A DNA stretch of 64,000 nt from Nitrosotalea sp. GTDB lineage: Archaea > Halobacteriota > Syntropharchaeia > Alkanophagales > Methanospirareceae. Positions 1 through 64,000 of the stretch are shown piece by piece. The notes under the pieces are model-generated. The model had not been told where the DNA came from. It saw only the letters and a program-made list of their open reading frames with translations, and did not search any database. The stretch covers positions 17,015-81,014 of the forward strand of contig DYFG01000001.1 in the NCBI GenBank assembly GCA_020725315.1. The letters run 5' to 3'. The stretch's first letter is position 1, and each line of letters begins with the position of its first letter. The position numbers and the translations under genes are program-made.

Positions 1-1576
1 TGAAACAGTAACAAAGATTATTCACAACGCTGCCTTTGACGTAAAGTGGCTTCAAATTCACTTAAATATAGTAGTGAAGAACGTTTTTGATACACTGATA
101 GCCGAACGACTTCTTAACATGGGCAAACAACAGCCCAATGACCTTAAATTTGTGCTGGCACACCGCTTTGGAGTGGTGTTGGATAAGGAGATGCGAGAAT
201 CTTTTGAGGATCGGGTTTCTTTTGATGAAAAACCCATGACGACAGACGAGTTTGAGTACATTATTCACGATGTAGAGCATCTACCGCGCCTAAAAGCAGC
301 ACAAGTGGCTGAAATTTCTAAGAAAGCACTTGGAAGGGTGTTGAAAATTGAATTAGATTTGCTTCCGATAGTAATTCAGATGGAAACTAAGGGAGTTAGG
401 TGTGATGTAGACCTGTGGGAACAGTATTTACCACAGTTTTCAGAACAGGTAAACTTGTATGAGACAAAATTACGCGAGTTTTTAGGAGAAGGTTACGTTC
501 TGCCTGTGCAGCGTACAAAAAAGGGCGAACAAGTTGTTGTGGAAGTGCCTGTAGAAGATATTAACTACGGTAGCCCGCAACAAATCAACGCCCTGTTTGC
601 TCAACTGGGTATTGATGTGCCCAATACTTCTGCCCCAACCCTGACAGAATGGTTAGAAGAAAATAAAGATCACCCTAATGCAAGGTTTGTAGACTATTTG
701 TTGGCTTTTAGACACTGGCAAAAGCTGTCAGGATGGAACTATCCTAAATATGTACATCCTGTAACGGGTATGGTACATCCCCAATGGAACCAGTTAGGGC
801 CGGGTACGGGTAGGCTTTCTTGTAGCAATCCAAACTTACAGAATGTTCCTCGCCCTACCCCAGGGGAACCTAATCTTAGAAATCTGTGGATACCAGACAC
901 CAAAGACTACGTAATCTTGGGCGCAGACTATTCCCAACAAGAACCAAGAATTTTTGCTCATCTTTGTCAAGACCCTGCTATGATAGAGGCGTGTAATAAC
1001 GAAGATGTGTATATTGAATTTGCTAAGCATATGTTTGGCAGGACGGTTGAAAAGGACAGCGAAGAACGGCACATAGCCAAACAATTTGTATTGGCAGTTG
1101 GGTATGGTGCTGGCGCTCAGAAGCTACATAAAACTTCTGGTCTACCTCTAAAAGAGTGTGAGCGTATTCGTAACATCATTCGAGACACCTTCCCTATAAT
1201 GGTGGCTTGGAGTCAAGAACAATACCGAAAAGTAATGACGTATGGACACACACGCACAGCAATAGGCAGAATAAGATACTTGACTACCGCTTATGATAGG
1301 AAGTTTACTAACGCTGTAAACTCTCCGGTACAGGGTACCGCAGCAGATATGACAAAGTACGCTATCGTTCGGTGTAATAACTACCTAGAGAGACACAACA
1401 TAGATGCAAGAATATGGCTTACAGTTCACGATGAAATTGAAATTCAGGTACCAAAAGCACTTGCGGAATCTCTGTTACCTGCTATAATTAATGAGATGGA
1501 AGAGGCAGGTAAAGAAATCTGTCCTTCTGTCTTACATGTTGCGGAAGGTAAGATTTATGAGGTATGGGACAAGTAA
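1..1576 (+). CDS. polA: DNA polymerase I, family A (3'-5' exo plus polymerase domains), 5' end truncated by the window edge
   Basis: The frame stays open from nt 2, upstream of the listed GTG at 74. The window starts inside the exo motif (HNAAFDVKWL). Polymerase motif B is KQFVLAVGYGAG and motif C is LTVHDEIEI. Confidence 0.85.
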   Translation, partial: ETVTKIIHNAAFDVKWLQIHLNIVVKNVFDTLIAERLLNMGKQQPNDLKFVLAHRFGVVLDKEMRESFEDRVSFDEKPMTTDEFEYIIHDVEHLPRLKAAQVAEISKKALGRVLKIELDLLPIVIQMETKGVRCDVDLWEQYLPQFSEQVNLYETKLREFLGEGYVLPVQRTKKGEQVVVEVPVEDINYGSPQQINALFAQLGIDVPNTSAPTLTEWLEENKDHPNARFVDYLLAFRHWQKLSGWNYPKYVHPVTGMVHPQWNQLGPGTGRLSCSNPNLQNVPRPTPGEPNLRNLWIPDTKDYVILGADYSQQEPRIFAHLCQDPAMIEACNNEDVYIEFAKHMFGRTVEKDSEERHIAKQFVLAVGYGAGAQKLHKTSGLPLKECERIRNIIRDTFPIMVAWSQEQYRKVMTYGHTRTAIGRIRYLTTAYDRKFTNAVNSPVQGTAADMTKYAIVRCNNYLERHNIDARIWLTVHDEIEIQVPKALAESLLPAIINEMEEAGKEICPSVLHVAEGKIYEVWDK

Positions 1577-2415
1577 TGGACAAAGTAGTTAATAAACTTA
1601 CAGAGAAACCCATCTCAGAAATTGCTTCTGATGGGGTAATGTCAAGGGTACTTATAGAAATACAAAAACTAAACCAAGAGACGGGTGTGGATGTGACTTG
1701 GTTTAGTAAAGCAATGAACTTGTTTACGTTTTTTAATAACATAGAAACAGGGTTCGGTCACGCAAAAGCCTGTATTCTATACCTCATTAAAGAACGTTGG
1801 GAAGACCTAGAGTATGAGGTTCGTCGTCAGTATGATCTTAGCTTTATGACATTTGCTCGTCGTCTTACTGGCAAAGAAAATAGTACGATTGATAATTGGA
1901 TGCGTGTAGCAAAGGTCTGGTTAATGCCAGACGGAGCTAGACCCGCCTTTGAAGTTCCTGTTGTTCAGCGAGAAGCAAATGGGAAACCAAAGGTAGACGA
2001 ATACGGCAAACAAATAGTCCAATACGAGTCGTTTGACCCCTACAAAGTAGATATGACAAAGCTTCTTTTGCTAACAAACAAGGCATCATCAGGAGCAATG
2101 ACAGATCGTTTGTGGGAGCTTGCAGCTGATCCTTACTATACGTGTGAAGATATTCGACACGAAATAGTAAACGGAGCAGGAGATGGTAGTCCTGTACTAA
2201 AGTACATTTTGGTAGGACCAGACATATATGCTACGCGGGATGGGGAAAGTGTTCCCGTCATTACAGCAGATGAGGGAATTAATTGGGACGCTTTTTATTA
2301 TGGGGATGGGTTGGAGAAAGAAGCGATCCAGGAGTTACTTCATCGTCTCGGAATTAAACTAGATGAGGATGTAATCTATGACGCCAACCACCAACTCTAC
2401 GGACAGAAAGATTAG
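1564..2415 (+). CDS. hypothetical phage protein (replication module)
   Basis: 283-aa ORF. Its ATG overlaps the polA stop. No recognisable motifs. Confidence 0.4.
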   Translation: MGQVMDKVVNKLTEKPISEIASDGVMSRVLIEIQKLNQETGVDVTWFSKAMNLFTFFNNIETGFGHAKACILYLIKERWEDLEYEVRRQYDLSFMTFARRLTGKENSTIDNWMRVAKVWLMPDGARPAFEVPVVQREANGKPKVDEYGKQIVQYESFDPYKVDMTKLLLLTNKASSGAMTDRLWELAADPYYTCEDIRHEIVNGAGDGSPVLKYILVGPDIYATRDGESVPVITADEGINWDAFYYGDGLEKEAIQELLHRLGIKLDEDVIYDANHQLYGQKD

Positions 2416-2710
2416 GGACATTAAGATTACCAATCAATTTATTCAGGATTGGGAAGCCGCAAGACATGACCCGCAAGTAAAAATCTATGTAGACAGACTG
2501 ATTAATGTTGTTACCAGATATGGAGAGCTACCAAACAGCCTTAATCCTCACAAGGCGTTTAAATCATTACCCTATATCATAGGTTATGTGTCGGTTAATA
2601 AGGTGGGCTGGCGCATGACCTTCTTGATAGAAGATGGTGTAATGATTTTTGATCGCCTGTTACGACACGATGAAATGGACATTTATCTACGGGAGATGGG
2701 AAAGATATGA
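2378..2710 (+). CDS. RelE/ParE-fold (Gp49-like) protein, putative
   Basis: The C-terminal GWRMTFLIEDGVMIFDRLLRHDEMDIY resembles the conserved RelE/ParE/Gp49 C-terminus (..R..Y....vI.vl.i.HR.d.Y). Its stop overlaps the MTase start (ATGA). Confidence 0.3.
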   Translation: MTPTTNSTDRKIRDIKITNQFIQDWEAARHDPQVKIYVDRLINVVTRYGELPNSLNPHKAFKSLPYIIGYVSVNKVGWRMTFLIEDGVMIFDRLLRHDEMDIYLREMGKI

Positions 2711-3396
2711 TTGAGTATAGCGCCGAACACCGTAACAATGCTTTGAATGAATTTATTACGCCTAGAGAACTTGCGCTTAGGATGGCACAGCTAAGTTATG
2801 AGTTTCTACAGGATGCAGATCGTGTCAGCGTCCTTAACGTCATTGATGGGGGAGCAAACACAGGTCGGTTTGGTAGTGCTGTTCGTCAGGTATACAAAGA
2901 CGCCTGGATCACTGGCGTCGAACTGATGAAAATGCCGACAAAACCGTTGGTTTATGACGAGTATTTTGACAACACAGACTTTCTAAATTTTTGGCCTAAT
3001 AAATCCTATGATTTGGCGATAGGAAATCCCCCCTTTACAGTAAACAATGAACCTACGGCAGAGAACTTTGCCAGGAAAAACCTCTATTTACTACGTGATG
3101 GGGGATGGAGTATTCAACTGCTCCGTACTAATTTCTTACATTCAGCAGAGCGAGTAGCGTTCTGGCAAGAATACCCTGCTAAATACGTGTATATATTGGT
3201 GCGGCGTCCTAGTTTCTACAAACAAGACCCGCGTGAAGAATTGTTTGGCAAAGCCAACACTAACGCACATGACTACAGTGTTTTTGTGTGGCAAAAGGGT
3301 TGGCAGGGAGAGACAACCTTACGCTGGTTAGAATGGGATTACGAAAAAGAACCAGAATACTACCAACTTCCTTTGCCAGGAGTTTTTTCTGCTTGA
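2707..3396 (+). CDS. DNA N6-adenine methyltransferase (gamma-class motif order)
   Basis: SAM motif I VLNVIDGGANTGRFG precedes catalytic motif IV AIGNPPF. Confidence 0.7.
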   Translation: MIEYSAEHRNNALNEFITPRELALRMAQLSYEFLQDADRVSVLNVIDGGANTGRFGSAVRQVYKDAWITGVELMKMPTKPLVYDEYFDNTDFLNFWPNKSYDLAIGNPPFTVNNEPTAENFARKNLYLLRDGGWSIQLLRTNFLHSAERVAFWQEYPAKYVYILVRRPSFYKQDPREELFGKANTNAHDYSVFVWQKGWQGETTLRWLEWDYEKEPEYYQLPLPGVFSA

Positions 3397-3446
3397 TGCT
3401 ACTTAAAATGTAGGCTATAATAGGGGAAAAGAAAGGAGAGCTTGAA

Positions 3447-4397
3447 ATGTCAGTAGTTCCGTACAAAAAGAAAGATACTGCACTAGAAGTCCTGCTAGGC
3501 TCTCTAGACTCTATGTCATCTAGGGTGGCCTACAAGGGGGCAGTTACCTCATTTATCCGTTGGTATCAGCAGACAGGGCAGGCAGACGCCTATCGTGGTG
3601 TGCTGGCGTGGAAGGCGTATATGCGAGACGATCTAGGGCTTGCAGCAGCTACTATCAACGCCAAGCTGTCGGCGGTGCGTCGTTACTTTGCTACGGCAGC
3701 GTCCCTTAACCTGATTGATGCACGTATGGCTACTGCTATTCAGGGGATTGGGAACGTTGCCAGCGAAGGAAAACGTCTTGCCACGTGGCTTAGCAAAGAG
3801 AAGGCGACCGAGCTTCTTAACCTGCCTGATGTAGAAACTCCTACAGGTAGTCGAGACTACGCTATCCTGAGTTTGTTGGTAGGCGTGGCCCTTCGTCGTG
3901 GAGAGCTAATTTCTTTGACCTGGGGGCAGTTTGAGAAAGTAGAAGATAGTGGTGGAGTGTTTTGGATCATCCGTGATCTCCGCCGCAAGCGAAATCGTAC
4001 TCAATCAATCCCCGTACCAGGGTGGACGATTGATGCCCTGCTCCATTATGCCAGTTTTTTACCAGAAGATAAGAAAACTTTTAACGGTCGCGTGTTCTTG
4101 TCTTACGTGAATAATGAGTGGGGAAACTCAATCTCTGAGAAAGCAATCTATAACATTGTCTCGCAGTACGGAGAGAAGTTGGGTGTGCCAGAACTTGCCC
4201 CTCACGACCTTCGCCGTACCTGGGCGGCACTAGCTTATAAAGGGAATGCTGATCTACTAGCTATTCAGGAAACGTTGGGACATTCAAATATTGAAACGAC
4301 CCGTCGTTATCTAGCTGAACTTTCTGTATTTGAAAATGACTCAGTGTATAAAACTGGGCTTGACAACCCGAACAGAAGCTTGTACAATGATAGTTGA
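3447..4397 (+). CDS. int: tyrosine recombinase / phage integrase family protein
   Basis: C-terminal catalytic region APHDLRRTW ... LGHSNIETTRRYL (H-x-x-R ... Y). Strong RBS GAAAGGAG upstream of the ATG. Confidence 0.85.
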   Translation: MSVVPYKKKDTALEVLLGSLDSMSSRVAYKGAVTSFIRWYQQTGQADAYRGVLAWKAYMRDDLGLAAATINAKLSAVRRYFATAASLNLIDARMATAIQGIGNVASEGKRLATWLSKEKATELLNLPDVETPTGSRDYAILSLLVGVALRRGELISLTWGQFEKVEDSGGVFWIIRDLRRKRNRTQSIPVPGWTIDALLHYASFLPEDKKTFNGRVFLSYVNNEWGNSISEKAIYNIVSQYGEKLGVPELAPHDLRRTWAALAYKGNADLLAIQETLGHSNIETTRRYLAELSVFENDSVYKTGLDNPNRSLYNDS

Positions 4398-4809
4398 ACT
4401 ACCGTACCTCGCTGATATAAGTATCAACCACTGTTTTAATCGTGGGCAGGTACGGTTTGGATACAAGCAATCTGTGAGGGACTGGAAACAATTACTAAAG
4501 GACTCCATACTTGCTGAACTAAATGGTAAAGTATGGAGTCCCCCTATCCATTTTCAATATCTGGTGTTGTATCCTTCTAGAACAAGGAAGGGTGATCCAC
4601 CAAACATGAATAAAATCATTCAAGACGCCATAGCCGAGGCTTTGGGGTTTGATGACACAATGGAGAATATAATTGGTGGGCCACATTTCGGCTTTAAGAC
4701 AAGGCATAAAGAGGGAAAGATTATTATTTCTATTCACAAACTAGAAAACATAGTAGTACCCGACTTTTTACTAGACAGAATAGGAACAGATTTTGTACTG
4801 AAGGAGTAA
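4387..4809 (+). CDS. rusA: RusA-like Holliday junction resolvase (start probably the internal ATG at 4387, MIVELPY)
   Basis: Motif DPPNMNKIIQDAIAEALGFDDTMENI matches the RusA D-x-DN-x-K...DAL...DD acidic catalytic cluster. The listed ORF starts at 4330, inside the integrase 3' end. Confidence 0.6.
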   Translation: MIVELPYLADISINHCFNRGQVRFGYKQSVRDWKQLLKDSILAELNGKVWSPPIHFQYLVLYPSRTRKGDPPNMNKIIQDAIAEALGFDDTMENIIGGPHFGFKTRHKEGKIIISIHKLENIVVPDFLLDRIGTDFVLKE

Positions 4810-4812
4810 TCT

Positions 4813-5001
4813 ATGGCCCTATATGAATTTCGTTGTGCTGGGTGTGGGTATGTGATTGCTCGTCACTTTCCTATCTCAGAACGACCAGAGTTTTTAGAGT
4901 GTCCTAAATGTGGGGAAGAAATGAAGCGTGTAATAACTTCTCCCCACGTTATTTATAGAGGAAATGGATGGGGAAAGGACTATAAAACTAATAGTGGATG
5001 A
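4813..5001 (+). CDS. FmdB-family zinc-ribbon protein
   Basis: CAGCGY ... CPKCGEE: a CxxC-x17-CxxC zinc ribbon, 62 aa. Confidence 0.5.
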   Translation: MALYEFRCAGCGYVIARHFPISERPEFLECPKCGEEMKRVITSPHVIYRGNGWGKDYKTNSG

Positions 5002-5254
5002 TAGCTTTTTGATTGTGACTGTTGCATACTATCCCACACTACGGGAATATGAAATAGGCGGAATTTCGTTAGTAAACGAAGAGCCTGTTATTATACAGGG
5101 AGAACGAGCAGGAATAGTCTTGGATATGTTGGCAAAAAGAGAACACACTACAAAAGAAGAAATGTTTAGCCATAGCAAATATCCTGAAGATATTATAGTA
5201 AGTATTAAAGAAGTATTTATTGACGATGATTTTGACACCAACGACAGTACTTGA
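4964..5254 (+). CDS. hypothetical protein
   Basis: 96-aa ORF in an operon-like series. Confidence 0.3.
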   Translation: MDGERTIKLIVDDSFLIVTVAYYPTLREYEIGGISLVNEEPVIIQGERAGIVLDMLAKREHTTKEEMFSHSKYPEDIIVSIKEVFIDDDFDTNDST

Positions 5255-5609
5255 TCCCGTTCTTTATCCAGAGTTCCGAGGGAATAGCAAAATAACAGAG
5301 TGGCGTAAGGAGCTTAAGCGTGCCTTATTAATAAGGCGCAATTGGGTGTCTGATTATTCTGGATTGTCTGTAGCTGCTGACTGTGAAATGCATGAAGGAA
5401 TTATTACGAGGGGAATGGTACAAGGACTTAAATGGCGTTGGATGATTTTTACGGAATATAATTGTTTGTTGTTGAGACACACAGAACACCAGCCCCAACC
5501 ACCCTCTAGACAATGGTGTGTTCAGTGGGCATTTGATATGTATGGTGAAGACACTATAAAAGAATGGTTCTATTCTCTACCCTTTAAGGTGTACCCGTTT
5601 AGGATATAG
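5220..5609 (+). CDS. hypothetical protein
   Basis: 129-aa ORF. Confidence 0.3.
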   Translation: MTMILTPTTVLDPVLYPEFRGNSKITEWRKELKRALLIRRNWVSDYSGLSVAADCEMHEGIITRGMVQGLKWRWMIFTEYNCLLLRHTEHQPQPPSRQWCVQWAFDMYGEDTIKEWFYSLPFKVYPFRI

Positions 5610-5611
5610 CA

Positions 5612-5851
5612 ATGAACACTTCATTCTGGAATTTTCCTAAATCTTGCAAGTATGATGTGCTAACTGAAGAACGCCATGTACATTTGATACACGGCGCTCT
5701 TTGTGATCCCCAAACTAAACTAGAGAAAGTGGATCACGATTTTCTTATGTATGGAGATGAAGAAGCTCTTTTAGTAAAAAAACCTAATTCTGCTCCACTA
5801 CGACTAGCTCTACATCTTTATTCTGCTTTGGTTTACTTACTTGCTAGGTAG
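5612..5851 (+). CDS. hypothetical protein
   Basis: 79-aa ORF. It is convergent with the tail-fiber gene. Confidence 0.25.
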   Translation: MNTSFWNFPKSCKYDVLTEERHVHLIHGALCDPQTKLEKVDHDFLMYGDEEALLVKKPNSAPLRLALHLYSALVYLLAR

Positions 5852-7157
5852 CTTTCGTCATAGCGGTGTACCACCAATTTGTACCATCACTCGCTACATA
5901 ATAAACATTCGAACCTGCTCCACTATTATCTAGTAAAGCAGTATATCCTGCCCCTACTGTAGCAGGTGTTCCTATAGCCGAATCAAGTTCTGCATCGGTA
6001 GGCGGATTACTTACATTATTTGTATATACAGGTATATGGGTGCCTAATGGACCTATTTCGCTCCCTGAACTGTCTAGAACATAAATCCCGTCTGATTTGG
6101 CATATATTTTATGTGTATCGCTGCTTGGGGTAGATGGGGTAGTTATATCGTCTAACGCAACAGCACCAGAGACATGCAGTTTATCTTCTGGTTCTGTCTG
6201 ATCAATGCCCACACGTCCCGAAGAACGGAGCGTAATCCGTTCCACAGCATTCCCGTCTGCGGGAGCAACTCTAAAGGCTAGTTTTGCTGGAACCCTAGAG
6301 GGGCCGGTAGTTACTGTGCCATCAACCGTTGCCCGTATTTCAGCGCCCCTAACTACGTTCGTCCCGTTGTACGATCCGTAAAAACCTATATCGCCCAGAA
6401 CATCCCCATCCTCTACAGCAAGGGCCGATTCTACTGATCCTCTGTACCGATAGAGCGTCAGGGCCGGTGAATCAGAATTTGATTTTGTTATCGCTGTAAA
6501 CCGAGAAAGTCCACTCTCGATCAGTATGGAAGCAGAAGCAGAACTGAATGCGTTTAATCGAATCCCTGGTACATCTTCAACTCCGTCACCACTGTTGTTA
6601 ACTCTTAGTGGTGCTAATGGATAGGTGTATGAAGCGGGGGTATCTGACAGATCAAGAAAATCAGTAACTCCACCTGCCAGGGTTTCCGCCTTCCACGTAC
6701 TTGATCCACTATCAAAAACCAACGCTTGACCATCTGAAGGTGGAATAGTCAGATCAACATCTGTTAGATCATCTAGTTCACTTGCACCACCACTAACGGC
6801 TTCCCAAGCAGCACCCCCCGAACCGTCAGCAGTTAACACATACCCATCAGCAGCAGCACCGCTTGTTAGATTGGCTGCATCAAACGTTCCCCCGTCTCCG
6901 GGGTCTCCACTGTGGTCGTGATCTGCTAAAGCCCCGCCACCTGCAACAAACTCTAGACCGTCTTCTCCTGCTGTAACCGCAACAATTTTCCCTGCTTGTC
7001 CTATATAATTATCAGGAGCATCAGTAAGTTGCACAAAAGACATAGCATCAGATAGATCGGCTACCCCATCTTGTGTTTCTAGGTAGGAAATTCTTTGTCT
7101 AAGAGAGCTTATAGCGTCGTAAATATCCCTAAGTAAGCGTTCCATCATCCACCGCAC
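5844..7157 (-). CDS. tail fiber protein (coiled-coil N-terminus, Gly-rich collagen-like central region)
   Basis: It is the last gene of the tail module. Coiled-coil N-terminus, then Gly/Asp-rich GGGALADHDHSGDPGDGG ... GSGGAAWEAVSGG. Confidence 0.5.
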   Translation of the reverse strand: MRWMMERLLRDIYDAISSLRQRISYLETQDGVADLSDAMSFVQLTDAPDNYIGQAGKIVAVTAGEDGLEFVAGGGALADHDHSGDPGDGGTFDAANLTSGAAADGYVLTADGSGGAAWEAVSGGASELDDLTDVDLTIPPSDGQALVFDSGSSTWKAETLAGGVTDFLDLSDTPASYTYPLAPLRVNNSGDGVEDVPGIRLNAFSSASASILIESGLSRFTAITKSNSDSPALTLYRYRGSVESALAVEDGDVLGDIGFYGSYNGTNVVRGAEIRATVDGTVTTGPSRVPAKLAFRVAPADGNAVERITLRSSGRVGIDQTEPEDKLHVSGAVALDDITTPSTPSSDTHKIYAKSDGIYVLDSSGSEIGPLGTHIPVYTNNVSNPPTDAELDSAIGTPATVGAGYTALLDNSGAGSNVYYVASDGTNWWYTAMTKAT

Positions 7158-9553
7158 AAACCTATTATTTCGCCATTACCAGGAAGTAAATCTAGGTTCC
7201 CCTTTCGACTATCAAATGTTCCAAAAAAGTTTTCTGTTACGGATATGTTTTTATTTGAGCCAAATGTGTAGATTGCAGCATCCTCGTCTCCTGCTACTGC
7301 AATGTGGCGAGTCCAGGTACACCCCGCAATTCTTTCGGTCCACGAGTCTCCCCCGTCGAGACTCGTATAAACACCATAACAAGCAGATGTAGGACCGCGA
7401 GTACCAGCAAGTGCTACCTTTAACCTGTCGTGAGGAGAGGTACCTATACCCCACCTACCAGTACGAGTACCTACAGGCCTTCCTGAAGAGGTTGGGTTAG
7501 CTGGTTCGTGAGAACCATCTTCATTCCTTCTATAAAGGGTTTGATCCTGATCTCCCTGGGGATTAGTAATAGCAGTTTTGTTATTATAATACATAATATT
7601 GGCATTATCATTGTCATGCCAGGGAATATGCAGACCTGCGCCTAACCCGCTCCCAAGTACAAAGCCGGTTTCAAATACATTCCAAGAAGCCCCATAGTCA
7701 TTAGTCACATAACAACGGGGAGCAGCGGCAGTGCGCGGGCCTGTGGCAGAAAAAGCAAAGGTATACGCCTGTCCAGGGCCTTTAGAAGTAACTAGCAGTC
7801 CCGGCATGTGGTAGTAGTTACTGTCAGTTTCTCTATGAGCAGTAATTTGTGTAGTATTCCAATTTAACCCACCATCAGTTGTGTATAAAGCATAAGTACC
7901 ACCAGTAGTTTCGTTGTTGTAATGCACCACCGCCAAAACAAACCCTTCTTCGGCAAAGGAAGCATCTATGTTTACATGAGGAAGCTCTGCTAACGTTAAT
8001 GGTAAAGAAGTCTGTTGGGTAACTATTGGAGTTCCGAAAATGTCTTCAACACGATAAATATACAGTCCGGTAGTAATCCACCCATTAACGGCCCCTACTC
8101 CATCGATATATTTGGGACTATAAGCATCTACTACAAAGTTCGTAGTAACAGTGTTTCCAGTTCCGGCATCGACCGTCCAACCCTCTAACCCCAAATCAAC
8201 GGCATCCCATGTAGGTCCACCTAGCGACGATGGATTGTTAAAATTATTAGTACGGTATACGTACCCATCACCACTAAATACTGCCAATACTTCTTGGTCA
8301 GATTTCAAGTCCCACCCTGGCACTTCATAGGGCGGCGGCGGCCCGTAAGGATCGGGATCATAATACTCTCCGGTATAAGTAGCAAGGTAGTTTTTAATGC
8401 TGCCTGTCAAGTCTTCCATCTCTGCTTCAACAAGCTCTACTTGTTGGGCTGCACTCCCCCCGGTTACGGTAACTGTAACCTCTCTAATCTCCCGCTCTAC
8501 CAAATAATCCCTATACTTAGCAGTAATGATGTCTCCCAAACCCCAATTATTAGGCCACAAACTGCCGGGAACTTGTCTCACATTGAAGGTCAGAGTTTGC
8601 TTAGCCGTATTTTTAGAGAGATACGCCAGCCCCTCAGTCAAAAGTTTCTGATCGTTATCTCCACCACGCGCATCAGTAAACGCTTCTTTTCGTGCCCACC
8701 TATGTCGGGCAGTAGCGTCTGTATCTTCTAACTCAAGCATACGGCGATTTGCCCCTATGCCCTGCCCCCCTACATAAGCAACATTCTTCTCTTCGCTATA
8801 ATTAAGAGACAGAATGGGGATTTCCATATTACCCGATTCGTAATGGAAGAACATACGATCTGTAGTCAGTGAGGAGTTAATTCGGCGGTCTGTTCCCCAA
8901 ACCCTAACAGCCCTCAAAAATAAAGCGGTTGGATCGTGGTATTCTGGTGGGCAGTAAACACCAAAACGCATCCCACCCGATTCAGCTATCGTTTCACAGG
9001 CGGTTAGTAGATTAGTGTATCTGGCACTATATTCAATTATATCCCCAGGATCGCCGTCTCCTATTGCTCCTAATTGGAAGGTGGGCATAACACGGTCTGG
9101 ATCGTCAACACCATTAATACAACGACTTTGTAAAATTGTCATCGCAGTTCTTACATCTGTCTTTACATCCAAAGACTCCAATCCAGCGGGCGGGATTATA
9201 ATCCGCCGATTGAGAAGCGCGGTGAATCCTTGGCTATAAAGGTTGATAATAATCTGCCCTCGTTTGCTGGACTGAAGCGTTGTGGTGGAGTGGATTCCTT
9301 CATACACCCGCTGCTTATACTTGGTTATTGGATCGATCCTGTAGATGAACATAATATGGTCATCTTTGATAGCCATCAACTCATCTATATAAGGATCATT
9401 CCACCCCAAACGAAAAGTAATAATACTGTTCCAAGGGGCATTTAGTCTTTGATGAAATTCTAGTCGATCCCAACGCTGCAAATACATGTAGGGCACAGCA
9501 TTATAATCAAACATAACTATTTCATAAGAGTCTCTAGGAATAAGCCGCATCAC
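7145..9553 (-). CDS. tail tip / Tal-like protein with C-terminal BNR (Asp-box) repeats
   Basis: 802-aa gene lying after tape measure and Dit, the expected Tal position. C-terminal Asp-box repeats SLDGGDSWTE, TDGGLNWNT, NDYGASWNV (S-x-D-x-G-x-T-W). Confidence 0.55.
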   Translation of the reverse strand: MMRLIPRDSYEIVMFDYNAVPYMYLQRWDRLEFHQRLNAPWNSIITFRLGWNDPYIDELMAIKDDHIMFIYRIDPITKYKQRVYEGIHSTTTLQSSKRGQIIINLYSQGFTALLNRRIIIPPAGLESLDVKTDVRTAMTILQSRCINGVDDPDRVMPTFQLGAIGDGDPGDIIEYSARYTNLLTACETIAESGGMRFGVYCPPEYHDPTALFLRAVRVWGTDRRINSSLTTDRMFFHYESGNMEIPILSLNYSEEKNVAYVGGQGIGANRRMLELEDTDATARHRWARKEAFTDARGGDNDQKLLTEGLAYLSKNTAKQTLTFNVRQVPGSLWPNNWGLGDIITAKYRDYLVEREIREVTVTVTGGSAAQQVELVEAEMEDLTGSIKNYLATYTGEYYDPDPYGPPPPYEVPGWDLKSDQEVLAVFSGDGYVYRTNNFNNPSSLGGPTWDAVDLGLEGWTVDAGTGNTVTTNFVVDAYSPKYIDGVGAVNGWITTGLYIYRVEDIFGTPIVTQQTSLPLTLAELPHVNIDASFAEEGFVLAVVHYNNETTGGTYALYTTDGGLNWNTTQITAHRETDSNYYHMPGLLVTSKGPGQAYTFAFSATGPRTAAAPRCYVTNDYGASWNVFETGFVLGSGLGAGLHIPWHDNDNANIMYYNNKTAITNPQGDQDQTLYRRNEDGSHEPANPTSSGRPVGTRTGRWGIGTSPHDRLKVALAGTRGPTSACYGVYTSLDGGDSWTERIAGCTWTRHIAVAGDEDAAIYTFGSNKNISVTENFFGTFDSRKGNLDLLPGNGEIIGLCGG

Positions 9554-10422
9554 TAAATTCCTTGATACCGATCATGCCACGTAAAAGAATAGGTAGGGGA
9601 ACCAGAGGTAAAACCAAAGACAAATCGGTTTCGCCCATTATTAGCTTGTGGGGCAGGTCGGAAATTAACATTCATCAAACTAGAACTGGGTGTAATATAG
9701 CTGATTAATGAAATATTTGATTCTTTTAAATAGATTTCTTTCTCTGCACCGCTGAGAGACACAACCAGCGTTTCATAGCTGGGGACGGTATAAACAACAT
9801 AAACAAAGTAACCAGTATCTACATTGTAGATACTCACGTCAGTAAAGGGACCAAGTATTTCTATGTCTGGTCCAGTGTCCCACGTTCCTACATAATTAAT
9901 ATCAAAGACGTTACTAGGAGAACTGTCAGAGTTGGTAAGGACATGTTTATTAGGATCGAAAATGATAGGATCGTAAGCAGTAAATTCCATGTCTTCCTGA
10001 ATGGAAAATTCATCCCACGCATTGGGGTTGTCATAAACCATTCCGCGAGTAAAAAACCCTTTGACAGATCGATATTTTCTTTCTCCGTCTTCCAAATAGA
10101 TCAGTCGTAGCTCTCCCGGCTCTGGATAGTCATAATCGGTTCTGCTAACACGCGCAGCATCAATCAAATTGCGACGAATTGCCCAATACATATCACGACA
10201 CCCACCGTTGGTTCGTAGCGTGAATCGTATCTTACGTTCCTGCATACGGACATTCGTCACCGTGTTGCCGTGTTGGAAGGGGGAGTGGGTAGTCATAAAC
10301 TCCTGCTTTCCGGCTCCCCAACCCGTCATATCAAACACCATTGACCGACGCCCATTAACTAAATTAAGCGTTTCCCCGTCTGGTGTAATATATTGTAGCT
10401 TGAATGGAATGTTTAGTCCCAT
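9553..10422 (-). CDS. distal tail protein (Dit), siphovirus tail component
   Basis: 289-aa gene immediately downstream of, and overlapping, the tape measure gene. Position and size fit Dit. Confidence 0.5.
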   Translation of the reverse strand: MGLNIPFKLQYITPDGETLNLVNGRRSMVFDMTGWGAGKQEFMTTHSPFQHGNTVTNVRMQERKIRFTLRTNGGCRDMYWAIRRNLIDAARVSRTDYDYPEPGELRLIYLEDGERKYRSVKGFFTRGMVYDNPNAWDEFSIQEDMEFTAYDPIIFDPNKHVLTNSDSSPSNVFDINYVGTWDTGPDIEILGPFTDVSIYNVDTGYFVYVVYTVPSYETLVVSLSGAEKEIYLKESNISLISYITPSSSLMNVNFRPAPQANNGRNRFVFGFTSGSPTYSFTWHDRYQGI

Positions 10423-13400
10423 GTCACTAACCTACCCTTAATTGACCGCAAGGTTCTGTCAATAACATACGCTGCCTCGTCTTCTGTAGACATAGTGACA
10501 CCCGAAACCGTAGTGTTGAGGTTGGTAGTTGTCGTTGAAGTTGTCTGTGGTTGGGTATTAACTATTATCTGGTTCACTGGTGGAATAAGCGGCGAGCCAG
10601 TAAATGCACTTCCTATAGTTGAAGCCGCACTAGCAGTCCGTTGTGCTGCTGAAATCATAGCTGCCTGTTGTGCCTGTTGGTACGCTAGTTGTGCCTGCAT
10701 TTGTGAGTTTTGAACCGTCTGCATGTAACCTTGAATTTGGAAAACCTGCATCCTAATCATATTCATTACGGAAGTAATTTGGCTAGCAGCATTTATAAAT
10801 ATATTAACCATAGCAGAAACTACACTGTTTAGATTAGGTAAGAAGGTACTGATACCCTGAGCCAAGCCTGCAATTACATCGGCACCTATGTCTCTATACA
10901 CCAAAGAAGGAGAGCCAATACGAAGAGCATTTTTTGTGCCCGTAGTCAGATCATTACCTATTAATATGCCGTTTAGTTCTGCTATTTGTCTGGTTACTAA
11001 TATGCCAGTTTCCAGGCCCATAGCAAGCCCCTCAGAAATCTGGATACCATGATCTCTAAACTTCTGTAGAAGTGCCTTTCCTTGTGCGCGAGTAGGGGCA
11101 AGTCCCGCCATAAGAGCCTCTACTGCCTGTTCCCACTCGGCTAGATCACCCATCCCCCCGCTAGAGGTTATGGGGGGTAGGACAGTTTTACCAGAAAGAA
11201 GTTTATCTAGTTCTCCAACAGCCCGTTCCCAATCTCCCTCTTTAATAGCTTTAACAAAGGCAGGAGTTAAAGCATCCTGAATACCGTCTACTATAGCGGC
11301 AGCTATTTCTGAACCAATACGCCTAAACGTTGGTGCATTTTCAGTAATCCACCCCTCTAAGGAACGAAGCATCCCATCAAAATGAAACTTTAGCCCCTGC
11401 CAATCCCCGCTGCCTTCCCACAAATAAGAAAGTAGTTCCCCTATCTTAGAAAGTGCATCATTAAAGGCGTTTTTAATGGTGTTTTTAGTTTCCTCAGAAG
11501 ATAGATAGGTGGATATATTTTCTATAAGCGACTTTATAGCCCCCAAAATGCCTGGGAACTGTAGTGTTTCAGGCTCTACAGTAGAAATGGTTTCTTCTAT
11601 AGGGATCATTATTGATTCCCCAGGCCAAACATAATACCCCTCAAACAACTTGTTGTTTGCTGCTATAATTTTGTTTACACTTGTGTTATGCTTACGAGCA
11701 ATATCAAGAAGGTTATCGCCTTCTTTAGCGGTGTAAGATAGCATAGAGGTAACAGTTTTTTCTACTGGTCGCTGTATGGTTACTGCTTTTCCAAACAAAA
11801 TAGAATCAACTACAGAGGCAAAAGCGCCCCACAAAACTGTGGCAGCATCTATCAGTAAATCTTTACCAGTAGTTTTGAGCCAGCTACTTGTTTTTTCTAT
11901 GGCAGTAGATAGTGCGGGTTTTATTTTATCTTCCCACAGTAAAGTAGCTCCCGCCAGTAAGAAATCCCATACACCAGACAGTTTATTACCAAGCTCTGTT
12001 AGCAGACCCTCAATACCGCCCTCGTTATAAGCCTTTACTAAATCAGCAATAGCGCCAGTAATACGGCCTACCACATCCGCCACTAGAGTAAATCCACGAA
12101 TAGCGTATTCTAGTAGTGTGGCTACTATCTCCCCTAACTTCTCTCCGGCGCGTGAAATACCGCTGTCTGTTCCAGGTTCAAGAGTCTTGTAGAAATCATT
12201 AACATCCTCTTTTCCCTTACCAAAAACATTATCAAATAGCCTGCCTATCTCTGATAGTGTTTTTGAGATCGTAGGCACGAGGCTTTTCACAGCAGAAATA
12301 ATACCGTCAAACCCACTGGTCCACCCCTCAAAAAACCCCTCTAAGAACTCGGAGATTACGGTGACAAGAGATATAATCCGCTCTGATGTACTTCCAAAGG
12401 CGTTGTTAATTGATTCTCCACCAGAAACAACCTCTACTATTCGCCTTACTAGCGTCCCTACGGACTTAGCAATTTGAATAACCCAAAAGGTAGCAGTACC
12501 TAGTGCATAAGAGAATTTTCTTGCGTGTTCTTCACTTGCGCCTAACGCCTTAGCAATGCCCAAGATACCCGATTCCCTACCACTTCCAAGACTCCCACCA
12601 GAAGTTAAAAGGAGCAGGGCACGTTCTAATCCCTCGTTTCTAAGATCATCAACGAAAGTAGAGAAAGCAGTTTTCATGGAAGACAAAACGCCTTCCCAAT
12701 TTTTAATGGCTTGCGAGATTACTTTAGGAGCAAAGAGAAGGGTAAAGGCAACACCTATCCCCGCTAAAATAAGCGGTATTCTAGAAACTATACCTAACAA
12801 ACCGCTAAACAAGCCCTTTGCTAGTCCCGGCAGAAAAGATAGTATGATTTTAGGTAAACGAATTACTTCTTTAGCTACACCACCAAATACAGAAAATGCC
12901 GTTTGTCCTAAAACTTTAAAGAGTCCAGTAATAAAAGATACAGCAGGACCTAGTACAGTTTTTAATAGTGCAGAAATTAATCGTATTGGGGCAGGAAGGA
13001 AGTTGAATAGGAATTTTGCAGTATTTAATAACCCACCAAACGCCTTTCCTATTAAATTAGGTATAAACAACAAGCCTGCCTTGACAACTCTGGAAACTGT
13101 TGAAATTCCTTTCTGAATGGGGCCTAAAATCGTAGTCTCAAACAACAACTTAACTGTAGTAAAAGCGTCTTTTAAAGGATTAACAACCGCCCCGACGAGT
13201 CCACCAAACAGATTTTTAAACACACCGGAAATTCTTCCAAAAACGGAAGTTGTGCCCACGCTAAGTTTCTTAAGTTGCGGTGTTAATGAGGGAAGGGTAA
13301 GTGCCGTAGACATAACAGTACCCAAGATGCGGAACCCCCCCACAGAGTTTGCAACTAGCTGAATAAGAGAACCAAATACAATAAGTAACGGACCTATTGC

Positions 13401-14789
13401 AGCCACAGCTAAACTAATTCTGACAATCCAACGCTTTGTCGTTTCGTCTAGTGTATTGAAACTGGAAACTGCTCCATTAATAACTTTGATTACCTTCTGA
13501 ATGTCTGGTGCTACTGCATCAAAAATAGAAATACCAAGATCAATGAAAGCGTTTTTCAGAAGAATAAGTTGGGATTTGACAGTAGCAAAACGTTTTGCAG
13601 CCTCTTCCTCTAGAGCAATTTGTTCTACCCATTGTTCATTAGCCAAAGCTATGTTGTCTGTAAGAAGCGCCATGTTAGGGCCGAGAAGGTTGACAACTTC
13701 TCGCACCCGCACGCCAGACAGCCCAAGCGCAGTTAATACATCACCGCTGATCTTACCTTGATCCTGTAGATCAACCAGGACACTCAGGAAGTCTTTGATG
13801 GTTCCAATCGCATCTGCCCTAAACCGACTCTTAAAGGTGCTAATGTCAACATTAAGAATGTTGGCAAACATCTCAGCAGTTTCTTCGTTTGCACCAGAAG
13901 CCGCTTCAAGCATTTCATAGATGACACGCGAGACAGCCGTACCACCACGTTCCGCCCGAACACCCAACTCAGCAAGAGTCGCACTTAGTCCTAGAATTTC
14001 TGGTGTGGTCAGTCCTACCAACCGTCCCGCTGCTGCCATACGCATAGCTAAATTTACGATTTCTGGTTCGGTAGCTGCTGCGTTGTTACCTAGCGCAACA
14101 ATTGCCGCGCCTGCCTGTCTTGCAAACGTATCGAGGTCCTGAGTAGCAACGCCCATAATATTACCAATACGGGCTAGAGCAAATGCAGCTTCCTCAGCAG
14201 CGAGATCAGTAGAAACAGTCAATAAAGCTACTGTGCGAGTAAAATCTTTTAGCTCTTCTGCTCCAACTCCCAACTGCCCCGCTACCTGACCAATACGAGA
14301 AAGTTCATTAACTGAAATAGGAATCTCTAAGGATAATTGGCGAAACCCGTTTCTTAGTTCTTCACCTATGTCAGTAAGCTTGCCTAGCTGTCCACTGGTA
14401 AAGACTGCATCCTTCTGTATCTGACTAAGCCCTTTAGAAGTGCCATACATTTCTTCAGCAACTTCTTTAAAGCCCGTAGTGACACCCTCTACCGTCTTAC
14501 CTACGCCAGCAAAGGCATCCTCAAAGGAAATGCCCGCCCCTATTAGCGCAGTATTAAGGACTGTCAGGGGGATGGTAAGGGAGAAAGACAAATTACGTCC
14601 AAGCGTAGAAACACTGGCGCCAAGACGTGCCAGCTTACGATCAAAGGCTTCCGCCGCAATTGCTGAAGCGCCAAGCGACTTGTTAACCTGATCAAAAGCA
14701 TGTTGAGCATCATACGCAGCTTTTCGGGCGGCATTAACCCCCAAAACAACTACGCGAATACCAATTTGTCCTTCTCCGCCACCCTGCAT
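10413..14789 (-). CDS. tail tape measure protein with an internal LysM domain
   Basis: 1458-aa protein with long low-complexity helical repeats typical of tape measure proteins. LysM motif YTAKEGDNLLDIARKHNTSVNKIIAANNKL. Its size implies a long non-contractile tail. Confidence 0.85.
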   Translation of the reverse strand: MQGGGEGQIGIRVVVLGVNAARKAAYDAQHAFDQVNKSLGASAIAAEAFDRKLARLGASVSTLGRNLSFSLTIPLTVLNTALIGAGISFEDAFAGVGKTVEGVTTGFKEVAEEMYGTSKGLSQIQKDAVFTSGQLGKLTDIGEELRNGFRQLSLEIPISVNELSRIGQVAGQLGVGAEELKDFTRTVALLTVSTDLAAEEAAFALARIGNIMGVATQDLDTFARQAGAAIVALGNNAAATEPEIVNLAMRMAAAGRLVGLTTPEILGLSATLAELGVRAERGGTAVSRVIYEMLEAASGANEETAEMFANILNVDISTFKSRFRADAIGTIKDFLSVLVDLQDQGKISGDVLTALGLSGVRVREVVNLLGPNMALLTDNIALANEQWVEQIALEEEAAKRFATVKSQLILLKNAFIDLGISIFDAVAPDIQKVIKVINGAVSSFNTLDETTKRWIVRISLAVAAIGPLLIVFGSLIQLVANSVGGFRILGTVMSTALTLPSLTPQLKKLSVGTTSVFGRISGVFKNLFGGLVGAVVNPLKDAFTTVKLLFETTILGPIQKGISTVSRVVKAGLLFIPNLIGKAFGGLLNTAKFLFNFLPAPIRLISALLKTVLGPAVSFITGLFKVLGQTAFSVFGGVAKEVIRLPKIILSFLPGLAKGLFSGLLGIVSRIPLILAGIGVAFTLLFAPKVISQAIKNWEGVLSSMKTAFSTFVDDLRNEGLERALLLLTSGGSLGSGRESGILGIAKALGASEEHARKFSYALGTATFWVIQIAKSVGTLVRRIVEVVSGGESINNAFGSTSERIISLVTVISEFLEGFFEGWTSGFDGIISAVKSLVPTISKTLSEIGRLFDNVFGKGKEDVNDFYKTLEPGTDSGISRAGEKLGEIVATLLEYAIRGFTLVADVVGRITGAIADLVKAYNEGGIEGLLTELGNKLSGVWDFLLAGATLLWEDKIKPALSTAIEKTSSWLKTTGKDLLIDAATVLWGAFASVVDSILFGKAVTIQRPVEKTVTSMLSYTAKEGDNLLDIARKHNTSVNKIIAANNKLFEGYYVWPGESIMIPIEETISTVEPETLQFPGILGAIKSLIENISTYLSSEETKNTIKNAFNDALSKIGELLSYLWEGSGDWQGLKFHFDGMLRSLEGWITENAPTFRRIGSEIAAAIVDGIQDALTPAFVKAIKEGDWERAVGELDKLLSGKTVLPPITSSGGMGDLAEWEQAVEALMAGLAPTRAQGKALLQKFRDHGIQISEGLAMGLETGILVTRQIAELNGILIGNDLTTGTKNALRIGSPSLVYRDIGADVIAGLAQGISTFLPNLNSVVSAMVNIFINAASQITSVMNMIRMQVFQIQGYMQTVQNSQMQAQLAYQQAQQAAMISAAQRTASAASTIGSAFTGSPLIPPVNQIIVNTQPQTTSTTTTNLNTTVSGVTMSTEDEAAYVIDRTLRSIKGRLVTWD

Positions 14790-15056
14790 CGTTATCTCTT
14801 CTTTTTCATTGCTCTATTTTGATAAGTAATTTCTTCATCCTTTTGGATGTTTTCTTTCATTATACTACTTAAGTAATGCCCAATTAAAAAGGCTTGTTGC
14901 TCCGGCGTTAATTCTTGCCAGTCATGGAAGTACCTGTAGTTTGCTGCATGACAAGCATCTACTTCTGTTATGAGAGGAATTAGGCCGGGGAGACTGTTTA
15001 TGGAGATAGTAGAACGAATTGCGTTTTTAATTCGGGCTTTGTATAATGGCTGATCA

Positions 15057-15638
15057 TTAACTCTTATTTGGAAAGTTTTCTATGGCCTGAGCCACCAACT
15101 CCTCTGAAGAACCCATAGTTGAACTACTAATTTTCTGAGTAACTAGGCTTACATCTTCTTCCGTAACCATAGCTACGTAACGCACCCACGCCAGATACCG
15201 CGCAAGTTTGCTCTCTCGATTAACTTCAATCCCTACAAAATCCAGTTCTTCAAGCCAAGCATCGCTCTCAAGCGGATGAACTGTATCAGGAACCTCTACG
15301 GGTTCCGTACCAAACACAATAAGCGCGTCCAAAACTGCCATGCCAACCTCGGTATTATGGCGTTCAACTGCCGCCAAATACTCAGGGTGGTTGGGATTCA
15401 AAATTGTCTCTTCCCTGTCAGGATCATAAAAAGCATAATCCTCAAGTTTGGGCGGTTTAATTTTGTTGGCTACTGCTTGGATACGGAGAACAGAGACTTT
15501 CTTTGTTCGAAGAACTACTCCACTAGACAGCCGAATGTGGTTGTCGGGAAGCCGATGTACAGCTTCCCGTTCCACTTCTGCGACTGCCTCTTGGATCGTT
15601 GGACTAGCAAACGAAGGTTGACCAAGATTGTCGCTCAT
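15057..15638 (-). CDS. putative tail assembly chaperone
   Basis: 193-aa ORF between the putative major tail gene and the tape measure gene. The call rests on synteny only. Confidence 0.3.
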   Translation of the reverse strand: MSDNLGQPSFASPTIQEAVAEVEREAVHRLPDNHIRLSSGVVLRTKKVSVLRIQAVANKIKPPKLEDYAFYDPDREETILNPNHPEYLAAVERHNTEVGMAVLDALIVFGTEPVEVPDTVHPLESDAWLEELDFVGIEVNRESKLARYLAWVRYVAMVTEEDVSLVTQKISSSTMGSSEELVAQAIENFPNKS

Positions 15639-15652
15639 TACTTTTCCTTTAA

Positions 15653-17149
15653 CTATTGACCTTTGATAATAATCCCGTCCGACGCATCGTCGGCAAGACC
15701 GCCCGCGTAAATCTTATTCGGATCATTAGGACAGAACGTAAAGTCGTTGATACGATCCGCCGCAGGCAGAATACCAACTGTAGCGCGAGGATCAAGAGTC
15801 CAGCTATACCCACCATTAATCGTGCGGTAAAGACGCGCAGCAGGCGCAGCCGTAGCAGCAGCGATAAACCCAACAGTCTCATTCGACCACCCGATCTTCT
15901 GGATCGACGCCGGGGAACCTTTTAGACCCTTTTCAGTCCAGTGTTCGCCGCGATCTGTCGTCACATACACTTTGCCGTTAGCCGTACCAACCCACCACTC
16001 CTTCTCACCGCGCATCGCCACGGCGGTTAGATTAACACCGGGTGCCGGACCAGTCACCGCTGAAAAGGTACTACCATCGATGGTATACACTACAGCATTA
16101 TTGTCGCCAACAGCGACAATATTATCTGTATCATACGCATCAACATCATGCAAATCTTCAGCCGTTGCGCTACCGGCGTCCATAACTTCTACGCCATCAG
16201 CCGGGGAAGCAGAGAAATACACATACCCACCATCCCCAACAATCCACGTATCAAGCGGCGAAACGCTGACAATCGCGTTTGGCTCTCCACCAATCACAAA
16301 CCCCGCAGTGACTTCTGTCCAGGGATCAATTTCCCCATCCAAGATGTCATCCAACGTAGCATAGTGCAGAGAGTTTGTTTCGTTACTGATTACAACATAA
16401 CTATCCGACACAACCGCGCCATCAGACACATTATCAGCCAACGTCAACGTGTTAATAGGTGACTCAACGACTGTAGAAAACCCATCATTGGTAGCAATTA
16501 CTTCAGCCAAAACACCGGGGCTAGAACCAGGAGCATTAGCAAGCGCGAAAATTTTGCTACATCCATCGCTAGGATCAGCACAATCACCACAACCTGCCTC
16601 GTCACCATTACTAATAGCCACGATCTCTTGACCGACAAATCCCGCCGCAACTTCTGAATACCGCATTGGGATGATTTCGTACATAGTACGGGCGCTGATT
16701 TCTACTTCTTCATCAATGCCCGCCTGATCGTCGCCCGACATTGCTCCAATGTCAGTTGTACCATAGGAGCTAATCAGAGCATTTTCAAAAACCTGAACCT
16801 TTTCGTACCCCAAGTCAAAGTCGCGCGGATCAGTACACGCGCCAAGATGGATTTGAACATCAAAGGCGCAACGTAGCTTCGCCAGCTTAAGAACTTCCGA
16901 AAGATCATAAGTCAACCGGAAGGTAAGCGGCAAAGTCACACGATCCGCCGCCCCCTGAAATTCGGAAGCGGTAAGCCACGAATTATATCTGGTAGGATCA
17001 GGAACCTCGATACTAGTCACATCTCCCTGACCATAATCAAGAGAGCCAGCAACCGCAAACCCATGAAACATAGGCGCGTGATCGTGTCTGGCTCGAAATT
17101 GGATCGTGAAGATACGACTACTACCAGACTTTACAATTGTATCAGCCAT
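15653..17149 (-). CDS. putative major tail protein with C-terminal BNR/Asp-box beta-propeller-like repeats
   Basis: 498-aa gene in the syntenic position upstream of chaperone and tape measure. C-terminal motifs TTDRGEHWTE and TINGGYSWTL. Confidence 0.4.
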   Translation of the reverse strand: MADTIVKSGSSRIFTIQFRARHDHAPMFHGFAVAGSLDYGQGDVTSIEVPDPTRYNSWLTASEFQGAADRVTLPLTFRLTYDLSEVLKLAKLRCAFDVQIHLGACTDPRDFDLGYEKVQVFENALISSYGTTDIGAMSGDDQAGIDEEVEISARTMYEIIPMRYSEVAAGFVGQEIVAISNGDEAGCGDCADPSDGCSKIFALANAPGSSPGVLAEVIATNDGFSTVVESPINTLTLADNVSDGAVVSDSYVVISNETNSLHYATLDDILDGEIDPWTEVTAGFVIGGEPNAIVSVSPLDTWIVGDGGYVYFSASPADGVEVMDAGSATAEDLHDVDAYDTDNIVAVGDNNAVVYTIDGSTFSAVTGPAPGVNLTAVAMRGEKEWWVGTANGKVYVTTDRGEHWTEKGLKGSPASIQKIGWSNETVGFIAAATAAPAARLYRTINGGYSWTLDPRATVGILPAADRINDFTFCPNDPNKIYAGGLADDASDGIIIKGQ

Positions 17150-17457
17150 TACCTATCTCCGTAGTAAGCCTGTTGGAACACACCAATAATTTGAAATATA
17201 GAAAGCTTGAGTCCCAACGACTTGAGTAACTGCATTAACTCTTTTCGTCTCCCTAGTAGGGCAGGAGCATTGTACATCCCCTTCTCTACCAGCCCGTTAT
17301 GTAGCCTTTTGGTGTCTTCTTGTGACAGCCCCAAAACTGACAAATCGGGTGGTCCAGCTACAGGATATGCTAGTGGGCTTTGTCCTTCCTTTAGACTGTC
17401 AGGAACAATAGCAACCCACATAAATCCTTCGTTATCAGTATATATCATGTGCTTCAT
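17149..17457 (-). CDS. hypothetical head-tail connector or tail completion protein
   Basis: 102-aa ORF. Its stop overlaps the next gene's start. Synteny only. Confidence 0.3.
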   Translation of the reverse strand: MKHMIYTDNEGFMWVAIVPDSLKEGQSPLAYPVAGPPDLSVLGLSQEDTKRLHNGLVEKGMYNAPALLGRRKELMQLLKSLGLKLSIFQIIGVFQQAYYGDR

Positions 17458-17469
17458 TAAGAAAAACTC

Positions 17470-18699
17470 CTAAGAAGTAAGTGGTGGTATAACTCTCCGC
17501 ACCCCATCAGCATGAACCTGCGAGTAAAGATGGATAGCGGCGGTTGTTGTTCCAAACGGATTATGAAGAAGGGCATAAGGAAGCGTATAACTTCCGTCTC
17601 TTGTATTACGAGAACGGTCCTCAATCTGTTTCTTCCATATATTATGTGTGTTGGAACAGCCACAAATTTCTGTATCTAAGAAAGTCAAAGCGTAATAAAC
17701 AATTGCCCGTTCCCATTCGGGACTCATCTGGCGGGTGGGCATGGGGAGATCATTATTTACCAGCCCTGCCCTATAGTTGATTGTTGTACGAACTGGCCTA
17801 CCTGCAATGGTACAGCCTAGATTAGTATAGGTTCCTGTCTTTTCATCCCACGTCCCTGTTTGATAGGTTAACAATCCTAGACGACTATCTTTTATAGTCA
17901 TACAACCTGTTTGAGTAGACTCAGTACAAGGCCCATCACAAGGAACAGGAGTATAGTAAAAGGTTACTTGCTGAGAGGGATCAGTCCATACACGATAAAC
18001 ATCTACTGAAACCTCATAGTTGCCCGGATCATCCCCATTAATGACTAGCGGCTCCCCGCGCACATCTACCATACGAGATACAAGCGTTCTGAGCGGGACT
18101 AGGTAACGTGGAAATTCAATCGTTGCAATCCCCTCTGTAATCTCAATACTTTTAACAGGACGAATCTCTGAAGTATCTGCCCCGTTGGTGCCTGTGAAAT
18201 AGATATAGAGTTCTTCCGGATCTGTTACGTCTGTTGCAACGGAAACTTGTGCTATTTCTTCAAACCCATCCCCATCGTAGTCAACAAAGGCGATTGGTAC
18301 ATCTTCTTGAACAAGTGTCTTTGTCTTTTTACCAGGGGCATACACATAACCATATCCCGATAAAAGAGACTTTGGTTTGCCTAGTGCATTATAGAGCGAA
18401 GTAGTCTCCGGTCGATAGTGCGTAGGCAAATGGACTTCTTCTTCAGTAACCCAATCAAGCACAGGAAACCAATTAAGCTGTCGGATTGTAACCTGCTCTG
18501 CCTGCCGCAAGGCATTGGCTAGACTTTCCCTTGACACCTTTCCGGCGTTTTGATAGTCATACTGAAACCATATATCATCACATGACTCATAGGCAGGTCG
18601 ATGGCTGGTGACGATACCGTTGAAATGGTATGGATCGATACCCAGGTGGTATGCCACCCGATCCAGCGGAATGAGTGTTCTTGTGTCTGCCCAAGCCAT
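17470..18699 (-). CDS. hypothetical structural protein (start probably the internal ATG, MAWADTRT, overlapping the upstream stop)
   Basis: Listed as 17470..18816. Using the internal Met gives a typical ATGA-type overlap with the upstream gene. No motifs. Confidence 0.35.
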   Translation of the reverse strand: MAWADTRTLIPLDRVAYHLGIDPYHFNGIVTSHRPAYESCDDIWFQYDYQNAGKVSRESLANALRQAEQVTIRQLNWFPVLDWVTEEEVHLPTHYRPETTSLYNALGKPKSLLSGYGYVYAPGKKTKTLVQEDVPIAFVDYDGDGFEEIAQVSVATDVTDPEELYIYFTGTNGADTSEIRPVKSIEITEGIATIEFPRYLVPLRTLVSRMVDVRGEPLVINGDDPGNYEVSVDVYRVWTDPSQQVTFYYTPVPCDGPCTESTQTGCMTIKDSRLGLLTYQTGTWDEKTGTYTNLGCTIAGRPVRTTINYRAGLVNNDLPMPTRQMSPEWERAIVYYALTFLDTEICGCSNTHNIWKKQIEDRSRNTRDGSYTLPYALLHNPFGTTTAAIHLYSQVHADGVRRVIPPLTS

Positions 18700-18989
18700 T
18701 AGACTAATCTTTCTATTAAAATAGCTACCGTACTTGCTGCTAGTATATATAAAACAGGTGGGAAAATGAAATAGGTAAGCGTACAAAGAAGAGCAACCCA
18801 CACGCTTAGGCACCAAAAACAGGAAAACAGTTCTCCTACAAAGTTGTCAGGATATTCTGTTACCTCTAACGTACTATCCCACTTCCCACCTGCCAGCCGC
18901 CTAACAAAACGGGCAATACCCTCTCGATGAATAATACTTGTTAGACGCCACGTAGCTAATGCTACTATCAAAGCATCTAACGATTCCAT
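18699..18989 (-). CDS. small membrane protein with CxxC (FSCFWCLSVW)
   Basis: 96 aa, one or two hydrophobic segments, CFWC motif. Confidence 0.35.
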   Translation of the reverse strand: MESLDALIVALATWRLTSIIHREGIARFVRRLAGGKWDSTLEVTEYPDNFVGELFSCFWCLSVWVALLCTLTYFIFPPVLYILAASTVAILIERLV

Positions 18990-21829
18990 TTCTTAACCGC
19001 TTCACGAATCTGTGCCAGCCGAGAATCACCAATTCCCTTAATCGAAAGAAGTTCTGCATCAGACGCTTGCGACACCTGAAAGATATGGGTGTAATTCCGC
19101 CCCAAAATCGTAATTACTTCTTCCGGCAGGTCTAGCTGGTCAATCTTTGCAGTATGAACGTCCTTCTGAGCAGACGGCTCTTTGAGAACTTCGTTAGTTG
19201 GCGCTATAGGGGCCTCTTCCTGTTTAATGGTAACTGTTTGTGCAGGTCTGTGAGGCTGCTCCTCTGCCAAAACCAAATCCGGCGAAGACGTGAGCCATTC
19301 TACATCTTCAGGAAATACATTAATGAGTGTATCAACCCCACCAATCCGATACGTAACCCCCCTGTGTGATCGAGAAGGAATACGCCGAAATTGTTTTTGC
19401 TTGCCTACATAACGTAGTGTAACCATCGAATCCCCCGATACTACAGACATAGTTTTAATAGTTGTACTTTTAGGAACAACCACAGTGGACTTCTTTCCAC
19501 CACAGCTTTTGCACATATCATTTCCTTTTAACACATCAGAAATTAAATTAGCAAATTTATTACGTACATATTGTACCAAAGATGATGATTTTTCAAAATT
19601 ATCCTCGCGCCGCATCCCGCTTTTCATGTTGTAGTAGAATAGTGGAGAGGCAATTCTTGTACCACAAATGCCCCTCTCCAACAGGGAAAGATGGAAAATC
19701 CAATCTTCCCAACCGGGAGCCTTTTGATCAAACCCCACTGCTTGCACATCTGCCGTTCTGTAAATGCCCGTAATAGCAGAAATGCTTTTACGAACTAGCC
19801 GTTCAGAACTCCACTCTTCAGACGGTTGTTTAACTAATGTGCCGTTATTATCTTTGTATAGCCAGTCAGAATAGTACCAACCACAATTACTCCCCTCTAT
19901 AGCAGCCAGGAAAATGTCTATTGCTTGTGGTTCTAATAGATCATCAGCATCCAAGAAAACAATATATTTCCCTCTTGCTGCCATAATCCCCTCATTACGA
20001 GCTTCGGCTACCCCACTGAGTTTGCCCTTATCAATAAGGGTCACAAAAGGAAACCCATTTAAATAATAGTCTAAAGGCTCTCCGGTATCATTAACAACTA
20101 TTACTTCCCATTCTTCATTGGTTTGGGCCAGCAGACTATCCAAAGCCCCCTGCAAATAAGGACCATGCTTAGGTCCAACAGGGATTACAACCGATACTTT
20201 TGGATCAGAGTAGGCGGCTATTGGATAGCCAAAACCTTCATACTCAGTTGCTCCGGCAGGCATCAGTAAATCATTCTTACGCCAGGGAAACCAAGCCGTC
20301 CAATCCTCTCCCTGATTACTGTTACTTAAAGACTCTCTACGAATCCTATACAACAAGGTAGGATTTGAAGTAACCTGCTTTGCAGTACAGTTATATGAAA
20401 GTGCCCTCGTCCAAAAATCCGCATCTTCTACCCCGGTTCTAATTCTCCGCCGATACCCCCCAACAATCTCCCATACCTTACGACGATACATACTAGAATA
20501 CATCAACTGGTTACGCCGATTTAGTTGTTGTCGCAGACTTGTAGTAGCAGGGGGCCATTGTGAAACAAATGTCTTTCCTGTTTCATCAAACACCTGCATA
20601 GCCCCATATGCAATAGAGAGGGAACGATCCTCGTCAAGTGCCTTAGAAAGAATTTTAACCGCACCAGGAGCAAGACGATCATCGGCGTCTAAGGGTAGAA
20701 TATATTTTCCTTTTGCTGCACGAATACCTATATTCCTGGCTTCTGCTACATGAACATTTTGTTCTAACGCAATTAAACGAATCTTATCTTTATAAGACTC
20801 TATAATTTCTAATGAGTTATCCGTAGAAGCATCATCCACTACAATCACTTCCCGATCCTCTTGTTCTAGAGCAGAATCAATAGCCTCTCCTACAAACTTT
20901 CCGAGGTTGTGATTGGTAATGATGATGGAAGTTTTGACTTCCGGTTTGTTGCTTATAGCTTCTTCGTACACAGTTCCATATTCTAAAGCAACGTCCTTCC
21001 ACTGATAACGATCTATAACTACCTGCCGAGCCGCTGCTCCTAGTCTTTCACGATGTTCGTAACAATATCTAATACCACGAATCATATCTCCGAAGGAGTC
21101 TGCTACATAGCCCGTTTCTTTGTGGACAATTACCTCAGCAGTTCCCCCATCATTCCATGTCAGTACAGGTACCCCACAAGCCATTGCTTCCAACACACCG
21201 AAACAAGGGCCACCTGTTTCTTTGGCAGTGGCGAGATAAACTGCTGCCCCTTGTACCAGCCTCTTCATTTCTTGTGGAGTCTGTTTGCCAACTACTTTAA
21301 CATTAGGGGCCTTATTTCCAAACGTAGTAACAAAAGTAGTTCCTGGAAAATGAGTTGCTAAGTCATTTACGATCTTTGGATCGCAAGCTATATCTGCCCT
21401 AGCTTTATTCCACAACACATAGCGCCCATTCTCTCCTGGTACCCACTCATCTGTATCTATGCCATGATGAACCAACCGAGGAGAGAATAAGAAATTCCTC
21501 TCTATGGCATACTGTACCCAACGAGAAGGGACCGTTACCAAGTCTGCCATACGGAAAGCATCAATGATACTTCTATTTAAATGTGCGGTCCACCTTGCCC
21601 ATCCCGGTTGATCTTTCGTCCAGTATAGTCCATGATTGCTTAGAACAATAGGAATATCTTTTGGATAAGAAGCTGGAAAGTTTGCTATATGAACATTTAG
21701 TACATCTGCTTTAAACGGATCATCAACTACCTCAATTCCCACACGCGGGAGCCAAGTGTGCTGTCCTTGTATGACACGATAAATACCGTCATTACCGTTC
21801 GGTATAGAGGGGGAAATATAAACCTTCAT
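18977..21829 (-). CDS. multi-domain glycosyltransferase: GT4-like N-domain, two GT2 domains, C-terminal HhH-like tail
   Basis: GT4 motif ETGGPCFGVLEAMACGVPVL. First GT2: IIITNHN..EVIVVDDASTDNS..LPLDADD. Second GT2: VSVVIPVG..EVIVVNDTGE..FLDADD. C-terminal LLSIKGIGDSRLAQI. Confidence 0.8.
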   Translation of the reverse strand: MKVYISPSIPNGNDGIYRVIQGQHTWLPRVGIEVVDDPFKADVLNVHIANFPASYPKDIPIVLSNHGLYWTKDQPGWARWTAHLNRSIIDAFRMADLVTVPSRWVQYAIERNFLFSPRLVHHGIDTDEWVPGENGRYVLWNKARADIACDPKIVNDLATHFPGTTFVTTFGNKAPNVKVVGKQTPQEMKRLVQGAAVYLATAKETGGPCFGVLEAMACGVPVLTWNDGGTAEVIVHKETGYVADSFGDMIRGIRYCYEHRERLGAAARQVVIDRYQWKDVALEYGTVYEEAISNKPEVKTSIIITNHNLGKFVGEAIDSALEQEDREVIVVDDASTDNSLEIIESYKDKIRLIALEQNVHVAEARNIGIRAAKGKYILPLDADDRLAPGAVKILSKALDEDRSLSIAYGAMQVFDETGKTFVSQWPPATTSLRQQLNRRNQLMYSSMYRRKVWEIVGGYRRRIRTGVEDADFWTRALSYNCTAKQVTSNPTLLYRIRRESLSNSNQGEDWTAWFPWRKNDLLMPAGATEYEGFGYPIAAYSDPKVSVVIPVGPKHGPYLQGALDSLLAQTNEEWEVIVVNDTGEPLDYYLNGFPFVTLIDKGKLSGVAEARNEGIMAARGKYIVFLDADDLLEPQAIDIFLAAIEGSNCGWYYSDWLYKDNNGTLVKQPSEEWSSERLVRKSISAITGIYRTADVQAVGFDQKAPGWEDWIFHLSLLERGICGTRIASPLFYYNMKSGMRREDNFEKSSSLVQYVRNKFANLISDVLKGNDMCKSCGGKKSTVVVPKSTTIKTMSVVSGDSMVTLRYVGKQKQFRRIPSRSHRGVTYRIGGVDTLINVFPEDVEWLTSSPDLVLAEEQPHRPAQTVTIKQEEAPIAPTNEVLKEPSAQKDVHTAKIDQLDLPEEVITILGRNYTHIFQVSQASDAELLSIKGIGDSRLAQIREAVKKWNR

Positions 21830-21831
21830 AG

Positions 21832-22518
21832 CTAGCCTACATCGGGAGCGACAGAGTTAAGCGAATAGTCCATACCTATGTTCTTAAAGGGAGAACATTG
21901 AAAATGAAAGGGCATATTACCAGGCCACAAGATTTCGGGTGCGTTATGCGTGTCGTTATACCGTTTGCACATTTCTAGTTCTTCTTCACCAGGAGAGACA
22001 CCTTCTTGATGGTATCCCACGCTGTTGTAAAACCGTTCATGCCGGAAAGAACACTGACCGGAATAGACATAGACACCTGATCCTTGTTCTAACTTTAGGT
22101 ATGTCATGCTACTATACCCAACAAACGACGCTTTCATATCCGTAGACAGGTATCCACAACGAATTATACCAACAGACGGCTGTGTTAACAAAGTGTCTAC
22201 ATAAGGATCAACATTAAGCGGCTCTACTAATACCCAATCATCTTCTGTCATAAAGACTATTGGCGAAACTAAAAACGCCTGCTTTAGTGCTAGGTTCTTC
22301 GATACACCCACCCCACGACGATTCGCATTTGTAACAATAACCCTCTCTTGTGTGTCTATCAAAGAGGTTAGCTGATCGACATACCCATCAGGACTACCAT
22401 CATCAGCAATAATCCATACCCGGTTCCCATATTTTAGGTTCTCTTTCAAAGAGAGCAAAGTTTGGGTAGCTGTGTGTAACCGATTATATGTTGTGATAAT
22501 AATGCTTAGAGGTTCCAT
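21832..22518 (-). CDS. family 2 glycosyltransferase
   Basis: SIIITTYNR ... WIIADDGSPDGY ... TEDD. Confidence 0.7.
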   Translation of the reverse strand: MEPLSIIITTYNRLHTATQTLLSLKENLKYGNRVWIIADDGSPDGYVDQLTSLIDTQERVIVTNANRRGVGVSKNLALKQAFLVSPIVFMTEDDWVLVEPLNVDPYVDTLLTQPSVGIIRCGYLSTDMKASFVGYSSMTYLKLEQGSGVYVYSGQCSFRHERFYNSVGYHQEGVSPGEEELEMCKRYNDTHNAPEILWPGNMPFHFQCSPFKNIGMDYSLNSVAPDVG

Positions 22519-24579
22519 CTATACTCCATATAAAGCGTGTGTCGTGTCCAACATCTCTAGCAGTTCTTTGGCAGACAAAAACCTGCTAGGTTTGTCGCTG
22601 GTATACGAAAACGGCGCACTCTCGTTCCTAAATGAAGACGTGGGTGGGTGGATAAGATAGAAATTACCCTTATCTTCTGTATAAAAGGATTCCGCCTCGC
22701 TAACCATTCCTTCATGGATTTTTTCGCCAGGACGCAAACCTATATCCACTATTGCTAAATCTTGTGCGAACTCCTTAGCAAAATCAATCATTAAAATACT
22801 AGGAGCCTTTGGAACCAATATAACTCCCGGCTCGGTTTGTAGGGACATAAGGACTTGATTAATGGCTTCATCTATTGACAGAAAGAAACGAGTCATACGA
22901 CGATCTGTGATTGTAATCGGTCCACCAACCTTAGCCTGATGTTCCCACAAAACTGCCACAGACTGATTAGAAGCCAGCACGTTACCATAACGAGTAATAT
23001 GGAAACTGGTAGCTCCATACTTATTAGCATCTTGAAACACATACTCTACCATCTTCTTGCCAACACCATAGGCGTTTTCAGGCGAACAATTATGTACTAC
23101 CACACTACCCGACACAAAAGTATGCGTATCTTCTACGTCAATACAATATACATCTCTTGATGGAGCTTTATATTCATTAAGAATGGGAGTATCTATATAA
23201 CGTTCTGCTGTTCCTAAATCCCAAAAAGTAGGATCGTAATCTATATAGTCAATTTTATTAGACATTTCAGGCAATATTCCTGGTCTAATAAAATTGAATA
23301 GAGATTGAGTACCCTCAACAGTAAATCTAAGTTCAGGATAATATTTTCCGGCTACTTTAACTAATAAATAATTACACTCAAATCCCCTGTTTGTTAAAAA
23401 CTCACATAACCAAATAACTTCTTCCTCAGTAAACCCATGAGTAGCTAGACGCGCAGATGGTCTAGAGTTCCCCCCGTTATTATGACTAATACATCCATCA
23501 TCCATAAACCAAGCTGCCATAAGATAGGGAGAAAAATATTTTTCTAGTAAATGCTTGGGAACTATTTTCGCTTTATCCGAATAAAATGCCTCTCTTAGGT
23601 TTCCTAGTGTTGCATAGGCTCTGGAAGAGGATTTACAGAAATTATTTTTTCCCTTTTTACTTCTCGTTTTAATTTCGCTAAAAGTAAACCCCCGCAGGGC
23701 TGCTGTTTTCGTTTCTAGCCACTGTCGTTGTCTCTCCGAATGACCAATAGTCAGCCGACTGCGGCGACTTTGTGTTAGGCTGCTATCGCCTAATAAAGTA
23801 CCTACAAGTAGTCCATACTGTTTAAAGTTTGGTTCTGGTTCATTAGTTATTATAAAATGATTGTCTGTTAAACTACCGGCAGGAATCCATCCTTTGGTTG
23901 TCAGAATAAGATGATCTTCTGTAACTATAGTACCAGACAACTTACCCACATGCAGATATGCTCTACGGTAAGTAAGTCTATATCTTTTCCTGCCATCCAA
24001 TTTATTTTTGTACCACCCCACCACTCGCCCTAACTTCTGTTCCCCCGTATTAGGATCAATAGTAACTACTTCGCCATCATAACGTTCTTTAACCAACTCG
24101 CCTATTGGCTTAGAGGTTCCGTCTGCCAACAAAACCCTAGCGTGCCAATCAAGACAGGCTTTGTCGGTGCTTGTCGTAACGACCTGAGACACTCCCATAT
24201 CAATTGCGGCCTCAACAACCTGCTGAGAACCGTAGATATTTGTTTCTATCGTAGCAGCAATGTTGTTTTGAGCAGAGGGTACCTGTTTATAGGCAGCAAA
24301 GTGCATTACTATGTCAACACCGCGCATGGCCCGTTTGAGATCATTATAACGAGTTATGTCTCCCAACACATATTGGTGTTCAGGAAACTTTTGACGAAGG
24401 ATGCTTTGCTTTGTTTCGTCACGCGAAAAAATTACAAACTCTGCTCCCCAAGAATTTCGTCGGGCGCGAGTAAGCACAGCCTTTCCGAGAGTACCCGTTC
24501 CGCCAGTAATTAGTATTTTTTTACCTTCCAACATCTTCCCGTAAGGATCAGAATTTGTTATCCAGGTTTCCATCATCAT
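22519..24579 (-). CDS. NAD-dependent NDP-sugar 4,6-dehydratase/epimerase (CapD/PseB-like) interrupted by an intein
   Basis: Rossmann motif ILITGGTGTLGKAV. Catalytic region STDKA then intein then CSPENAYGVGKK, corresponding to STDKAxNPxNxYGxTK. 686 aa in total, of which 356 aa is intein. Confidence 0.75.
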   Translation of the reverse strand: MMMETWITNSDPYGKMLEGKKILITGGTGTLGKAVLTRARRNSWGAEFVIFSRDETKQSILRQKFPEHQYVLGDITRYNDLKRAMRGVDIVMHFAAYKQVPSAQNNIAATIETNIYGSQQVVEAAIDMGVSQVVTTSTDKACLDWHARVLLADGTSKPIGELVKERYDGEVVTIDPNTGEQKLGRVVGWYKNKLDGRKRYRLTYRRAYLHVGKLSGTIVTEDHLILTTKGWIPAGSLTDNHFIITNEPEPNFKQYGLLVGTLLGDSSLTQSRRSRLTIGHSERQRQWLETKTAALRGFTFSEIKTRSKKGKNNFCKSSSRAYATLGNLREAFYSDKAKIVPKHLLEKYFSPYLMAAWFMDDGCISHNNGGNSRPSARLATHGFTEEEVIWLCEFLTNRGFECNYLLVKVAGKYYPELRFTVEGTQSLFNFIRPGILPEMSNKIDYIDYDPTFWDLGTAERYIDTPILNEYKAPSRDVYCIDVEDTHTFVSGSVVVHNCSPENAYGVGKKMVEYVFQDANKYGATSFHITRYGNVLASNQSVAVLWEHQAKVGGPITITDRRMTRFFLSIDEAINQVLMSLQTEPGVILVPKAPSILMIDFAKEFAQDLAIVDIGLRPGEKIHEGMVSEAESFYTEDKGNFYLIHPPTSSFRNESAPFSYTSDKPSRFLSAKELLEMLDTTHALYGV
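23089..24156 (-). mobile_element. intein with LAGLIDADG homing endonuclease inside the dehydratase gene
   Basis: Starts CLDWHARVLLADG (block A) and ends VVVHN followed by +1 Cys. LAGLIDADG-type motifs LLVGTLLGDSSL and LMAAWFMDDGCIS. Confidence 0.6.
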
Positions 24580-24648
24580 TCCTTATACAACAAAAGGGGT
24601 TACTGTAATAATAGTATCACAGTAACCCAATCTTGTCAAGTATTTATT

Positions 24649-25833
24649 TTATTGTCCGTGAGTCCAGGTAGTATATCCCATCCCCTTACCTGGGGGGCCT
24701 ATCGTAGTCTCAAAATCTGTACCTGCGTAGTAGTTCACTACATAAGGAATCCACATATCATCCCCACTTACAGGGAACTTGAACACTGGATCGTTTTGGC
24801 TAGCCTCTCCCAAACCATACACCATATTAAGTGCGCGAACAATTGCATTATCTCCTGCGTCAAAAGGCAACAAACCTGCTCGATGAAGAATGACAGCGGT
24901 TACAACAAGTCCTTGCAAACCTTCATGCATGTAACCGGACTTTGTGGGGGGCCATTTAAATTCCCCTCCCCTTCGCCAGTCTTCGGGCAAGACTCCACTC
25001 ACAGAAACGCCGTTGATAGTAGAGCCTTTTCGGTTTATTCCTGCCTTATTATCAGGATCAGCGTGCCACGTTGTGTTATCGTATTTAAATTTAGGATCGG
25101 GCACAGGCAGCCCTATCATTTCCTTTTGTGCATTAACCACGTCTTCTTTCCAATCGTCACGATCTAAATAGATAGCGGCAGCAGCCAAACTTGCCCTTGC
25201 ATGTGCTCCCCAATTAGTCGCAGAATACAGGGCAGTTCCATACAACCCACTATCCCCTGGGGCAGAATGGTCAGGAATACCTGCTACAACTACTTCAGCC
25301 AACCACTCTTTAAAATCTGACTCAGTATACCCTATCAGATCAGCCGCTATTACGTAAGACTGCAATCCTCTAGACAGTTCCAACGAGCGATCAAGGCTGC
25401 TTTGCATAGCGGATCGCAAACCTTCTACAACCTTGTTTCGCATATTAGCATCTTCTAGACGAACGGCTACCAAAGCGCCTGCCAGAGTCTTTACATCGTG
25501 CTGACTATTATTATCCGCTAAATCAGCCCTTCCCCAATTGCTGTTAGCGGCCTCAAGAACCTGTTCCCAAGCTTTGCCCTCTGTAGGAAGCGCCATAATT
25601 TCTTCGGTAGACAACCAAATTCCCTCAGAAGTACCAGGAACTTCCGGTTCTTCGTCAGGCGGTTCTTCGTCAGGCGGAAGTTCTGGAATCTCATTCAACA
25701 CATCTTCAATTGCAGTTACCCGATCTTCCAACCCCCTAACAGACGACTCTATTCTAGTTAGCGCCGCATCAATCTCGTCTAGCAAACTATTAATACGTTC
25801 AAATTCTTCTTCAGGAATTTCGAACAGTCCCAT
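24649..25833 (-). CDS. putative polysaccharide lyase / glycan-modifying enzyme. N-terminal coiled coil and acidic PPDEEP repeat (start probably ATG at 25833, MGLFEIP)
   Basis: 394 aa from the internal start, which has GGGAG 9 nt upstream. The C-terminal domain has a weak alginate-lyase or heparinase-like look. Low certainty. Confidence 0.3.
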   Translation of the reverse strand: MGLFEIPEEEFERINSLLDEIDAALTRIESSVRGLEDRVTAIEDVLNEIPELPPDEEPPDEEPEVPGTSEGIWLSTEEIMALPTEGKAWEQVLEAANSNWGRADLADNNSQHDVKTLAGALVAVRLEDANMRNKVVEGLRSAMQSSLDRSLELSRGLQSYVIAADLIGYTESDFKEWLAEVVVAGIPDHSAPGDSGLYGTALYSATNWGAHARASLAAAAIYLDRDDWKEDVVNAQKEMIGLPVPDPKFKYDNTTWHADPDNKAGINRKGSTINGVSVSGVLPEDWRRGGEFKWPPTKSGYMHEGLQGLVVTAVILHRAGLLPFDAGDNAIVRALNMVYGLGEASQNDPVFKFPVSGDDMWIPYVVNYYAGTDFETTIGPPGKGMGYTTWTHGQ

Positions 25834-25907
25834 TACACAATCTCCCACAATCCCTACTACCAACAATATATACATTATATCAAAAGTATCGCAGGCACTA
25901 AAGACTC

Positions 25908-25936
25908 TTGACAAATCCTAATTTTGCGCTTATAAT
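25908..25936 (+). promoter_or_regulatory. consensus sigma70-type promoter, TTGACA-17 nt-TATAAT, driving the + strand moron operon
   Basis: TTGACA at 25908-25913, 17-nt spacer, TATAAT at 25931-25936. RBS AAGGAACGGG and ATG at 25960 follow. An AGACTC extension precedes the -35. Confidence 0.55.
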
Positions 25937-25959
25937 TAAGTGAAATAAGGAACGGGAAG

Positions 25960-26154
25960 ATGACAGCTAAACAGTTTTTATATGTGTTTATTGTTTTGCT
26001 TTTGATCATAGCGTTTTTAGTGGGCATTACTGATGTTATTTTTGCTATTCTAGGATTCATGTTTGGCGGTGCTTTTATTATTTTAGACAGACAAGAAAAG
26101 ATATGGGTTATGCGAATCAACACAGATGTTCACGAAAGGGGTAACGATGATTGA
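25960..26154 (+). CDS. small hydrophobic membrane protein (2 TM)
   Basis: 64 aa, FLYVFIVLLLIIAFLVGITDVIFAILGFMFGGAFIIL. AT-rich like the phage backbone. Confidence 0.4.
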   Translation: MTAKQFLYVFIVLLLIIAFLVGITDVIFAILGFMFGGAFIILDRQEKIWVMRINTDVHERGNDD

Positions 26155-26515
26155 CCAGTTGGAATGTCCCGTAGCAGCCCCCAAGCTGCTCAAGGCGAAA
26201 TCAACTGTCGTGCTTTGCTCCAACTGCAAAGCGTGGATCACTCGCTATCCGACTTTTCTCGGATATGACGACATGGATCACTGTGAGCGATGCGGTTGCA
26301 CCAGCGTCATTATGCGCGAGGGCCGTCCCTATGGTCCGAAATCGGGCTTGTGGGATTGGATCGTCGCTGAGTTTCGCGAAGTGTTCTCCCACCTCGACAC
26401 GTGGGAGTTCGAGTCCGTTATCTGTGATCCGCCAATCGAGTCGCTCGACTGGAAGGCCATTGACGACTGGTTCAATGAAAACGACTTCCACCGTGCGCCT
26501 AGAACAGTGGAATAG
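26126..26515 (+). CDS. hypothetical Cys/His-containing protein (GC-rich island; start possibly ATG at 26147)
   Basis: 129-aa ORF with CPV ... CSNC ... HCERCGC. GC is clearly above backbone. Confidence 0.4.
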   Translation: MFTKGVTMIDQLECPVAAPKLLKAKSTVVLCSNCKAWITRYPTFLGYDDMDHCERCGCTSVIMREGRPYGPKSGLWDWIVAEFREVFSHLDTWEFESVICDPPIESLDWKAIDDWFNENDFHRAPRTVE

Positions 26516-26518
26516 GTT

Positions 26519-26770
26519 ATGCGAATAGGGGAACACGAAATGAACGCAGCAGAAATTGAACAAAAGCTTGAGCAGTTAGAGCGCAAGCTTGCCCAAGCAG
26601 AGTCGGAACAAGAGAAACTAATCTCCATCATCATGCAAGAAACGGATGTATGCCTGTTTGGTGGCGGCGCTATGCGGGACGGACTCCCCCGCCGCAACAG
26701 TTGCCGCTTTGGGCATCCAGGCTGTGCGTGCGCTGATTGGATTGACGCGCACCGACCAGATAACGTATGA
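26519..26770 (+). CDS. hypothetical coiled-coil protein (GC-rich island)
   Basis: 83 aa, AEIEQKLEQLERKLAQAESEQEKL. Confidence 0.3.
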   Translation: MRIGEHEMNAAEIEQKLEQLERKLAQAESEQEKLISIIMQETDVCLFGGGAMRDGLPRRNSCRFGHPGCACADWIDAHRPDNV

Positions 26771-26807
26771 GAAGGCAGCTACCGGAAATCTATAGGAGAT
26801 GTGGTTA

Positions 26808-27068
26808 ATGCCCACCCTTTACTACCATCCCCGCCGAGGGGGAAAGGCGACGAAAGTGGCAGCAAACAGACTGGCAGTATTGGACACCATTCGAGAGCGC
26901 ACAGAAGCAGAGACACCGCCGGAATGGATCAAGCCGCTGCTGATCATTGAGGCGCTGGTGACTGAGATTGACGCGCTCAAATCTGAGATCGAACTGCTGC
27001 GTGCCGAACTGGGCAACCGTCCCGCCGAGGGCGCCAAGCCTGCGGACGTGTGGCCTGACCGCTGGTAG
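26808..27068 (+). CDS. hypothetical protein (GC-rich island; start taken at the ATG 9 nt after RBS TAGGAGA)
   Basis: 86 aa with C-terminal coiled coil EIDALKSEIELLRAEL. Confidence 0.35.
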   Translation: MPTLYYHPRRGGKATKVAANRLAVLDTIRERTEAETPPEWIKPLLIIEALVTEIDALKSEIELLRAELGNRPAEGAKPADVWPDRW

Positions 27069-27119
27069 CCGCATCTGTGCACAGTTCACACACAGCGCCC
27101 CGGTGTGTGCCGGGGCGCG
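27069..27119 (+). repeat. copy 1 of a repeated roughly 50-nt element: CCGCATCTGTGCACAGTT plus GC-rich hairpin
   Basis: Palindromic core CTGTGCACAG, then a 9-bp stem GCGCCCCGG/CCGGGGCGC at 27095-27118. It abuts the stop codon of the preceding ORF. Confidence 0.45.
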
Positions 27120-27146
27120 TCACTTATCAGAATAGGAGTACTAAAC

Positions 27147-27644
27147 ATGAAAGGACTGGAGATGAAAAAGTACCAGCTTCGGCGGGCAATTCGGCAGACC
27201 TGCATTCTTTCGCCACCGCCGCCCCACAGCGAAACGGAGAAATACGACGCTTGGACGCTAGGGCGGCTGATCGACTACACAGCGAAGGAACTTGAGAAGC
27301 AGTTGCCCGCCTACGTCCGCAAGATGGAGTCGGTTGCTCATCCCGATCCGTCTCGCCCGCTGGTTGTCATGCCGCGAACTACATCCGCCATCCCGCTCAC
27401 CGCCGACGGATCGCCTGCCTTTCCCGAACCAGAACGGATACGCCGATACGACACGGTGCTGCCGAAACGGTTTGTTGTACGCTCCGGGGATGGCCCGGCG
27501 CTCAATGTCTTCATCGGCTATTCATCGCTCATGGAGACGGTCTACTTCTTTCGCGTCAAACGGTTACTCGACGAGGCGACGATCCGCCGCCCAACATGGA
27601 AGGGGCGCAAAACACCCCTCAACCGCGAACTGCCCTACGCCTGA
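27147..27644 (+). CDS. hypothetical protein (GC-rich island)
   Basis: About 165 aa from the ATG at 27147 (RBS AGGAG). No motifs. Confidence 0.4.
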   Translation: MKGLEMKKYQLRRAIRQTCILSPPPPHSETEKYDAWTLGRLIDYTAKELEKQLPAYVRKMESVAHPDPSRPLVVMPRTTSAIPLTADGSPAFPEPERIRRYDTVLPKRFVVRSGDGPALNVFIGYSSLMETVYFFRVKRLLDEATIRRPTWKGRKTPLNRELPYA

Positions 27645-27697
27645 CCGCATCTGTAAACAGTTGCCAGATAGAGCGCCCCAACCGGGGCGCTTTTTGC
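27645..27697 (+). terminator. copy 2 of the repeated element (CCGCATCTGTAAACAGTT) plus a rho-independent terminator
   Basis: Stem AGCGCCCC (27672-27679), loop AACC, GGGGCGCT, then TTTTT at 27691-27695. Confidence 0.55.
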
Positions 27698-27752
27698 TTA
27701 TGCGAATCGACCGTTGCAAAACCCACCAGTCTCTTATGAGTGATGTCATCAG

Positions 27753-30155
27753 TTAACTCTCGCTGTAGGATACCCATGCGCTAATGAGAGATTGCAGCGT
27801 CGCAAAATGTGCGTCTGCAATTGCCTGTTTCGTGCGAAGGTCCGCGATTGATGAGACAACCACCGCTCTAATCCCATCAATCGCCTCGCGGATTTGGTCA
27901 GTAGTGACACCCAGGTTGGTGCTAAGGTCCAAGCTGGTCCATTGGGTCGGATTAGTGCCAGTGAGTTCTTTGGGTGACATAAAATAACTGTTCGTTACCG
28001 CAGAGGTCACAGAGCCGGTTAAAGAGCCGATTAGCGTATCGGTTATTGTCTGATTGCTGCCAGTGCCTGCCAGGACCGCGATCCCGGTACTCGACCATAC
28101 AATATTTTTTTGAAAGGTGCCGTTGTCCCCATCAATGACCATGCCACACAGCACGTCGCCCAGGAAGTTTCCTCGCACCTTACCATAGGTAGGATCGTGC
28201 CAAAAATGGATAGCATATCCCTCTCCGCCGATGAAGATATTTTCTTCGATCAGCGGCTCATCTTCCGCCTGGGTTATGTCATGATTAGTGTAATAAAGCG
28301 AGTGGTAATGGACTCCGCTACCGCACTCAATGAAACGGTTGCGATAGATATGGACGCGGGTAAAGTCTGAACCAAGACACTCCCAAAAACCGAAGAAGGT
28401 GTTGTACCGGACTACGCAATCAGGCTTTACATGCACGTGCTGGTTGGGGGTTGCAGGTGCAGCAGCCTTAGCTCCCCCGATCCAACACCCTTCCAGCGTC
28501 GCCCCGCTATTTACAACTACAGTGGGCGCATAGCCATCAGTGCGAGTGATTATGGGCTTTGCTCCTGCTGCTGCCTTGAGCGTGCCGCCCGCTGGAATGT
28601 TAATATGATAGCCGTTTACCGTAGTGGCCGGGTCGAGGGCATAGATTCCGTCGGCAAGCTCTACGATTCCCCCTGCCGCCAATTCCGCATAAGGGAAAAC
28701 TTGATCGCCAGTCACGGACATCGGCTCCATCAAGACGGGGTCGGGCTGGGAGACGCCGCTACCGGGGCCAAGATAAAGCTGTGGGTTAGCGTAGGCCGAA
28801 GACGAGATCGGATAACTTTGCAACCCTTCAGGTGATGTTTCTGCCGGGTATACCGCCGCGATTGCCGTTGCGGTATCCTGGTGCGACACATCCAAGATAG
28901 CACCGCGCGACGTCACCGTTTTTCCTGAGCGCGATAAAAAGCGGTGTTGTGTGCCTTCGCACATCACGTCGATGCCGGTCGGCGTCCCCACGTTCAGCAC
29001 ATCGGTCCATCCAGCAGGCACAATTTCAGAGCCGCCAACAACTTGTCGCACACAATAATCCCAGGCCGTATTTGTCTCGTTGCGCCGTATAATGGCTCTC
29101 CACTTATTATCTTGATCACCAATGCGGTAGTCGATGGATACTTCTTCGCCTGCCGATGGGGCGTCATTGAGTACAAACGTAAAACGATGTATTGCGTCGG
29201 CTGACGCTTCATACTGCGATCCAGACACTGGCTCGGTTTCGTAGACGGTGGCAAGCCCGGCGTCCGAATTGAACGGCGCTCCAAGAGCAAGCACCGCAAT
29301 TGAATCCATCTCGAATTTGTCGTTGGTAGATGTTACTCTGGTATACACATCTCCAAGGTTGTAATCATAGTATCGCGGTTTAATTAAGGTGAGTTTTGAG
29401 GTGGTGCAATTAATGTATAATACCAAAGTGTCGGTATAAATCACCGCAAACCGACGCTGGTCGCTGTAATAGCCAGAGAAAGTCTCTAAAAAGGAGAGAT
29501 AGGATGGTGAGATACGGTCTACCGGCACTCCCAACTTTTCGTTGCTAAATCCAACGCGCATGTTAGACCCGCCAGCGGTATAGTTCGTGCTAAATAATAG
29601 AGCTAACCCAGGGACAAATGGGGTTGGGCTTGCGGTAGTCACTGATATGTTGGTGGTGGCAGTTTTCGCCAGTTTGCCATTGGCAATCGAGAGGTCAGGC
29701 GCTCCCGCATCGGAAAATTCTAAGACGCCGGGACCGGGTTCACTTGTGCGTGGTGTCGTTATCGGAGCCGCATCAGCGGTTGTAAACTCATCACGCAAAA
29801 TATAGAGATCGACGGCAAGGCTAAACTGAGTTGCCGCCTTGTTGGCATTACCAGCGAGATCGGTACACACCGCAGCAGGAATGTCTACGGTGACTATGCC
29901 AACATCAATCGTTGGTGTGATCGTCGCTGTCCAGACGGTGTTATCTGCCGTGACAAAGTTTGACATCACGCAGTTGCCGAGCTTCACATCGCTGTACGCA
30001 AATCCGGTAACTTCATCGTCAAACGTGATAATAATCGTAAACGGCCCTTTGGTGGGCGCAACCGCATCGCTCGTAATCGTTACGGTCGGCCCGCTCACCC
30101 CCTGCGCCCCCCGGAACGCCGGATTGTTCAGCAGCAAACCCATCATTCCCGGCAT
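27753..30155 (-). CDS. large virion-associated protein: N-terminal Ig-like region, C-terminal right-handed parallel beta-helix (pectate-lyase fold); putative depolymerase or fibre
   Basis: 800 aa. C-terminal PbH1-like repeats NIFIGGEGYAIHFWHD..GNFLGDVLCGMVIDGDNGTFQKNIVWSSTGIAV. GC-rich relative to the backbone. Confidence 0.5.
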   Translation of the reverse strand: MPGMMGLLLNNPAFRGAQGVSGPTVTITSDAVAPTKGPFTIIITFDDEVTGFAYSDVKLGNCVMSNFVTADNTVWTATITPTIDVGIVTVDIPAAVCTDLAGNANKAATQFSLAVDLYILRDEFTTADAAPITTPRTSEPGPGVLEFSDAGAPDLSIANGKLAKTATTNISVTTASPTPFVPGLALLFSTNYTAGGSNMRVGFSNEKLGVPVDRISPSYLSFLETFSGYYSDQRRFAVIYTDTLVLYINCTTSKLTLIKPRYYDYNLGDVYTRVTSTNDKFEMDSIAVLALGAPFNSDAGLATVYETEPVSGSQYEASADAIHRFTFVLNDAPSAGEEVSIDYRIGDQDNKWRAIIRRNETNTAWDYCVRQVVGGSEIVPAGWTDVLNVGTPTGIDVMCEGTQHRFLSRSGKTVTSRGAILDVSHQDTATAIAAVYPAETSPEGLQSYPISSSAYANPQLYLGPGSGVSQPDPVLMEPMSVTGDQVFPYAELAAGGIVELADGIYALDPATTVNGYHINIPAGGTLKAAAGAKPIITRTDGYAPTVVVNSGATLEGCWIGGAKAAAPATPNQHVHVKPDCVVRYNTFFGFWECLGSDFTRVHIYRNRFIECGSGVHYHSLYYTNHDITQAEDEPLIEENIFIGGEGYAIHFWHDPTYGKVRGNFLGDVLCGMVIDGDNGTFQKNIVWSSTGIAVLAGTGSNQTITDTLIGSLTGSVTSAVTNSYFMSPKELTGTNPTQWTSLDLSTNLGVTTDQIREAIDGIRAVVVSSIADLRTKQAIADAHFATLQSLISAWVSYSES

Positions 30156-30207
30156 ATCGTCACCTCGCCCTCGCCTTTATTCGTTATGAGAATGGTCATT
30201 CTAAACA

Positions 30208-30669
30208 TTAGCTAATCAAGCTGTATTGTACTAGCAAATCAGTCTGATCTTCATCAGCACCAGTCGCATCAACAAACAAAAGGCGTACATACGGGAAAGG
30301 AAAAATCTCTGCCCACAAAACAAGCGCATTAGGCTCTCCTGCAACAAGAGTCATTTCAAATGGTGCGTCATTTGCAGTATCCATCAACGTAGCAAAGTTC
30401 GCAGGATTACCATCTGTTGAAACTTGAACACGAAGAACACTACCCGCAATAAAATCGCCCGCAATTACAACACCCACAGAAGCCCATCCACGCTTGTCAA
30501 TTACATCTGATACAGCACCATTAACAGTCATCACATTGTAGGGAGACATAAGACGGGCGGGAAGAACCGTTGCAGCATCTAGCCCCTCTCCTACAGAAGT
30601 AGCTGTAATGTCTCCTGATCCTACAATAGTTACAGGATAGGCGTTACCTGCCAAAGTACCTCTGCTCAT
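30208..30669 (-). CDS. hypothetical protein after the major capsid gene (possible decoration or connector protein)
   Basis: 153-aa ORF. Synteny only. Confidence 0.3.
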   Translation of the reverse strand: MSRGTLAGNAYPVTIVGSGDITATSVGEGLDAATVLPARLMSPYNVMTVNGAVSDVIDKRGWASVGVVIAGDFIAGSVLRVQVSTDGNPANFATLMDTANDAPFEMTLVAGEPNALVLWAEIFPFPYVRLLFVDATGADEDQTDLLVQYSLIS

Positions 30670-31247
30670 TATTCTTCTTCCTTTTCAGGTTCATCAATCC
30701 GAACTATATACGTAGAAGAAAAACTTCCTTCTTTGATATGAGGAACAGCAGTCATCGTAGAAATAATATTACCCGTAGAATCTATAAATTGAATCACTAA
30801 CCCATCTTCCGTCGCCGTTCCTATGGTTTCTACTTTTTCGCCTACCTGCCGCAACAAAGCATCCGTCTGATCCGCCCGTTCTCTAATAAGTTCTTCTAAT
30901 GTGTCTAGCTTTTTGTCATAAGACGCAGTTACAGAGGTAATTAATCCAGTAAGCGCACCCAAATTTTCACTAACCGTACTTAATACTTTCGTGTTAGCTT
31001 GATAAGCTAACCGAACAAGCTTTCCTTCTGCTATACTTTCTGCCACCAAATCAGTGAGGGTTTGTTCTAGTCGAATCTGTTTTTCTTCTAGCCCTATTCT
31101 AGCAGAATCCTCTTTACTTTTGCTGGTTGCTTGATGATAAATTGTTCTCGCCAACCACAGCATAATAACTACTAAAGCTCCCGCTAAACCCCCCTCTAAA
31201 TTTGAATCATCGATTCCCAAGAAGTGGACGCCAAGTAGGAAATACAT
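30669..31247 (-). CDS. hypothetical protein with N-terminal TM segment and coiled coil
   Basis: 192 aa, GALVVIMLWLARTIY followed by heptad-rich sequence. Acidic C-terminus EPEKEEE. Confidence 0.3.
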   Translation of the reverse strand: MYFLLGVHFLGIDDSNLEGGLAGALVVIMLWLARTIYHQATSKSKEDSARIGLEEKQIRLEQTLTDLVAESIAEGKLVRLAYQANTKVLSTVSENLGALTGLITSVTASYDKKLDTLEELIRERADQTDALLRQVGEKVETIGTATEDGLVIQFIDSTGNIISTMTAVPHIKEGSFSSTYIVRIDEPEKEEE

Positions 31248-31303
31248 GAATAACTCCTAGAGGGGGGTAGTTTAATACCCCCCTCTGATTACTAGATTTA
31301 TAT

Positions 31304-32773
31304 CTAACTCGTCAAGTTGTATGGCGCATTATCCCGAACCAACACACCACCATTCACAAAGTAGTGATCGTCAGGATGCGGCATACGCATTGCCTTGAGC
31401 GGCGTGTACAGGACATTCTGTAGACGAGCCGCCAAGTGCGGAGTCTGAAGGCGAAGGCGCGGTTCAATCTTGGCAGTCCACGACACACACCAGTTGGTGC
31501 GGCTGAACGTCCACAAGAACCGACCCCCATCCGTCCAAAATTCGTTGTTCAAACGCCCATCAGCAATACCCTGCATCACGCCATTAGCGGCAGAGAAGTC
31601 AAAGTATTCAAAGTACAACACCGGACGAGAACCACGAACCGTAAACGGAAGCAGATAAATATCACTCGAAAAAGAACCAGCCGGAACATTCGCGTTTTCC
31701 GCATTAGTGTCAATAGGCATATAGTCATCGACAATCACCGGAATACGCATACCGTCAAGCTCAAGATAGTTCCCATTATACATTGCATCAGACATGGCAC
31801 GCATCGCCATAGCATCAACATTGCTGCTAGGGGCACCATTGGGAAGATCGCCAGCCTGACCACAACGACCCGTCGCGTAAACGCAAGGCCAGTAATCAGT
31901 GAGAATACGGAACAAAGCTTCTGGCATCACCAGCGCCCACTGTACCGGATTCATCCCCATCGTAGTCGCATTATGCTTTACATAGCGCCACATCGTTTGC
32001 AACGTATAAAACAGACTATAAGTTGAATCTTCAGCTGAAGCGTAGTTGAAATCAACAATGTATGAGTCAAGCGACGGACAGGACGTTCCCGTAATCACAT
32101 CGGTATGTCCCGTCTTCACCAACGATTCAAGACCAAAAAATTCCTTATAACCACCACCAGCTGTATTGTTAACCGGAGTACCCGTCCACAGCATCTTGCT
32201 AAGCTTGTTCTCAAACGCCACGCCAAGCATCAGCCAACGAGCAAGAACCTCTCGGTTCAATACTGAAGCAGTTGAGTTAGGAACACTGTCAGGAACGAAA
32301 AACCCCTGATCCAGAAGCGGATCGTTAACAAGCTGAAGGTCCATAAACTCGCCACGATTGGTGCGACGGCCCACGGTATTCAGTTCAAGAGGTTCTGTCT
32401 TGCGACTCACCCGCCCAAAAACCGTACCCTGCATACAGCTTTTAATCTCGCCAGCTTCCGGCGGCTCGTCACAGACACCGTCGGCTTCATCACCAGTCTC
32501 ATCTGTAAAGCCAGTCAGATATGCCTGAATAGGATTGGTATCGACCGTACCGAACGAAGGAAGCACAGCGCCAAGCCCCGTCCCACGAACACGAGTCGAA
32601 AACACATCCCGTTCGACACCCGGCACACCAAAAATTCCGGTTGGCCCGTGCATATAATTGGTCGTCAAACTAAATCCAGCAGGAAGATCGTGCTTGTAAC
32701 CGACGCTCTTATCCTGCATCTGACTCAGTTTGGAAAATGCACTAGCCAGTTCCGCGTAATCAATGTTTCCCAT
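31304..32773 (-). CDS. putative major capsid protein
   Basis: 489-aa gene lying between the scaffold-like gene and the small downstream ORFs, the expected capsid position. Synteny plus general phage capsid-like composition. Confidence 0.5.
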   Translation of the reverse strand: MGNIDYAELASAFSKLSQMQDKSVGYKHDLPAGFSLTTNYMHGPTGIFGVPGVERDVFSTRVRGTGLGAVLPSFGTVDTNPIQAYLTGFTDETGDEADGVCDEPPEAGEIKSCMQGTVFGRVSRKTEPLELNTVGRRTNRGEFMDLQLVNDPLLDQGFFVPDSVPNSTASVLNREVLARWLMLGVAFENKLSKMLWTGTPVNNTAGGGYKEFFGLESLVKTGHTDVITGTSCPSLDSYIVDFNYASAEDSTYSLFYTLQTMWRYVKHNATTMGMNPVQWALVMPEALFRILTDYWPCVYATGRCGQAGDLPNGAPSSNVDAMAMRAMSDAMYNGNYLELDGMRIPVIVDDYMPIDTNAENANVPAGSFSSDIYLLPFTVRGSRPVLYFEYFDFSAANGVMQGIADGRLNNEFWTDGGRFLWTFSRTNWCVSWTAKIEPRLRLQTPHLAARLQNVLYTPLKAMRMPHPDDHYFVNGGVLVRDNAPYNLTS

Positions 32774-32799
32774 TAGTTATCTCCACCTATCGATCAGGA

Positions 32800-33912
32800 T
32801 TATTCAATCCCTAGATGTTGCCAAAAACCAACCTGCAAAACGGACGGGGTATCAGAAGTTTCTTTTTCCTCTACCTTTCCCTCACGCTTTTGCTTGAGAC
32901 GATCAACAAGCTCCTGATCACTTTCCTCTTCTTTAGTAAAGGCTTGTGGCATATACTGACGCCATGAACGGGCCGTAAACGCCTCTGCAATCTTCTCGTC
33001 TTCAGACTTACTCTGCTGCTTTTCGATAACAGCAATCTTTTCAGTAAGAGAATTAATTGCCTGCCCGTAGCTTTCTAGCACTTCAGCAAGCTCCTCAATA
33101 TTGAGGGCCTTATAAACGCGAGTGTAGACAGCCTGAAAAGGCTCATCAGGAACTTCCTCTTCCGAAGGAGCTTCTTCTACAGAGTCATTAGCAACTTCCT
33201 CTGCCGGAGTCTCTTCGGCAACTTCTTCCGCGTCAGAACTTTCTTCCATTTCCTTGAAAGGAATAATACGATCCAAAATTTCGGAAGCCTGAATTAGATT
33301 CTCTTCCGCCATCTTTTCGTATTCTTCTCCAAAGATTTGACGCAACCAGTTCCGACGCGCCGAACTAAGCTCTTTCCCCATTACAAAATCTCCATAAAAT
33401 GTTGGTTGTGTGAGGACGTTTGCCGCCCACTCATCCGGTAATATTGTGAACTCAAAGCTTCTATATTTCGAAATTATTTTATCATCAATTTCCAAAACAA
33501 TAAAACCATGAGACATACCTAATGAATATTCATTGTTTAGTAGCTTGTTTACAATAGGTTCTTGTTCTGGATATATCTTGCCTAATACCAGCGCAAAGCG
33601 CCCGAAAACTTCTACCTGCAAAACCTCTCCAATAGAAAATCCTTTGAAGACAGTTTTTGTAAATTCATTAAATTCTTCAGTGGATAATGAACCAGACTCA
33701 TGCAACAAAAATGCAGTGTACCAGATTCGATCCGGTATCTTAGGTGCGTGCATGATCGTGATCTGTGGGACAAAGCCTGTTTCTTCAATCCACTGTTTGT
33801 AGTTAATGTGGGATTCCTGAGATAGAATATCCCCTTCTCGATCCACATAACTATTAGAGTAGATTCCTAGAAAATAGCTTTCGCCATTAACCTTAAATAT
33901 AATAGGCCTCAT
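32800..33912 (-). CDS. putative scaffolding protein / prohead protease-scaffold fusion
   Basis: 370 aa. The C-terminal half is acidic and coiled-coil (EESSDAEEVAEETPAEEVANDSVEEAPSEEE). It sits directly upstream of the capsid gene. Confidence 0.35.
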   Translation of the reverse strand: MRPIIFKVNGESYFLGIYSNSYVDREGDILSQESHINYKQWIEETGFVPQITIMHAPKIPDRIWYTAFLLHESGSLSTEEFNEFTKTVFKGFSIGEVLQVEVFGRFALVLGKIYPEQEPIVNKLLNNEYSLGMSHGFIVLEIDDKIISKYRSFEFTILPDEWAANVLTQPTFYGDFVMGKELSSARRNWLRQIFGEEYEKMAEENLIQASEILDRIIPFKEMEESSDAEEVAEETPAEEVANDSVEEAPSEEEVPDEPFQAVYTRVYKALNIEELAEVLESYGQAINSLTEKIAVIEKQQSKSEDEKIAEAFTARSWRQYMPQAFTKEEESDQELVDRLKQKREGKVEEKETSDTPSVLQVGFWQHLGIE

Positions 33913-34445
33913 TTTAAAACCGCTTTCACTATGATTGTTTTAACTCCCAAAACCACCTGCTTATGAATCTTGTTGACAATAAACCCCTCAAAATCTCTTG
34001 CCTCAATTCCAGGCCACCAAACAGAAGTTCGTCCTTTAACTACTGGACCATAGTATAGCCCACCCCCTGATATTCCCCAGCGACCCCCAGGCTGAGTCCT
34101 TGCTCGATAACCCTGTTGGTAGATGAGATAGGGCGCTCTTCGTGCATAAATCTGGTGGCCTGCCACCCCACGACTGATATAGACCCACTTCATACGATTA
34201 AACCCGCCTACCGGATAGACGTAAATCGACATAAACGAGCCACCATAAAACGTAAAGGTGCTTCTAAAAAATGGCTTATTTCGCCAGCCCGTCACTGTCA
34301 GATATAACCAGTTACGAATCAACTCCTTAACTGGTCCTTTGAGGTAGACAGCTAAATCCTTCTCTATCCGATCCCACTTTCTAGTAATATATCCAGCAGG
34401 TAGATAGATAGGAATAATCGTAGCATTTTTAAGTCGTGAGGCCAT
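33909..34445 (-). CDS. hypothetical head morphogenesis protein
   Basis: 178-aa ORF in the head module with overlapping stops and starts. Confidence 0.3.
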   Translation of the reverse strand: MASRLKNATIIPIYLPAGYITRKWDRIEKDLAVYLKGPVKELIRNWLYLTVTGWRNKPFFRSTFTFYGGSFMSIYVYPVGGFNRMKWVYISRGVAGHQIYARRAPYLIYQQGYRARTQPGGRWGISGGGLYYGPVVKGRTSVWWPGIEARDFEGFIVNKIHKQVVLGVKTIIVKAVLK

Positions 34446-35178
34446 GAACTTCTACCTTACTAAATGTATATGGGCTTTCTGCTTCATGATCTAAACAAAC
34501 AACACAATTTTCCGCCGAAGGATTTACGTTCCAATAAACGTAATAATTATCCTCATCTTCATCTACTTCCAACCAGCATTTGCACAACGATTTTCCAAGA
34601 CAGTCGTCACCTGGGAGATAAGGCATCATAAAAGTAATATCGACAGGAATAGTGCCCGCTATAAACGGTGCTCTGGCATACCCATACAGAGAAGAACGCC
34701 ACTGTAGACGACCACTATAAATTACTCCGCTAGACAACGCCTCACGAATGTCTGCCTCAAATCCATCGAAGTATTCATATTCCCTCTCTAAACGCTGTTC
34801 TAAGATTTCCCTGTGCCGTTCAGTAAATTCCTCTCCTTGCAAACCCAACAGCATAAGATCAGAAAAATGGATACGCAGACGATCTCTAAACCGCTCCGAA
34901 AATTCCCTTATTGATAAGGCTCCCGACAAAACAGCGACCAGCAATTCCTGAAATTCTTGGGATGCCTCTTCACAAAGTTCTTCGTATTCCTGTTCGTCCC
35001 GCTCATCATACTGCTTCTTTCCTTTACCAGCAGCATGTATGCACGCGAAAATAGCCTCTTCTTCAGACCCGCCATCTCTCAAAACCGCATTAGCGGCTCT
35101 GATACAACGTTTCTTTTCTGAGACTGTCCAATTCTTAGCAACTTTTGGCACGTAATTGGGATAACGATAGGGACTCAT
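34429..35178 (-). CDS. hypothetical head morphogenesis protein with C-terminal Cys cluster
   Basis: 249 aa, directly after portal. C-terminal CxxC...C..C (CLGKSLCKCW ... CVVC). Confidence 0.3.
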   Translation of the reverse strand: MSPYRYPNYVPKVAKNWTVSEKKRCIRAANAVLRDGGSEEEAIFACIHAAGKGKKQYDERDEQEYEELCEEASQEFQELLVAVLSGALSIREFSERFRDRLRIHFSDLMLLGLQGEEFTERHREILEQRLEREYEYFDGFEADIREALSSGVIYSGRLQWRSSLYGYARAPFIAGTIPVDITFMMPYLPGDDCLGKSLCKCWLEVDEDEDNYYVYWNVNPSAENCVVCLDHEAESPYTFSKVEVHGLTT

Positions 35179-37736
35179 TTCGTAACCAACTCACTTACTA
35201 TCCTACGCGCTTCTTGTATGTCTTTAGCAGTTATTTTTTTGTAGCCCTTCCTCTCAGTATGAGAATCAATGCCACCAACAATCTGATCTGTTCCAAAGGT
35301 AATTTCACTCGGCTGCTCCGTAGGCTGCGAAGATAAACGAGATTCGATCTCAGGTATCATCCATTCTGGTATATCACCTGACTCAACCGCCAACTGCCTT
35401 GCAGCAATCGCATCAATCTCTCCACTACGAACTAACAAAGCACGTTCTTTAGCTCTAATAAATCTCGCCTCTGCCCGTTCCCTGTCAGACCGAATATCCT
35501 GTTCCTTAAACTCAAACCGAACATTATAAGGAAGATGAGAATTTATCTTATCTTCCAACATCGTCATAATCAGGGCAGGGCCTTTACCCCTCGTCTTGAG
35601 ATGGAGAATTTCAGACTGTCCAGATGATCCAAGATTACCGGACATGAGTGGGGCAAACTCTTGATAATCCACACCAAAAGCAAGCGCCAACTGTGCTATA
35701 TACCATTTAAAGGTTGTGTCTTCGTTAAACGAATCTGGTAATGTTGCCAGATCAATGTGAACGTGACTGAGTGGGTGAGTAGGATCAACCCCAGGAATAA
35801 TCACTGGTTGCGAAAAACGATATAAACCACGATTAAGGTTTTGTTCTTCTGCCAGCAACACCGCATCATCAATGTTTGATTTTGATACGCCACCGATAAT
35901 ATCAATGGCGCGAGTAAAGTTGCCGCCTACCTTTTCTTTCTTATAGATGGAAATGTCTCTAAGAATTTGGGCGGCGAGTAGGGCACGGGATGTAGCACAA
36001 TATTGCATGCCATACATTTCTTCGATGGGAGAAGGAAACTCTTCTAACGTTTCTACTCTCCACCAGGGCATTGCATGCTCTCTACCATAAAAGTCTCTAT
36101 AAATAACTGGATATTCTGGATCACCAGTTCGCCAACAACGTCCTGAGTCCAGGTGTGCAAAATTAATCACAGGAGAAGTAGGGTTATTATTATCAACCCT
36201 AATAATTTCCCAAAAGGCGCCATTATCCTGTGTGTTGTGAGAAACAAGATTTCCAGCAATAAAATTGCGAGTTTTGTCTACTCCAATATGATAGGTGGTT
36301 TCTACAACCTTCCCGGTTGCTCCTATATAGTCTTTCTGTTCTATTTTTTCAATTTCATCAAAGTAGATTTTTGCAGGTTCCAACTCCCACACAGAAGGAT
36401 TAAATGGTTTTGTGTGTTGTCCCATCTTATACTGCATAGACGGAATTATATATTCGCTGATATAGGACACCACTGCACGATAACCATCGGCAGTGAAACG
36501 AATCCTATAATACTTGTCCTTTATCGGTTGCACCTTACAAGAAAAACCACGCGAGGTAAGTTCCTCAGCAAGCCATTCAACATCTTCTTTTTCAAATCCA
36601 TCTGTGCATAAAACAGCGTGTTCTGATTGATTGTTTGCTGTGGTAAGTGTTCTCTGGCACGCCCCGTCATCCATAAACCATATTGCAAGCATACGGGGAG
36701 AGAAGTATTTCACAAAGTCTTCCCTATTAACTCGCTTCTTCCCGTCTGGATACCATCTATCAAACCAAGGAGATAGCCCCAAAGAAGCTAGCGAGTTTAC
36801 TCCTATGATGTGTGCTCCTTTTTCTGTGAGCCTAGAATTTTGCCCTGTCCAACCAAACTCTTTTAACAAAGACTTCTTAAATTCTAGATAATCAGACTGA
36901 TCAACAGAGTGTCTAAAGCGGATAATTGCTCTCTTGGTAAAACGAGACATACTCATATCCCCAAGCAACCCGCCCACAAGTACCTCTGCCTGTTCTTCTG
37001 AAGGAACAAGATCAGAAGTACCTATCTTATCAGTAGGTAGCAAGTCTTTAGCTTGTACCCAACCACGATCAGTTAGCATGGGATGATCTTCAGTTAAAAA
37101 GATTCCTCCTTGCTTTCCTCCATGACCATGATTAGTTGCTAGTTTAGTAGACAGGAAATACCATTTACGATTCCCTAGTGGCGTAGAATGCCATTCAGTA
37201 ACCATCTGTTCTACCAAAGTTCCGTCAGAACCAACGCTAATCACAGGACCAGGATCACGATCCTTTACCATTCTTGCTATCGTCTTTGTTTTTCCTAGTC
37301 GATCCCCCCCTAGCTTAACTTTAGTATTACCAGCCAAGCAATAGAGGTCAATACAAGTTTTAAGAATTAAATCGTACCACCCCTTACCACGATTTGATCG
37401 CTGGATAATCTCAGTAACCTTGTTAATTGTATTTTTAGGTCGCGGTTTAGTCTTGTCTGTGCCTTCAATATGCCACGCAAAACTGGCGTTACGAATTGAA
37501 ACACCATAAACCGCGCTTGCCAAAAGGGACTCTGTGTGCCAAAATTCCCGTAATTCCCTATCTCGTTTAACAGGATCTTTGCCCCAGGGCGTAATTGAAT
37601 CGGCAGTTGTCGCCAGTTGTAAAATCAAGGGGCCAACACGCGGCGTCCTGTTATTAGGCGGCGTCTCAACAACAGAGTTTTCAAAAAGCTCTGGTAACAA
37701 TTCTTTTTCTTCTACAAAATCACTACCGACTGCCAT
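35175..37736 (-). CDS. portal protein interrupted by an intein
   Basis: 853-aa gene immediately downstream of, and overlapping, the large terminase gene. The roughly 484-aa extein is portal-sized. The intein is at residues 133-501. Confidence 0.6.
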   Translation of the reverse strand: MAVGSDFVEEKELLPELFENSVVETPPNNRTPRVGPLILQLATTADSITPWGKDPVKRDRELREFWHTESLLASAVYGVSIRNASFAWHIEGTDKTKPRPKNTINKVTEIIQRSNRGKGWYDLILKTCIDLYCLAGNTKVKLGGDRLGKTKTIARMVKDRDPGPVISVGSDGTLVEQMVTEWHSTPLGNRKWYFLSTKLATNHGHGGKQGGIFLTEDHPMLTDRGWVQAKDLLPTDKIGTSDLVPSEEQAEVLVGGLLGDMSMSRFTKRAIIRFRHSVDQSDYLEFKKSLLKEFGWTGQNSRLTEKGAHIIGVNSLASLGLSPWFDRWYPDGKKRVNREDFVKYFSPRMLAIWFMDDGACQRTLTTANNQSEHAVLCTDGFEKEDVEWLAEELTSRGFSCKVQPIKDKYYRIRFTADGYRAVVSYISEYIIPSMQYKMGQHTKPFNPSVWELEPAKIYFDEIEKIEQKDYIGATGKVVETTYHIGVDKTRNFIAGNLVSHNTQDNGAFWEIIRVDNNNPTSPVINFAHLDSGRCWRTGDPEYPVIYRDFYGREHAMPWWRVETLEEFPSPIEEMYGMQYCATSRALLAAQILRDISIYKKEKVGGNFTRAIDIIGGVSKSNIDDAVLLAEEQNLNRGLYRFSQPVIIPGVDPTHPLSHVHIDLATLPDSFNEDTTFKWYIAQLALAFGVDYQEFAPLMSGNLGSSGQSEILHLKTRGKGPALIMTMLEDKINSHLPYNVRFEFKEQDIRSDRERAEARFIRAKERALLVRSGEIDAIAARQLAVESGDIPEWMIPEIESRLSSQPTEQPSEITFGTDQIVGGIDSHTERKGYKKITAKDIQEARRIVSELVTK
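36234..37340 (-). mobile_element. intein with LAGLIDADG homing endonuclease in the portal gene
   Basis: Block A CLAGNTKVKL. Ends NLVSHN with +1 Thr. Motifs LVGGLLGDMSMS and MLAIWFMDDGACQ. Confidence 0.55.
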
Positions 37737-40476
37737 TTATGTATTTCTCCCCCAACTCAGGGAATTTCTGCCGGACTATTTGTGAGAAGGTTTCCAACTC
37801 AATTTCACCCTTTGCTAACATCTGTAGTAAATCTTCCTTCTCAAATTCCCGATTGTCTAATTCCAATTCCATACATTTGTAAGCAGCCATCGACAAAGCA
37901 ACTGCCGCGTCAATCTTGGCTTCTGGTGACAGCTTTTCTAGGCGTCTTTGCCGTCCCGAAATTACTGCCCCGGCTTGCCGAATATGCTGATATAGCGTAT
38001 CTTCTTCTCTCCCAGGACCCCCCACATCCCCGATTGTAGTGGTTCGATTCCAAGTCAGTTGTCGGTGCATCACCATGTCATAAAGCTGTTTGTCAGCAAT
38101 ACCTCGCGCCGTATTTTGAGTGAAAGGATCGAACCAACCAAACCCATCCTTACGATAGTCTTGAACAAGTTTTGCCATCTGGTACGGATCATAAACCCAA
38201 CATATAACATTCCATCGGGAAGCCCATTCACGAATGGTATTACCAACTGTCTGTTCTTGGTCTATGTTACCACCTAACTTTTTAGGATTAAAAATCTTTA
38301 CAGCCCGAACCGCAACACAAGTATCAGGGTTGATTGGATCGCGAGTTACAGCAACCATCGCCGCTAAGTCATTTGATACACTCATATCTATTGCAACCAC
38401 AACAGGAGTCTTATCTCCCTGCTTAAGAACGGGCAAAGAAGGACTTTCACAATTATCCCACCATTGAGCCTCGATAAACGCACCCTTCGCACTCACCCAA
38501 CGATTACGATGGATACGTTCAAACTCCTCTGGTTCTAAGGTATTTTTCTGTTCTTCATAGTAATTAGTACCTAATTGCCAGGGCATCCGAGGTTCGGTGT
38601 CCCAATACATAAACATACGAGAAGGCGCATGAGTATAAACCACTGGACCTTCTTCAGTATCAAGATAGGAAAAATCTGGATGGGGAGTTCCTTCTTTCTT
38701 TCCTGTGTTATAAAGAGATTCTAAAAGAATGGACACTCCGGTATATCCTGCATAGGATTCAACCCACTGCATTGCATATCCGTACAAAGTGGGCGGAACC
38801 GTAAGTTCTGTCCATAGCTGGCGTTTCTTAGGTGTATCAAATCCCCACAACTCACTGTTGCCCTGGATATGTACTTTTCCGTGTCGTCTAACTACTACAG
38901 TTTTGTTAGGTACTGTAGGACAGTGGATAATCCCTTCATAGTCTATCTTTTGCCAACGATCTTTTTTAATGTGAAGTATACGGCTCCCATCCCCCATTGG
39001 CTTAACACTAACTGAATATAAAGGCCTTCCCCATCGCCTATCTTGATAGGTAGTTACTGTTACATATCTGCCCCGCCTAGCATAAATTTCTAACAAATCG
39101 TCTCGCAATTTAGGAGAGTTTGTGCTATAAACAATATGCCCGTATTGAGTTACAGCATCACCAGTCTTGTATCCATCCCCACGCCAATAAGACTCTAATA
39201 ACACGTCTAAATATTCATCTGGAAGTTCTTTAATCCATGCCGGTATATACTTTTCGTGTGCCAGCCCAAATTGCTTTAAATGTTTCGCTATACGAGTATC
39301 ATAAAACACTAAAGCATCTGTACCCTTCCACACACGCGGAACATATCCGAGATCGGAGATTAGCGTTTTCAATTCTTCGTAATAAGGAGATACACTGCTC
39401 TGTGCTAACAACACGGTATCGCCCTTATGGGTACATCCCTCAGACAAATACCACCCCAAAAACTTAAGGTACAGTTTTACAGGAATCTCAAGACTCGGCC
39501 TACGCTTAGTGCCTGGAATAGTCACAAATTCTGGTACATCTACTGGTTTCCTTTTTAGTCCCAAAGATTCTACTCGCATACCATACACCCCGGCTTCTAT
39601 GGCGGATTCTACGGAGCGCTTTTCAAATTGGGCTTTATTAAGGGCTATAGAACTAGAACCAAATTTACCATACAGCCTATGATTAGGAGACACGCACAAA
39701 CTGTATCTGCTAGATTCTAATAGATACATAGGGCCTCCATACTGTGAGACATTTATATGAGTGGGATGTTGGTACTCTAGATACCCATCCGAACGTAAAG
39801 TTAAAAACTGATCATCCATAGAATATTGATCATAGCGTTTCCACCCATCCCTAGTAAGTATCTCTGTGTCTTCGTCAAAACAAAAGACACTTAGCGTAGG
39901 TTCACCACCAGCCTCACCTGCCGCGTCAACCGGAACAGCCTCAATCTTACAAAAATTAGGAAGGGTAACCTCGTATTCATACGGGTTTATATCCTTAAAG
40001 GGGCCTTGTTGCTGTCTATGGAGTCTATAATTTTGTTTTATAGGCGCATAGATACGGTCGTTCGCCTGTTTACCATCGTTTGCTACACACGCAATAAACC
40101 CATAAGGACTATGATGAGCCACATAAGTAGCTACTGCCGCAGCAACCGCAGACTTTCCGCTTTTCTTTGGGGCACTATAAACTACCAAAGCATACTTAAA
40201 TGTCCCATCAGGATTCCGTGATAGGGCTTCATTAATCAAATGCTTTTGGTGATCGGTTAATTGAATCGGGCCAGCGGGAAGTATTTCGCCAGTCTTAGGG
40301 TTTCGAGGTCGAGGTACCCAAAAATATCGTTCAATCCAATCAGCCGGAAGAATTGCTTCCTGATTCTGTTCTTGCACTAAGTTGCGTGACAACTGCCGTA
40401 GTGCCTGATCCAGCAGCGTCTTCGAGTCGCCTTGAGATGTAATCGACAACTGCTTCCCTAACGTGTGCATCATCAA
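37723..40476 (-). CDS. terminase large subunit interrupted by an intein at the Walker B region
   Basis: Walker A VVYSAPKKSGKSAVAAAV. The intein starts at C199 (TLSVF then CFDEDTEILTRDGW). 917 aa including a roughly 342-aa intein. Lies upstream of portal. Confidence 0.8.
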   Translation of the reverse strand: MMMHTLGKQLSITSQGDSKTLLDQALRQLSRNLVQEQNQEAILPADWIERYFWVPRPRNPKTGEILPAGPIQLTDHQKHLINEALSRNPDGTFKYALVVYSAPKKSGKSAVAAAVATYVAHHSPYGFIACVANDGKQANDRIYAPIKQNYRLHRQQQGPFKDINPYEYEVTLPNFCKIEAVPVDAAGEAGGEPTLSVFCFDEDTEILTRDGWKRYDQYSMDDQFLTLRSDGYLEYQHPTHINVSQYGGPMYLLESSRYSLCVSPNHRLYGKFGSSSIALNKAQFEKRSVESAIEAGVYGMRVESLGLKRKPVDVPEFVTIPGTKRRPSLEIPVKLYLKFLGWYLSEGCTHKGDTVLLAQSSVSPYYEELKTLISDLGYVPRVWKGTDALVFYDTRIAKHLKQFGLAHEKYIPAWIKELPDEYLDVLLESYWRGDGYKTGDAVTQYGHIVYSTNSPKLRDDLLEIYARRGRYVTVTTYQDRRWGRPLYSVSVKPMGDGSRILHIKKDRWQKIDYEGIIHCPTVPNKTVVVRRHGKVHIQGNSELWGFDTPKKRQLWTELTVPPTLYGYAMQWVESYAGYTGVSILLESLYNTGKKEGTPHPDFSYLDTEEGPVVYTHAPSRMFMYWDTEPRMPWQLGTNYYEEQKNTLEPEEFERIHRNRWVSAKGAFIEAQWWDNCESPSLPVLKQGDKTPVVVAIDMSVSNDLAAMVAVTRDPINPDTCVAVRAVKIFNPKKLGGNIDQEQTVGNTIREWASRWNVICWVYDPYQMAKLVQDYRKDGFGWFDPFTQNTARGIADKQLYDMVMHRQLTWNRTTTIGDVGGPGREEDTLYQHIRQAGAVISGRQRRLEKLSPEAKIDAAVALSMAAYKCMELELDNREFEKEDLLQMLAKGEIELETFSQIVRQKFPELGEKYINGSR
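38857..39882 (-). mobile_element. intein in the terminase large subunit gene (homing-endonuclease-like insert; non-canonical C-terminal GN-S junction inferred)
   Basis: Block A CFDEDTEILT. Candidate end VHIQGN then Ser. Internal LKFLGWYLSEG and WRGDGYKTGD motifs. The exact C-terminal boundary is uncertain. Confidence 0.45.
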
Positions 40477-41143
40477 TGTACCTTTCCGTAGCCTCTTTCA
40501 ATGCCCGTTGAACAACTGAAATAAGATACATCACCTGTTCCATCGTGATCATCAATTTCAGTTCTTTCATTACCTTCACTTGTGTAGAGGCTATTGTTTG
40601 TTGTGATCCTGCTAGACTTACAATCTCTTGCCAGATTTCTTTTTCTGCATCGCTATGTTTCAAAGCCTCACTAATAAGGGATTCTGCTTCTAGCAAATTC
40701 CCACGCATAAGTTCATGGTAAGCCTCGCTAACCATCCCCCAAGCTTCCTGCCTGCCAGGATGTTCTGAAAGTCTCTCCAACAACTCCCATTTACGAGCTT
40801 CTAACAAATAAATATCAGAGCTACGATCTAGATAGCTGGGGTTATCAAGAACCACCTCTAGCTTTTCCCGTAAATTAATAGGAACAAGTTCCATCACATC
40901 TCTAGGAACACGTCTTGGAGACTGCCCACCATGATACTTACAAACAAAATTCCCAGGCTCAGCAGGTTTACCACATTGTGCTTCAGGCCAAAAATCTTCT
41001 GCCGGGGAGTCCCAATCCCCCCGCTCTTCTCGCAGCTTGCGTAGACGAGTCTTAGAAACCCCCTGACAACGGATGGTTTTTCCATCCAACATAAACCTTA
41101 CGCCAGAACCCTCATTAAATCGTCGTTCACCAATTGTTGCCAT
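40340..41143 (-). CDS. putative terminase small subunit
   Basis: 267-aa ORF immediately upstream of, and overlapping, the large terminase gene. RBS AAGGAG 7 nt before the ATG. Synteny-based. Confidence 0.4.
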   Translation of the reverse strand: MATIGERRFNEGSGVRFMLDGKTIRCQGVSKTRLRKLREERGDWDSPAEDFWPEAQCGKPAEPGNFVCKYHGGQSPRRVPRDVMELVPINLREKLEVVLDNPSYLDRSSDIYLLEARKWELLERLSEHPGRQEAWGMVSEAYHELMRGNLLEAESLISEALKHSDAEKEIWQEIVSLAGSQQTIASTQVKVMKELKLMITMEQVMYLISVVQRALKEATERYIDDAHVREAVVDYISRRLEDAAGSGTTAVVTQLSARTESGSNSSG

Positions 41144-41185
41144 ATTAATCTCCTTCGTAAACCATATTACTATGATATGTAAGAA

Positions 41186-41222
41186 TCAAAAAACCCCCAT
41201 GAAGAAATTTTCATGGGGTTTC
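41186..41222 (-). terminator. rho-independent terminator (read on the minus strand) between the upstream 356-aa gene and terS
   Basis: Hairpin AAACCCCCATGAA/TTCATGGGGTTT at 41191-41221. On the minus strand it is followed by TTTTTT, the complement of the A-run at 41188-41193. Confidence 0.55.
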
Positions 41223-41460
41223 TACATTTTTCATTTCTGTTGTGCAGTAATAATAGCAACAAATAAAGTGTTTATCGCTTCCTGTAATCTCGGTAGAGGA
41301 ATCTCTGTATGAGTCTTTGTATTTAACCACTCTACTATGTCAGAAAACGAATCTAGTACCTGCTGTTGCTCTGCACGCTCCGCCAAAAGCGGATCAAGAT
41401 ACGACAGCATTACACCCTTCCTAAAATCTTACGTGATACCTATAATGTCATTAGCGCAAT

Positions 41461-41490
41461 AGATTCTAGGTAGAGACATTCCTAGAATCT
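41461..41490. repeat. perfect 10-bp inverted repeat AGATTCTAGG-N10-CCTAGAATCT in the noncoding stretch upstream of terS
   Basis: Seen directly in the sequence. Candidate operator, or a pac/cos-associated site. Confidence 0.4.
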
Positions 41491-41544
41491 ATGTTTTTTC
41501 TTCTCTATTATTACCCCACCAACAGGGCAGGGGGGTAGCAGACT

Positions 41545-42615
41545 TTACAAACCATTCAACAACCAATGTCTAGCATGGTTAATATTACGAGTCGCATAGA
41601 CCTGATGATTATTTGGATCGAAAACTAAGATAGGCCACTCAAAGACTCCGACACTCCAATTTTTGATCGTATAGGGATCAGGACCAGTCTTAGCAGTTCC
41701 AACCTGTATTTTCCAAACAAACGGCGATGGACGATTGCCTGCTTCTACTTCCCACACATAATGAGTATCTTCCGCAAAGCCGTAAGTGTGCTTGTCTCCC
41801 TGCACTATTACGTCAGCCATCGGAAAATTAAACAGCAGGGCGCGGGTATGTGGGTGCATCTTATTGTAGATAGAACTACCAGGAAACTCATGCGCCATAG
41901 CTATCTGATAGGTCTGAGAACCTACATGAAGCTTTACATAAGCTTGACCATCAAAGAAGGGAACATCATGCTCTAGGTAGATTCGCTTAACAGGGTTGAC
42001 CCCTGTCTTTCGACTATCCCAATCCCCGCCATGCTGAGAAGCTACGCCCCACAAAAGTTTTTGCTTAGAAGCTAGCCGATCCAACATCCCCGTTAGCAAC
42101 TGCCACTGTTCGGGAAGAGTATAGATCATCTCCATCGAAGCACGTTTATCAAAGAAGTCAGGACGAAATCCCTCTATATCATCCCCCAACGGCCCCCAAA
42201 ACAAGTTGGGAGTATCAAGAACCTGATCCATCAAGGCACGTATTTGTTTGTAGTAGGTATATCGACCGCCCAAATGGGCACAGGAAGGAAACAGGATTCC
42301 TACTGGTTTGTCTGTTTGGAACGTAATTTCTTCGTGTGTCAGTATCGGATCAAGCGTATTAAAATACCTAGCATGTTCATCTGCCCGATCCAACAACTCC
42401 TCGAATGTATAGATTTCCTCTGGACTTTCAATTTCCCTAAAATTTTTGTACTTAATTACTCTACCAGACGACTCTAGAACGCGGCCTTTCCATCTCCGCG
42501 CCGTTCGTGGGCTTGGAGCTAAACCTTTATTAAACAAACTTGTACCGGATACTTCTGGATTTCGTTTTACATATTCGATAAATGTATCTGGAATGTGCTG
42601 CATCATTAGCTCCAA
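41545..42615 (-). CDS. hypothetical protein, weak calcineurin-like metallophosphoesterase motif order
   Basis: 356 aa. Ordered motifs SCAHLGG ... GPLGDDIEG ... AMAHEF ... QGDKHTYG loosely resemble DxH / GDxxD / GNHE / GHxH. Weak. Confidence 0.3.
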   Translation of the reverse strand: MELMMQHIPDTFIEYVKRNPEVSGTSLFNKGLAPSPRTARRWKGRVLESSGRVIKYKNFREIESPEEIYTFEELLDRADEHARYFNTLDPILTHEEITFQTDKPVGILFPSCAHLGGRYTYYKQIRALMDQVLDTPNLFWGPLGDDIEGFRPDFFDKRASMEMIYTLPEQWQLLTGMLDRLASKQKLLWGVASQHGGDWDSRKTGVNPVKRIYLEHDVPFFDGQAYVKLHVGSQTYQIAMAHEFPGSSIYNKMHPHTRALLFNFPMADVIVQGDKHTYGFAEDTHYVWEVEAGNRPSPFVWKIQVGTAKTGPDPYTIKNWSVGVFEWPILVFDPNNHQVYATRNINHARHWLLNGL

Positions 42616-42645
42616 TTAAAGGGCAGGTTTCGCCCTGCCCTGCCA

Positions 42646-43095
42646 CTATAGGTTTTTATTATCCAGACGTTCCCTAACGACCCGCGAGACTTCCCTACGA
42701 ACTACAGCATCAACCACATCAACATCAACCTCTGGCTTTGTAGGAATTACTTCCTGATAACGGGTTCCGCTCGGTGGTCGTTCAGTCCATGAGTCGATGA
42801 CTTTCATTGCAACTAGCAACGAGATGATCCAAGGGACCAGCGTTTCCATCAAAAGCGCAATAGCAGCACCATCATCACCAGCAAGCTCACGGATACGAGC
42901 AAGAGTTTCCTCTTCTACTCCAAACACGCCTAGCAAAGACAAGATCACCACCGATGCCCCCGCCCAAAAGCGACGGTCAATCAAAACAGACCCTAGTTTG
43001 TTAATAAAAATCGTCAAACGTTCTTTCGTACTCATTTCTCTACTCCAAAGCTCTGTACAATAATCGAAAATCGTTCTAGTTGATCCATTAACCAA
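42646..43095 (-). CDS. membrane protein (2 TM), possible holin-like
   Basis: 149 aa with WAGASVVILSLLGVFGV and PWIISLLVAMKVI. The holin suggestion is speculative. Confidence 0.3.
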   Translation of the reverse strand: MVNGSTRTIFDYCTELWSREMSTKERLTIFINKLGSVLIDRRFWAGASVVILSLLGVFGVEEETLARIRELAGDDGAAIALLMETLVPWIISLLVAMKVIDSWTERPPSGTRYQEVIPTKPEVDVDVVDAVVRREVSRVVRERLDNKNL

Positions 43096-43448
43096 TGCAC
43101 CGCATCAGACTTTTGGTCAAAGCTTTCTTCTTCGTAGTGCATCACATACTGGTATATCCCTGCTATAGAATACTGCCCATAGTAACTCCCCTGAACACCT
43201 TCCTCTTCAAGCAGCGCATCTAGTACAGATGATTCTACAGCAAACCTCTCGCTAGATAAAAACGAGCCTGAAGGCGGAGACTTGTCCGGCTCAATGTAGT
43301 ACAAACCCCCATCCGGCAAAGTTTTAGGATTCTGCCATACTAATTCAGCAGAAGTATTATTAATCACATACGCAAGTTGTTCTTCAAAATTCATAAGGCT
43401 GATGCCTCTTCTTTTTCTATCAAAATTGTCGTGTGACATATCCTGCAC
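43032..43448 (-). CDS. hypothetical protein
   Basis: 138-aa ORF adjacent to the IS insertion. Confidence 0.3.
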   Translation of the reverse strand: MQDMSHDNFDRKRRGISLMNFEEQLAYVINNTSAELVWQNPKTLPDGGLYYIEPDKSPPSGSFLSSERFAVESSVLDALLEEEGVQGSYYGQYSIAGIYQYVMHYEEESFDQKSDAVHWLMDQLERFSIIVQSFGVEK

Positions 43449-44780
43449 GGTGACTGCTCCCCACGGCTAAAGCCGGGGGCTTCTAGGACCGGAGTCCAGG
43501 CTCGCCAGCCCGCGAGCCAAAATGTTCAGAGATGCATTGAGATCGCGGTCCAGTTTCAGGCCGCAGTAAGGACAGTCGTGGACACGCACACTCAAGTCTT
43601 TCGGAACCACCGCGCCGCAGCCGGAGCATTCTTGCGTTGTGCCTCTGGGGTTAACGCGCAGCACAGCACGACCGGCACTTTCAGCCTTGTACGTGGTGAA
43701 CTGCACGAACTGGCCCCAGGCCACGTCCGCGATATTCCGGTTGACAACCCGGTTTCCGTTGGACTGCATGTCCGCGATGTCCAACTTCTCAAAGACGATC
43801 AGGCCGAAGCGGTTGACGAGCTTGCGGCTCTCCTGGTGCGCGAAGTCGGCGCGCCGGTTGGTGGCGCGCTGGTAGGCATGGTTGAGCGCGCGCAGCACCT
43901 TGCGGCGCTCCGGCGAGCCTTTAGCGAACTGTTCTTTCTTGCGCTGCAAGCGGGCGATGTCCGCCGCATCGCGTTTCATCCAGCACTGGCGCGGGATACT
44001 GTCGCCGGTACTCAGCATGGCGAACGTCTTCAGGCCGAGATCCACGCCCACCACTTCAGGCGACGGGGGCAGAGGCGCGGCGTCTACTTCGCACGAAAAG
44101 CAGGCGTACCAGTTGCCTACGCTATCGCGCCGGATGATGACTGTTTTGGGTGTGCCTTCCAGGGGGCGATGCAGCTTGATTTTCACGGCTCCGATTTTCG
44201 AGAGCGTGAGCCGGTTACCGTCCAACTTCACCCCATTACCACACTGCGGATAGGTGAAACTGTCGTACCAGCCACGTCCCTTGAAGCGCGGGTAGCCGGG
44301 CTTCTCACCTGCCTTGACGCGGCGAAAGAATGCCTGGAACGCCAGATCGACGCGTGTGCACGCTTCTTGAAGCGACTGCGAAAAGGCGTTATTGAGAAAT
44401 GGCTGCTCGGCTTTCCAGCCGGGGATCAGCTTAATCGTATCGAAGCGCGTCAGCGTTTCGCGGTTAATGTCCCAGGCATCGCGGCGCACTTCAAGCGTCG
44501 TGTTGTAAACCCACCGACAAGCATCCAATGCGCGCAGCAAGGCGGTGCGTTGGGCAGAAGTAGGAAAGAGGCGGTACTTGTAGGTCAATCGCATAGCCCG
44601 ATTATACCATTTATGCTACAGGTTCACAAACATATGGCGCACCTTATATCCCCCTGCCTTCAGGCAGAGGTTTTACGGCGCTTTTCCGATAAAGCTGAGT
44701 TCTCCCCAGGAGCATCATCACAACACGCCCAACAGGAAGCCCCACACACCGGACACTCTTCTACCACATCACAACTCAAC
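43440..44780 (-). mobile_element. IS200/IS605-family insertion carrying only tnpB (IS1341-like), GC-rich
   Basis: GC is about 60% or more against a roughly 45% backbone. Right-end hairpin near 43455-43480 (GGCTAAAGCCGGGGGCTTC). Left-end-side hairpin CCTGCCTTCAGGCAGAGG near 44655. Confidence 0.65.
43467..44594 (-). CDS. tnpB: TnpB (OrfB_IS605) RNA-guided endonuclease-family transposase accessory protein
   Basis: N-terminus MRLTYKYRLFPTSAQRTALLRALDACRWVYN. C-terminal zinc finger CSGCGAVVPKD...CPYCGLKLDRDLNASLNI. Confidence 0.9.
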   Translation of the reverse strand: MRLTYKYRLFPTSAQRTALLRALDACRWVYNTTLEVRRDAWDINRETLTRFDTIKLIPGWKAEQPFLNNAFSQSLQEACTRVDLAFQAFFRRVKAGEKPGYPRFKGRGWYDSFTYPQCGNGVKLDGNRLTLSKIGAVKIKLHRPLEGTPKTVIIRRDSVGNWYACFSCEVDAAPLPPSPEVVGVDLGLKTFAMLSTGDSIPRQCWMKRDAADIARLQRKKEQFAKGSPERRKVLRALNHAYQRATNRRADFAHQESRKLVNRFGLIVFEKLDIADMQSNGNRVVNRNIADVAWGQFVQFTTYKAESAGRAVLRVNPRGTTQECSGCGAVVPKDLSVRVHDCPYCGLKLDRDLNASLNILARGLASLDSGPRSPRL

Positions 44781-45185
44781 ACTAACATTAATATTCCCTA
44801 GATAATTTCGATTGTACATATCCTGCAACAACCGCATACCAAAATACATTACCGCAAGTCTTGATAGAGTCAAATCTACCAAAACCTCGTTATTCACGTC
44901 CATAAGAATGACATTGAACGTCTCCAACGAGTTGTGCCAGATAACGAGACGGTTTAGCGCGTCTCCCTCCCGAACAACTGTTTTCCCCTCAACGTGCGCA
45001 AGTGCAGCAGCAATAATTTTGACAACGAACCCCAACAAGCGTTCAGGTTCAATGTACAGCGTCTTTTCTAGCTTTCCTTCTGGCACCAGATACAGATGCA
45101 ACCCGCCCATATTAGGATCAAACCGATACTGCAATGTGTCTGCAATTTTAGTTTTATTCTGTCTGCTAGCCGTAGTAACAATCAT
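44769..45185 (-). CDS. hypothetical early protein
   Basis: 138-aa ORF in the leftward early operon. Confidence 0.3.
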   Translation of the reverse strand: MIVTTASRQNKTKIADTLQYRFDPNMGGLHLYLVPEGKLEKTLYIEPERLLGFVVKIIAAALAHVEGKTVVREGDALNRLVIWHNSLETFNVILMDVNNEVLVDLTLSRLAVMYFGMRLLQDMYNRNYLGNINVSVEL

Positions 45186-45441
45186 TCTGATCCTCTGGTA
45201 GATAGTGATACACCTGGTTATTTTTAGCTACTAAAGCAAACGTCTTTGCCACGACCGGATCTTCATAGGCCATTTCATCAAACACATCTGCCAAAGTAGC
45301 AGACCATGACTCAATTGATTTTCCTACCCAACGAATCTGAAGAAACAGTCCAAACTGAAAAACCAGCATAGCAATCAACAAGCCTAGTTCCATTGCTGTC
45401 TCCTGTCTCTGCAAGGAAGGAGAGGTTCGCCAAACGCACAA
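45166..45441 (-). CDS. hypothetical protein with N-terminal hydrophobic segment
   Basis: 91-aa ORF. Confidence 0.25.
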   Translation of the reverse strand: MCVWRTSPSLQRQETAMELGLLIAMLVFQFGLFLQIRWVGKSIESWSATLADVFDEMAYEDPVVAKTFALVAKNNQVYHYLPEDQNDCYYG

Positions 45442-45492
45442 GCCATAAGGAGAACGGAAAAGGAAAGCGAACCTCTCACAAACACCAGTATA

Positions 45493-45783
45493 TCACGGAA
45501 TGAAATGTCTGTCAATACCAAACAACAAACCTAGATTTCCATTATACCACACTACCATAGCATCTGTTTCTTGCAAAAAGAAAGCCAGCCCCTCTAACGA
45601 TTCAATCTCTACAAACCAGCCTTCCCTTTCAGAATCATATTCTTCTACATCAAACCTCAAATCATCCAGCAGTTTGTAGTTATATCGTTTGGTTTGGTAT
45701 ACGTCCTTATAGGCCGGGGGAGCAGTACGCCGCTGGCTAGGATAGGGATAATCAATAGATCCTTCCAGAATAATAAATCTCAT
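45493..45783 (-). CDS. hypothetical protein
   Basis: 96-aa ORF. Confidence 0.3.
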   Translation of the reverse strand: MRFIILEGSIDYPYPSQRRTAPPAYKDVYQTKRYNYKLLDDLRFDVEEYDSEREGWFVEIESLEGLAFFLQETDAMVVWYNGNLGLLFGIDRHFIP

Positions 45784-46127
45784 TCAAGTCTCCTAATCTC
45801 GTCGTCAGGACAAACCATTGAAAAGAAACGTTCTTCCACCACCAAAAACTCACCGTAATTCAGTTTACGCCGATCTCCGTTAATCCAAACTTTTGAATTA
45901 CTTATCGAATAAGGAAACCCAAGAATTGTTCCATCCGTTTGAGTAGTCTGTCCATAAAGATGCAACGACCAACATTCCGACGCTAAGTCATTGTATGTGG
46001 CAGAGTTCATCACCACCACAATACCAGGATTCTCTACCAGCTTTCCCTGGCTTTCTATAAAGCGGGGAACGGCATGTCGGTTGAGATAGGTTTCTATACT
46101 ACTCAAAAAATCACTATAAAGACTCAT
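45780..46127 (-). CDS. hypothetical protein
   Basis: 115-aa ORF. Its start overlaps the upstream stop. Confidence 0.3.
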   Translation of the reverse strand: MSLYSDFLSSIETYLNRHAVPRFIESQGKLVENPGIVVVMNSATYNDLASECWSLHLYGQTTQTDGTILGFPYSISNSKVWINGDRRKLNYGEFLVVEERFFSMVCPDDEIRRLE

Positions 46128-46561
46128 ATTCCCAACACCTTCCCTAAAGACCCGCCCAAAACCTTTTGTAAAAGCGTATCTCTAGCGTCTGTGTATTGTT
46201 CTATTTCTTTCGTCTCTGCCGGAGATCGATCAACAGAAAAATCAAGATCAGAGATTTTAACGACAACTGCATGAGGGTTTTTTGATACCTGCTCAATATA
46301 TTCAAAATAAGATTGGTTAGGCTTTCTTGTTAGTGCAACTACCGCATCCACCACATCATCAGGGAACTCCTTACGCAACCGCTCTTCTGTAATGTCCGTT
46401 CTTTCTAAAATACCATGAAGCACCGCAATCGTAGACAGCTTTTCATTGTTCTTGATTGCTAGATTATTCATCACATCTATAGCATGAAGAATAAAGGGCC
46501 TTCCCCTCTCATCTTCATCACAATGATAAATAGCAGCGAACATAATGGCCCTAGCCAGCAT
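46124..46561 (-). CDS. HD-domain protein resembling RelA/SpoT-type small alarmone hydrolases (true start probably the third Met, MLARAIMF)
   Basis: GRPFILHAIDVMNNLA ... IAVLHGILERTDITEERLRKEFPDDVVDAVVALTR aligns with the RelA/SpoT HD region (H..a...LLHDvvEDT...FG..V..lV..vT). HG replaces HD here. The listed N-terminus overlaps the promoter. Confidence 0.35.
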   Translation of the reverse strand: MLARAIMFAAIYHCDEDERGRPFILHAIDVMNNLAIKNNEKLSTIAVLHGILERTDITEERLRKEFPDDVVDAVVALTRKPNQSYFEYIEQVSKNPHAVVVKISDLDFSVDRSPAETKEIEQYTDARDTLLQKVLGGSLGKVLGI

Positions 46562-46588
46562 CCGTTTTTCTCTCCACATAATATCTCC

Positions 46589-46617
46589 ATTATACTTGTA
46601 TCTGCCCACAAAGTCAA
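46589..46617 (-). promoter_or_regulatory. leftward consensus promoter, TTGACT-17 nt-TATAAT (minus strand), for the early leftward operon
   Basis: Minus-strand reading gives TTGACTttgtgggcagatacaagTATAAT. The plus-strand complement of TATAAT is at 46589-46594. It lies inside the first listed codons of ORF 46124..46621, which argues for a downstream start. Confidence 0.5.
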
Positions 46618-46620
46618 GCA

Positions 46621-46868
46621 ATGTGGGATAACTTTGGCAAATGTGGGATAATGTGGGATTCCCCTAACAAAGACAAATAATGAGTCACTTACAGACTCTT
46701 TTACTTTAGATCATACACAGACTCTAAATACAGACTCTATAATAATAAATACTAGAATCTTTATATTATAAGTATTTATAAAGAGTCTTTTAGAGTCTTT
46801 AAGATTCAAAATTTTAGGGTTTTTCAAAATCCCACTTTCCCACTTCAGTATACCAAACTATCCCACAT
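46621..46868. promoter_or_regulatory. operator and repeat array in the divergent promoter region
   Basis: ATGTGGGATA occurs three times direct at 46621-46660 and once inverted at 46859-46868 (TATCCCACAT). AGACTCT occurs at 46693, 46719 and 46733, and inverted as AGAGTCT at 46783 and 46793. Confidence 0.5.
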
Positions 46869-46880
46869 TTTACAAGACTC

Positions 46881-46909
46881 TTGACAAAAATTTACGTTTG
46901 TGTTATTCT
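46881..46909 (+). promoter_or_regulatory. rightward promoter, TTGACA-17 nt-TATTCT, preceded by AGACTC
   Basis: TTGACA at 46881-46886, 17-nt spacer, TATTCT at 46904-46909. GAGGAG RBS and ATG at 46931 follow. Confidence 0.45.
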
Positions 46910-46930
46910 GTATCTGAGGAGAAAAAAAAA

Positions 46931-47386
46931 ATGAAACGACACTGGATGTATTTTAAGTATGTTCTGAAACATAAGTGGTTTGTGTTTTTGGCAGGCAGGA
47001 AACTGAACGTTCCTTTGTGGTGCTTGTTGTTACATGATTGGGATAAGTTTACTCCTGGTATGTGGATACCTTATGCCAGAACTTTTCGCAAACCCAATGG
47101 AGAAGGACAATACGAACCTTCAGAGGAGTTTTATGCTGCGTGGAATGGGCATGAAAAGCGGAACAAACATCATTGGCAGTATTGGGTTTTGCTAAAAGAT
47201 TCAGGGGAACTAGTGCCTCTTCCTATACCTGATAAGCACAGACGAGAGATGCTTGCTGATTGGATTGGGGCAGGCATGGCACTTGGAAAACCAGACACAA
47301 AACAGTGGTATCTTGATAATCACAGCAAAATGCACATTCACAAAGATACTAGGATGTGGATAGAAAAGCAACTTTCAATTATTTGA
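46931..47386 (+). CDS. hypothetical protein (His/Trp-rich, LLLHDWDKF motif)
   Basis: Start taken at the ATG after GAGGAG-A9. 151 aa. Function unknown. Confidence 0.4.
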   Translation: MKRHWMYFKYVLKHKWFVFLAGRKLNVPLWCLLLHDWDKFTPGMWIPYARTFRKPNGEGQYEPSEEFYAAWNGHEKRNKHHWQYWVLLKDSGELVPLPIPDKHRREMLADWIGAGMALGKPDTKQWYLDNHSKMHIHKDTRMWIEKQLSII

Positions 47387-47459
47387 GTAGATTATTATAA
47401 GGCATTGTACAATGGAGAAATACCACAGCCAACTATGACAAAAAGACTACTATAAACTT

Positions 47460-47840
47460 ATGGCAGAAGCGAATGGTTGGCCTATAGAGGAGGAAAAGAT
47501 GGAAGAAGAACGTCTTACTTCTAAAGAAATTATCGATCTATCTAAATTGGTAGGCAAGGAACTAGGAAGCCGTTTTTCTGGTACTCTAGAGTATGTTTTT
47601 CAGAACGATAAAATCAATATACGGGCAAGTGGTGGACTAGGGCCTTTTAGTCGCGTCCACATTGAATACTTGTATCGGGGAGAGTGGACTCCTGTATTTG
47701 ATTATGAAGGACCGCTTATGCAGGTTACACGCTTTCGTTATGGTAAATGGGTAGATATTCTTGAAGAGTTAGGCGACAAAGCAGAACGCCGCATTGAGGA
47801 ACGCGAGAACGAGTTCTTTGGAGATTTGGATGAAGACTAA
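47460..47840 (+). CDS. hypothetical protein
   Basis: 126-aa ORF. Confidence 0.35.
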   Translation: MAEANGWPIEEEKMEEERLTSKEIIDLSKLVGKELGSRFSGTLEYVFQNDKINIRASGGLGPFSRVHIEYLYRGEWTPVFDYEGPLMQVTRFRYGKWVDILEELGDKAERRIEERENEFFGDLDED

Positions 47841-47964
47841 TTATGAGAATAAAAATTTTTTTAATTAAATTGTTATGGAAAATTTCTTGTTCGATTGAAA
47901 AGAAATGCTGGCATTGGGTTGTGGATCATGGGCTGGTATTAGAGTTGTTGGGTAAGGAGAAGGA

Positions 47965-48195
47965 ATGAGCGATAAAACTGTTGCAGTATCAGACGTTTTC
48001 AATCCCGATGCGATTCTATTTGCAGCAGAAAAGGGAAGCTCAGATTGCCAACGGCTTGATGAGAATTGCGAATATCTTGGAACTTTTGATGGGTGTCGTT
48101 ATTATAAAAACTCGCCAGCCAAAAGTAAGATTCCTGATCGATGGGAAATCTTTTCTAAGTGGAAAGAGAGTATTTTAAAGAACAAAGATGGCTAA
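47965..48195 (+). CDS. hypothetical protein
   Basis: 76-aa ORF. Confidence 0.25.
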   Translation: MSDKTVAVSDVFNPDAILFAAEKGSSDCQRLDENCEYLGTFDGCRYYKNSPAKSKIPDRWEIFSKWKESILKNKDG

Positions 48196-48409
48196 TCAAG
48201 CAGGAGAACGAAGTTCTAGTACTTGGGTGTTTGTTTGTAGTGCGCCAGATGCTTATGCCGCGTTGTGGGAATTTATGGATGATAAAATTAAACGAGAACT
48301 AATCTCAAACGGCCCTATTCCCTGTGAAGGAACCTTGAAAACAGGACCGCATTGTATGGATTGCAGGTTTGGTACGGGAGAGTTGATCGATGAAGACTTT
48401 TTTGATTAG
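48188..48409 (+). CDS. hypothetical Cys-containing protein
   Basis: 73-aa ORF. Confidence 0.25.
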   Translation: MANQAGERSSSTWVFVCSAPDAYAALWEFMDDKIKRELISNGPIPCEGTLKTGPHCMDCRFGTGELIDEDFFD

Positions 48410-48512
48410 CTGGATTAAAAAGCGGATTCCTCTGTGGTTAGCCCTTTGGGGATATGAAAAAGTAAATCAAGAGGGATACTGGTACATCAAAGAGCAACAG
48501 CTAAGGAAACAG

Positions 48513-48866
48513 CTATAACCAGCATTTAGGTAGAAATATGAGTAAGGGCTTTCCGGCTTTGGCTGAGAGGCAGATCGTATGGTAGGTTCCTTTGGACTCA
48601 CCGTCCCAAAAGGCCACTATACGATCTGCCTCATTCACTATGTCATTATTCCGTCTCATTCCTGCTGAACGCCCATACTTCTTCCAATCAGCAGGGAAAA
48701 TCTTAGTTTCTAGTCCTCGCATCTTTGCTAGTTGTTCTGCCGCCCGATCTACCCCTATAGCTCCGCCGCTGATAACTACGGTTTCTTCATCCAAAGTGTC
48801 AATGAAGTTTTTAATTTTTAGTAAGTCTTTCCAATTTCTTGACCCTACTATTGCAATTTTATCCAT
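48513..48866 (-). CDS. SLOG-superfamily protein (DUF2493/DprA-like Rossmann)
   Basis: IAIVGSRNW ... VVISGGAIGVDRAAEQLA ... RIVAFWDGESKGT. Confidence 0.45.
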   Translation of the reverse strand: MDKIAIVGSRNWKDLLKIKNFIDTLDEETVVISGGAIGVDRAAEQLAKMRGLETKIFPADWKKYGRSAGMRRNNDIVNEADRIVAFWDGESKGTYHTICLSAKAGKPLLIFLPKCWL

Positions 48867-49077
48867 TGTCGATCAAACTAATGAGATAATAAGTAGAGGA
48901 CGCTATCACAATAATCATTCCTAATACAGCTAGAAGATACGGAAAGAACACAATAGAGGCTGCTATTACAACAGGCACAACTACAAACCACGTAGATATT
49001 GCCCCTAGCAGCTTAACCTTATCAAACTCCCACGCATCAGCAATCCAATCTAAAAGCCGTTCTATTTTATCTAGCAT
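48859..49077 (-). CDS. small membrane protein
   Basis: 72 aa with two hydrophobic helices. Confidence 0.25.
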   Translation of the reverse strand: MLDKIERLLDWIADAWEFDKVKLLGAISTWFVVVPVVIAASIVFFPYLLAVLGMIIVIASSTYYLISLIDNG

Positions 49078-49123
49078 GTTAAATGTACTCCGTCTCTAAC
49101 ATATACCAGAACGCCACCAATCG

Positions 49124-49516
49124 TCACTCGATTTTCGCGTCAATGCCCCAGGCCTGCGCAATTTGCAGCAAGATTTCTGCTGCTGTGTCCCTGTGGCAGA
49201 ACTTGCCCCGGCTGCAATAGCACGCCAGCGTCACGACGCCTTTGCCTTGCAGCCAATTACGTAACTCAGGCGCGTACTGCTTCCAGCGCGCCCGCAATAA
49301 TTGTTTGTATGCTGCGACGTACTGTTCGTCGTCAATCGCCGCGTACTTCAGCGTCCACGACGGCGGTTGCTCGCCAGCCCTCTCCGCCGCCCAGCGCTTG
49401 TGCCCCCCGACGATTTCCCAGCTGGGCGCAAAGAAGCGCCCAATGCCTGTGCTCGATTTTACGGTCGTGTCAATTACTTCGGGTTCGCCAATTCTCCCTG
49501 TGCGTATAATTAGCAT
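49124..49516 (-). CDS. DUF488-like protein (GC-rich patch)
   Basis: C-terminal VTLACYCSRGKFCHRDTAAEILLQIA resembles the DUF488 consensus (valmCaE....CHR.lia..L). GC is about 58% by eye. Confidence 0.35.
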   Translation of the reverse strand: MLIIRTGRIGEPEVIDTTVKSSTGIGRFFAPSWEIVGGHKRWAAERAGEQPPSWTLKYAAIDDEQYVAAYKQLLRARWKQYAPELRNWLQGKGVVTLACYCSRGKFCHRDTAAEILLQIAQAWGIDAKIE

Positions 49517-49988
49517 GCGCCTGCTCCTTTCGTAACCCGCGATGACACCGAGCGCGTTGCGGTGTAAAAAGAGAGTAGAAAAGCAAGCACTAGATTACGC
49601 ATATCAATAAGGAATTGTAGTCCTACATAAACCAAAGTAATAGCCATATATCCCCCATAAATAAGAAGAAATCAGAAACTATTCGAAAGATTAATCAGCA
49701 TATCCCAACTTAATTAACAAAAAAGCAAGGGCATATATAATCCCAAAAGCAGTCAAAAGCTCTAGCATAATGAGAGGAAAGCAAATAAACAAAACAATAA
49801 GACACAGAATACCGCCCACAAAGCAAGATACAAGAAGGGCCGAAAGAAAGTCGTTGTCTAACATCACACTCTCCTTTCTTACAAGTATACATTACAAGAG
49901 AAATAAAGTCAATAGACGATACAAGAGGGCCTACTAAGAAAAAGATAAGGGGTACATAAAAGAAAAGAGAGGAACGATATGGGTGGAT

Positions 49989-50018
49989 TAGTTAAGTTTA
50001 AGAGAAAAAAAAATAATT
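49989..50018. repeat. direct repeat copy A (TTAGTTAAGTTTAAGAGAAAAA..TAATTT) downstream of the 218-aa gene
   Basis: Near-identical to copy B at 50766-50794. Confidence 0.5.
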
Positions 50019-50674
50019 TAATGTACTTTACGTAATTTAACATATTTATGTTTGTAAAATTTTCCTACGGGGGTGAATCCTAAATCAAGCATGTTTTGAT
50101 GTGTGAGATTTACCTTACCCCGTTTACGGGTTTGGGAGATTCCATTTTTAGTATAAATCCATGTGGGTGTGGTTTTTCCTACGTAAGTCCAGCCTGAGCT
50201 TTTATAAACTTCTCCGGTATGTCCTTGCCATGTGTCCGCATACGTAACAAGACATTTCCACCTTGTATCTAACATTTTTATAGATTTACTCAGCATAAAG
50301 GACGCAGAGTTTTTAGGGGCAGAAGGAATCAAAACCATTCGTGAAAGAGAGAGAACACGATTAGGTTCTTCATAAGTAGCCTCTGCCGCACGCCGAGTAG
50401 GGGGCAACCACCAAGTTACTCCAAACAAAACATCAAACTCTTTATGAAACAATCCAAAACAAGCAACACACAGTTTACTAACACTTCTGGTATAGTGATG
50501 TTGAACTATAAGAGTTCTTCCTAATGAGGGATCAATAGGACGTACTTCCCAGGACTCTTTATGTAAGGGGCCTACAGGCAACATATTTTTCTCCTTTAAA
50601 ATTTCCAAGTAAATTTCTGAATATTTGGACTTTCTAGGTTCTGGTATATCTTCCTTGTTAATAATGGTAATCAT
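50018..50674 (-). CDS. hypothetical protein (QHHYTRS ... TYADTWQGHTGEVYKSSGW)
   Basis: 218-aa ORF flanked by about 30-bp direct repeats. Function unknown. Confidence 0.4.
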   Translation of the reverse strand: MITIINKEDIPEPRKSKYSEIYLEILKEKNMLPVGPLHKESWEVRPIDPSLGRTLIVQHHYTRSVSKLCVACFGLFHKEFDVLFGVTWWLPPTRRAAEATYEEPNRVLSLSRMVLIPSAPKNSASFMLSKSIKMLDTRWKCLVTYADTWQGHTGEVYKSSGWTYVGKTTPTWIYTKNGISQTRKRGKVNLTHQNMLDLGFTPVGKFYKHKYVKLRKVH

Positions 50675-50765
50675 TGTTTTTTTTTTCTACAGAAACGATA
50701 TTTATCAATATAGCACAGTACAATAAGAATGTCAATAATCAGGCGGTTTAAGTATGACTGAGGGT

Positions 50766-50794
50766 TAGTTAAGTTTAAGAGAAAAATAATTTCA
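50766..50794. repeat. direct repeat copy B (TTAGTTAAGTTTAAGAGAAAAATAATTT) upstream of the 218-aa gene
   Basis: Pairs with copy A at 49989-50018. Confidence 0.5.
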
Positions 50795-51017
50795 AAAAAA
50801 TTTTTTGTATAAAAATTGTCCAGCGCGCACATCACCGCCGCGAAACCGAACGCGGCTGGCGGGTTCGTTAGCTATTAGCACTAAGACTACAGTTACCATA
50901 ATATGCCGTGTTCAGTTTAGAGTTAACTAAGAGTACAGACACCGTTATACTACCTCTTAAAAACCTATCCACACGTTCCCTAGAATCATAATTTTAGGAA
51001 GTGCTAACCGGGAGATG

Positions 51018-51270
51018 GAATTTAGGAACACCTAAAATAAAAATTAGGCAGACCAAAATAAAAATTAGGCAGACCTAAAATAAAACTTAGGATAATCTTA
51101 TAACTAATTTTGGTCTGATCCAATCAGAAGCTTTCGGCGCGCCGAATTGTCGCAAGTCTGTTTAATGCTCTATTTTCTTATTTTCTGCCATATTCCCTAA
51201 CTTGATTTTTAGGTTTGCCTAATCCTCTTATTGGCTATTCCCTCATTTGATTCTTAGGTTTGCCTAATCT
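51018..51270. repeat. iteron-like array around a palindrome. About three direct copies of AAAATAAAAATTAGGCAGACC at 51033-51097; a 14-bp perfect palindrome TTCGGCGCGCCGAA at 51133-51146; two inverted copies TTTTTAGGTTTGCCTAAT at 51205-51268
   Basis: Seen directly. The arrangement looks like a replication origin, partition site or multi-operator region. Confidence 0.55.
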
Positions 51271-51510
51271 TTAATACCTTATTATATTGCCAGTCTTTGG
51301 ATAGTTCACATGTGAACAGTATACATATACTCTATATCTCTATAAGGTTTAATTGGTTTAGATATAAACGATCTTATCGCGCTTTGGCGTTACAATCTGG
51401 CTATTATCACGAGTCTTTATTTTCGAGAATAGGTTACGCTTTAACGCGGATAAAATCCTATTATCGATCCTGTGTTTTAACATTCGCAATTTTTGGGAAT
51501 GGAGCAAATT

Positions 51511-51587
51511 AGAATGTTAAAAAAGTTTGAATCTGCTAACCTTTGAGGGAAAAACGAATGTTAAAATGGTTTGAATCTGGTTAGAAT
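51511..51587. repeat. two copies of an about 30-nt repeat, GAATGTTAAAA(A/T)GTTTGAATCTG(C/G)TTA, spaced 44 bp
   Basis: AGAATGTTAAAAAAGTTTGAATCTGCTAAC and CGAATGTTAAAATGGTTTGAATCTGGTTAG. Confidence 0.5.
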
Positions 51588-51599
51588 ATCTGTAAGATA

Positions 51600-52560
51600 C
51601 TTGAACACCTAGCTAAATCTGTGATAGGATGTAAGCGCAATTGAGCAAGCGCACATTAAAAATAGCGCCGGCGCGAAAGTCTGGGGCGATGCAGGAAGCG
51701 CCAAGAGATGAGCTTACCCTCAGGCGAGTAGCAATGACGCAATACGCATACGCAACCTTCGGGGGGCTTTCGTCTAGCCAACGAAAGCTGAGCCGTACGG
51801 GGGCTGTAGGAAACTAGTAGACTCGTCCAACCTGAGATCGCACGAGTCTAGAGTAAATCCTAATGGTTGGGGGCCGGGCGGCCCCTCGCTACTAACTGGA
51901 TCCCATTAGCCTTACTCTACTAGCCAAGTGAGCAGATAGCCATATCTGTTATGTCACGCTTGGCTAGCCTAGTTTCCGGCGGCGCAAGCGATTAGAGACC
52001 TCTCTAATACGCACGCGCACCTATAGCACGGCAAACCAAGCGCTGAAAACCTGTTAGGTCGATGAAAGCATACTACACTAGCCAATAGCAGAAGTCTAGA
52101 CAAACAGCCTAGAATCGGCGGGATCGAAAGTAGCCTAATCAATGGCTAGCCTAGCCGATAGTGCATACTGGTGAAAGCGATGACAATGCTAGCTAGTGCA
52201 AGTGCCTAAACGCTGACAGTGATTAATCTAAGTGCGATGCTAAGCCTGGCTATAGTTGTTTTGCTTGTTTTCCCCAACACTCCTCGCAGATAAACCGTAC
52301 CGCACGATATTAGATGATCAATTGCTTAACTCCCGGCGGCTAGGTTATAGGCTATCCTATACCCCAGTCTAAGGGACCAAGTTAGGCATGAGAGACTCTA
52401 TTATCTGGTATAGTCGACTCTGTTAGGTTATGCTAGGCCAAAGCTTAGCTGATCCGCTATAGTGGGATAGCACACTAGGATTAGTTAGGCTAGGCTAGTA
52501 TCTCCCATATCTTATAGTGCCGATAAAATAGGTTATCGGCACTTAGGCTATAGGAGACCA
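51600..52560. other. ORF-free, hairpin-dense, CTAG-rich noncoding region (candidate large structured ncRNA or cis-acting DNA element)
   Basis: No ORF of 60 aa or more in any frame across 51513-52547. 19 CTAG tetramers counted in 51601-52500. Many perfect short hairpins, for example GTGCCGATAA-AATAGG-TTATCGGCAC near 52517-52544 and CTAGACTCGT..ACGAGTCTAG near 51817-51850. Confidence 0.3.
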
Positions 52561-52584
52561 TAACCATACAAAGGAGAAAGGGCG

Positions 52585-52824
52585 ATGAAGCTACAGAAGG
52601 TACAGAAGCTACTGACGGGCGAGTACCGGGAATTGTACGGGGGGCATGGTGTGTGGTGGGTATCCGTGAGGTGGGAAGAGGGGCGGCTCATCAGTGAGTG
52701 GTGGGCAGACGGATTACCGGCGGTGAGCAGACCGGTGACTAAGGCTGAGGGCGCGGATGATGTGGAGAGGATAATTCGGTCGGTGTGCGCAGACTTCCGC
52801 AAGGTGCGGGGTCTGGCTTGGTAG
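52585..52824 (+). CDS. hypothetical Trp-rich protein (GC-rich)
   Basis: 79 aa, RBS AAGGAGAAAGGG, GC about 58%. Confidence 0.35.
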   Translation: MKLQKVQKLLTGEYRELYGGHGVWWVSVRWEEGRLISEWWADGLPAVSRPVTKAEGADDVERIIRSVCADFRKVRGLAW

Positions 52825-52849
52825 ATAGATTAGCATACAGGAGATCAAA

Positions 52850-53107
52850 ATGGCACACTATTTGGTCGGTACGAATACCCGCGGGTATTTGCCCGTGGGC
52901 GATCCCATCGAATGCGAGACATTGATCGAAGCTAAGCAAGCAGCACGACAGGAAGCCCTTTACTTGGCTGAAGAGACCAATAATAAGATCGAAGTTTGGT
53001 CATCTCTCAACAGTATCACCAAGCGCGATCTTGTGAACTATGGTGTACCGATTACTTACGCGGTAATCGGAGACATCGAAGTTTGGATCGCCATTGAGTC
53101 GGATTAG
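52850..53107 (+). CDS. hypothetical protein
   Basis: 85-aa ORF followed by a hairpin. Confidence 0.35.
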   Translation: MAHYLVGTNTRGYLPVGDPIECETLIEAKQAARQEALYLAEETNNKIEVWSSLNSITKRDLVNYGVPITYAVIGDIEVWIAIESD

Positions 53108-53115
53108 GGCAGTTA

Positions 53116-53141
53116 AGGCGTACAAGCGATCTTGTACGCCT
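53116..53141 (+). terminator. hairpin AGGCGTACAAG-CGAT-CTTGTACGCCT, putative terminator or attenuator
   Basis: 11-bp perfect stem. The 3' tail is only moderately T-rich. Confidence 0.4.
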
Positions 53142-53185
53142 TATAGTGTTCTAATCCCATAAGGGATCAAATAGGAGACTATGCT

Positions 53186-53515
53186 ATGAAACTCACGAAT
53201 GAAGTAGCGGTATACGTCCCATCTACGCTTGGCGAGTCTAACGCCGATCCGGCGCTGATCTCACGTATCGTTGATCAGGCATTGACCGATCTTAGTGTCG
53301 TCAATGGCGGCGCTACTGTGACTAATGGGATCGGCGCATGGCTATCTCATGACGGTAAGCTCGTAAAGGAGTCTGTGACTATCGTTTCCAGTAATTGCGA
53401 GACGATCACATTACAGACTCTTAGAACACTCGCAAAATTGCGAAAGACTATACGCGAATCGATGAAACAAGAAGCCGTTACTGTAAGGGTTAACGGTGTT
53501 CTCTATATCCGATGA
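53186..53515 (+). CDS. hypothetical protein
   Basis: 109-aa ORF with RBS TAGGAGA. Confidence 0.35.
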   Translation: MKLTNEVAVYVPSTLGESNADPALISRIVDQALTDLSVVNGGATVTNGIGAWLSHDGKLVKESVTIVSSNCETITLQTLRTLAKLRKTIRESMKQEAVTVRVNGVLYIR

Positions 53516-53591
53516 GACTAGCTAGTAGCCATAATGGGAATTATGGCTACAATGGTAGCCTTATCAATCATAGCCAATAGGAGAATCTACA

Positions 53592-54002
53592 ATGTTCCGT
53601 ATGATCGATGGATTAGATGACGTCCCAACGGGGGAGTATGCTTGGCAATATTTTAAGTATACGCCTGAATCGGCACCGATCCAATCGCAATATTGGATCG
53701 ATCCATGGGGGAATGTCTACCCCGTTGATTGGCACTACGCGTCAGCACCAGAATTGATCATTCGGCACTTCGGCAAAGATAAGCTTGACTCACTTCGTGA
53801 TGAAAATGGATACTGGAAAATCAACCCGGTTGATTTTCTTGAAAATAATCGATGGCTCCACGTATCCTATATTGGCGTTTTTGGTGACTACACTCAACGA
53901 GGGTATGAGGCACTAAAAACATTGCACCAAAGGATGTCTGAAGCGAACGGTAGCGGCCGCGTACGGGATACTCTGAGGCATATTGCGGTGTATGTTACGT
54001 AA
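53592..54002 (+). CDS. hypothetical protein
   Basis: 136 aa. The upstream context ATAGGAGAATCTACAATG is identical to that of the next gene. Confidence 0.35.
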   Translation: MFRMIDGLDDVPTGEYAWQYFKYTPESAPIQSQYWIDPWGNVYPVDWHYASAPELIIRHFGKDKLDSLRDENGYWKINPVDFLENNRWLHVSYIGVFGDYTQRGYEALKTLHQRMSEANGSGRVRDTLRHIAVYVT

Positions 54003-54017
54003 GTTAAGGACAGTTTC

Positions 54018-54040
54018 AATGCCCTACACTGTAGGGCATT
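54018..54040 (+). terminator. hairpin AATGCCCTAC-ACT-GTAGGGCATT
   Basis: 10-bp perfect stem directly after the stop of the preceding gene. Confidence 0.4.
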
Positions 54041-54073
54041 GGCTAGTGTCTTTAACCTATAGGAGAATCTACA

Positions 54074-54439
54074 ATGACACGGCATGAAACGGGGGCGTAC
54101 GGGGAACAAATTGTACAGACTCTTACCGCTGGCAGGTTTGGTAAGCTAGGACGTGATTCGGATATTGTCCTGGCTAACGGCACTCAGATCGAAGTTAAGA
54201 CCGCACGTAAAGGTAAAGATGGAAAATATCGGGCGCGATTGTACAAGCCCGGTAGCCAAGATCATCGAAAGTCTGATTTTGTCGTGTTTGTCCTGTTAGA
54301 TGACGGGGTATACTTTTACGTGATCCCTACAGATGACATTAGAGATCGCGTGCAATTGACCATTACGAGCCATCCTAACACCTATAACGGCAAATATGCA
54401 CAATACAGACAGGAGAGTCTGGCATGGTTAGCGCATTGA
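54074..54439 (+). CDS. putative PD-(D/E)xK-fold nuclease-like protein
   Basis: 121 aa. GRDSDIVLANGTQIEVKTARKG fits the D-x(n)-E-x-K signature. Weak. Confidence 0.3.
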   Translation: MTRHETGAYGEQIVQTLTAGRFGKLGRDSDIVLANGTQIEVKTARKGKDGKYRARLYKPGSQDHRKSDFVVFVLLDDGVYFYVIPTDDIRDRVQLTITSHPNTYNGKYAQYRQESLAWLAH

Positions 54440-54735
54440 TCATCAGCGTATCCCTGATCGTGGTGGTGAGTCTATTGCGGCGCATTAGACTCACTAATTA
54501 TACTCTCGAACAATCTGAATCCGAACGACAACGTGCCTTAGTCCGCCTGGAAGAGTATCATCACGATCTCAAATTACTGTCATGTTTGACAGTCGAAGAG
54601 TCTGGTCAAGTGTCGTTTTTGGCACTTGTGCCAGATGATACCGCTACCATAAGGTTCAACGAATACGTGATCGACTACAAATCGCTACTGGAATTTGAAC
54701 GCGGCGATAGTGACTATATCACAGTCTATAACTAA
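54424..54735 (+). CDS. small protein with N-terminal TM helix
   Basis: 103 aa, MVSALIISVSLIVVVSLL. Confidence 0.3.
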   Translation: MVSALIISVSLIVVVSLLRRIRLTNYTLEQSESERQRALVRLEEYHHDLKLLSCLTVEESGQVSFLALVPDDTATIRFNEYVIDYKSLLEFERGDSDYITVYN

Positions 54736-54751
54736 ATTGTAGATCAGTCTC

Positions 54752-54777
54752 ACACACACAAGATCGCTTGTGTGTGT
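54752..54777 (+). terminator. hairpin CACACACAAG-ATCG-CTTGTGTGTG
   Basis: 10-bp perfect stem after the stop at 54735. Confidence 0.4.
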
Positions 54778-54826
54778 TGGCTGGCATACAATTTATAGGA
54801 TATGCCATAGCATAGGAGACAAAATC

Positions 54827-55393
54827 ATGAAGATATTAGAATTTCTTTATCGCTTGGATCGCATTTTCCCTAATGCCTACTTTAGTTTTGCTCCTGGCTG
54901 CAAGGAGCCGGGCTATGATGACAAACCAGTTATCATGGCGGATTGGAATAAAGTCCCAAAACACGTTTTTGACAAGTTAGAATCTCTTGGCTATGCCTGC
55001 GAATGGTTGGATGAATGGGCTACATGTGCTGAATGCAATAAAGCCGTTCGAACGAGTCCTAATTCGTATGACTGGACTTCAGCGTATGTTATCCAAGACG
55101 GTGATCTCTTGTGTCTAGATTGTGTCGATGCACAGGCGTACTACGAATCCATCGAAAATCGTTCTGATGTTGCTGCTAGTAATGAATTCGCCCACCATTA
55201 CAAGCCGGAAGATTACGGCTATGTTAAAGTGAATGAAGATCATTACATTAATGGCCTTCACGGTATCGTAGATGATCCAAAGCAGATTCTAGGTGATCTT
55301 TTGAGCGACGATCCTGAAGGACGATTCGTTTTTACACTGGACTATACGTCACAATTCGAAGTCGGGTTCAGTGTATACCGCAAAGTCGTTTAA
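54827..55393 (+). CDS. hypothetical Cys-rich protein
   Basis: Start at the ATG after ATAGGAGAC. CEWLDEWATCAECNK ... LCLDCVD. Confidence 0.35.
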   Translation: MKILEFLYRLDRIFPNAYFSFAPGCKEPGYDDKPVIMADWNKVPKHVFDKLESLGYACEWLDEWATCAECNKAVRTSPNSYDWTSAYVIQDGDLLCLDCVDAQAYYESIENRSDVAASNEFAHHYKPEDYGYVKVNEDHYINGLHGIVDDPKQILGDLLSDDPEGRFVFTLDYTSQFEVGFSVYRKVV

Positions 55394-55468
55394 TTAGTGT
55401 TTACTACTTAGTGTATACTTAAATTTATTTTTCTTTGAATGTGTTCTGCTAAATCATAGGAGCGTATC

Positions 55469-55702
55469 ATGCTTAACATTTTCCGCCGTAAAAACAAATC
55501 AGTAACTAATAAGCCGATCTTTAAGGCGTCATTTGACACTACTGGCGTAATCACCTTACGCCACAATGGCGTAGTAGTTTGTCAAGGTGATATTCACGTC
55601 TTTAATCAATTCTTACGTGCCAATAAAATCCCGCGCGACCGCATCATCTGGGGCGAATATGACTCAATTAAAGAGTCATATTGGAAAAGTCGATACAATT
55701 GA
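55469..55702 (+). CDS. hypothetical protein
   Basis: 77-aa ORF. Confidence 0.3.
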   Translation: MLNIFRRKNKSVTNKPIFKASFDTTGVITLRHNGVVVCQGDIHVFNQFLRANKIPRDRIIWGEYDSIKESYWKSRYN

Positions 55703-55934
55703 ACTAATTAGAACACACAAACGTACCAGTGTAGCGATGCTTTGGGTGAGATTCCTATGCTACACTCCTGCCTTTCAGAGCGGCAGGGTATAGGTATCTG
55801 GTTTGTGTGTTTTGATTAGGCCCATCCTTATTGATAAGGAGTAGTAAGCTCATAATACTTAATTATACTTATATTTAATTTTTACTAGGGCATAGCGTAG
55901 CCTTTACGCTAATAATCATATAAAGGAGAATACA

Positions 55935-56234
55935 ATGAATAACGAAGGCTTCAAGGGTGATAAACTTACCTATCCAGAAGGCACGACTCTTTGGGTACTG
56001 TGTAATGACTCGTTTATGTCTGGATGGGGAAGGGCTGGGGGCGTTATTAATACCCTTATTTTCCCCTGCAAAGACCTAGCACAAGCGAACATTGTAGCCG
56101 ATAATGCGAGACGCAGAGGCGATCAGAAATACGTGAGGATCGTAAGTCGCGCGCCCCGCCTGCGCGGCGGGCATTACTACCAAGTTAAAACCATTGACGA
56201 GTACCCTATGTGGTACAAGTACGGGGCGTTTTAG
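55935..56234 (+). CDS. hypothetical protein
   Basis: 99-aa ORF with RBS AAAGGAGAA. Confidence 0.3.
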   Translation: MNNEGFKGDKLTYPEGTTLWVLCNDSFMSGWGRAGGVINTLIFPCKDLAQANIVADNARRRGDQKYVRIVSRAPRLRGGHYYQVKTIDEYPMWYKYGAF

Positions 56235-56551
56235 TAGATCGATACTGTACATTACAAGTCCAGTAATGTACAGTAATGGGTCTATTATGGCGTTTATCTC
56301 GATTTGTTCTATACTGGCGAGAGTGACATTAAAATCGATAATGTGTCACTAGGCGCAAGTATCGGAGAAGGAGAGGGTACAATGTTAATGATGATTAACT
56401 ACTCCACTAGTACTGCGGTGATTATGTTCGCCGCGTACACTGTTATCGTGCCATATCGTATTGCTTCTAATTTATCCAGAAGCTTAGGTATGGCCAGTAA
56501 TACATTCGCTACAAAGTCCGGTATCCTGCTAATTTGGCAAAGGAGTACACA

Positions 56552-56785
56552 ATGAATCGTATAGCCGTCTGTGAAGTATATTATCTAATCGAGGCGCTTT
56601 ATAACGTCGGCGGGATCGTGCCCGAACGACCTTTAAATGCGCGACGTAGGGCACATCCCGAAAGCATCGGCGCACAATTAGCCCGTATGGGGTTTAAGCC
56701 CTCTCCGCTTCTCAGTATTGACCGACTGGATGAGGAACAACACAAATATTTCCGTACCCTATTATCGCGGTGGGGTATTAAATAA
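56552..56785 (+). CDS. hypothetical protein
   Basis: Start at the ATG after AAAGGAG. 77 aa. Confidence 0.3.
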   Translation: MNRIAVCEVYYLIEALYNVGGIVPERPLNARRRAHPESIGAQLARMGFKPSPLLSIDRLDEEQHKYFRTLLSRWGIK

Positions 56786-56922
56786 TCTTACGTACATACT
56801 TATTACATACTTATACTTACTTGTTTATACTTAAATTTAATTCTTTAATGGCGCGAAAAATCCGCCTATATATAGATACATTATACAAATCGGCGTATCC
56901 TGTTGGATAAAAGGAGATTCAA

Positions 56923-57117
56923 ATGTACAACAAAGGTGATCAAGTTGAAGTCTTGCGTACCGGCTCTCGTATTTATGCTGGTACATGGAAAAAGGGAACC
57001 GTGATCGAATCTACTCCAAGCGCTACAGTAGTTAGCGTGGATTGTGGTAACAACCAAAGTCTGAAATATACGATCAAATCACAAGACGTTGATATTTATA
57101 TTCGCCGTGTGAGTTAA
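56923..57117 (+). CDS. small SH3/Tudor-like beta protein (DUF-type, GDQVEV..GTWKKGTV)
   Basis: 64 aa with RBS AAAAGGAG. Confidence 0.3.
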   Translation: MYNKGDQVEVLRTGSRIYAGTWKKGTVIESTPSATVVSVDCGNNQSLKYTIKSQDVDIYIRRVS

Positions 57118-57268
57118 GGAGAAAATAACGTGCCTAACCATCAAGCGAAAGACGATCCCGACAATCTCTTCCCGATCCTATGTATTTATGACTGGTATGA
57201 CTAATCATACCTACCTCTGCACATTGGAAATGGTGTGCAGTATTGGGATGAAAGTAAAGGAGTGTACC

Positions 57269-58192
57269 ATGCCTAAGAAAAATTCGGTTGAACGGCGTAT
57301 CCTAGACACACTGATTAAAGCAGTCGAGTCTAGCGGATTGCTGCCCTGGCAACGTCCGTGGGTTGTTGCCCATCCTATCAATCTTGTGACATACAATGCT
57401 CACAAGTCCGAAGGCACACCGGAAGAAGTGTGTATTAAATACGGTTATAAGGGTATTAATCCCCTGCTCCTGTCACTGTCTGAATTTTCCAGCCCCTTTT
57501 GGTTTACCTACAAACAGGCTACCGATTTGGGGTGGCAAATCCGCAAAGGTGAGAAGTCTTCTTTCATCGTTTACTGGAACATTTTTGAGAAGACTGTCAC
57601 CGATGATGACGGGGATGATCGTATCGTTAAAATCCCGTTCCTTCGGTATTATAACCTGTTTAACGTAGAGCAGGCCGATCCTGCTGAGGGTAAAGAACCT
57701 GCCCCTATTCCTACGATTACAGATATTGATAAGACAGACCGCAAGCGTGATGATATTAAAGAACTACTTACAGCGTCATGGCTTGCGCCTACTACCTTTA
57801 AGGGTACACAAGCAGCGTACATCCCATCACAAGATCGGATCGTGATGCCCCCAGTGGATGCTTTTAAATCCTATGCTCATTTTTATTCGACGTGGGCGCA
57901 TGAGGCAGTGCATAGTACCGGACACATCGACCGACTAGGGCGAGAGGGTGTTGTTAATCCTTCATTGTTTGGTAGTGAGAAATATGGGTTTGAAGAGTTG
58001 ATCGCGTGTGTTGGTCAAGCGATGTTCTGTGCACGAGTCGGTGTGCAGAATGAGGACATGAATAAAAACGACGCAGCGTATCTCAAAAACTGGTTGCAAG
58101 TATTGAAAGATGATCCCCGCATGATCGTAAGGGCTGGATCACAAGCGCAACGTGCAATTGATTTTATCTTCGGTGACGACTCTCCCCGCTAA
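57269..58192 (+). CDS. ardC: ArdC-like antirestriction protein (ssDNA-binding N-domain plus zincin-like metalloprotease motif)
   Basis: C-terminal STWAHEAVHSTGH, matching the HExxH...TGH signature of ArdC/DUF1738. Start at the ATG after AAGGAG. 307 aa. Confidence 0.7.
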   Translation: MPKKNSVERRILDTLIKAVESSGLLPWQRPWVVAHPINLVTYNAHKSEGTPEEVCIKYGYKGINPLLLSLSEFSSPFWFTYKQATDLGWQIRKGEKSSFIVYWNIFEKTVTDDDGDDRIVKIPFLRYYNLFNVEQADPAEGKEPAPIPTITDIDKTDRKRDDIKELLTASWLAPTTFKGTQAAYIPSQDRIVMPPVDAFKSYAHFYSTWAHEAVHSTGHIDRLGREGVVNPSLFGSEKYGFEELIACVGQAMFCARVGVQNEDMNKNDAAYLKNWLQVLKDDPRMIVRAGSQAQRAIDFIFGDDSPR

Positions 58193-59790
58193 AGCTAAAG
58201 CGGGGAGCTTCCCAGGGCACGCTCGCCGCAACCGGCCACGTTACGCTCTGGCGGCCCCGTCCGGGCCGGGTTGACCGCAAGCATCAGGATATTCCGAGGT
58301 TACACTGCCCATCACCGCGATCCATCCGTTGCAACAGCATCGCCGTTCTGAGCTTCGCGGGACACGTTTGACCCACTGGCCTGCGTTTCGTCCCGCGCGC
58401 CCGGTACAGGCGCTTTCAACCCTAAGCGAAGGATGTTCTTCGCTGCGTTCACGTCGGCGTTTTCTTCATGCCCGCACGAAAGACACCGGAACCGCGCTTG
58501 TGTTTTACGATTTTCGGCGTCCACTACGCCGCACTCGGAGCACGTTTGACTCGTGTACGCTGGCGGCACCTTGACCAACTGGACGCCGCGCTCGGCACAC
58601 TTGTATTCGAGCAGTTGCCAGAAGGTCGCAAAGCCGGCATCGTGCGCGCTCATGGCGAGACGCTTGTTTTCGATCATGAAGTCCAGCGTCAGATCTTCGA
58701 TGGCGATCAGCCCGTAGGTGCTCGTGAGCCAGTCGGTGACGGTGTGCCAGAAATACCACCGCTGTTGTCTGATTCGGTCCTCCAGCTTGCGCAACTGGCG
58801 CTCGGTTTCCTGCATGCGCGTGGACTTGTGCCAGATGAACACGCCGGGTTTGGGCGTGCCGTCCGCATTGTAGTTCTGCGGGTTGTTGGCGCGGCGCTGG
58901 CGGTCCAGCTTGCGCATAAGCACGCGGCGCTTCTGCTGCCCTTCCCGATACCAGCGCGGGTTATCAATGGTCGTGCCGTCGCTGAGCGCCAGCAGGTAGA
59001 CCATGCCCACGTCAATGCCAACGGCGGGCTTCTGTGAAGGTTCCGGCTCGGCGTCGGGTATTTCAAGCTGGAGGGCGGCGTACCACTGGCCGCGCCGGTT
59101 GCGCAGCACGAGCACGTACTTGATGACGCTCAGGGGCGGCAGATCGCGGTGAAAGCGCAGACGGATGTCACCACAGTTGGCGATGCGCAGCTTAGCCCAC
59201 CCGTCCGACGTTTCGATGAGTTTGCACCCACTACCGTACTTGTAACCCAGGCTGCGGAAGTGGTAGCGCCCCTTGAAGCGCGGGAAGCCCGGTGTTTCGC
59301 CCGCCTTGACGCGGCGGAAGAACGCTTTATAGGCTTTGTCCAGGCGGCGCATAAGGTCATCTACCGTGTCATAGGGCAGCAGCCCGAACGTGTCCGGTTC
59401 CTCTTTGCGCAGTGCGCACCAGTGATCACGCAGGTCATACAGGCTGATGCTCTCGCCGCGTTCCTCATACGCTTCCTTGCGCATGGCGAGGGCACCGTTG
59501 TAGATTTTGCGCCCCTGCCACAGCAGGAAGTCGAACGTCCGCGCTTGCGCCCTCGTCGGATACAGCCGGTACTTGTACGTCCGAATCATCGCCGCCCCAG
59601 AACAGAACACCCCGCCGAAGATTGTGTGTTGTCTAGGCACACGCGCGCGGCAGGGTGTTCCGTCCACAATCATAACGCACGTATCATGCCTAGACAACAT
59701 TAGTATACCGCACATTCGTTCGCAAAGCAAAATCAGAAAGGAGGCAAGCGCCATTCCCAACCGGGCTAAAACCCGGTGTCCCCTGGCGCA
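58193..59790 (-). mobile_element. second IS200/IS605-family tnpB-only insertion, GC-rich, abutting the ardC stop
   Basis: Right-end hairpin CTCCCCGC-TAAAGCTAAA-GCGGGGAG spans the ardC stop (58180-58210). Left-end-side 11-bp inverted repeat TTGTCTAGGCA..TGCCTAGACAA at 59626-59697, and hairpin CCGGGCTAAAACCCGG at 59759-59775. GC is over 60%. Confidence 0.6.
58312..59589 (-). CDS. tnpB: TnpB (OrfB_IS605) RNA-guided endonuclease family (start at internal Met, MIRTYKYRLYPT)
   Basis: N-terminus MIRTYKYRLYPTRAQARTF. C-terminal zinc finger CSECGVVDAENR...CLSCGHEENADVNAAKNI. Listed ORF is 58312..59760. Confidence 0.85.
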   Translation of the reverse strand: MIRTYKYRLYPTRAQARTFDFLLWQGRKIYNGALAMRKEAYEERGESISLYDLRDHWCALRKEEPDTFGLLPYDTVDDLMRRLDKAYKAFFRRVKAGETPGFPRFKGRYHFRSLGYKYGSGCKLIETSDGWAKLRIANCGDIRLRFHRDLPPLSVIKYVLVLRNRRGQWYAALQLEIPDAEPEPSQKPAVGIDVGMVYLLALSDGTTIDNPRWYREGQQKRRVLMRKLDRQRRANNPQNYNADGTPKPGVFIWHKSTRMQETERQLRKLEDRIRQQRWYFWHTVTDWLTSTYGLIAIEDLTLDFMIENKRLAMSAHDAGFATFWQLLEYKCAERGVQLVKVPPAYTSQTCSECGVVDAENRKTQARFRCLSCGHEENADVNAAKNILRLGLKAPVPGARDETQASGSNVSREAQNGDAVATDGSR

Positions 59791-60054
59791 ATTTCGATGG
59801 GCACGTTAAGACATATGAGGATACAAGCGACAAAGAAGTTGAAGAATAGTTGCATGATATTCACAGATAAGAAAACAAAACTATCCGTTGACGTATCGCC
59901 TAAGCTGGCGCAGGCATATCATATCTTGCGCCAGCATAACAAATATTTGACTATCGTCTCGGAAAACTATATACTACCAGAAAAAACGGCGTATGATATG
60001 CTAGCATGTTTGGGGTATGAGTATGTAAATAATGGCTGGAATAGGTCGTCTTGA
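59776..60054 (+). CDS. hypothetical protein
   Basis: 92-aa ORF. The real start may be an internal Met. Confidence 0.3.
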   Translation: MSPGAISMGTLRHMRIQATKKLKNSCMIFTDKKTKLSVDVSPKLAQAYHILRQHNKYLTIVSENYILPEKTAYDMLACLGYEYVNNGWNRSS

Positions 60055-60093
60055 AAGCCTGCCTAAGCGGTGTTATACAAAGGAGAACAAATC

Positions 60094-61119
60094 ATGTTTT
60101 TCTTAAACGGTCAAGAAGGAAATACAAAGAAAACGTGGGCTACTAATGAGTGGCCCCTTACTACTGTCGATGCGATTGCCGAAGTAGTCCGGCCCCTGTT
60201 GCCTTATTCCTCTACTCTAGTAGACAAAATCTACACCGTTCTGGCGGCTATGCCCCTTGACATGCGCCCTGGTAAGGCATTTGCTAAGGCGTTCTATCAA
60301 CACAATCAGATCAAACTGAGTGCAGAAATTAAAGCACAGATCGGCCAGCTTCTTTCATCTTTCGTAGACGAAAACCTAACGCTGCGTCTCACGTTGGGAT
60401 GCCGCGGTTCTTCATGGGAGTATTACCACGAAGATAGTTGCTGGTGGGGCGACTTCGAAAGAAGCCGCGATGTATTGGAACACAACGGCGGGGGTGCGAT
60501 TCGCGCCTATAATGAAGATGATGAACTAGTTGGAAGGGTATGGTTCTTGCCGTATGAGGATCATATCCTTTTGTTTAATAGCTACGGGAAGGGTGCGTTA
60601 GAACATATTTATGCGTGGGGTGTTCTCGTAGAACAGGCGTTTGGGTGGAAATCCAAAAAAGTCTCTGCATATTTCAGTTGTGATAATTCCGATCTTTATG
60701 TCAACAGCCACACGATGGTGGTTGTTGGCCCTGAAATGTATGAAGGGGAAGGGCCTATTTACCCTAATATCGACGTAGATGCGCCGTATTATTACTCGTC
60801 TCCACCGGTGTATTGTTCTGGTTGTAATGAACGGGTAAGAGAAGAATATGCCTACTATCATAGACATGTGTATGGGATTGGCGAAGGGTATTTCTGTGAA
60901 CCATGTCATGAAGATATTGTAGATGTTACAGCAGGCCACTATGCCGGATATGAGGCGTTTTACAATGACGTATTTGAATTAGAGTATGGCGACTTTGCCA
61001 CCTGTTTGGTGGAAGAAGTTGAATACAATGATCTTGGTAACGCCTACCTGCCAAAAGACGGTGTGGAAGTTGGGGGAAGGATCTATTCTCCAATTTCCCT
61101 TCCTCTAGAACAGGAGTAA
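60094..61119 (+). CDS. member A of a tandem triplicated Cys-rich protein family (unrecognised)
   Basis: Start at the ATG after AAAGGAGAA, within 1 nt. Shared motifs DMRPGKAFAKAFY, LTLRLTLGC.G, DSCWW, SRDVLEHNGGGAIRAYNED, WFLPYED, C-terminal CxxC...CxxC ITAGHYAGY. Confidence 0.5.
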   Translation: MFFLNGQEGNTKKTWATNEWPLTTVDAIAEVVRPLLPYSSTLVDKIYTVLAAMPLDMRPGKAFAKAFYQHNQIKLSAEIKAQIGQLLSSFVDENLTLRLTLGCRGSSWEYYHEDSCWWGDFERSRDVLEHNGGGAIRAYNEDDELVGRVWFLPYEDHILLFNSYGKGALEHIYAWGVLVEQAFGWKSKKVSAYFSCDNSDLYVNSHTMVVVGPEMYEGEGPIYPNIDVDAPYYYSSPPVYCSGCNERVREEYAYYHRHVYGIGEGYFCEPCHEDIVDVTAGHYAGYEAFYNDVFELEYGDFATCLVEEVEYNDLGNAYLPKDGVEVGGRIYSPISLPLEQE

Positions 61120-61124
61120 GTGCC

Positions 61125-62252
61125 ATGTTTTATGCAAACGGACAAAAGGGTAAGGCTGGGGCTAAGACTAACTGGCCTTACCCAACTATCGTAGAGGTCA
61201 CAAAACTGGTACGAGAAGTGTCCTATCTGTACACGGACTCAATCAACTATCTACTAACAAACTGCCTCAATCCAAACATGAACATTGGTAAGGCGTTTGC
61301 TAGTGCCCTATATAAACAGTTTAAGGTGTCCTTACCAGAAGATACGAAAGCCAAGATCGGCTCCCTGCTGTCAGCGGTGCCGGATGAAGACACAGAAGTT
61401 GTCCTGACATTGGGGTGTAAAGGTTCAGCACGTGACTACTATAACCCTGACTCCTGTTGGTGGAACGGGTATGCTCGTAGCCGTGATGTACTCGAATATA
61501 ATGGGGGTGGGGCACTTCGCGCTTACAATGAGGATGGGACACTTATAGGACGTGCATGGTTTTTGCCTTATGAGGACTGGATCGTCGTGTTTAACTGTTA
61601 TGGTGATGGCAATCTACAACATGCCCAAACTTGGGCAAGCCTTATCAATAAGGCGTTCGGGTGGTATGCTGAGGTTGTTAAGACAGATGACTTCAGTATT
61701 GCTGTTGCTGATGAAGACCTGTTCGTAAACGATGCGGCAGGAGTCATTGTAGGAACCAAGCCCTACCCCAGAAAGAAAGTCCATGTTAGACCAGATGTAA
61801 ATGCCCCGCATATTTACACTAGACCTACAGTTAAATGTGCTGTTTGTGGTTTACGAGTTAGTGTTCACAACATAACTGAAATTCATAGCCCTCTAATTCA
61901 CTTAGATAGTAACCTAGTATGTAATTACTGTCTCAACACTAACATAGATACCATTTCAGCAGGAAAATATGCTGGTCAACTAGCACTGTCTAGTCAGACA
62001 ATATTTATGAGCGACAATCGTACCTATTACTATAAAGACCCTGAAGTATACTGTGATCCGTTTGGTTGTTGGTGTTTTACAGAAGAGGCAATCAACGTAA
62101 ATGGAACACTGTATGCTCCTTGTGTTATAGTAACGGATGTGTACGGGGGTGTTCATGTGCGTGGTATGGACACCTATCAGTATTGCCTCAGTTGCGGTAA
62201 GATTTTTCCAGCAGATGATCCACATTTTACGGAGGGCTGCAATGAAAATTGA
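61125..62252 (+). CDS. member B of the tandem triplicated Cys-rich protein family
   Basis: MFYANGQKG... IGKAFASALY, LTLGCKGS, DSCWW, SRDVLEYNGGGALRAYNED, WFLPYEDWI, CAVCG...CNYC ISAGKYAGQ, terminal CLSCGKIFPADDPHF. Confidence 0.5.
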   Translation: MFYANGQKGKAGAKTNWPYPTIVEVTKLVREVSYLYTDSINYLLTNCLNPNMNIGKAFASALYKQFKVSLPEDTKAKIGSLLSAVPDEDTEVVLTLGCKGSARDYYNPDSCWWNGYARSRDVLEYNGGGALRAYNEDGTLIGRAWFLPYEDWIVVFNCYGDGNLQHAQTWASLINKAFGWYAEVVKTDDFSIAVADEDLFVNDAAGVIVGTKPYPRKKVHVRPDVNAPHIYTRPTVKCAVCGLRVSVHNITEIHSPLIHLDSNLVCNYCLNTNIDTISAGKYAGQLALSSQTIFMSDNRTYYYKDPEVYCDPFGCWCFTEEAINVNGTLYAPCVIVTDVYGGVHVRGMDTYQYCLSCGKIFPADDPHFTEGCNEN

Positions 62253-63441
62253 AGATGGTAAGACGGGTGTTACTACCTCGCGATCTGGTGCCTGGTGGAC
62301 AATGTCCTTATTGCGACAACTTTATGACGCTTTACAAGTAGATGTCTCACCGCGGGATATCAGCCTCTCACCCTACAGTATCGAAGAAATTTTAGAAAAT
62401 CTTGATCAGGATATGCGTCCTGGCAAGGCATTTGCTAAAACATTTTTCAAACTGCGGGGAATAAAACTGTCTCCCAAAACAATAGCCGAAGTAGGCAACC
62501 TCATTGCAGCACTACCAGAAGAGCCGCTTACCCTGCGTTTGACGTTGGGGTGTGATGGTACACGCGAAGAGTATTACAATGATCGAAGCTGTTGGTGGAC
62601 GAATTTCCCTAGAGCGAGGGACATTCTGCATTTCAACGGTGGGGGTGCGATACGCGCCTATAAAAATGAGGAACTAATCGGACGTGCGTGGTTTTTGCCT
62701 TATGAAGATTGGATTGTGTTGTTCAATTTCTATGGGCAGGGCGCTCTACAACACGCTCAAACGTGGATGACCGTTACCAGCCAAGCCTTTGGTTGGATTA
62801 CGGCTATTCAGAGTATAGATTTTGAATGTTCAAAAGAAGATTTATATGTTAACTCTCCTACTTGTGTGGTAGCAGGGACCGTCCCTGCCCCACGCATTTA
62901 TGTCATCAAACCCGAACTAGATGTGCCCTATCTCTATTCTAAAAAAGAAATTTGCTGTGAGAATTGTGGGGACTGCTTTCCAGAAGAGAACGTGCGATTC
63001 ATGGAAGATACCCTGATAGAACCAGGATATTACTGTGAAAACTGTGAGCGAGACTTGCTCCAAATTACAGCAGGTAGTTATGTTGGGGAGTGGTGTTTCT
63101 ACAATTCAGCAGTGTTTCTTGATGATGAGATTTACTTTCACGGCGATCAAGAGATCGTGCTTGATCCGTGCGGTGCTTGGTGCCGTTGTGCTGATGCAAT
63201 TCGGGTTGGGGAATTTTACTATGCCCAACAGTCTCTAGTAATAGATGAATACGGTACACCACACCCGCGCAACGGGGGTACGTGGCAGCGGTGTGGGTGG
63301 TGTGGTAAAATATACCCTAGGGGGGATGAACATTTTGCACAATGCTGCCAACAACACCTAGCAAGACGACAGCAGCGTGCAGAGGTTAGACAGGGGTTGG
63401 AAGAACGCATTACTCAAAGACTTTACAATGATATGTTGTGA
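62242..63441 (+). CDS. member C of the tandem triplicated Cys-rich protein family (start at the ATG overlapping the member B stop)
   Basis: DMRPGKAFAKTFF, LTLRLTLGCDGT, RSCWW, ARDILHFNGGGAIRAYKNEELIGRAWFLPYEDWI, CENCGDC...CENCERDLLQITAGSYVGE, terminal CGWCGKIYPRGDEHF. Confidence 0.5.
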   Translation: MKIEDGKTGVTTSRSGAWWTMSLLRQLYDALQVDVSPRDISLSPYSIEEILENLDQDMRPGKAFAKTFFKLRGIKLSPKTIAEVGNLIAALPEEPLTLRLTLGCDGTREEYYNDRSCWWTNFPRARDILHFNGGGAIRAYKNEELIGRAWFLPYEDWIVLFNFYGQGALQHAQTWMTVTSQAFGWITAIQSIDFECSKEDLYVNSPTCVVAGTVPAPRIYVIKPELDVPYLYSKKEICCENCGDCFPEENVRFMEDTLIEPGYYCENCERDLLQITAGSYVGEWCFYNSAVFLDDEIYFHGDQEIVLDPCGAWCRCADAIRVGEFYYAQQSLVIDEYGTPHPRNGGTWQRCGWCGKIYPRGDEHFAQCCQQHLARRQQRAEVRQGLEERITQRLYNDML

Positions 63442-63629
63442 AACATTCTGTTCGAAGAAGAGAAAGAAGAATGATTGTTTACGTTCTCTTCCGTGTTGAG
63501 GACGGGGTGTTTACTACCGTCCTCAACATTTCTTACACCGCATTAGACAGCCAACGTGCTATCTTACAACAAACAGGTGAAGTTTGTCAGGTTATTCTAT
63601 ACCTAGAGGGGATTTTTGATGAAATTTGA
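63438..63629 (+). CDS. hypothetical small protein
   Basis: 63-aa ORF overlapping neighbours at both ends. Confidence 0.25.
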   Translation: MKHSVRRRERRMIVYVLFRVEDGVFTTVLNISYTALDSQRAILQQTGEVCQVILYLEGIFDEI

Positions 63630-64000
63630 CTATGATATGCTCAAGACAGTCTGCAATCTTCCGATTGAGGACTTCCGTGGATTAGGGACTTACGTGCCCT
63701 ATTCAATCAATAGTGGGTATACATTCATTGACCGGGGTGCTAAAATCCTGGCCGTAGCACATTTGGATACGGTACAAGACAAAACTCATTTCTATGTTGA
63801 GTCGTATGATGACGTTGGAGATGTGGTCTTTTCTCCACGTCTTGATGATCGACTCGGCGTTTACCTTTTGCTCGAATACCTGCCTCTACTCGGCTTTCAG
63901 TATGATATCCTTTTGTGTGAGGATGAAGAATTTGGCATGAGTACAGCAGCAGGCTTTGATCCTTTTGATGATCAGATGCCTGAGTTTGGTAAGCGATATA
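63619..64000 (+). CDS. M42/M20-family metallopeptidase-like protein, 3' end beyond the window
   Basis: ATG at 63619 and the frame is open to the window end. ILAVAHLDTVQD and SPRLDDRLGVYLLLE resemble the M42 aH.DeiG and fDDRvG..lLLE motifs. Confidence 0.4.
   Translation, partial: MKFDYDMLKTVCNLPIEDFRGLGTYVPYSINSGYTFIDRGAKILAVAHLDTVQDKTHFYVESYDDVGDVVFSPRLDDRLGVYLLLEYLPLLGFQYDILLCEDEEFGMSTAAGFDPFDDQMPEFGKRY

Follow-up and report, generated by a model that had tools for sequence, protein, structure and literature searches.

The window analysed here, a stretch of DNA of 64,000 nucleotides, is part of an uncultivated tailed phage of siphovirus-like type. At the locus under study, a leftward gene set begins after a 1.7-kb non-coding region that contains iterons. 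It starts with a gene of the Mom family, which is followed in order by genes for a 58-aa membrane protein, a 45-aa ORF, a DUF488-N3a protein, a 72-aa protein and a SLOG/YspA protein. One copy of a short direct repeat, termed element E below, lies on either side of the Mom gene, and the means by which such a repeat-flanked gene may be acquired or lost are the focus of this analysis.

The wider gene content of the window includes a tape-measure-like protein, a Sipho_Gp37-like protein, glycosyltransferases, a DNA polymerase and two intein-containing genes. A DNA methyltransferase (2707-3396), a tyrosine integrase (3447-4397), a RusA-like resolvase (4330-4809) and an ArdC-type anti-restriction protein with a metallopeptidase domain (57188-58192) are encoded as well, and since a tyrosine integrase is among them, the phage may be temperate or plasmid-like. 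The inteins carry LAGLIDADG endonuclease domains and interrupt the genes at 22519-24579 and 35175-37736. One of these host genes encodes a Polysacc_synt_2/epimerase-type sugar-nucleotide enzyme, which is unusual for inteins, and at a position matching the second intein gene, the related contig L138 encodes a product of 853 aa in which this LAGLIDADG domain (PF03161) recurs. Elements of the IS605/TnpB type are located at 43467-44594 and 58312-59760, and G+C-rich islands at 26-30 kb, 43-45 kb and 58-60 kb; the IS605/TnpB islands have 52-59% G+C, compared with about 43% for the phage. The TnpB at 43467-44594 shares at most 82% amino acid identity with copies in Caldilineales, Anaerolineae and Chloroflexia MAGs. 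Sequence similarity suggests, without being proof, that the host belongs to the Chloroflexota.

No close cultured relative of the phage is available, since a megablast search of positions 49000-52000 against the INPHARED phages gave no match and a tblastn search with the DNA polymerase retrieved only phage proteins of about 25% identity. In IMG/VR, the exact 22-mer of element E had 0 matches, the DUF488 protein had no match, and the Mom protein had one 40% relative without synteny. Four IMG/VR matches to a degenerate E pattern were discarded as chance matches, which showed no similarity to the window. When metagenomes were scanned with a degenerate E pattern, only L040 was related among the at least 120 matches listed, almost all of which were due to chance. 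A 21-mer search of the GTDB genomes gave 0 matches, and hence no prophage copy is present among the species representatives.

The Mom gene and its promoter

The original prediction described a 218-aa gene whose protein had no recognisable motif. As to the motif it was wrong, since the protein is assigned to the Mom family by Pfam, by PHROG and by PDB entry 8bv8, and on this sequence basis is a member of that family. Over residues 42-181 of the 218-aa ORF, the Pfam model PF25680 'Mom' scores 99 bits (E 3.7e-28), its gathering cut-off being 27.1. The PHROG family phrog_1384, 'Mom-like DNA modification protein', matches with E 3.6e-31, and the sole PDB match is chain A of 8bv8, the 'Methylcarbamoylase mom' of phage Mu (E 5.4e-6). 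PF25680 is likewise present in the database homologues, 43 of 43. The curated NCBIfam models gave no match to the Mom protein at E <= 1, and PHROG matches to homing or HNH endonucleases (E ~1e-3) were set aside as partial.

The Mom protein of phage Mu is an adenine N6-methylcarbamoylase, which shields phage DNA from restriction. The window protein is about 25-30% identical to it, and in the 8bv8 alignment, on which residue equivalences were counted (the chain numbering is Mu +1), residues H48, Y49, R101, D139 and Y149 of Mu Mom are identical in the window protein. The serine of a nearby NS motif is also conserved, its equivalence to S114 of Mu Mom being uncertain. According to mutagenesis of Mu Mom, H48, Y49, R101, S114, D139 and Y149 are needed for acetyl-CoA binding, iron binding and activity (PMC7261163). 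Judged by its family, the window protein presumably serves to modify phage DNA and thereby to evade host restriction.

With regard to the extent of the gene, an open frame of 218 aa does exist (50018-50674, minus strand), but the gene itself most likely encodes 188 aa and starts with the ATG at 50584 (50018-50584, minus strand). This start is favoured because it agrees with homologue lengths and with the gene calls on identical contigs (188 aa, start at 50584), because it lies behind AAGGAG (50591-50596), and because the 30-codon extension is missing from L002. The 43 homologues range in length over about 141-230 aa and align with 56-89% of the query, mostly with 80-89%. The homologue in L002, which is 97% identical, has 188 aa; unrelated sequence takes the place of the first 30 codons, and TAAAGGAGAAAAATATG is common to both loci. 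The 30 in-frame codons upstream of the probable start (50585-50674) have no ribosome-binding site, and they could represent a short leader peptide or merely an open frame. Mu mom needs translational activation, and in light of this a leader upstream of Mom might matter.

A sigma-70-like promoter, TTGACA-17-TATATT (50707-50735, minus strand), with 11 of 12 matches to the consensus hexamers and a TG before the second hexamer, is located between the upstream copy of E and Mom, inside the 777-bp unit that is delimited by the repeats. After Mom, no terminator was found in the window by a promoter/terminator scan and RNA folding.

Element E and the invariant block

The direct repeat that had been noted around the gene is real. 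An exact 22-mer, TTAGTTAAGTTTAAGAGAAAAA, occurs on the plus strand at 49988-50009 and 50765-50786, and with up to 3 mismatches tolerated these two known copies are the only matches in the 64-kb window, whereas 100 dinucleotide-preserving shuffles yielded 0 matches of this type. The 14-nt core of E, searched in the 64-kb window with up to 2 mismatches, recovers the same two sites only. A repeat search returned 28 nt at 93% identity with a spacing of 777 bp, and once a 4-T indel is permitted, the repeat spans 31-35 bp (49985-50019 versus 50762-50792). Read on the gene (minus) strand, the common stretch is AAATTATTTTT(TTTT)CTCTTAAACTTAACTAA(C/T)CC, at 50792-50762 and 50019-49985.

The upstream copy (50762-50792, minus strand) reads AAATTATTTTTCTCTTAAACTTAACTAACCC on the gene strand and constitutes the 3' end of the invariant block described below. 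The downstream copy (49985-50019, minus strand) reads AAATTATTTTTTTTTCTCTTAAACTTAACTAATCC; it is longer by 4 T, differs at one C/T position and does not contain the TTGAAA half of the upstream copy. Its position directly 3' of the stop codon needs a slight correction, as it overlaps this codon (50018-50020) by 2 nt. The distance of about 90 bp that had been given between the upstream copy and the gene start does not stand, the value being about 178 bp when counted from the ATG at 50584. The arrangement is no assembly quirk, because positions 47018-53584 of the window are identical to JGI contig Ga0246235_100118 and 7 contigs are on record with exactly this Mom protein, the other six places being reported with similar neighbour genes.

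Close relatives (L002, L003, L008, L040, L134-L143 and L213) were collected through protein look-ups and one pattern scan, and were compared by blastn map, raw sequences and alignment. The last 30 nt of a 65-nt block, GCGCGCTGGAC...CTTAACTAAC (50764-50828, minus strand), are the upstream copy of E. The full block (50828-50764) reads GCGCGCTGGACAATTTTTATACAAAAAATTTTTTTGAAATTATTTTTCTCTTAAACTTAACTAAC. In the overlaps available, the block is identical in the window, L002, L040 and L139, and L135 and L138 each deviate from it at 1 position, whereas identity among the relatives is no more than 78-84% in the control region around it. Just upstream of the block lies a G+C-rich hairpin, CCCGCCAGCCGCG..CGCGGCGG (50835-50863, minus strand), which the relatives also have, with a few substitutions. 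This hairpin adjoins the upstream copy of E only and is outside the repeated part.

The block borders on a 1.7-kb non-coding divergent control region (50830-52580), which is possibly an origin or an operator array. Its iterons (51019-51269) comprise three units of about 22 bp (51019-51091) and two of 34 bp (51191-51269), and further repeats are found at 51512-51579. The iterons are conserved in L138, L040 and L003; they belong to the context of the block and are located outside the repeat. Contigs of two unrelated studies begin at the same base, which corresponds to window position 50817 on the minus strand (L135:1, L136:1, L137:1 and L139:1). Among the contigs with this start is SRR33243636_29950, of 62.6 kb. 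The common start, 24 nt before E and just after the G+C hairpin, reads AATTTTTATAC... and marks a branch point of the assembly graph or else a physical end of the genome.

Concerning the nature of E itself, a consensus scan called no sigma-70 promoter inside either copy, the nearest ones on the same strand being located 27 nt downstream of the upstream copy and 73 nt downstream of the downstream copy. The upstream copy contains TTGAAA-N17-TTAACT, which is sub-consensus. RNA folding revealed no structure in the E copies beyond shuffled controls (z = +0.6 around the downstream copy), and on this ground a reading of the repeat as a terminator or an attC-like site was rejected. A repeat search found no dyad symmetry or inverted repeat in E, and Rfam and tRNA scans around the locus returned nothing credible. 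The window and diverged copies in L003 share an A/T tract with TTGAAA-N17/18-TTAMCTA behind it. Because of this shared pattern and the strong conservation of the block, E likely has a regulatory role and is conserved for reasons of its own. The proposal that the repeats are duplicated promoter or terminator signals is borne out in part: E closes a near-invariant block with which the leftward operon begins and which is probably regulatory, although E itself is no canonical sigma-70 promoter and no terminator.

Related phages and the variable slot

Homology among the relatives ends at the last base of the 65-nt block, a coincidence of boundaries that is partly true by construction, and four unrelated sequences follow it. 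The window continues with CCTCAGTCATAC... into Mom. In L002 and L135-137 the block is followed by ATTTTTCACATTGACAAATCC..., leading to Mom in the former and to a C5 DNA methylase in the latter. L040 continues with AACCTCTTGCAC... and the pair L138 and L139 with CCAYCCATATCG..., in both cases into a gene for a Vut_1 transporter. The cargo of the slot behind the block varies as well, and consists of Mom in the window and L002, Vut_1 with a GNAT-DUF6610 fusion and an N6/N4 methylase in L040 and L138, Vut_1 with DUF6610 in L139, and a C5 methylase in L135.

Genes for Vut_1 (YhhQ-type) and DUF6610 are located at L040:504-2148, L138:7523-9167 and L139:210-1866, in the same slot as positions 49549-50763 of the window. 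DUF6610 corresponds to the DpdA4 subgroup of DNA-guanine transglycosylases (Hutinet et al. 2023, PMC10516641). The combination suggests, from its gene content, a 7-deazaguanine DNA modification with an imported precursor, and the GNAT-DpdA4 fusion may deserve attention itself.

On its right-hand side the variable slot ends at about 49548, at the leader of the DUF488-N3a gene (49124-49516). A promoter-linker, TTGACT-17-TATACT (49884-49912, minus strand), precedes the gene of a small hydrophobic protein of 57/58 aa (49691-49867, minus strand), which is the next cassette downstream of Mom. In the relatives, the latter gene occurs after DpdA4 (L134, L139) or after the C5 methylase (L135). The promoter itself, TTGACTTTATYTCTCTTGT..TATACT (window 49912-49884), is a second recurrent mosaic joint and links, depending on the relative, DpdA4 to the 57-aa gene, DpdA4 to a methylase, or the C5 methylase to the 57-aa gene. 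The 45-aa ORF (49510-49647, minus strand) ends with about 13 codons (SSRVTKG..AC*) that are the same as the final ones of the N6/N4 methylase in L040 and L008, and by this resemblance it looks like the leftover 3' end of such a methylase after a replacement event. The DUF488-N3a gene with its leader of about 45 nt (49124-49563) shares 74-76% nucleotide identity with L007:2674-3112 and L009:970-1410, which are unrelated and much more G+C-rich contexts; it seems to travel as a unit among genomes of very different kinds.

The relatives without Mom (L040, L135-137, L138 and L139) have one copy of E each, and the second copy therefore goes with Mom. In L138 and L139, the single E is bordered on its left by what lies left of the upstream copy in the window, and on its right by what lies right of the downstream copy. 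If one repeat copy and the intervening DNA (777 bp) are removed from the window, 102 of 105 positions match L139, and 99 of 105 match L138. After its downstream copy of E the window reads TCCACCCATATCGTTCCTCTCTTTTCTTTTATGTACCCCTTATCTTTTTCTT, as do L139 and L138 after their single E, and the pyrimidine-rich leader that follows the downstream copy in the window (49936-49986, minus strand) stands directly behind the single E in both relatives. Compared with L138 and L139, the window thus carries exactly one repeat unit, the promoter and Mom in addition. The two copies of E are the joints of an insertion or deletion relative to these two genomes, and the idea of a cassette acquired or excisable by recombination, with related phages having or missing the unit exactly between one repeat copy, is supported by their single-copy hybrid flanks. 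Conserved sites that are independent of the presence of the gene, the outcome that would have spoken against this idea, were not seen, as the Mom-less relatives carry one E only. Because L138 and L139 diverge again 50 nt past E, and no genome identical to the window except for the absence of the unit was found, it can only be inferred whether the unit was gained or lost and which donor was involved.

Other phages with Mom provide further information on the joints. The Mom gene of L002 has 96% nucleotide identity to that of the window and is followed by TAAATTATTTTTCTCTCATAGTTAATTAAA, which is a diverged copy of E (24/30), and then by a good terminator hairpin. The left part of the downstream E of the window (CATTAAATTATTTTT..CTCT) equals the 3' flank of Mom in L002, and the right part (TAAACTTAACTAA + CCACCC...) is the same as the L139 backbone. 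In L003, whose Mom protein is 69% identical, a tandem pair of E-like copies is found upstream, with a spacing of 101 bp that contains no gene, and Mom is flanked by a different pair of direct repeats of 33 nt, which are sigma-70-like promoters. In this phage group, Mom repeatedly sits between duplicated short regulatory sequences. The Mom genes of the unrelated phages L001, L004 and L006 have no flanking repeats. The long contigs L004-L006, which carry a more distant Mom, were set aside because they represent unrelated phages, in which Mom precedes the terminase genes and repeats are missing.

Probable recombination at element E and known systems

In T4-type phages, short regulatory repeats termed PeSLs (promoter-early stem-loops) form the joints of insertions, deletions and replacements in a hyperplastic region and have the potential to loop out the genes between them (Arbiol et al. 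2010, PMC2839356; Comeau et al. 2014, PMC4122927). We consider it probable that the Mom cassette has been gained or lost in a comparable, PeSL-like manner, by unequal recombination at a short regulatory sequence. The leftward operon opens with the near-invariant 65-nt block, directly followed by a hyperplastic slot in which related phages have differing DNA-modification genes, and here the slot starts with the 777-bp unit, made up of the sigma-70-like promoter, Mom and, once more, the final ~30 nt of the block. The unit was probably brought in by an unequal crossover between an E-like sequence after Mom in a donor, as in L002, and the single E of a recipient, as in L139. Such a crossover between the Mom donor and the single-element backbone, placed within AAATTATTTTTCTCT, would produce the two-part downstream copy of the window. 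Conversely, if the two copies crossed over with each other, Mom would be lost again or would leave as a circle with one E. The deletion product would join ...TTTTTTTGAAATTATTTTTCTCTTAAACTTAACTAA to TCCACCCATATCG through a single E, and the circle junction would read the Mom 3' end, one E and then CCTCAGTCATACTT. In these processes, E would be a regulatory sequence that serves as a short homology patch by means of its 22 identical bp. A perfect identity of 22 bp is near the lower limit for homologous recombination, which is a point against this explanation. No single-strand-annealing recombinase was detected among the ~40 window ORFs scanned.

A less likely reading, to which we nevertheless give some weight, regards both copies of E as functional regulatory sites, that is as weak or factor-dependent promoters or as binding sites of a phage regulator, with the link to the insertion or deletion being secondary. 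The copy after Mom would then be kept by selection and give a signal to the next transcription unit. Such a function would fit the block with E being far better conserved than its surroundings, the survival of TTGAAA-N17/18-TTAMCTA behind an A/T tract in L003, including a tandem pair that encloses no gene, and the position of each window copy upstream of a sigma-70-like promoter on the same strand. However, the downstream copy has lost the TTGAAA half and has 4 extra T, its distance to the next promoter differs from that of the upstream copy (73 nt versus 27 nt), the 64 kb hold no other copies, relatives without Mom manage with one, and the consensus scan does not call E a promoter. A regulatory function of both copies is in any case compatible with unequal recombination at E, rather than opposed to it.

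Site-specific recombination is improbable as an explanation. E would then be comparable to an integron attI or a phage att site, at which a recombinase, for example the tyrosine recombinase at 3447-4397, inserts cassettes exactly after ...CTAAC. Four unrelated sequences do begin at one and the same base behind the invariant block, direct repeats delimit the unit as they do in integrated elements, and a tyrosine recombinase is encoded in the window. This enzyme, the only one of its kind in the window, is however 46 kb away and nothing ties it to E, which has neither dyad symmetry nor an attC-like fold. Moreover, each cargo has its own promoter, unlike integron cassettes, the junction in L002 falls inside E, and the other junctions of the slot are found at a promoter, a Shine-Dalgarno sequence and a gene leader instead of at E. 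A more far-reaching variant, which we hold to be equally doubtful, takes the whole 65-nt block ending in E for a dedicated attI-like cassette-acceptor site heading the operon, where a recombinase would insert alternative modules for DNA modification and anti-restriction at one precise position, the second E being the product of insertion. In view of the common contig start 24 nt before E, the block might in addition be located at or beside a physical genome end.

A target-site duplication from transposition, chance or an assembly artefact is effectively refuted as the origin of the repeat: direct repeats do surround a single gene and IS605/TnpB elements do occur elsewhere in the window, but 30 bp is far longer than known target-site duplications, the unit (only promoter and Mom) has no terminal inverted repeats and no transposase, the shuffles exclude chance, and the independent JGI contig with the same sequence and the 7 contigs with the protein speak against an artefact. 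IS200/IS605 elements are not known to make target-site duplications.

On the explanation by unequal recombination at E, the locus would be a natural example of a phage that swaps its anti-restriction equipment at one slot behind a conserved control block. Close relatives appear, from their predicted gene products, to hold four chemically different solutions there, namely adenine modification by Mom, insertion of 7-deazaguanine, C5 methylation and N6/N4 methylation. The most useful by-product of the analysis is this slot as a conserved landmark ahead of differing DNA-modification genes, and the sequences that follow the invariant block in metagenomes could reveal further genes for DNA modification or anti-defence. 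Both the type of gene and the kind of mechanism are already known; what is new is the phage lineage, and no new mechanism is involved.

The window gene can be compared with several known systems, of which Mu mom is the nearest with respect to the protein. Both belong to PF25680, the residues for acetyl-CoA binding, iron binding and activity align, and the window protein is likewise presumed from its sequence to protect phage DNA from restriction. It is only a distant relative (E 5.4e-6), however, and the genetic setting differs, since no com-like gene lies upstream of the window Mom, which heads its operon behind a constitutive-looking sigma-70 promoter, whereas Mu mom ends the late region. 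The 7-deazaguanine genes of the DpdA4/DUF6610 type (PMC10516641) occupy the same slot in L040, L138 and L139 and have the same presumed anti-restriction purpose, but they involve another chemistry and unrelated proteins and are absent from the window. Integron cassettes resemble the present arrangement in that alternative cargo is placed right after a conserved site heading an operon. They differ in that no IntI is found beside the site here, structured sites of the attC type are missing and the cassettes carry promoters.

The morons of lambdoid phages, reportedly described by Juhala and colleagues in 2000, are said to be accessory genes with their own promoter and terminator that are present in some relatives and precisely absent from others. 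The window unit is similar in being a single accessory gene with its own promoter that is precisely absent from some relatives. It comprises only promoter and Mom and lacks a terminator of its own, while a good one follows Mom in L002, and morons, unlike this unit, are not usually flanked by direct repeats.

The closest parallel in terms of behaviour is provided by the PeSLs. Like them, E is a short conserved and probably regulatory sequence in a hyperplastic region of non-essential genes, the joints of insertions, deletions and replacements between close relatives coincide with it, and by analogy the gene between two copies could loop out as a mini-circle. In contrast, a PeSL consists of a strong sigma-70 promoter and a terminator stem-loop, whereas E has no canonical promoter and no stem-loop; PeSLs are present in many copies per genome, and E in two in 64 kb; and PeSLs belong to T4-type genomes, in contrast to the siphovirus-like genome studied here. 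The other recurrent junction, TTGACTTTATYTCTCTTGT..TATACT, comes closer to a PeSL than E does, and the repeats flanking Mom in L003 are, unlike E, promoters. E works like a PeSL but fails the structural definition, and is not classed as one. The locus would nonetheless extend modular shuffling in the style of PeSLs from the T4-type phages to an unrelated, uncultivated phage.

Follow-up and report, generated by a model that had tools for sequence, protein, structure and literature searches.

Tandem TTAGG-N4-CCTAA dyads in an intergenic gap of a siphovirus-like genome: a possible operator array for a host DtxR-family repressor

The gap between positions 50675 and 52584 of a metagenomic phage genome, 1.9 kb of DNA free of open reading frames, houses an array of regularly spaced short repeats, and the question it raises is what such an array is for. 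The window that we analysed, a stretch of 64 kb, is part of a siphovirus-like genome of ~82 kb (JGI 3300029892 contig Ga0246235_100118), and its positions 49800-52900 were present as 100 % identical copies in three Logan assemblies. The assemblies of this phage genome were circularly permuted relative to each other, which is consistent with a circular map or with terminal redundancy. A sequence-only reading had described repeats arranged symmetrically around a GC palindrome, within a 1.9-kb noncoding gap between divergent genes, and had proposed that they form a replication origin, a partition site or a multi-operator. The gap and the divergence of its neighbours were as described, with a leftward mom gene on the left and a rightward ORF of 79 aa on the right. 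The genes are laid out in four blocks, given here together with two individual genes:

5.8-46.6 kb, minus strand: leftward structural block, with the tape measure, an intein-bearing terminase and an 853-aa protein that carries a LAGLIDADG intein
46.9-48.4 kb, plus strand: small rightward block
48.5-50.7 kb, minus strand: leftward block, ending in a Mom-like DNA-modification gene
50018-50674, minus strand: the Mom-like gene (Pfam Mom, 3.7e-28)
From 52585 on past the window end, plus strand: long rightward block, the first ORF of which encodes 79 aa
3447-4397: tyrosine recombinase gene, with a 316-aa product in which the catalytic Pfam domain alone was detected

The rightward block encodes ArdC, Fic, Ro60/TROVE, a UvrD-like helicase, a DnaG-like primase, a DnaB-like helicase, PolA, the tyrosine recombinase and a RusA-like protein. 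Relative to mom, which is read leftward, the array is ~320 nt upstream, and 1.3 kb separate it from the first gene of the rightward block downstream (the 79-aa ORF, 52585). Searches of the array region against Rfam, at gathering and at permissive thresholds, and for tRNAs gave no match, and no DNA-level match to the region was found in phage or plasmid collections. The 79-aa protein was an orphan for which no relatives were found, and its gene was missing from L238, one of the two relatives described below. Its AlphaFold model (four strands and one helix, pLDDT 60) was of low confidence and was not predicted as helix-turn-helix; this model and that of a 279-aa protein (pLDDT 50) were left out of the argument owing to their low confidence.

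The direct repeats, the perfect palindrome at 51133-51146 (TTCGGCGCGCCGAA), the inverted repeats and the extra direct repeat that had been listed from the letters alone were all found in place, and the unit of repetition is more accurately a 14-bp dyad, TTAGG-N4-CCTAA. We scored the sites with a PWM built from 108 genomic sites beside metal-homeostasis genes, and the inventory of the array was as follows:

50994-51007: site A, TTAGGAAGTGCTAA, weak (PWM 6.5), the left half-site alone being conserved
51022-51035: site B, TTAGGAACACCTAA, a strong dyad (PWM 21.2)
51044-51057: site C, TTAGGCAGACCAAA, strong (PWM 14.4), a tandem 21-bp duplicate of the site D unit
51065-51078: site D, TTAGGCAGACCTAA, strong (PWM 22.8), the best score of the window
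51087-51100: site E, TTAGGATAATCTTA, degenerate
51110-51123: site F position, TTGGTCTGATCCAA, degenerate, overlapping a conserved dyad TCTGAyCyAATCAGA
51133-51146: site G position, the 14-bp GC palindrome (PWM 1.8)
51171-51186, plus strand: two tandem copies of TATTTTCT, between the two arms
51191-51224, minus strand: right-arm unit 1, half-site CCTAA (51196-51200) plus N8 plus the strong site TTAGGTTTGCCTAA (51209-51222, PWM 21.7)
51236-51269, minus strand: right-arm unit 2, with the strong site TTAGGTTTGCCTAA at 51254-51267 (PWM 19.7)

With at most one mismatch allowed, the dyad had seven matches in the 64-kb window, six of them inside 50994-51267, while ~2.4 would be expected per window and only 1 of 100 shuffles reached seven. 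Elsewhere in the 82 kb there was a single one-mismatch match, located within a gene. Four exact dyads and one with a single mismatch gave the five top PWM scores in the 64 kb (in descending order 51065, 51209, 51022, 51254 and 51044), and these are the five strong sites, accompanied by weaker ones in register at 50994, 51087, 51110 and 51133. The longer motif TTAGGCARACC was found exactly four times in the 64 kb, on the plus strand at 51044 and 51065 and on the minus strand at 51212 and 51257. From site A to site G, the start-to-start steps of the lattice were 28, 22, 21, 22, 23 and 23 bp. Since the GC palindrome (TTCGG-N4-CCGAA) follows the 5-4-5 layout of the other sites and stands in register as the seventh position of this lattice, it is not a separate centre of symmetry. 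The two right-arm units, 34 nt each, 91 % identical and 45 bp apart, are inverted versions of the 'full site + N8 + half site' module formed on the left by sites D and E, and because they are 74-76 % complementary to it over 33-39 nt, the inverted orientation of the right arm is real.

Two relatives covered parts of the array. L133, a Logan contig of 1.5 kb encoding a Mom protein with 70 % identity, covers the window from 50675 to ~51500, and L238, a 1.9-kb ENA contig, starts at window position 51143 (CCGAATTG). The comparison with L133 delimited a core:

50975-51146: conserved core, ~90 % identical to L133, as against ~55 % for the flanking non-coding DNA

Within it, a 30-nt block at 50977-51006 was conserved in L133. 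Site B of L133 reads TTAGGCACGCCTAA, with the half-sites kept and the spacer altered, and the spacer changes were AACA to CACG and AATAAAAA to ACTAAAAG. This relative had one unit fewer, the whole 21-bp unit of site C being absent, while its sites E (TTAGGATAACCTTA) and F (TTAGTCTGACCTAA, one mismatch) were nearer to the consensus than those of the window. When up to two mismatches were allowed, L133 contained 7 dyad matches versus 1.1 expected, a number that none of 200 shuffles reached. The counterpart of the GC palindrome in L133 is TTCGGCACGTCTAA, which is not palindromic, and the right arm consisted of a single site in L133 and of one near-perfect and one degenerate site in L238, so that symmetry around the palindrome fails in the relatives. 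In L238, the counterpart of the tandem TATTTTCT had diverged to TATTTTCTTTGTTTTG. Both L133 and L238 kept the half-sites and varied in their N4 and N8 spacers and in site number, and we therefore consider that the array is selected at the level of the half-site. Constraint falls on the left arm and the centre, and copy number drifts through duplication and loss of units.

Wider comparisons did not extend this set. Patterns from the conserved core had no match in viral contigs or in 185,579 genomes, and a 15-mer scan of viral contigs returned chance matches only. Relatives of a 109-aa protein led to short contigs running the wrong way, of no use for comparing the array; DUF5662 was common to 80 viral contigs, but without synteny; and the Mom homologues P0021, P0022, P0023 and P0030 stood in unrelated contexts. 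We also considered the array as an RNA and rejected it: the consensus fold of the core was weak (-20.5 kcal/mol over 190 nt), there was no Rfam or tRNA match, and every copy carries one half-site sequence, with no covarying pairs. The array is a DNA site array, not an RNA.

To place the dyad among known sites, we scanned 185,579 genomes/species for two TTAGG-N4-CCTAA dyads 7-9 bp apart, which yielded at least 120 loci, and clustered the first ORF on each side of the loci listed. Among these, most pairs sit just upstream of a start codon. The largest cluster of flanking genes among the loci listed (33 loci) comprised DtxR-family repressors and FeoA-domain proteins, the second (19 loci) TonB-dependent-receptor-like proteins and the third (9 loci) Fe3+ solute-binding proteins, with a ZnuA-type metal-binding protein and a ferritin-like protein among the other neighbours. 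Pfam searches of the neighbours identified Fe_dep_repress with Fe_dep_repr_C (with or without FeoA), FeoA, ZnuA and SBP_bac_1. Using a profile made from 19 repressors, a DtxR/FeoA ORF was detected at E<1e-5 in 28 of the 120 listed stretches, each of at most 8 kb. The taxa represented among the loci listed were Acidobacteriaceae, Solirubrobacterales/Thermoleophilia, Acidimicrobiia, Gemmatimonadota, Deinococcales, Methanobacteriaceae, Bathyarchaeia and haloarchaea.

The agreement between these sites and those of the phage extended beyond the half-sites. At the listed metal-gene sites, tandem dyads were spaced by 21 bp (34 cases), 22 bp (19) or 23 bp (4), and the tandem spacings of the phage, 22, 21 and 22 bp, fit this range. 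Position 6 of the dyad is preferentially C or T at metal-gene sites, position 9 is A or G and the flanks are A/T-rich, and the phage sites conform in all these respects. The 14-mer of site D also precedes, unchanged, a FeoA gene of a Methanobacteriaceae genome (L241), and the reverse complement of the right-arm site was found upstream of TonB-receptor genes of Acidobacteria. Taken together, these comparisons show that, by sequence, the phage sites cannot be told from those beside DtxR-regulon genes, whether in core, in flanks or in spacing.

The classical DtxR box, with the consensus TTAGGTTAG(G/C)CTAACCTAA, holds the 5-4-5 dyad twice at a 5-bp offset (PMC1382209), from which it follows that a single DtxR-type dimer has TTAGG-N4-CCTAA as its site. 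The canonical 19-bp overlapping double box (TTAGGTTAGSCTAACCTAA) had no match in the phage with up to three mismatches, and the phage sites are of the single-dimer type, which also occurs in Acidobacteria, non-coryneform Actinobacteria and archaea. The 14-mer was also found as arrays of 4-8 copies between housekeeping genes of some Bacteroidales, Kiritimatiellae, Treponema and Phycisphaerae genomes, where they have no link to metal genes, so the motif alone is no proof of DtxR binding. In IMG/VR, the scan for dyad pairs returned 14 loci, ~11 of them independent, versus 1 locus for the composition-matched control TTGAG-N4-CTCAA. None of the viral stretches carrying dyad pairs encodes a DtxR protein detectable with the profile, and no gene common to these viral contigs was found.

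We then considered which protein might bind the array. With the DtxR profile, the best score among the six-frame ORFs was E = 0.68, so that no homologue was found in the window or in L125 and L220, which cover the remainder of the genome, and no helix-turn-helix family was present in Pfam and PHROG scans of ~70 ORFs or in precomputed lists for nearly all genes. As the phage thus has neither a DtxR homologue nor a recognisable repressor, a metal-loaded DtxR-family repressor of the host would be the most likely binder. A host DtxR-family protein is also the most economical reading of a site specificity that stayed unchanged while the flanks of the relatives diverged, and a conserved binder from the host would be expected to leave the half-sites intact amid changing spacers. 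We therefore tentatively favour, as the most plausible of several readings though still an uncertain one, operators for a candidate host DtxR-family metal-dependent repressor that would control early transcription. Of the three functions first suggested for the array, it is then the multi-operator that is favoured, given the match of dyad, flanks and 21-22-bp spacing to DtxR-regulon operators; none of the tests specific to the other two, an origin and a partition site, spoke in their favour. Both the binding by such a host protein and the repression of early transcription are what we infer from these similarities.

According to this proposal, the array would be a lattice of single-dimer operators of the DtxR/IdeR/MntR type, placed two helical turns apart at the head of what is probably the rightward early transcription unit of the phage. 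Host dimers loaded with Fe2+ or Mn2+ would bind neighbouring sites along a single face of the DNA, since 21-23 bp corresponds to two helical turns, and early transcription that starts within the array or close to it would be blocked or modulated by them. Early expression, or the maintenance of a silent state, would thereby be tied to the metal status of the cell. Clear phage promoters with a near-consensus TTGAC(A/T)-17-TATAxT were found for mom (50735-50707) and at 46617-46589 and 46881-46909. The rightward operon has no promoter of near-consensus quality, and its only candidates lie in or beside the array; these and a neighbouring hairpin are:

50981-50986, plus strand: -10-like hexamer TAGAAT (TTAAAA-18-TAGAAT, 9/12 matches), identical in L133, putative in function
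51260-51288, plus strand: promoter-like TTGCCT-17-TATATT (9/12 matches), a weak candidate, not conserved in L238 or L133
50810-50850, minus strand: GC-rich hairpin followed by a T-rich run, a candidate terminator

The TAGAAT hexamer is 8 nt upstream of site A, the first TTAGG of the lattice, and the -35 hexamer TTGCCT of the second candidate lies inside the last site. The hairpin is a candidate for insulating the mom promoter (50735-50707) from leftward transcription out of the array, and L133 has a hairpin of different sequence at the same position. Against operators for a host DtxR-family repressor stand the number of sites, as host regulons use two or three and the phage has five strong ones plus weaker ones, the lack of a canonical 19-bp box, the 1.3 kb that separate the array from the first gene, and the weakness of the promoter assignments (9/12), of which the TAGAAT hexamer alone is conserved.

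An unlikely reading is that the sites serve an unrecognised dimer encoded by the phage itself, in a CI/Cro-like switch whose specificity would happen to coincide with the DtxR-type half-site. Dyads of 14 bp with 7-9-bp spacers have the layout of lambdoid operators, and the early genes of the phage are mostly orphans that could hide a new DNA-binding fold. In addition, a trio of such dyads neighbours genes for an HTH_3 protein and a YdaS/Cro-like protein in a viral contig (L228). The rac prophage of E. coli has a CI-like repressor, RacR, whose targets are three TTAGGC/GCCTAA repeats within the divergent racR-ydaS gap; another cluster of repeats lies on the downstream side of racR (PMC5700373). 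The RacR sites are nevertheless TTAGG-N5-CCTAA dyads at 25-26 bp, versus N4 and 21-23 bp in the phage, a difference in geometry for which we dropped RacR as the closest match, and tblastn with RacR, YdaS and YdaT found no homologue in the phage. No scanned phage ORF contains a helix-turn-helix domain and no divergent HTH repressor and cro genes flank the array, whose first downstream gene is absent from L238 and gave only the low-confidence model of four strands and a helix. Moreover, a specificity that does not change across diverged relatives would be unusual for a phage immunity system. More doubtful than a phage-encoded dimer is an iteron origin, at which an initiator would oligomerise on the 21-23-bp lattice and melt the adjacent AT-rich DNA, possibly aided by transcription into the structured non-coding region. 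The regular two-turn lattice of at least five sites, with a copy number that differs between relatives, agrees with the definition of iterons as three or more direct repeats, each 17-22 bp long and about two turns from the next; AT-rich stretches (76 % A+T) lie beside it at 51075-51124 and 51325-51374; and a phage with genes for a DnaB-type helicase, a DnaG-type primase and PolA needs an origin. In the Ceduovirus (c2-like) phages of Lactococcus, the origin is placed in a gap without ORFs that separates early genes from divergent late ones and has early promoters on its flanks (PMC7150918), and with these origins and lambda ori the region shares dyad-containing repeats at about two-turn spacing, AT-rich neighbours, a promoter-flanked ORF-free gap and a structured untranslated stretch downstream. 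Unlike in those systems, no cognate initiator was found: the phage ORFs included no Rep, O or DnaA-like family and no ParB-like protein, and the neighbours of the array are Mom and the orphan 79-aa ORF. Cumulative GC skew, the check that had been suggested for an origin, has a local minimum at 51 kb but its global minimum at 47 kb, although the skew follows gene orientation and is therefore not independent evidence. Duplex stability in the window is lowest over 150-300 bp at 46.67-46.97 kb, whereas the array ranks only 4th-10th in instability, and the A-tracts in its spacers, in pairs 5 bp apart, are not helically phased. Finally, unlike in iteron origins, site sequence and spacing here have a specific and different explanation, as they match a transcription-factor family with DtxR-type operators.

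A second and more elaborate symmetric repeat array is located within this least stable stretch, at 46.6 kb, and it fits the skew and AT-richness criteria better than the array at 51 kb. The least probable of the readings is another architectural role, as a partition centromere, a pac or cos site or attP, or no role at all, the tandem repeats being selectively neutral. Two repeat clusters in opposite orientation do resemble parC/tubC centromeres and the arms of attP, a viral contig (L227) has a nine-site array of the dyad ~430 nt upstream of terS-terL-portal, and similar tandem arrays are intergenic repeats in some bacterial genomes. A partition site, also among the functions first proposed, is opposed by the Pfam lists, which contained no ParA, ParB, ParM, ParR, TubZ, Tub or Alf over 43186-73441 and -7293 to 13400, and no ParA, ParB, ParM or ParR over nearly all of the ~82-kb genome. 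The array is 11 kb from the terminase gene and, on the circular map, ~35 kb from the tyrosine recombinase gene, whose 316-aa product shows the catalytic Pfam domain alone; the core pattern had no match that could be an attB in the 185,579 genomes, among which the host may be unsampled. Neutrality is at odds with the ~90 % identity of the core versus ~55 % of its flanks.

Compared with known systems, the operators that we tentatively favour share with the 'iron boxes' of DtxR, IdeR and MntR the TTAGG/CCTAA 5-4-5 dyad, the A/T flanks, the preferences at positions 6 and 9 and the tandem spacing of 21-23 bp seen near DtxR, FeoA, TonB-receptor and metal-transporter genes; they differ in the absence of the 19-bp double-dimer box and in comprising five strong and several weaker sites rather than one to three. 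The putative early control region of this phage would thus be filled with DtxR-type sites at a multiplicity not seen in host regulons. In corynephage beta, the host DtxR controls the phage-borne promoter of tox, the accessory gene for diphtheria toxin, whereas the array described here lies in what would be the phage's own early control region. Bacillus phage GIL01 relies on the host LexA for phage control, and the two phages are alike in that they lack a CI-type repressor gene and have sites, putative in our case, for a global regulator of the host in the early promoter region; the differences are the DtxR-type family, the much larger number of sites and the fact that no accessory phage co-repressor was identified here. 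A bolder extension, which we regard as improbable, would make the host DtxR-family sensor the master early repressor of a phage that has none of its own, so that loss of metal would induce the phage. Alternatively, or at the same time, five to nine sites of high affinity on replicating genomes could act as a sponge that titrates the repressor and de-represses host iron uptake, and the highly structured untranslated stretch of 0.7-0.95 kb downstream would be a regulated transcript, either a new large ncRNA or a leader.

The locus also carries a caution, since symmetric iterons in a gap had been read as an origin, and motif-guided scans of genomes gave a specific alternative. About ten other uncultivated phage contigs carry similar pairs of sites, and if a host protein does bind them here, the array would connect the availability of metal directly with the development of the phage.

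Another symmetric repeat array lies in the window at 46620-46880, in the gap from which the late leftward operon and the DUF5662 gene diverge. Its elements, with the strong divergent promoters on either side, are as follows.

46617-46589, minus strand: strong divergent promoter, left
46620, 46640 and 46650: AATGTGGGAT, three direct copies
46691, 46717 and 46730: ACAGACTCT, three copies
46782 and 46792: AAAGACTCT, the inverted form of ACAGACTCT
46829 and 46860: AATGTGGGAT, inverted copies
46881-46909, plus strand: strong divergent promoter, right

The −35 hexamers of both promoters directly adjoin the outer repeats, and the centre of the array coincides both with the lowest duplex stability in the window and with the global minimum of cumulative GC skew. 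The sequence-only reading had proposed a replication origin, among other functions, for the array of TTAGG-N4-CCTAA dyads at 51018-51270; the array at 46620-46880 is a better candidate for the origin than those dyads, or else a candidate second control region.

Dyads of the TTAGG-N4-CCTAA kind were also found in an unrelated phage (L227, IMG/VR 3300027887_000031), where nine of them occupy positions 10336-10605, six on a 22-bp lattice followed by an AT-rich centre and then three more. This array, very similar in architecture to the one in the window, sits between divergent genes, with terS-terL-portal starting about 430 nt downstream, and no DtxR, the metal-dependent repressor family proposed to bind the dyads, is encoded within the L227 stretch examined. 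Among genome contigs recovered by scanning for paired dyads, TTAGG(TCGN/GAGC)CCTAA occurs in 21-23 bp units, four to eight in tandem, between housekeeping genes of bacterial genomes (L246, L277, L300, L310, L243, L280, L282, L306, L278 and L342). The carriers are Porphyromonas gulae, Tannerella forsythia, and Kiritimatiellae, Treponema and Phycisphaeraceae genomes, and these tandem arrays are possibly REP-like repeats.

To the right of the dyads, the non-coding DNA contains the following elements.

51305-51318: GTTCACATGTGAAC, perfect 14-bp palindrome
51475: TTTTAACATTCG, perfect 12-nt inverted copy of the element at 51512 and 51556
51512 and 51556: GAATGTTAAAA(A/T)(A/G)GTTTGAATCTG, two copies

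In L133, a 1.5-kb relative, the counterpart of the palindrome is GTTCACATCTATAC, followed by a second TTCACAT. The other elements fall within an AT-rich block (51345-51600) that is about 93% identical to L238, a 1.9-kb relative, and partially conserved in L133; this block may be a further cluster of sites for a protein or, in RNA, form a long-range helix. Between the dyads and the first rightward gene, 955 nt of higher G+C content (51630-52584) carry no ORF and fold much more stably than shuffled controls (z = −7.6 for the plus strand, −5.95 for the minus strand), as does the diverged, shorter homologue at L238 505-1238 (z = −5.9). No match to this segment was found in Rfam; with two sequences to compare, it is put forward as a candidate for a large structured RNA, either a leader or a non-coding one. 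The gene that follows is a 79-aa ORF (52585-52824) that opens the rightward operon. It is without relatives among 5.8 billion proteins, is absent from L238, and may be recent or spurious.

On the other side of the dyads, two direct copies of a roughly 34-nt element (GGTTAGTTAAGTTTAAGAGAAAAA..TAATTT) bracket the Mom-like gene together with its strong promoter (49984-50020 and 50763-50800), near-consensus leftward promoters lying shortly downstream of the copies (49912-49884 and 50735-50707, respectively). L133 also has two copies of the element, both upstream of Mom.

Elsewhere in the phage genome, an island of higher G+C (26000-30200, 0.50-0.57) within the structural block holds small ORFs in either orientation and the gene for an 800-aa protein that has Big_12 and beta-helix domains; the island may be an exchanged receptor-binding module. 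Past the right end of the window, by about 7-9 kb, the phage encodes a 521-aa Ro60/TROVE and vWA protein (in the region L125 17803-20559), with a Fic-domain gene just upstream; the Ro60/TROVE gene is preceded by a 1.2-kb gap without genes, which might be the place for Y-RNA-like partners. Two IS605-type TnpB (OrfB) insertions (43467-44594 and 58312-59760) have a markedly higher G+C content than the phage (0.53-0.59 versus about 0.44), which might be a clue to a host with a higher G+C content.

Follow-up and report, generated by a model that had tools for sequence, protein, structure and literature searches.

A CTAG-rich, gene-free region of an uncultivated tailed phage probably encodes a large, modular leader RNA

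Our analysis points to a structured, modular + strand RNA of about 0.95 kb (roughly 51605-52560), which probably forms the 5' leader of the rightward early transcript of an uncultivated tailed phage; a stable non-coding RNA may also be cut from it. The CTAG-rich, gene-free region in question lies inside a 1.9-kb gap between two divergent gene blocks, in the 64-kb stretch of DNA analyzed here (the window). Transcription would start just past a conserved, AT-rich repeat block (51475-51600), and the center peculiar to this phage (51745-52273) would be part of the same molecule. Such a leader could control or protect early expression, whether by occluding translation of the first gene, by stabilizing or processing the transcript, or by binding a phage or host factor. 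Among its metagenomic relatives the RNA region always heads the same gene block and the gene immediately after it varies, so that no single gene product goes with the RNA. This structured RNA most likely belongs to no described family and would be previously undescribed.

Genomic setting of the region

As the preliminary description had claimed, no open reading frame of 60 aa or more is present in 51513-52547, where the longest reach 58 aa (+ strand) and 57 aa (- strand), and stop codons are dense in all six frames. The GC content of the region is 48.8%, in agreement with the earlier estimate of near 50%, compared with 45.0% in the whole window. A 71-aa open reading frame at 51297-51512 was rejected as coding because one relative carries frameshifting indels in it. 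Three copies of CGAATGTTAAAA lie just upstream of the structured RNA, one inverted (51475-51486) and two direct (51511-51522 and 51555-51566; repeats D6, I11 and I14), each direct copy sitting within a 24-nt repeat, 44 nt apart; these copies may serve as operator sites. Mini-ORFs at 51512 (MLKKFESANL) and 51557 (MLKWFESG) vary in length in the relatives L005 and L012 and are taken for DNA repeats, not leader peptides. Between the window, L005 and L012, the block 51508-51605 hardly varies; it contains a weak sigma-70-like promoter candidate on the + strand (TTGAAT-16 nt-TAAGAT, 51570-51597), read from the sequence and under the threshold of a consensus scan. With low confidence, we propose that this candidate would start a transcript near 51605, where the structured part begins. 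Iteron-like repeats (50980-51280) adjoin the region, and terminator-like sites on the + strand are absent from 50500-52800, so that none parts the region from the genes.

Nearby genes include those for Mom-like DNA-modification and ArdC-like anti-restriction proteins, and no protein repressor is recognizable among the genes neighboring the region. The 79-aa gene (52585) just 3' of the region is an orphan, and the 109-aa and Mom-like proteins have distant homologues in other contexts, without the RNA. The lineage is rare, comprising about ten metagenomic contigs without a cultured host. Searches of 50,697 phage records by blastn and megablast returned zero matches to the region or to the surrounding 24 kb, and the phage DNA polymerase shares only ~26% identity with that of any deposited phage. 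Five DNA patterns and three protein queries against IMG/VR gave nothing usable, the sole match (L001) being an unrelated high-GC phage, and one DNA pattern and one protein profile found zero matches among GTDB genomes, which therefore offer no host clue. A second contig of 82 kb differs by one SNP in 7.9 kb and by none within the region, and therefore provides no micro-variation for the window-type center.

Covariation and anatomy of the conserved 3' element

The last ~230-290 nt of the region (52283-52545) are common to the metagenomic phages L005, L008, L011/L012, L009, L013, L014 and L015. In 8 distinct, closely related sequences (77-91% column identity), 97.9% of 535 cells are paired, compared with 29-43% in slid-partner controls, and 13 pairs show double changes against 3.9±1.5 in shuffles (0/500), a control that ignores phylogeny. 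When a replaced hairpin is left out, 6 double-change pairs remain against 2.6±1.0 (2/500). Four of the relatives share a different center of ~530 nt, which is likewise supported by covariation: it has 135 pairs, 96.2% paired, 21 of them with double changes against 9.7±1.9 (0/500), and its long-range helices (columns 463-678 and 488-644) carry compensatory changes. G-U cells outnumber A-C cells by 50 to 7 in the 3' element and by 42 to 3 in the relatives' center, which points to an RNA on the + strand. In the alignments, pairing is kept by compensatory and wobble substitutions above the level of the controls, the generic signature of a conserved structured RNA. A covariance model (effective sequence number 0.82) found one copy per locus and zero elsewhere.

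Next to the hairpin domains lies a linker, CCCUCGCAGAUAAACC...GAUCAAU (52278-52322, + strand; highly conserved columns 17-59 of alignment A3), which has no predicted pairs and for which AUCUGUGA at 51617-51624 is a possible long-range partner in the minimum free energy (MFE) fold of the window only. It is followed on the same strand by hairpin domain A (helices 1-3, 52323-52388), where the RNAalifold consensus and pair counts over 8 distinct sequences give 96-100% of cells paired and double changes at 2 pairs, and by hairpin domain B (helix 4, 52389-52425), which has an invariant loop and 13 pairs, 97% paired, with changes of the wobble type on one side only. Hairpin domain C (helices 5-8, 52426-52505, + strand) holds four invariant CTAGs and the invariant loop GGGAUAGCAC, and compensatory double changes are found at 3 pairs of helix 7 and one of helix 8. 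The invariant GCUAUCC of domain A (52351-52357) is the complement of the domain C loop GGAUAGC (52465-52471), suggesting a possible kissing contact between the two domains. The terminal hairpin AGUGCCGAUAA/UUAUCGGCACU (helix 9, 52516-52543, + strand; repeat I19) has 7 pairs changed on both sides, all by one replacement event; in L013 an unrelated hairpin occupies the same place.

The last helix, UCUCC/GGAGA (52501-52505 with 52553-52557, + strand), pairs with the Shine-Dalgarno sequence of the gene next downstream. This helix is predicted in the window and in L005, L008, L011, L012 and L013, five relatives in which the AUG lies 8-9 nt beyond GGAG. Occlusion of the ribosome-binding site, by pairing of GGAG with an upstream CUCC or UUCC, is predicted in every relative keeping the terminal hairpin. 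The 79-aa gene of the window uses a second AGGAG (52572-52576). A reading of CACTTAGGCTATAGGAGAC as a T7-like promoter was dropped because it is not repeated before other genes and contains the ribosome-binding site.

The conserved 3' piece is far more stable than its shuffles on the + strand (z -6.7 in the window, -9.3 in L005), with values of -4.3 and -7.8 on the - strand, and the region as a whole (51600-52570) gives z -6.3 (+) and -6.6 (-). Helices in the MFE fold of the window are mostly local, and a long-range helix that would close the whole RNA is not conserved. Several of the stems listed from inspection are present (CTTTCG/CGAAAG, GGGGCC/GGCCCC and GTGCCGATAA/TTATCGGCAC), with the loop of GGGGCC/GGCCCC being GGGC instead of GGG; the arm given as CTAGACTCGT is absent, and the stem to which it was assigned is formed by TAGACTCGT pairing with ACGAGTCTA.

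Mosaic composition, the window's own center and the CTAG excess

Upstream of the 3' element the region is a mosaic whose modules differ between relatives by swaps, duplications and changes of order. The 5' conserved block CTTGAACACCTAGCTAAATCTGTGATAGGATGTAAGCGCAAT (51590-51662, + strand) is common to L005, a relative ~81% identical overall, with 42 nt identical, and L012 differs here. The module that follows (51663-51744, + strand; alignment A7) is common to L012 and absent from L005, blastn aligning window 51504-51744 with positions 2-247 of L012 at 79.6% identity. From 52214 onward the window is common to L015, and L005 carries a duplicated hairpin module absent from the other relatives. The sole piece of the center common to all L005-type relatives is the mini-hairpin GGCGCAAGCGAUUAGAGACCUCUCUAAUACGCA (51981-52019, + strand), which blastn matches in L005, L008, L011 and L012 and which is paired in the relatives' RNAalifold consensus (columns 417-460). 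This mini-hairpin and weak, non-colinear matches are all the homology found between window-type and L005-type centers. No variant homologue was found for the window's own center (51745-52213), and we therefore only infer the RNA reading there.

Taken as a whole, this center is only slightly more stable than chance on the + strand (z -1.3; -3.5 on the - strand) and contains a window-specific four-way-junction domain (51799-51983, + strand) on which MFE and centroid structures agree, its closing helix GGAAACUAG/CUAGUUUCC surrounding three hairpins, with six CTAGs inside. Folding of 51799-52020 is markedly stable (z -5.8 on the + strand, -6.0 on the - strand), and 0/200 shuffles are as stable. 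That this stretch folds equally well on both strands is a weak point for reading the region as one RNA, as is the fact that the mosaic fits independent elements equally. The variable segment that follows (52020-52273, + strand) is the richest in CTAG (7 between 52078 and 52193) and contains repeated CUAGCCAA and UGGCUAGCCUAG motifs (repeats D7, D10, I12 and I15), with weak, non-colinear similarity to an L005-type module; it is phage-specific, not significantly structured by itself and the least structured part of the region (52017-52262; z -0.7 on the + strand, -1.2 on the - strand). The word UUGGCUAG is present once (51960); its complement CUAGCCAA is found at 51774, within the loop of a hairpin, and again at 51920 and 52078, all inside the window-specific center.

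The count of 19 CTAG tetramers in 51601-52500, given in the preliminary description against about 4 expected, is exact; base composition predicts 3.5. Dinucleotide-preserving shuffles give 9.7±2.7 and reach 19 in 1/2000, and every other 900-nt stretch of the window holds at most 8. The region has an observed/expected ratio (O/E) of 5.5, compared with 0.90 for the window as a whole, so the contrast is against a neutral background and not a depleted one, and the earlier premise that the tetramer is usually avoided does not apply to this genome. With O/E at 0.9 elsewhere in the window, the region stands as an anomaly, one that is explained at the trinucleotide and hexamer level. A trinucleotide Markov expectation (CTA x TAG / TA) is 18.7 CTAG, and the excess therefore resides in TAG (47 in 970 nt, with ~15 expected), CTA (38) and the hexamers GGCTAG/CTAGCC, 11/30 of whose window copies fall in the region. 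The window's own center holds 13/19 CTAGs, and four MFE helices pair CUAG with CUAG, taking in 8/19. The best explanation for the excess is that it is a by-product of helix-forming words of the GGCUAG/CUAGCC type, partly in self-complementary helices, because self-complementary CUAG counts twice per helix and several short CTAG-bearing words are duplicated. The relatives' center holds only 5 CTAG in 531 nt, near background.

Five CTAGs of the window lie in the conserved 3' domain, four of which (52433, 52475, 52490 and 52495) are invariant and sit in helices with co-varying neighbors, while the fifth (52340) reads CTAG in the window and L014 alone; the other relatives have TTAG there, and the pair is kept. 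In Salmonella and E. coli, too, conserved CTAGs map to intergenic stem-loops and to rRNA and tRNA genes (PMC5337935). Among the pieces said to recur, GGCTAGCC does so twice and CTAGCCAA three times, and GCTAGCTAG is present once only. A TRAP-like reading was rejected because the (G/U)AG spacing is irregular, and a repeat scan of 51600-52570 returned only scattered words of 11-19 nt in two or three copies; a CRISPR, tandem or iteron array is rejected too, there being no regularly spaced direct repeats of one unit.

We also considered that the region may be a string of independent small structured elements, such as RNase III-type hairpins, stabilizers or small RNAs, exchanged between phages as cassettes, with only the last ~230-290 nt forming a conserved unit. 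This is a possibility to be taken seriously, though we regard it as doubtful. It would account for the piecewise sharing with L005 (51590-51662), L012 (51663-51744) and L015 (52214 on) around a mini-hairpin that is the only piece shared between those blocks, for the module duplicated in L005, and for mostly local helices, the missing closing helix and the unstructured 52017-52262. Against this, the center of the relatives has conserved long-range helices with compensatory changes, and the whole stretch always occurs as one block with zero terminators inside.

A function at the level of DNA, for example as an origin of replication, as a site of packaging or injection stop, or as a series of palindromic sites for a phage protein, with the hairpins being dyad sites or cruciforms, appears improbable. 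The region does sit between divergent blocks beside the iteron-like repeats, with which it has TTAGG and TAGGCTA words in common, and many of its hairpins in the window are perfect palindromes, equally foldable on both strands. However, changes in the helices of the conserved domain keep the pairing and not the words (GTTAGG becomes ACTAAG, AGTTAG or GCTGAG, with partner changes), the G-U to A-C ratios of 50:7 and 42:3 would be meaningless for duplex DNA, and TAG spacing shows no regular phasing. The evidence leans against the protein-binding CTAG array suggested earlier, given that the sole varying site (52340) keeps its pair and that CTAG is near background in the relatives' center; the four invariant sites speak for neither side. 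A decayed gene, or functionless MITE-like foldback repeats, would fit a center unique to this phage whose parts are not all significantly structured, but we consider this very improbable since no part of the region recurs elsewhere in the window, its flanking parts are conserved like coding genes and are under pairing constraint, and stops are dense in six frames. We give hardly any credence to the idea, also raised at the outset, that a CTAG-related restriction-modification system, or another defense system, has the CTAG words as its target or is decoyed by them. The 5.5-fold local enrichment and the Mom-like and ArdC-like neighbors would suit it, but the rest of the genome, with an O/E of 0.90, neither avoids nor accumulates CTAG and therefore shows no trace of an enzyme that cuts there having exerted selection; the relatives' center has only 5 CTAG in 531 nt, TAG/CTA and a few duplicated words explain the excess, and no CTAG-specific methylase or nuclease was identified. 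Nothing in these data points to a decoy.

Comparison with known RNAs and possible significance

The preliminary suggestion of a large structured non-coding RNA is, in its general form, the best supported reading of the region, but the example classes given do not apply: at Rfam 15 gathering thresholds the whole window has 0 matches, GOLLD, ROOL, OLE, HEARO and introns included. The only matches in 50900-52700 at E up to 10 are five at chance level, to families of eukaryotic miRNA, lncRNA and snoRNA and one Staphylococcus sRNA family, with scores of 12-16 bits where the thresholds are 38-211. For L005, L008, L012, L014 and L015, a search at E up to 1 gives zero credible matches in the homologous region, the four sub-threshold ones being to miRNA families or outside the region. 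A group I or group II intron is rejected on the absence of Rfam matches, the position between divergent operons and not inside a gene, and the lack of an open reading frame of at least 60 aa. A TnpB/IscB guide (omega) RNA, which would sit at the 3' end of its tnpB/iscB gene and share its transcript, is rejected as well: the nearest TnpB genes (58312-59760 and 43467-44594) both lie on the - strand, at distances above 5.7 kb; the TnpB-syntenic stretches of L005, which carries the RNA region too, and L007 contain no transposase-type gene.

GOLLD and ROOL are often borne by phages or prophages and form RNA-only homo-oligomers by cryo-EM (PMC12286853). The RNA proposed here resembles them in its size class (several hundred to ~900 nt), its many helices, its phage location and its non-coding nature, but differs in several respects. 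GOLLD and ROOL are frequently associated with tRNA genes, whereas ARAGORN finds zero tRNA or tmRNA genes in the 64-kb window; the present RNA is a leader directly before an operon, and its last helix takes in the ribosome-binding site; and they have conserved cores, whereas here the center is swapped between close relatives. Structured early leaders are known from the lambda nut and HK022 put antitermination RNAs and from the RNase III hairpins of the T7 early leader, with which the RNA shares a place between the early promoter region and the first early genes and, presumably, action in cis on the same transcript. Those elements, however, are single or paired hairpins of tens of nt, whereas here the RNA is ~0.95 kb long and its 3' domain by itself has 9 or more conserved helices, and zero sequence or model similarity to nut, put or T7 leaders was found. 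Pairing of GGAG with an upstream segment is also a feature of 5' UTRs that occlude the Shine-Dalgarno sequence (translational operators, RNA thermometers and riboswitch platforms), though in this case with zero matches to known aptamer or thermometer families.

The CI RNA of satellite phage P4 (with seqA/seqC) and the antisense c4 RNAs of P1/P7 are immunity RNAs cut from the leader of an early operon. The window offers a possible parallel to them in leader words repeated three times (CUAGCCAA) that are complementary to one word of a folded domain (UUGGCUAG), and in a switch region with no protein repressor recognizable next to it; it differs in being ten times larger, in having zero Rfam matches and in carrying the words in the window-specific center. 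We raise, as a speculative extension that we think rather unlikely, a new class of large (~0.9 kb) phage RNA with a conserved 3' core and an exchangeable specificity center, in which the CUAGCCAA/UUGGCUAG words would let the RNA act on its own leader as a switch or immunity determinant like P4 CI. If true, this would be an RNA-based early-operon switch on a far larger scaffold than P4 CI, without a recognizable protein repressor at the locus. To our knowledge very few classes of RNA from bacteria or phages exceed ~500 nt, and each of them has revealed surprises such as RNA-only cages and membrane-bound ribonucleoproteins. The attractions of the region are its covariation-supported core, its place at the head of an early operon with anti-restriction-type genes and its naturally swapped center, which suit it to structure determination and to the question of what large phage leaders do, be it timing, transcript protection, or RNA-based immunity or anti-defense. 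A smaller observation is that a local excess of CTAG/TAG in a CTAG-neutral genome can flag a structural-RNA gene.

Conserved core and exchangeable centre of the predicted RNA

The gene-free, CTAG-rich stretch at about 51600-52570 is, on balance, probably a new, modular structured leader or non-coding RNA of about 0.95 kb, predicted on the + strand and made up of a conserved 3' core, which is well supported, and an exchangeable centre. As the preliminary description stated, no ORF of at least 60 aa occurs in 51513-52547. Stop codons are dense in all six frames. The stems quoted in that description exist as written save one, in which CTAGACTCGT should read TAGACTCGT. On either strand the region folds far more stably than its shuffles (+ strand, z -6.3; - strand, z -6.6), and the strongest score belongs to the 3' piece (+ strand, -6.7 in the window and -9.3 in the related phage contig L005; - strand, -4.3 and -7.8). 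Exact copies of the region are present on several metagenomic contigs, and a second 82-kb contig differs at 1 base over 7.9 kb, outside the region. Diverged relatives with 80-90% identity (L005/L006, L008, L009, L011, L012, L013, L014 and L015) were reached by two routes, variant forms of the 109-aa and 121-aa proteins encoded downstream and one DNA pattern in JGI metagenomes, and none were found in IMG/VR or GTDB genomes; the phage lineage carrying the predicted RNA is rare.

Window positions 52283-52505 are common to all relatives, continuing to 52545 in most, and RNAalifold places here three long hairpin domains (52323-52388, 52389-52425 and 52426-52505, the last termed domain C) and a terminal hairpin (52516-52543). 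Across eight distinct sequences, standard pairs fill 97.9% of 535 pair cells (pair positions counted over the aligned sequences) versus 29-43% for partners shifted by 1-3 columns, and 13 pairs have changed on both sides versus 3.9±1.5 in shuffles (0/500). Seven of these 13 reflect a single event, the swap of the L013 terminal hairpin for an unrelated one in that position; with the terminal helix left out there are 6 such pairs versus 2.6±1.0 (2/500 shuffles), and the covariation score exceeds that of all shuffles. The clearest compensatory changes lie in helix 7 (U-A to A-U, G-C to C-G, C-G to U-A). Conservation of structure, proposed as a check of the RNA idea, is thus seen in this domain as pairing kept by compensatory changes, among few and close sequences (effective number 0.82) and against a shuffle control that ignores relatedness. 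In the alignment the pairing is strand-specific, with 50 G-U cells on the + strand versus 7 A-C cells, which would be G-U on the - strand. A covariance model of the domain hits each locus exactly once and has no further match within the window.

The match between the window and L005 runs to 51662 and resumes from 52274, while the window matches L012 as far as 51744 and L015 from 52214. Between these ends the window sequence is its own and a different sequence of about 530 nt is common to L005, L008, L011 and L012; the two centre types share only a 40-nt mini-hairpin (51981-52019) and weak, non-colinear matches. The relatives' centre has 135 pairs, long-range helices included, that are 96.2% paired, with double changes in 21 pairs versus 9.7±1.9 in shuffles (0/500) and 42 G-U versus 3 A-C cells. 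This covariation support extends the + strand RNA structure to about 850 nt in the relatives. No variant of the window-type centre was found among them. Within it, 51799-52020 is predicted to form a four-way junction plus the mini-hairpin (z -5.8), equally good on the - strand; 52017-52262, with 7 CTAGs, is not significantly structured (z -0.7), and the whole centre scores -1.3 on the + strand versus -3.5 on the - strand. For the window's own centre, judged on predicted thermodynamics only, the RNA reading is at its weakest, and most of the reported CTAGs lie there.

CTAG words and alternative readings

The earlier tally of 19 CTAGs in 51601-52500 is correct. Base composition predicts 3.5 and dinucleotide-preserving shuffles give 9.7±2.7 (1/2000 attains 19), and every other 900-nt stretch of the window has 8 or fewer. 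The avoidance of CTAG against which this count had been set is absent from this phage genome (overall observed/expected 0.90). The CTAG/TAG anomaly is real; since the trinucleotide expectation (CTA x TAG / TA) is 18.7, it consists of an excess of TAG/CTA and of a few words, GGCTAG/CTAGCC and TAGGCTA included, and the CTAG excess vanishes at that level. TAG is in three-fold excess (47 in 970 nt, with 38 CTA).

The pattern fits words selected for RNA pairing. In the predicted minimum-energy fold of the window, four helices pair CUAG with CUAG (51814/51969, 51920/51964, 52078/52193 and 52433/52495), taking up 8 of the 19 copies, and duplicated words (CUAGCCAA three times, UGGCUAGCCUAG and AGUCUAGA twice each) hold several more. 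In the conserved 3' domain, four CTAGs are invariant among relatives and one is variable; neighbouring helix positions vary with their pairs kept (GTTAGG to ACTAAG, AGTTAG or GCTGAG), and the relatives' centre has only 5 CTAGs in 531 nt. A conserved array of CTAG protein sites and a restriction decoy, both among the alternatives first offered, fit this pattern poorly. In enterobacteria, too, conserved CTAGs cluster in rRNA genes, tRNA genes and intergenic stem-loops (PMC5337935).

Among known RNAs, the region is similar to large phage-borne RNAs in size and ornateness. Neither the window nor the relatives match any Rfam family and no tRNAs lie near the region, and membership of GOLLD and ROOL, as initially suggested, or of OLE, introns or guide RNAs is therefore rejected. 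A TnpB guide-RNA reading was also discarded, the TnpB genes lying more than 5.7 kb away; in the relative L007 and in L005, which has the RNA region, the stretch syntenic with the window's TnpB site lacks such a gene. The nearest functional likeness is to structured phage early-transcript leaders and 5' UTRs that occlude ribosome-binding sites, though the region is ten times larger. One UUGGCUAG stands opposite the three CUAGCCAA copies, one of which lies in a hairpin loop; these words recall leader-derived immunity RNAs of the P4 CI type, and the locus has no recognisable protein repressor, but we regard this possible likeness as a lead and not a result. The predicted RNA would most likely control or protect early expression.

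Junctions with the flanking sequences

In the window, L005, L008, L011, L012 and L013, the UCUCC/UUUCC closing domain C is predicted to pair with GGAGA across the terminal hairpin, and in the relatives an AUG follows 8-9 nt downstream, so that the first gene's ribosome-binding site would be built into the last helix. The window keeps the paired GGAG, yet its 79-aa orphan gene starts further downstream after a second AGGAG. As the first downstream gene is not constant across relatives and the last module is absent in L009 and L015, the RNA belongs to the operon and not to a single gene. No terminator-like site was found on the + strand. The window has just two copies of CTTATAGTG (53108-53145 and 52511-52551). 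Each adjoins a strong hairpin in front of a gene: one hairpin is AAGGCGTACAAG...CTTGTACGCCTT, ahead of the 109-aa gene, and the other is the RNA's own terminal hairpin. The RNA core of L009 and L015 is immediately followed by a hairpin of the 53108 type. These hairpins may act as a common signal for processing or termination.

On the upstream side, the AT-rich stretch 51508-51605 lacks structure and hardly varies among the three sequences covering it. Three copies of CGAATGTTAAAA, one inverted, precede the structured part, as does a weak promoter-like TTGAAT-16-TAAGAT, below the scan threshold, from which transcripts would begin near 51605; further left there is a strong match to a promoter directed leftward. 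Two tandem mini-ORFs (51512-51544 and 51557-51583), each behind GGAG/GAGGG, have similar products (MLKKFESANL, MLKWFESG) and overlap 24-nt direct repeats; their lengths vary in L005 and L012, and we therefore read them as DNA repeats, though a leader-peptide role is conceivable. At 50980-51280, three direct 21-22-nt repeats AAAATAAAAATTAGGCAGACC (51019-51091) opposite two inverted copies TTAGGTTTGCCTAATC (51191-51269) flank a GC palindrome, TTCGGCGCGCCGAA (about 51133-51146); L005 is short of one repeat. This iteron-like array may be an origin or the operator region of the divergent promoters. A 14-bp perfect palindrome, GTTCACATGTGAAC (51306-51319), immediately right of a promoter-like TTGCCT-17-TATATT (51260-51288), is possibly an operator and is degenerate in L005 (GTTCATATATAAAC).

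Phage and gene setting

The window covers most of the genome, roughly 82 kb long, of a tailed phage that is uncultivated, with genes for a DNA polymerase, tyrosine integrase, tape-measure protein and large terminase, a Mom-like DNA-modification protein, an ArdC-like anti-restriction protein and two TnpB-type transposases. Nothing similar was found among the deposited phage genomes searched, and its DNA polymerase has only about 26% identity to that of any deposited phage. Around the region, 1.9 kb (50675-52584) are free of genes; left of this gap a leftward block opens with the genes for a 54-aa protein and the Mom-like protein, and right of it a rightward block of small genes without assigned function leads to ArdC. 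A 22-nt exact repeat (50765-50786 and 49988-50009) flanks the Mom-like and 54-aa genes.

The stretch 27000-30200 is foreign to the remaining phage in composition (55-57% GC, with no CTAG within 28001-30000) and holds an 800-aa ORF (27753-30155, - strand) without a PHROG match. The GC-rich island 43001-45000 (53% versus 45% for the window) carries the second transposase-family gene (43467-44594, - strand; PHROG 506). Another, 58001-60000, carries a TnpB/IS605 OrfB-type gene with a Cas12f1-like TNB domain (58312-59760, - strand), flanked by the ArdC-like gene and the conserved gene that follows; L005 and L007 carry small genes at this site, and the TnpB gene has therefore been inserted recently. 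A guide RNA for it would map just below 58312 on the - strand, where no Rfam match was found. Two - strand genes resemble structural or packaging genes that contain inteins: an 853-aa protein with a LAGLIDADG homing-endonuclease segment (35175-37736) and the 917-aa large terminase (37723-40476), whose terminase matches are interrupted by a foreign insert.
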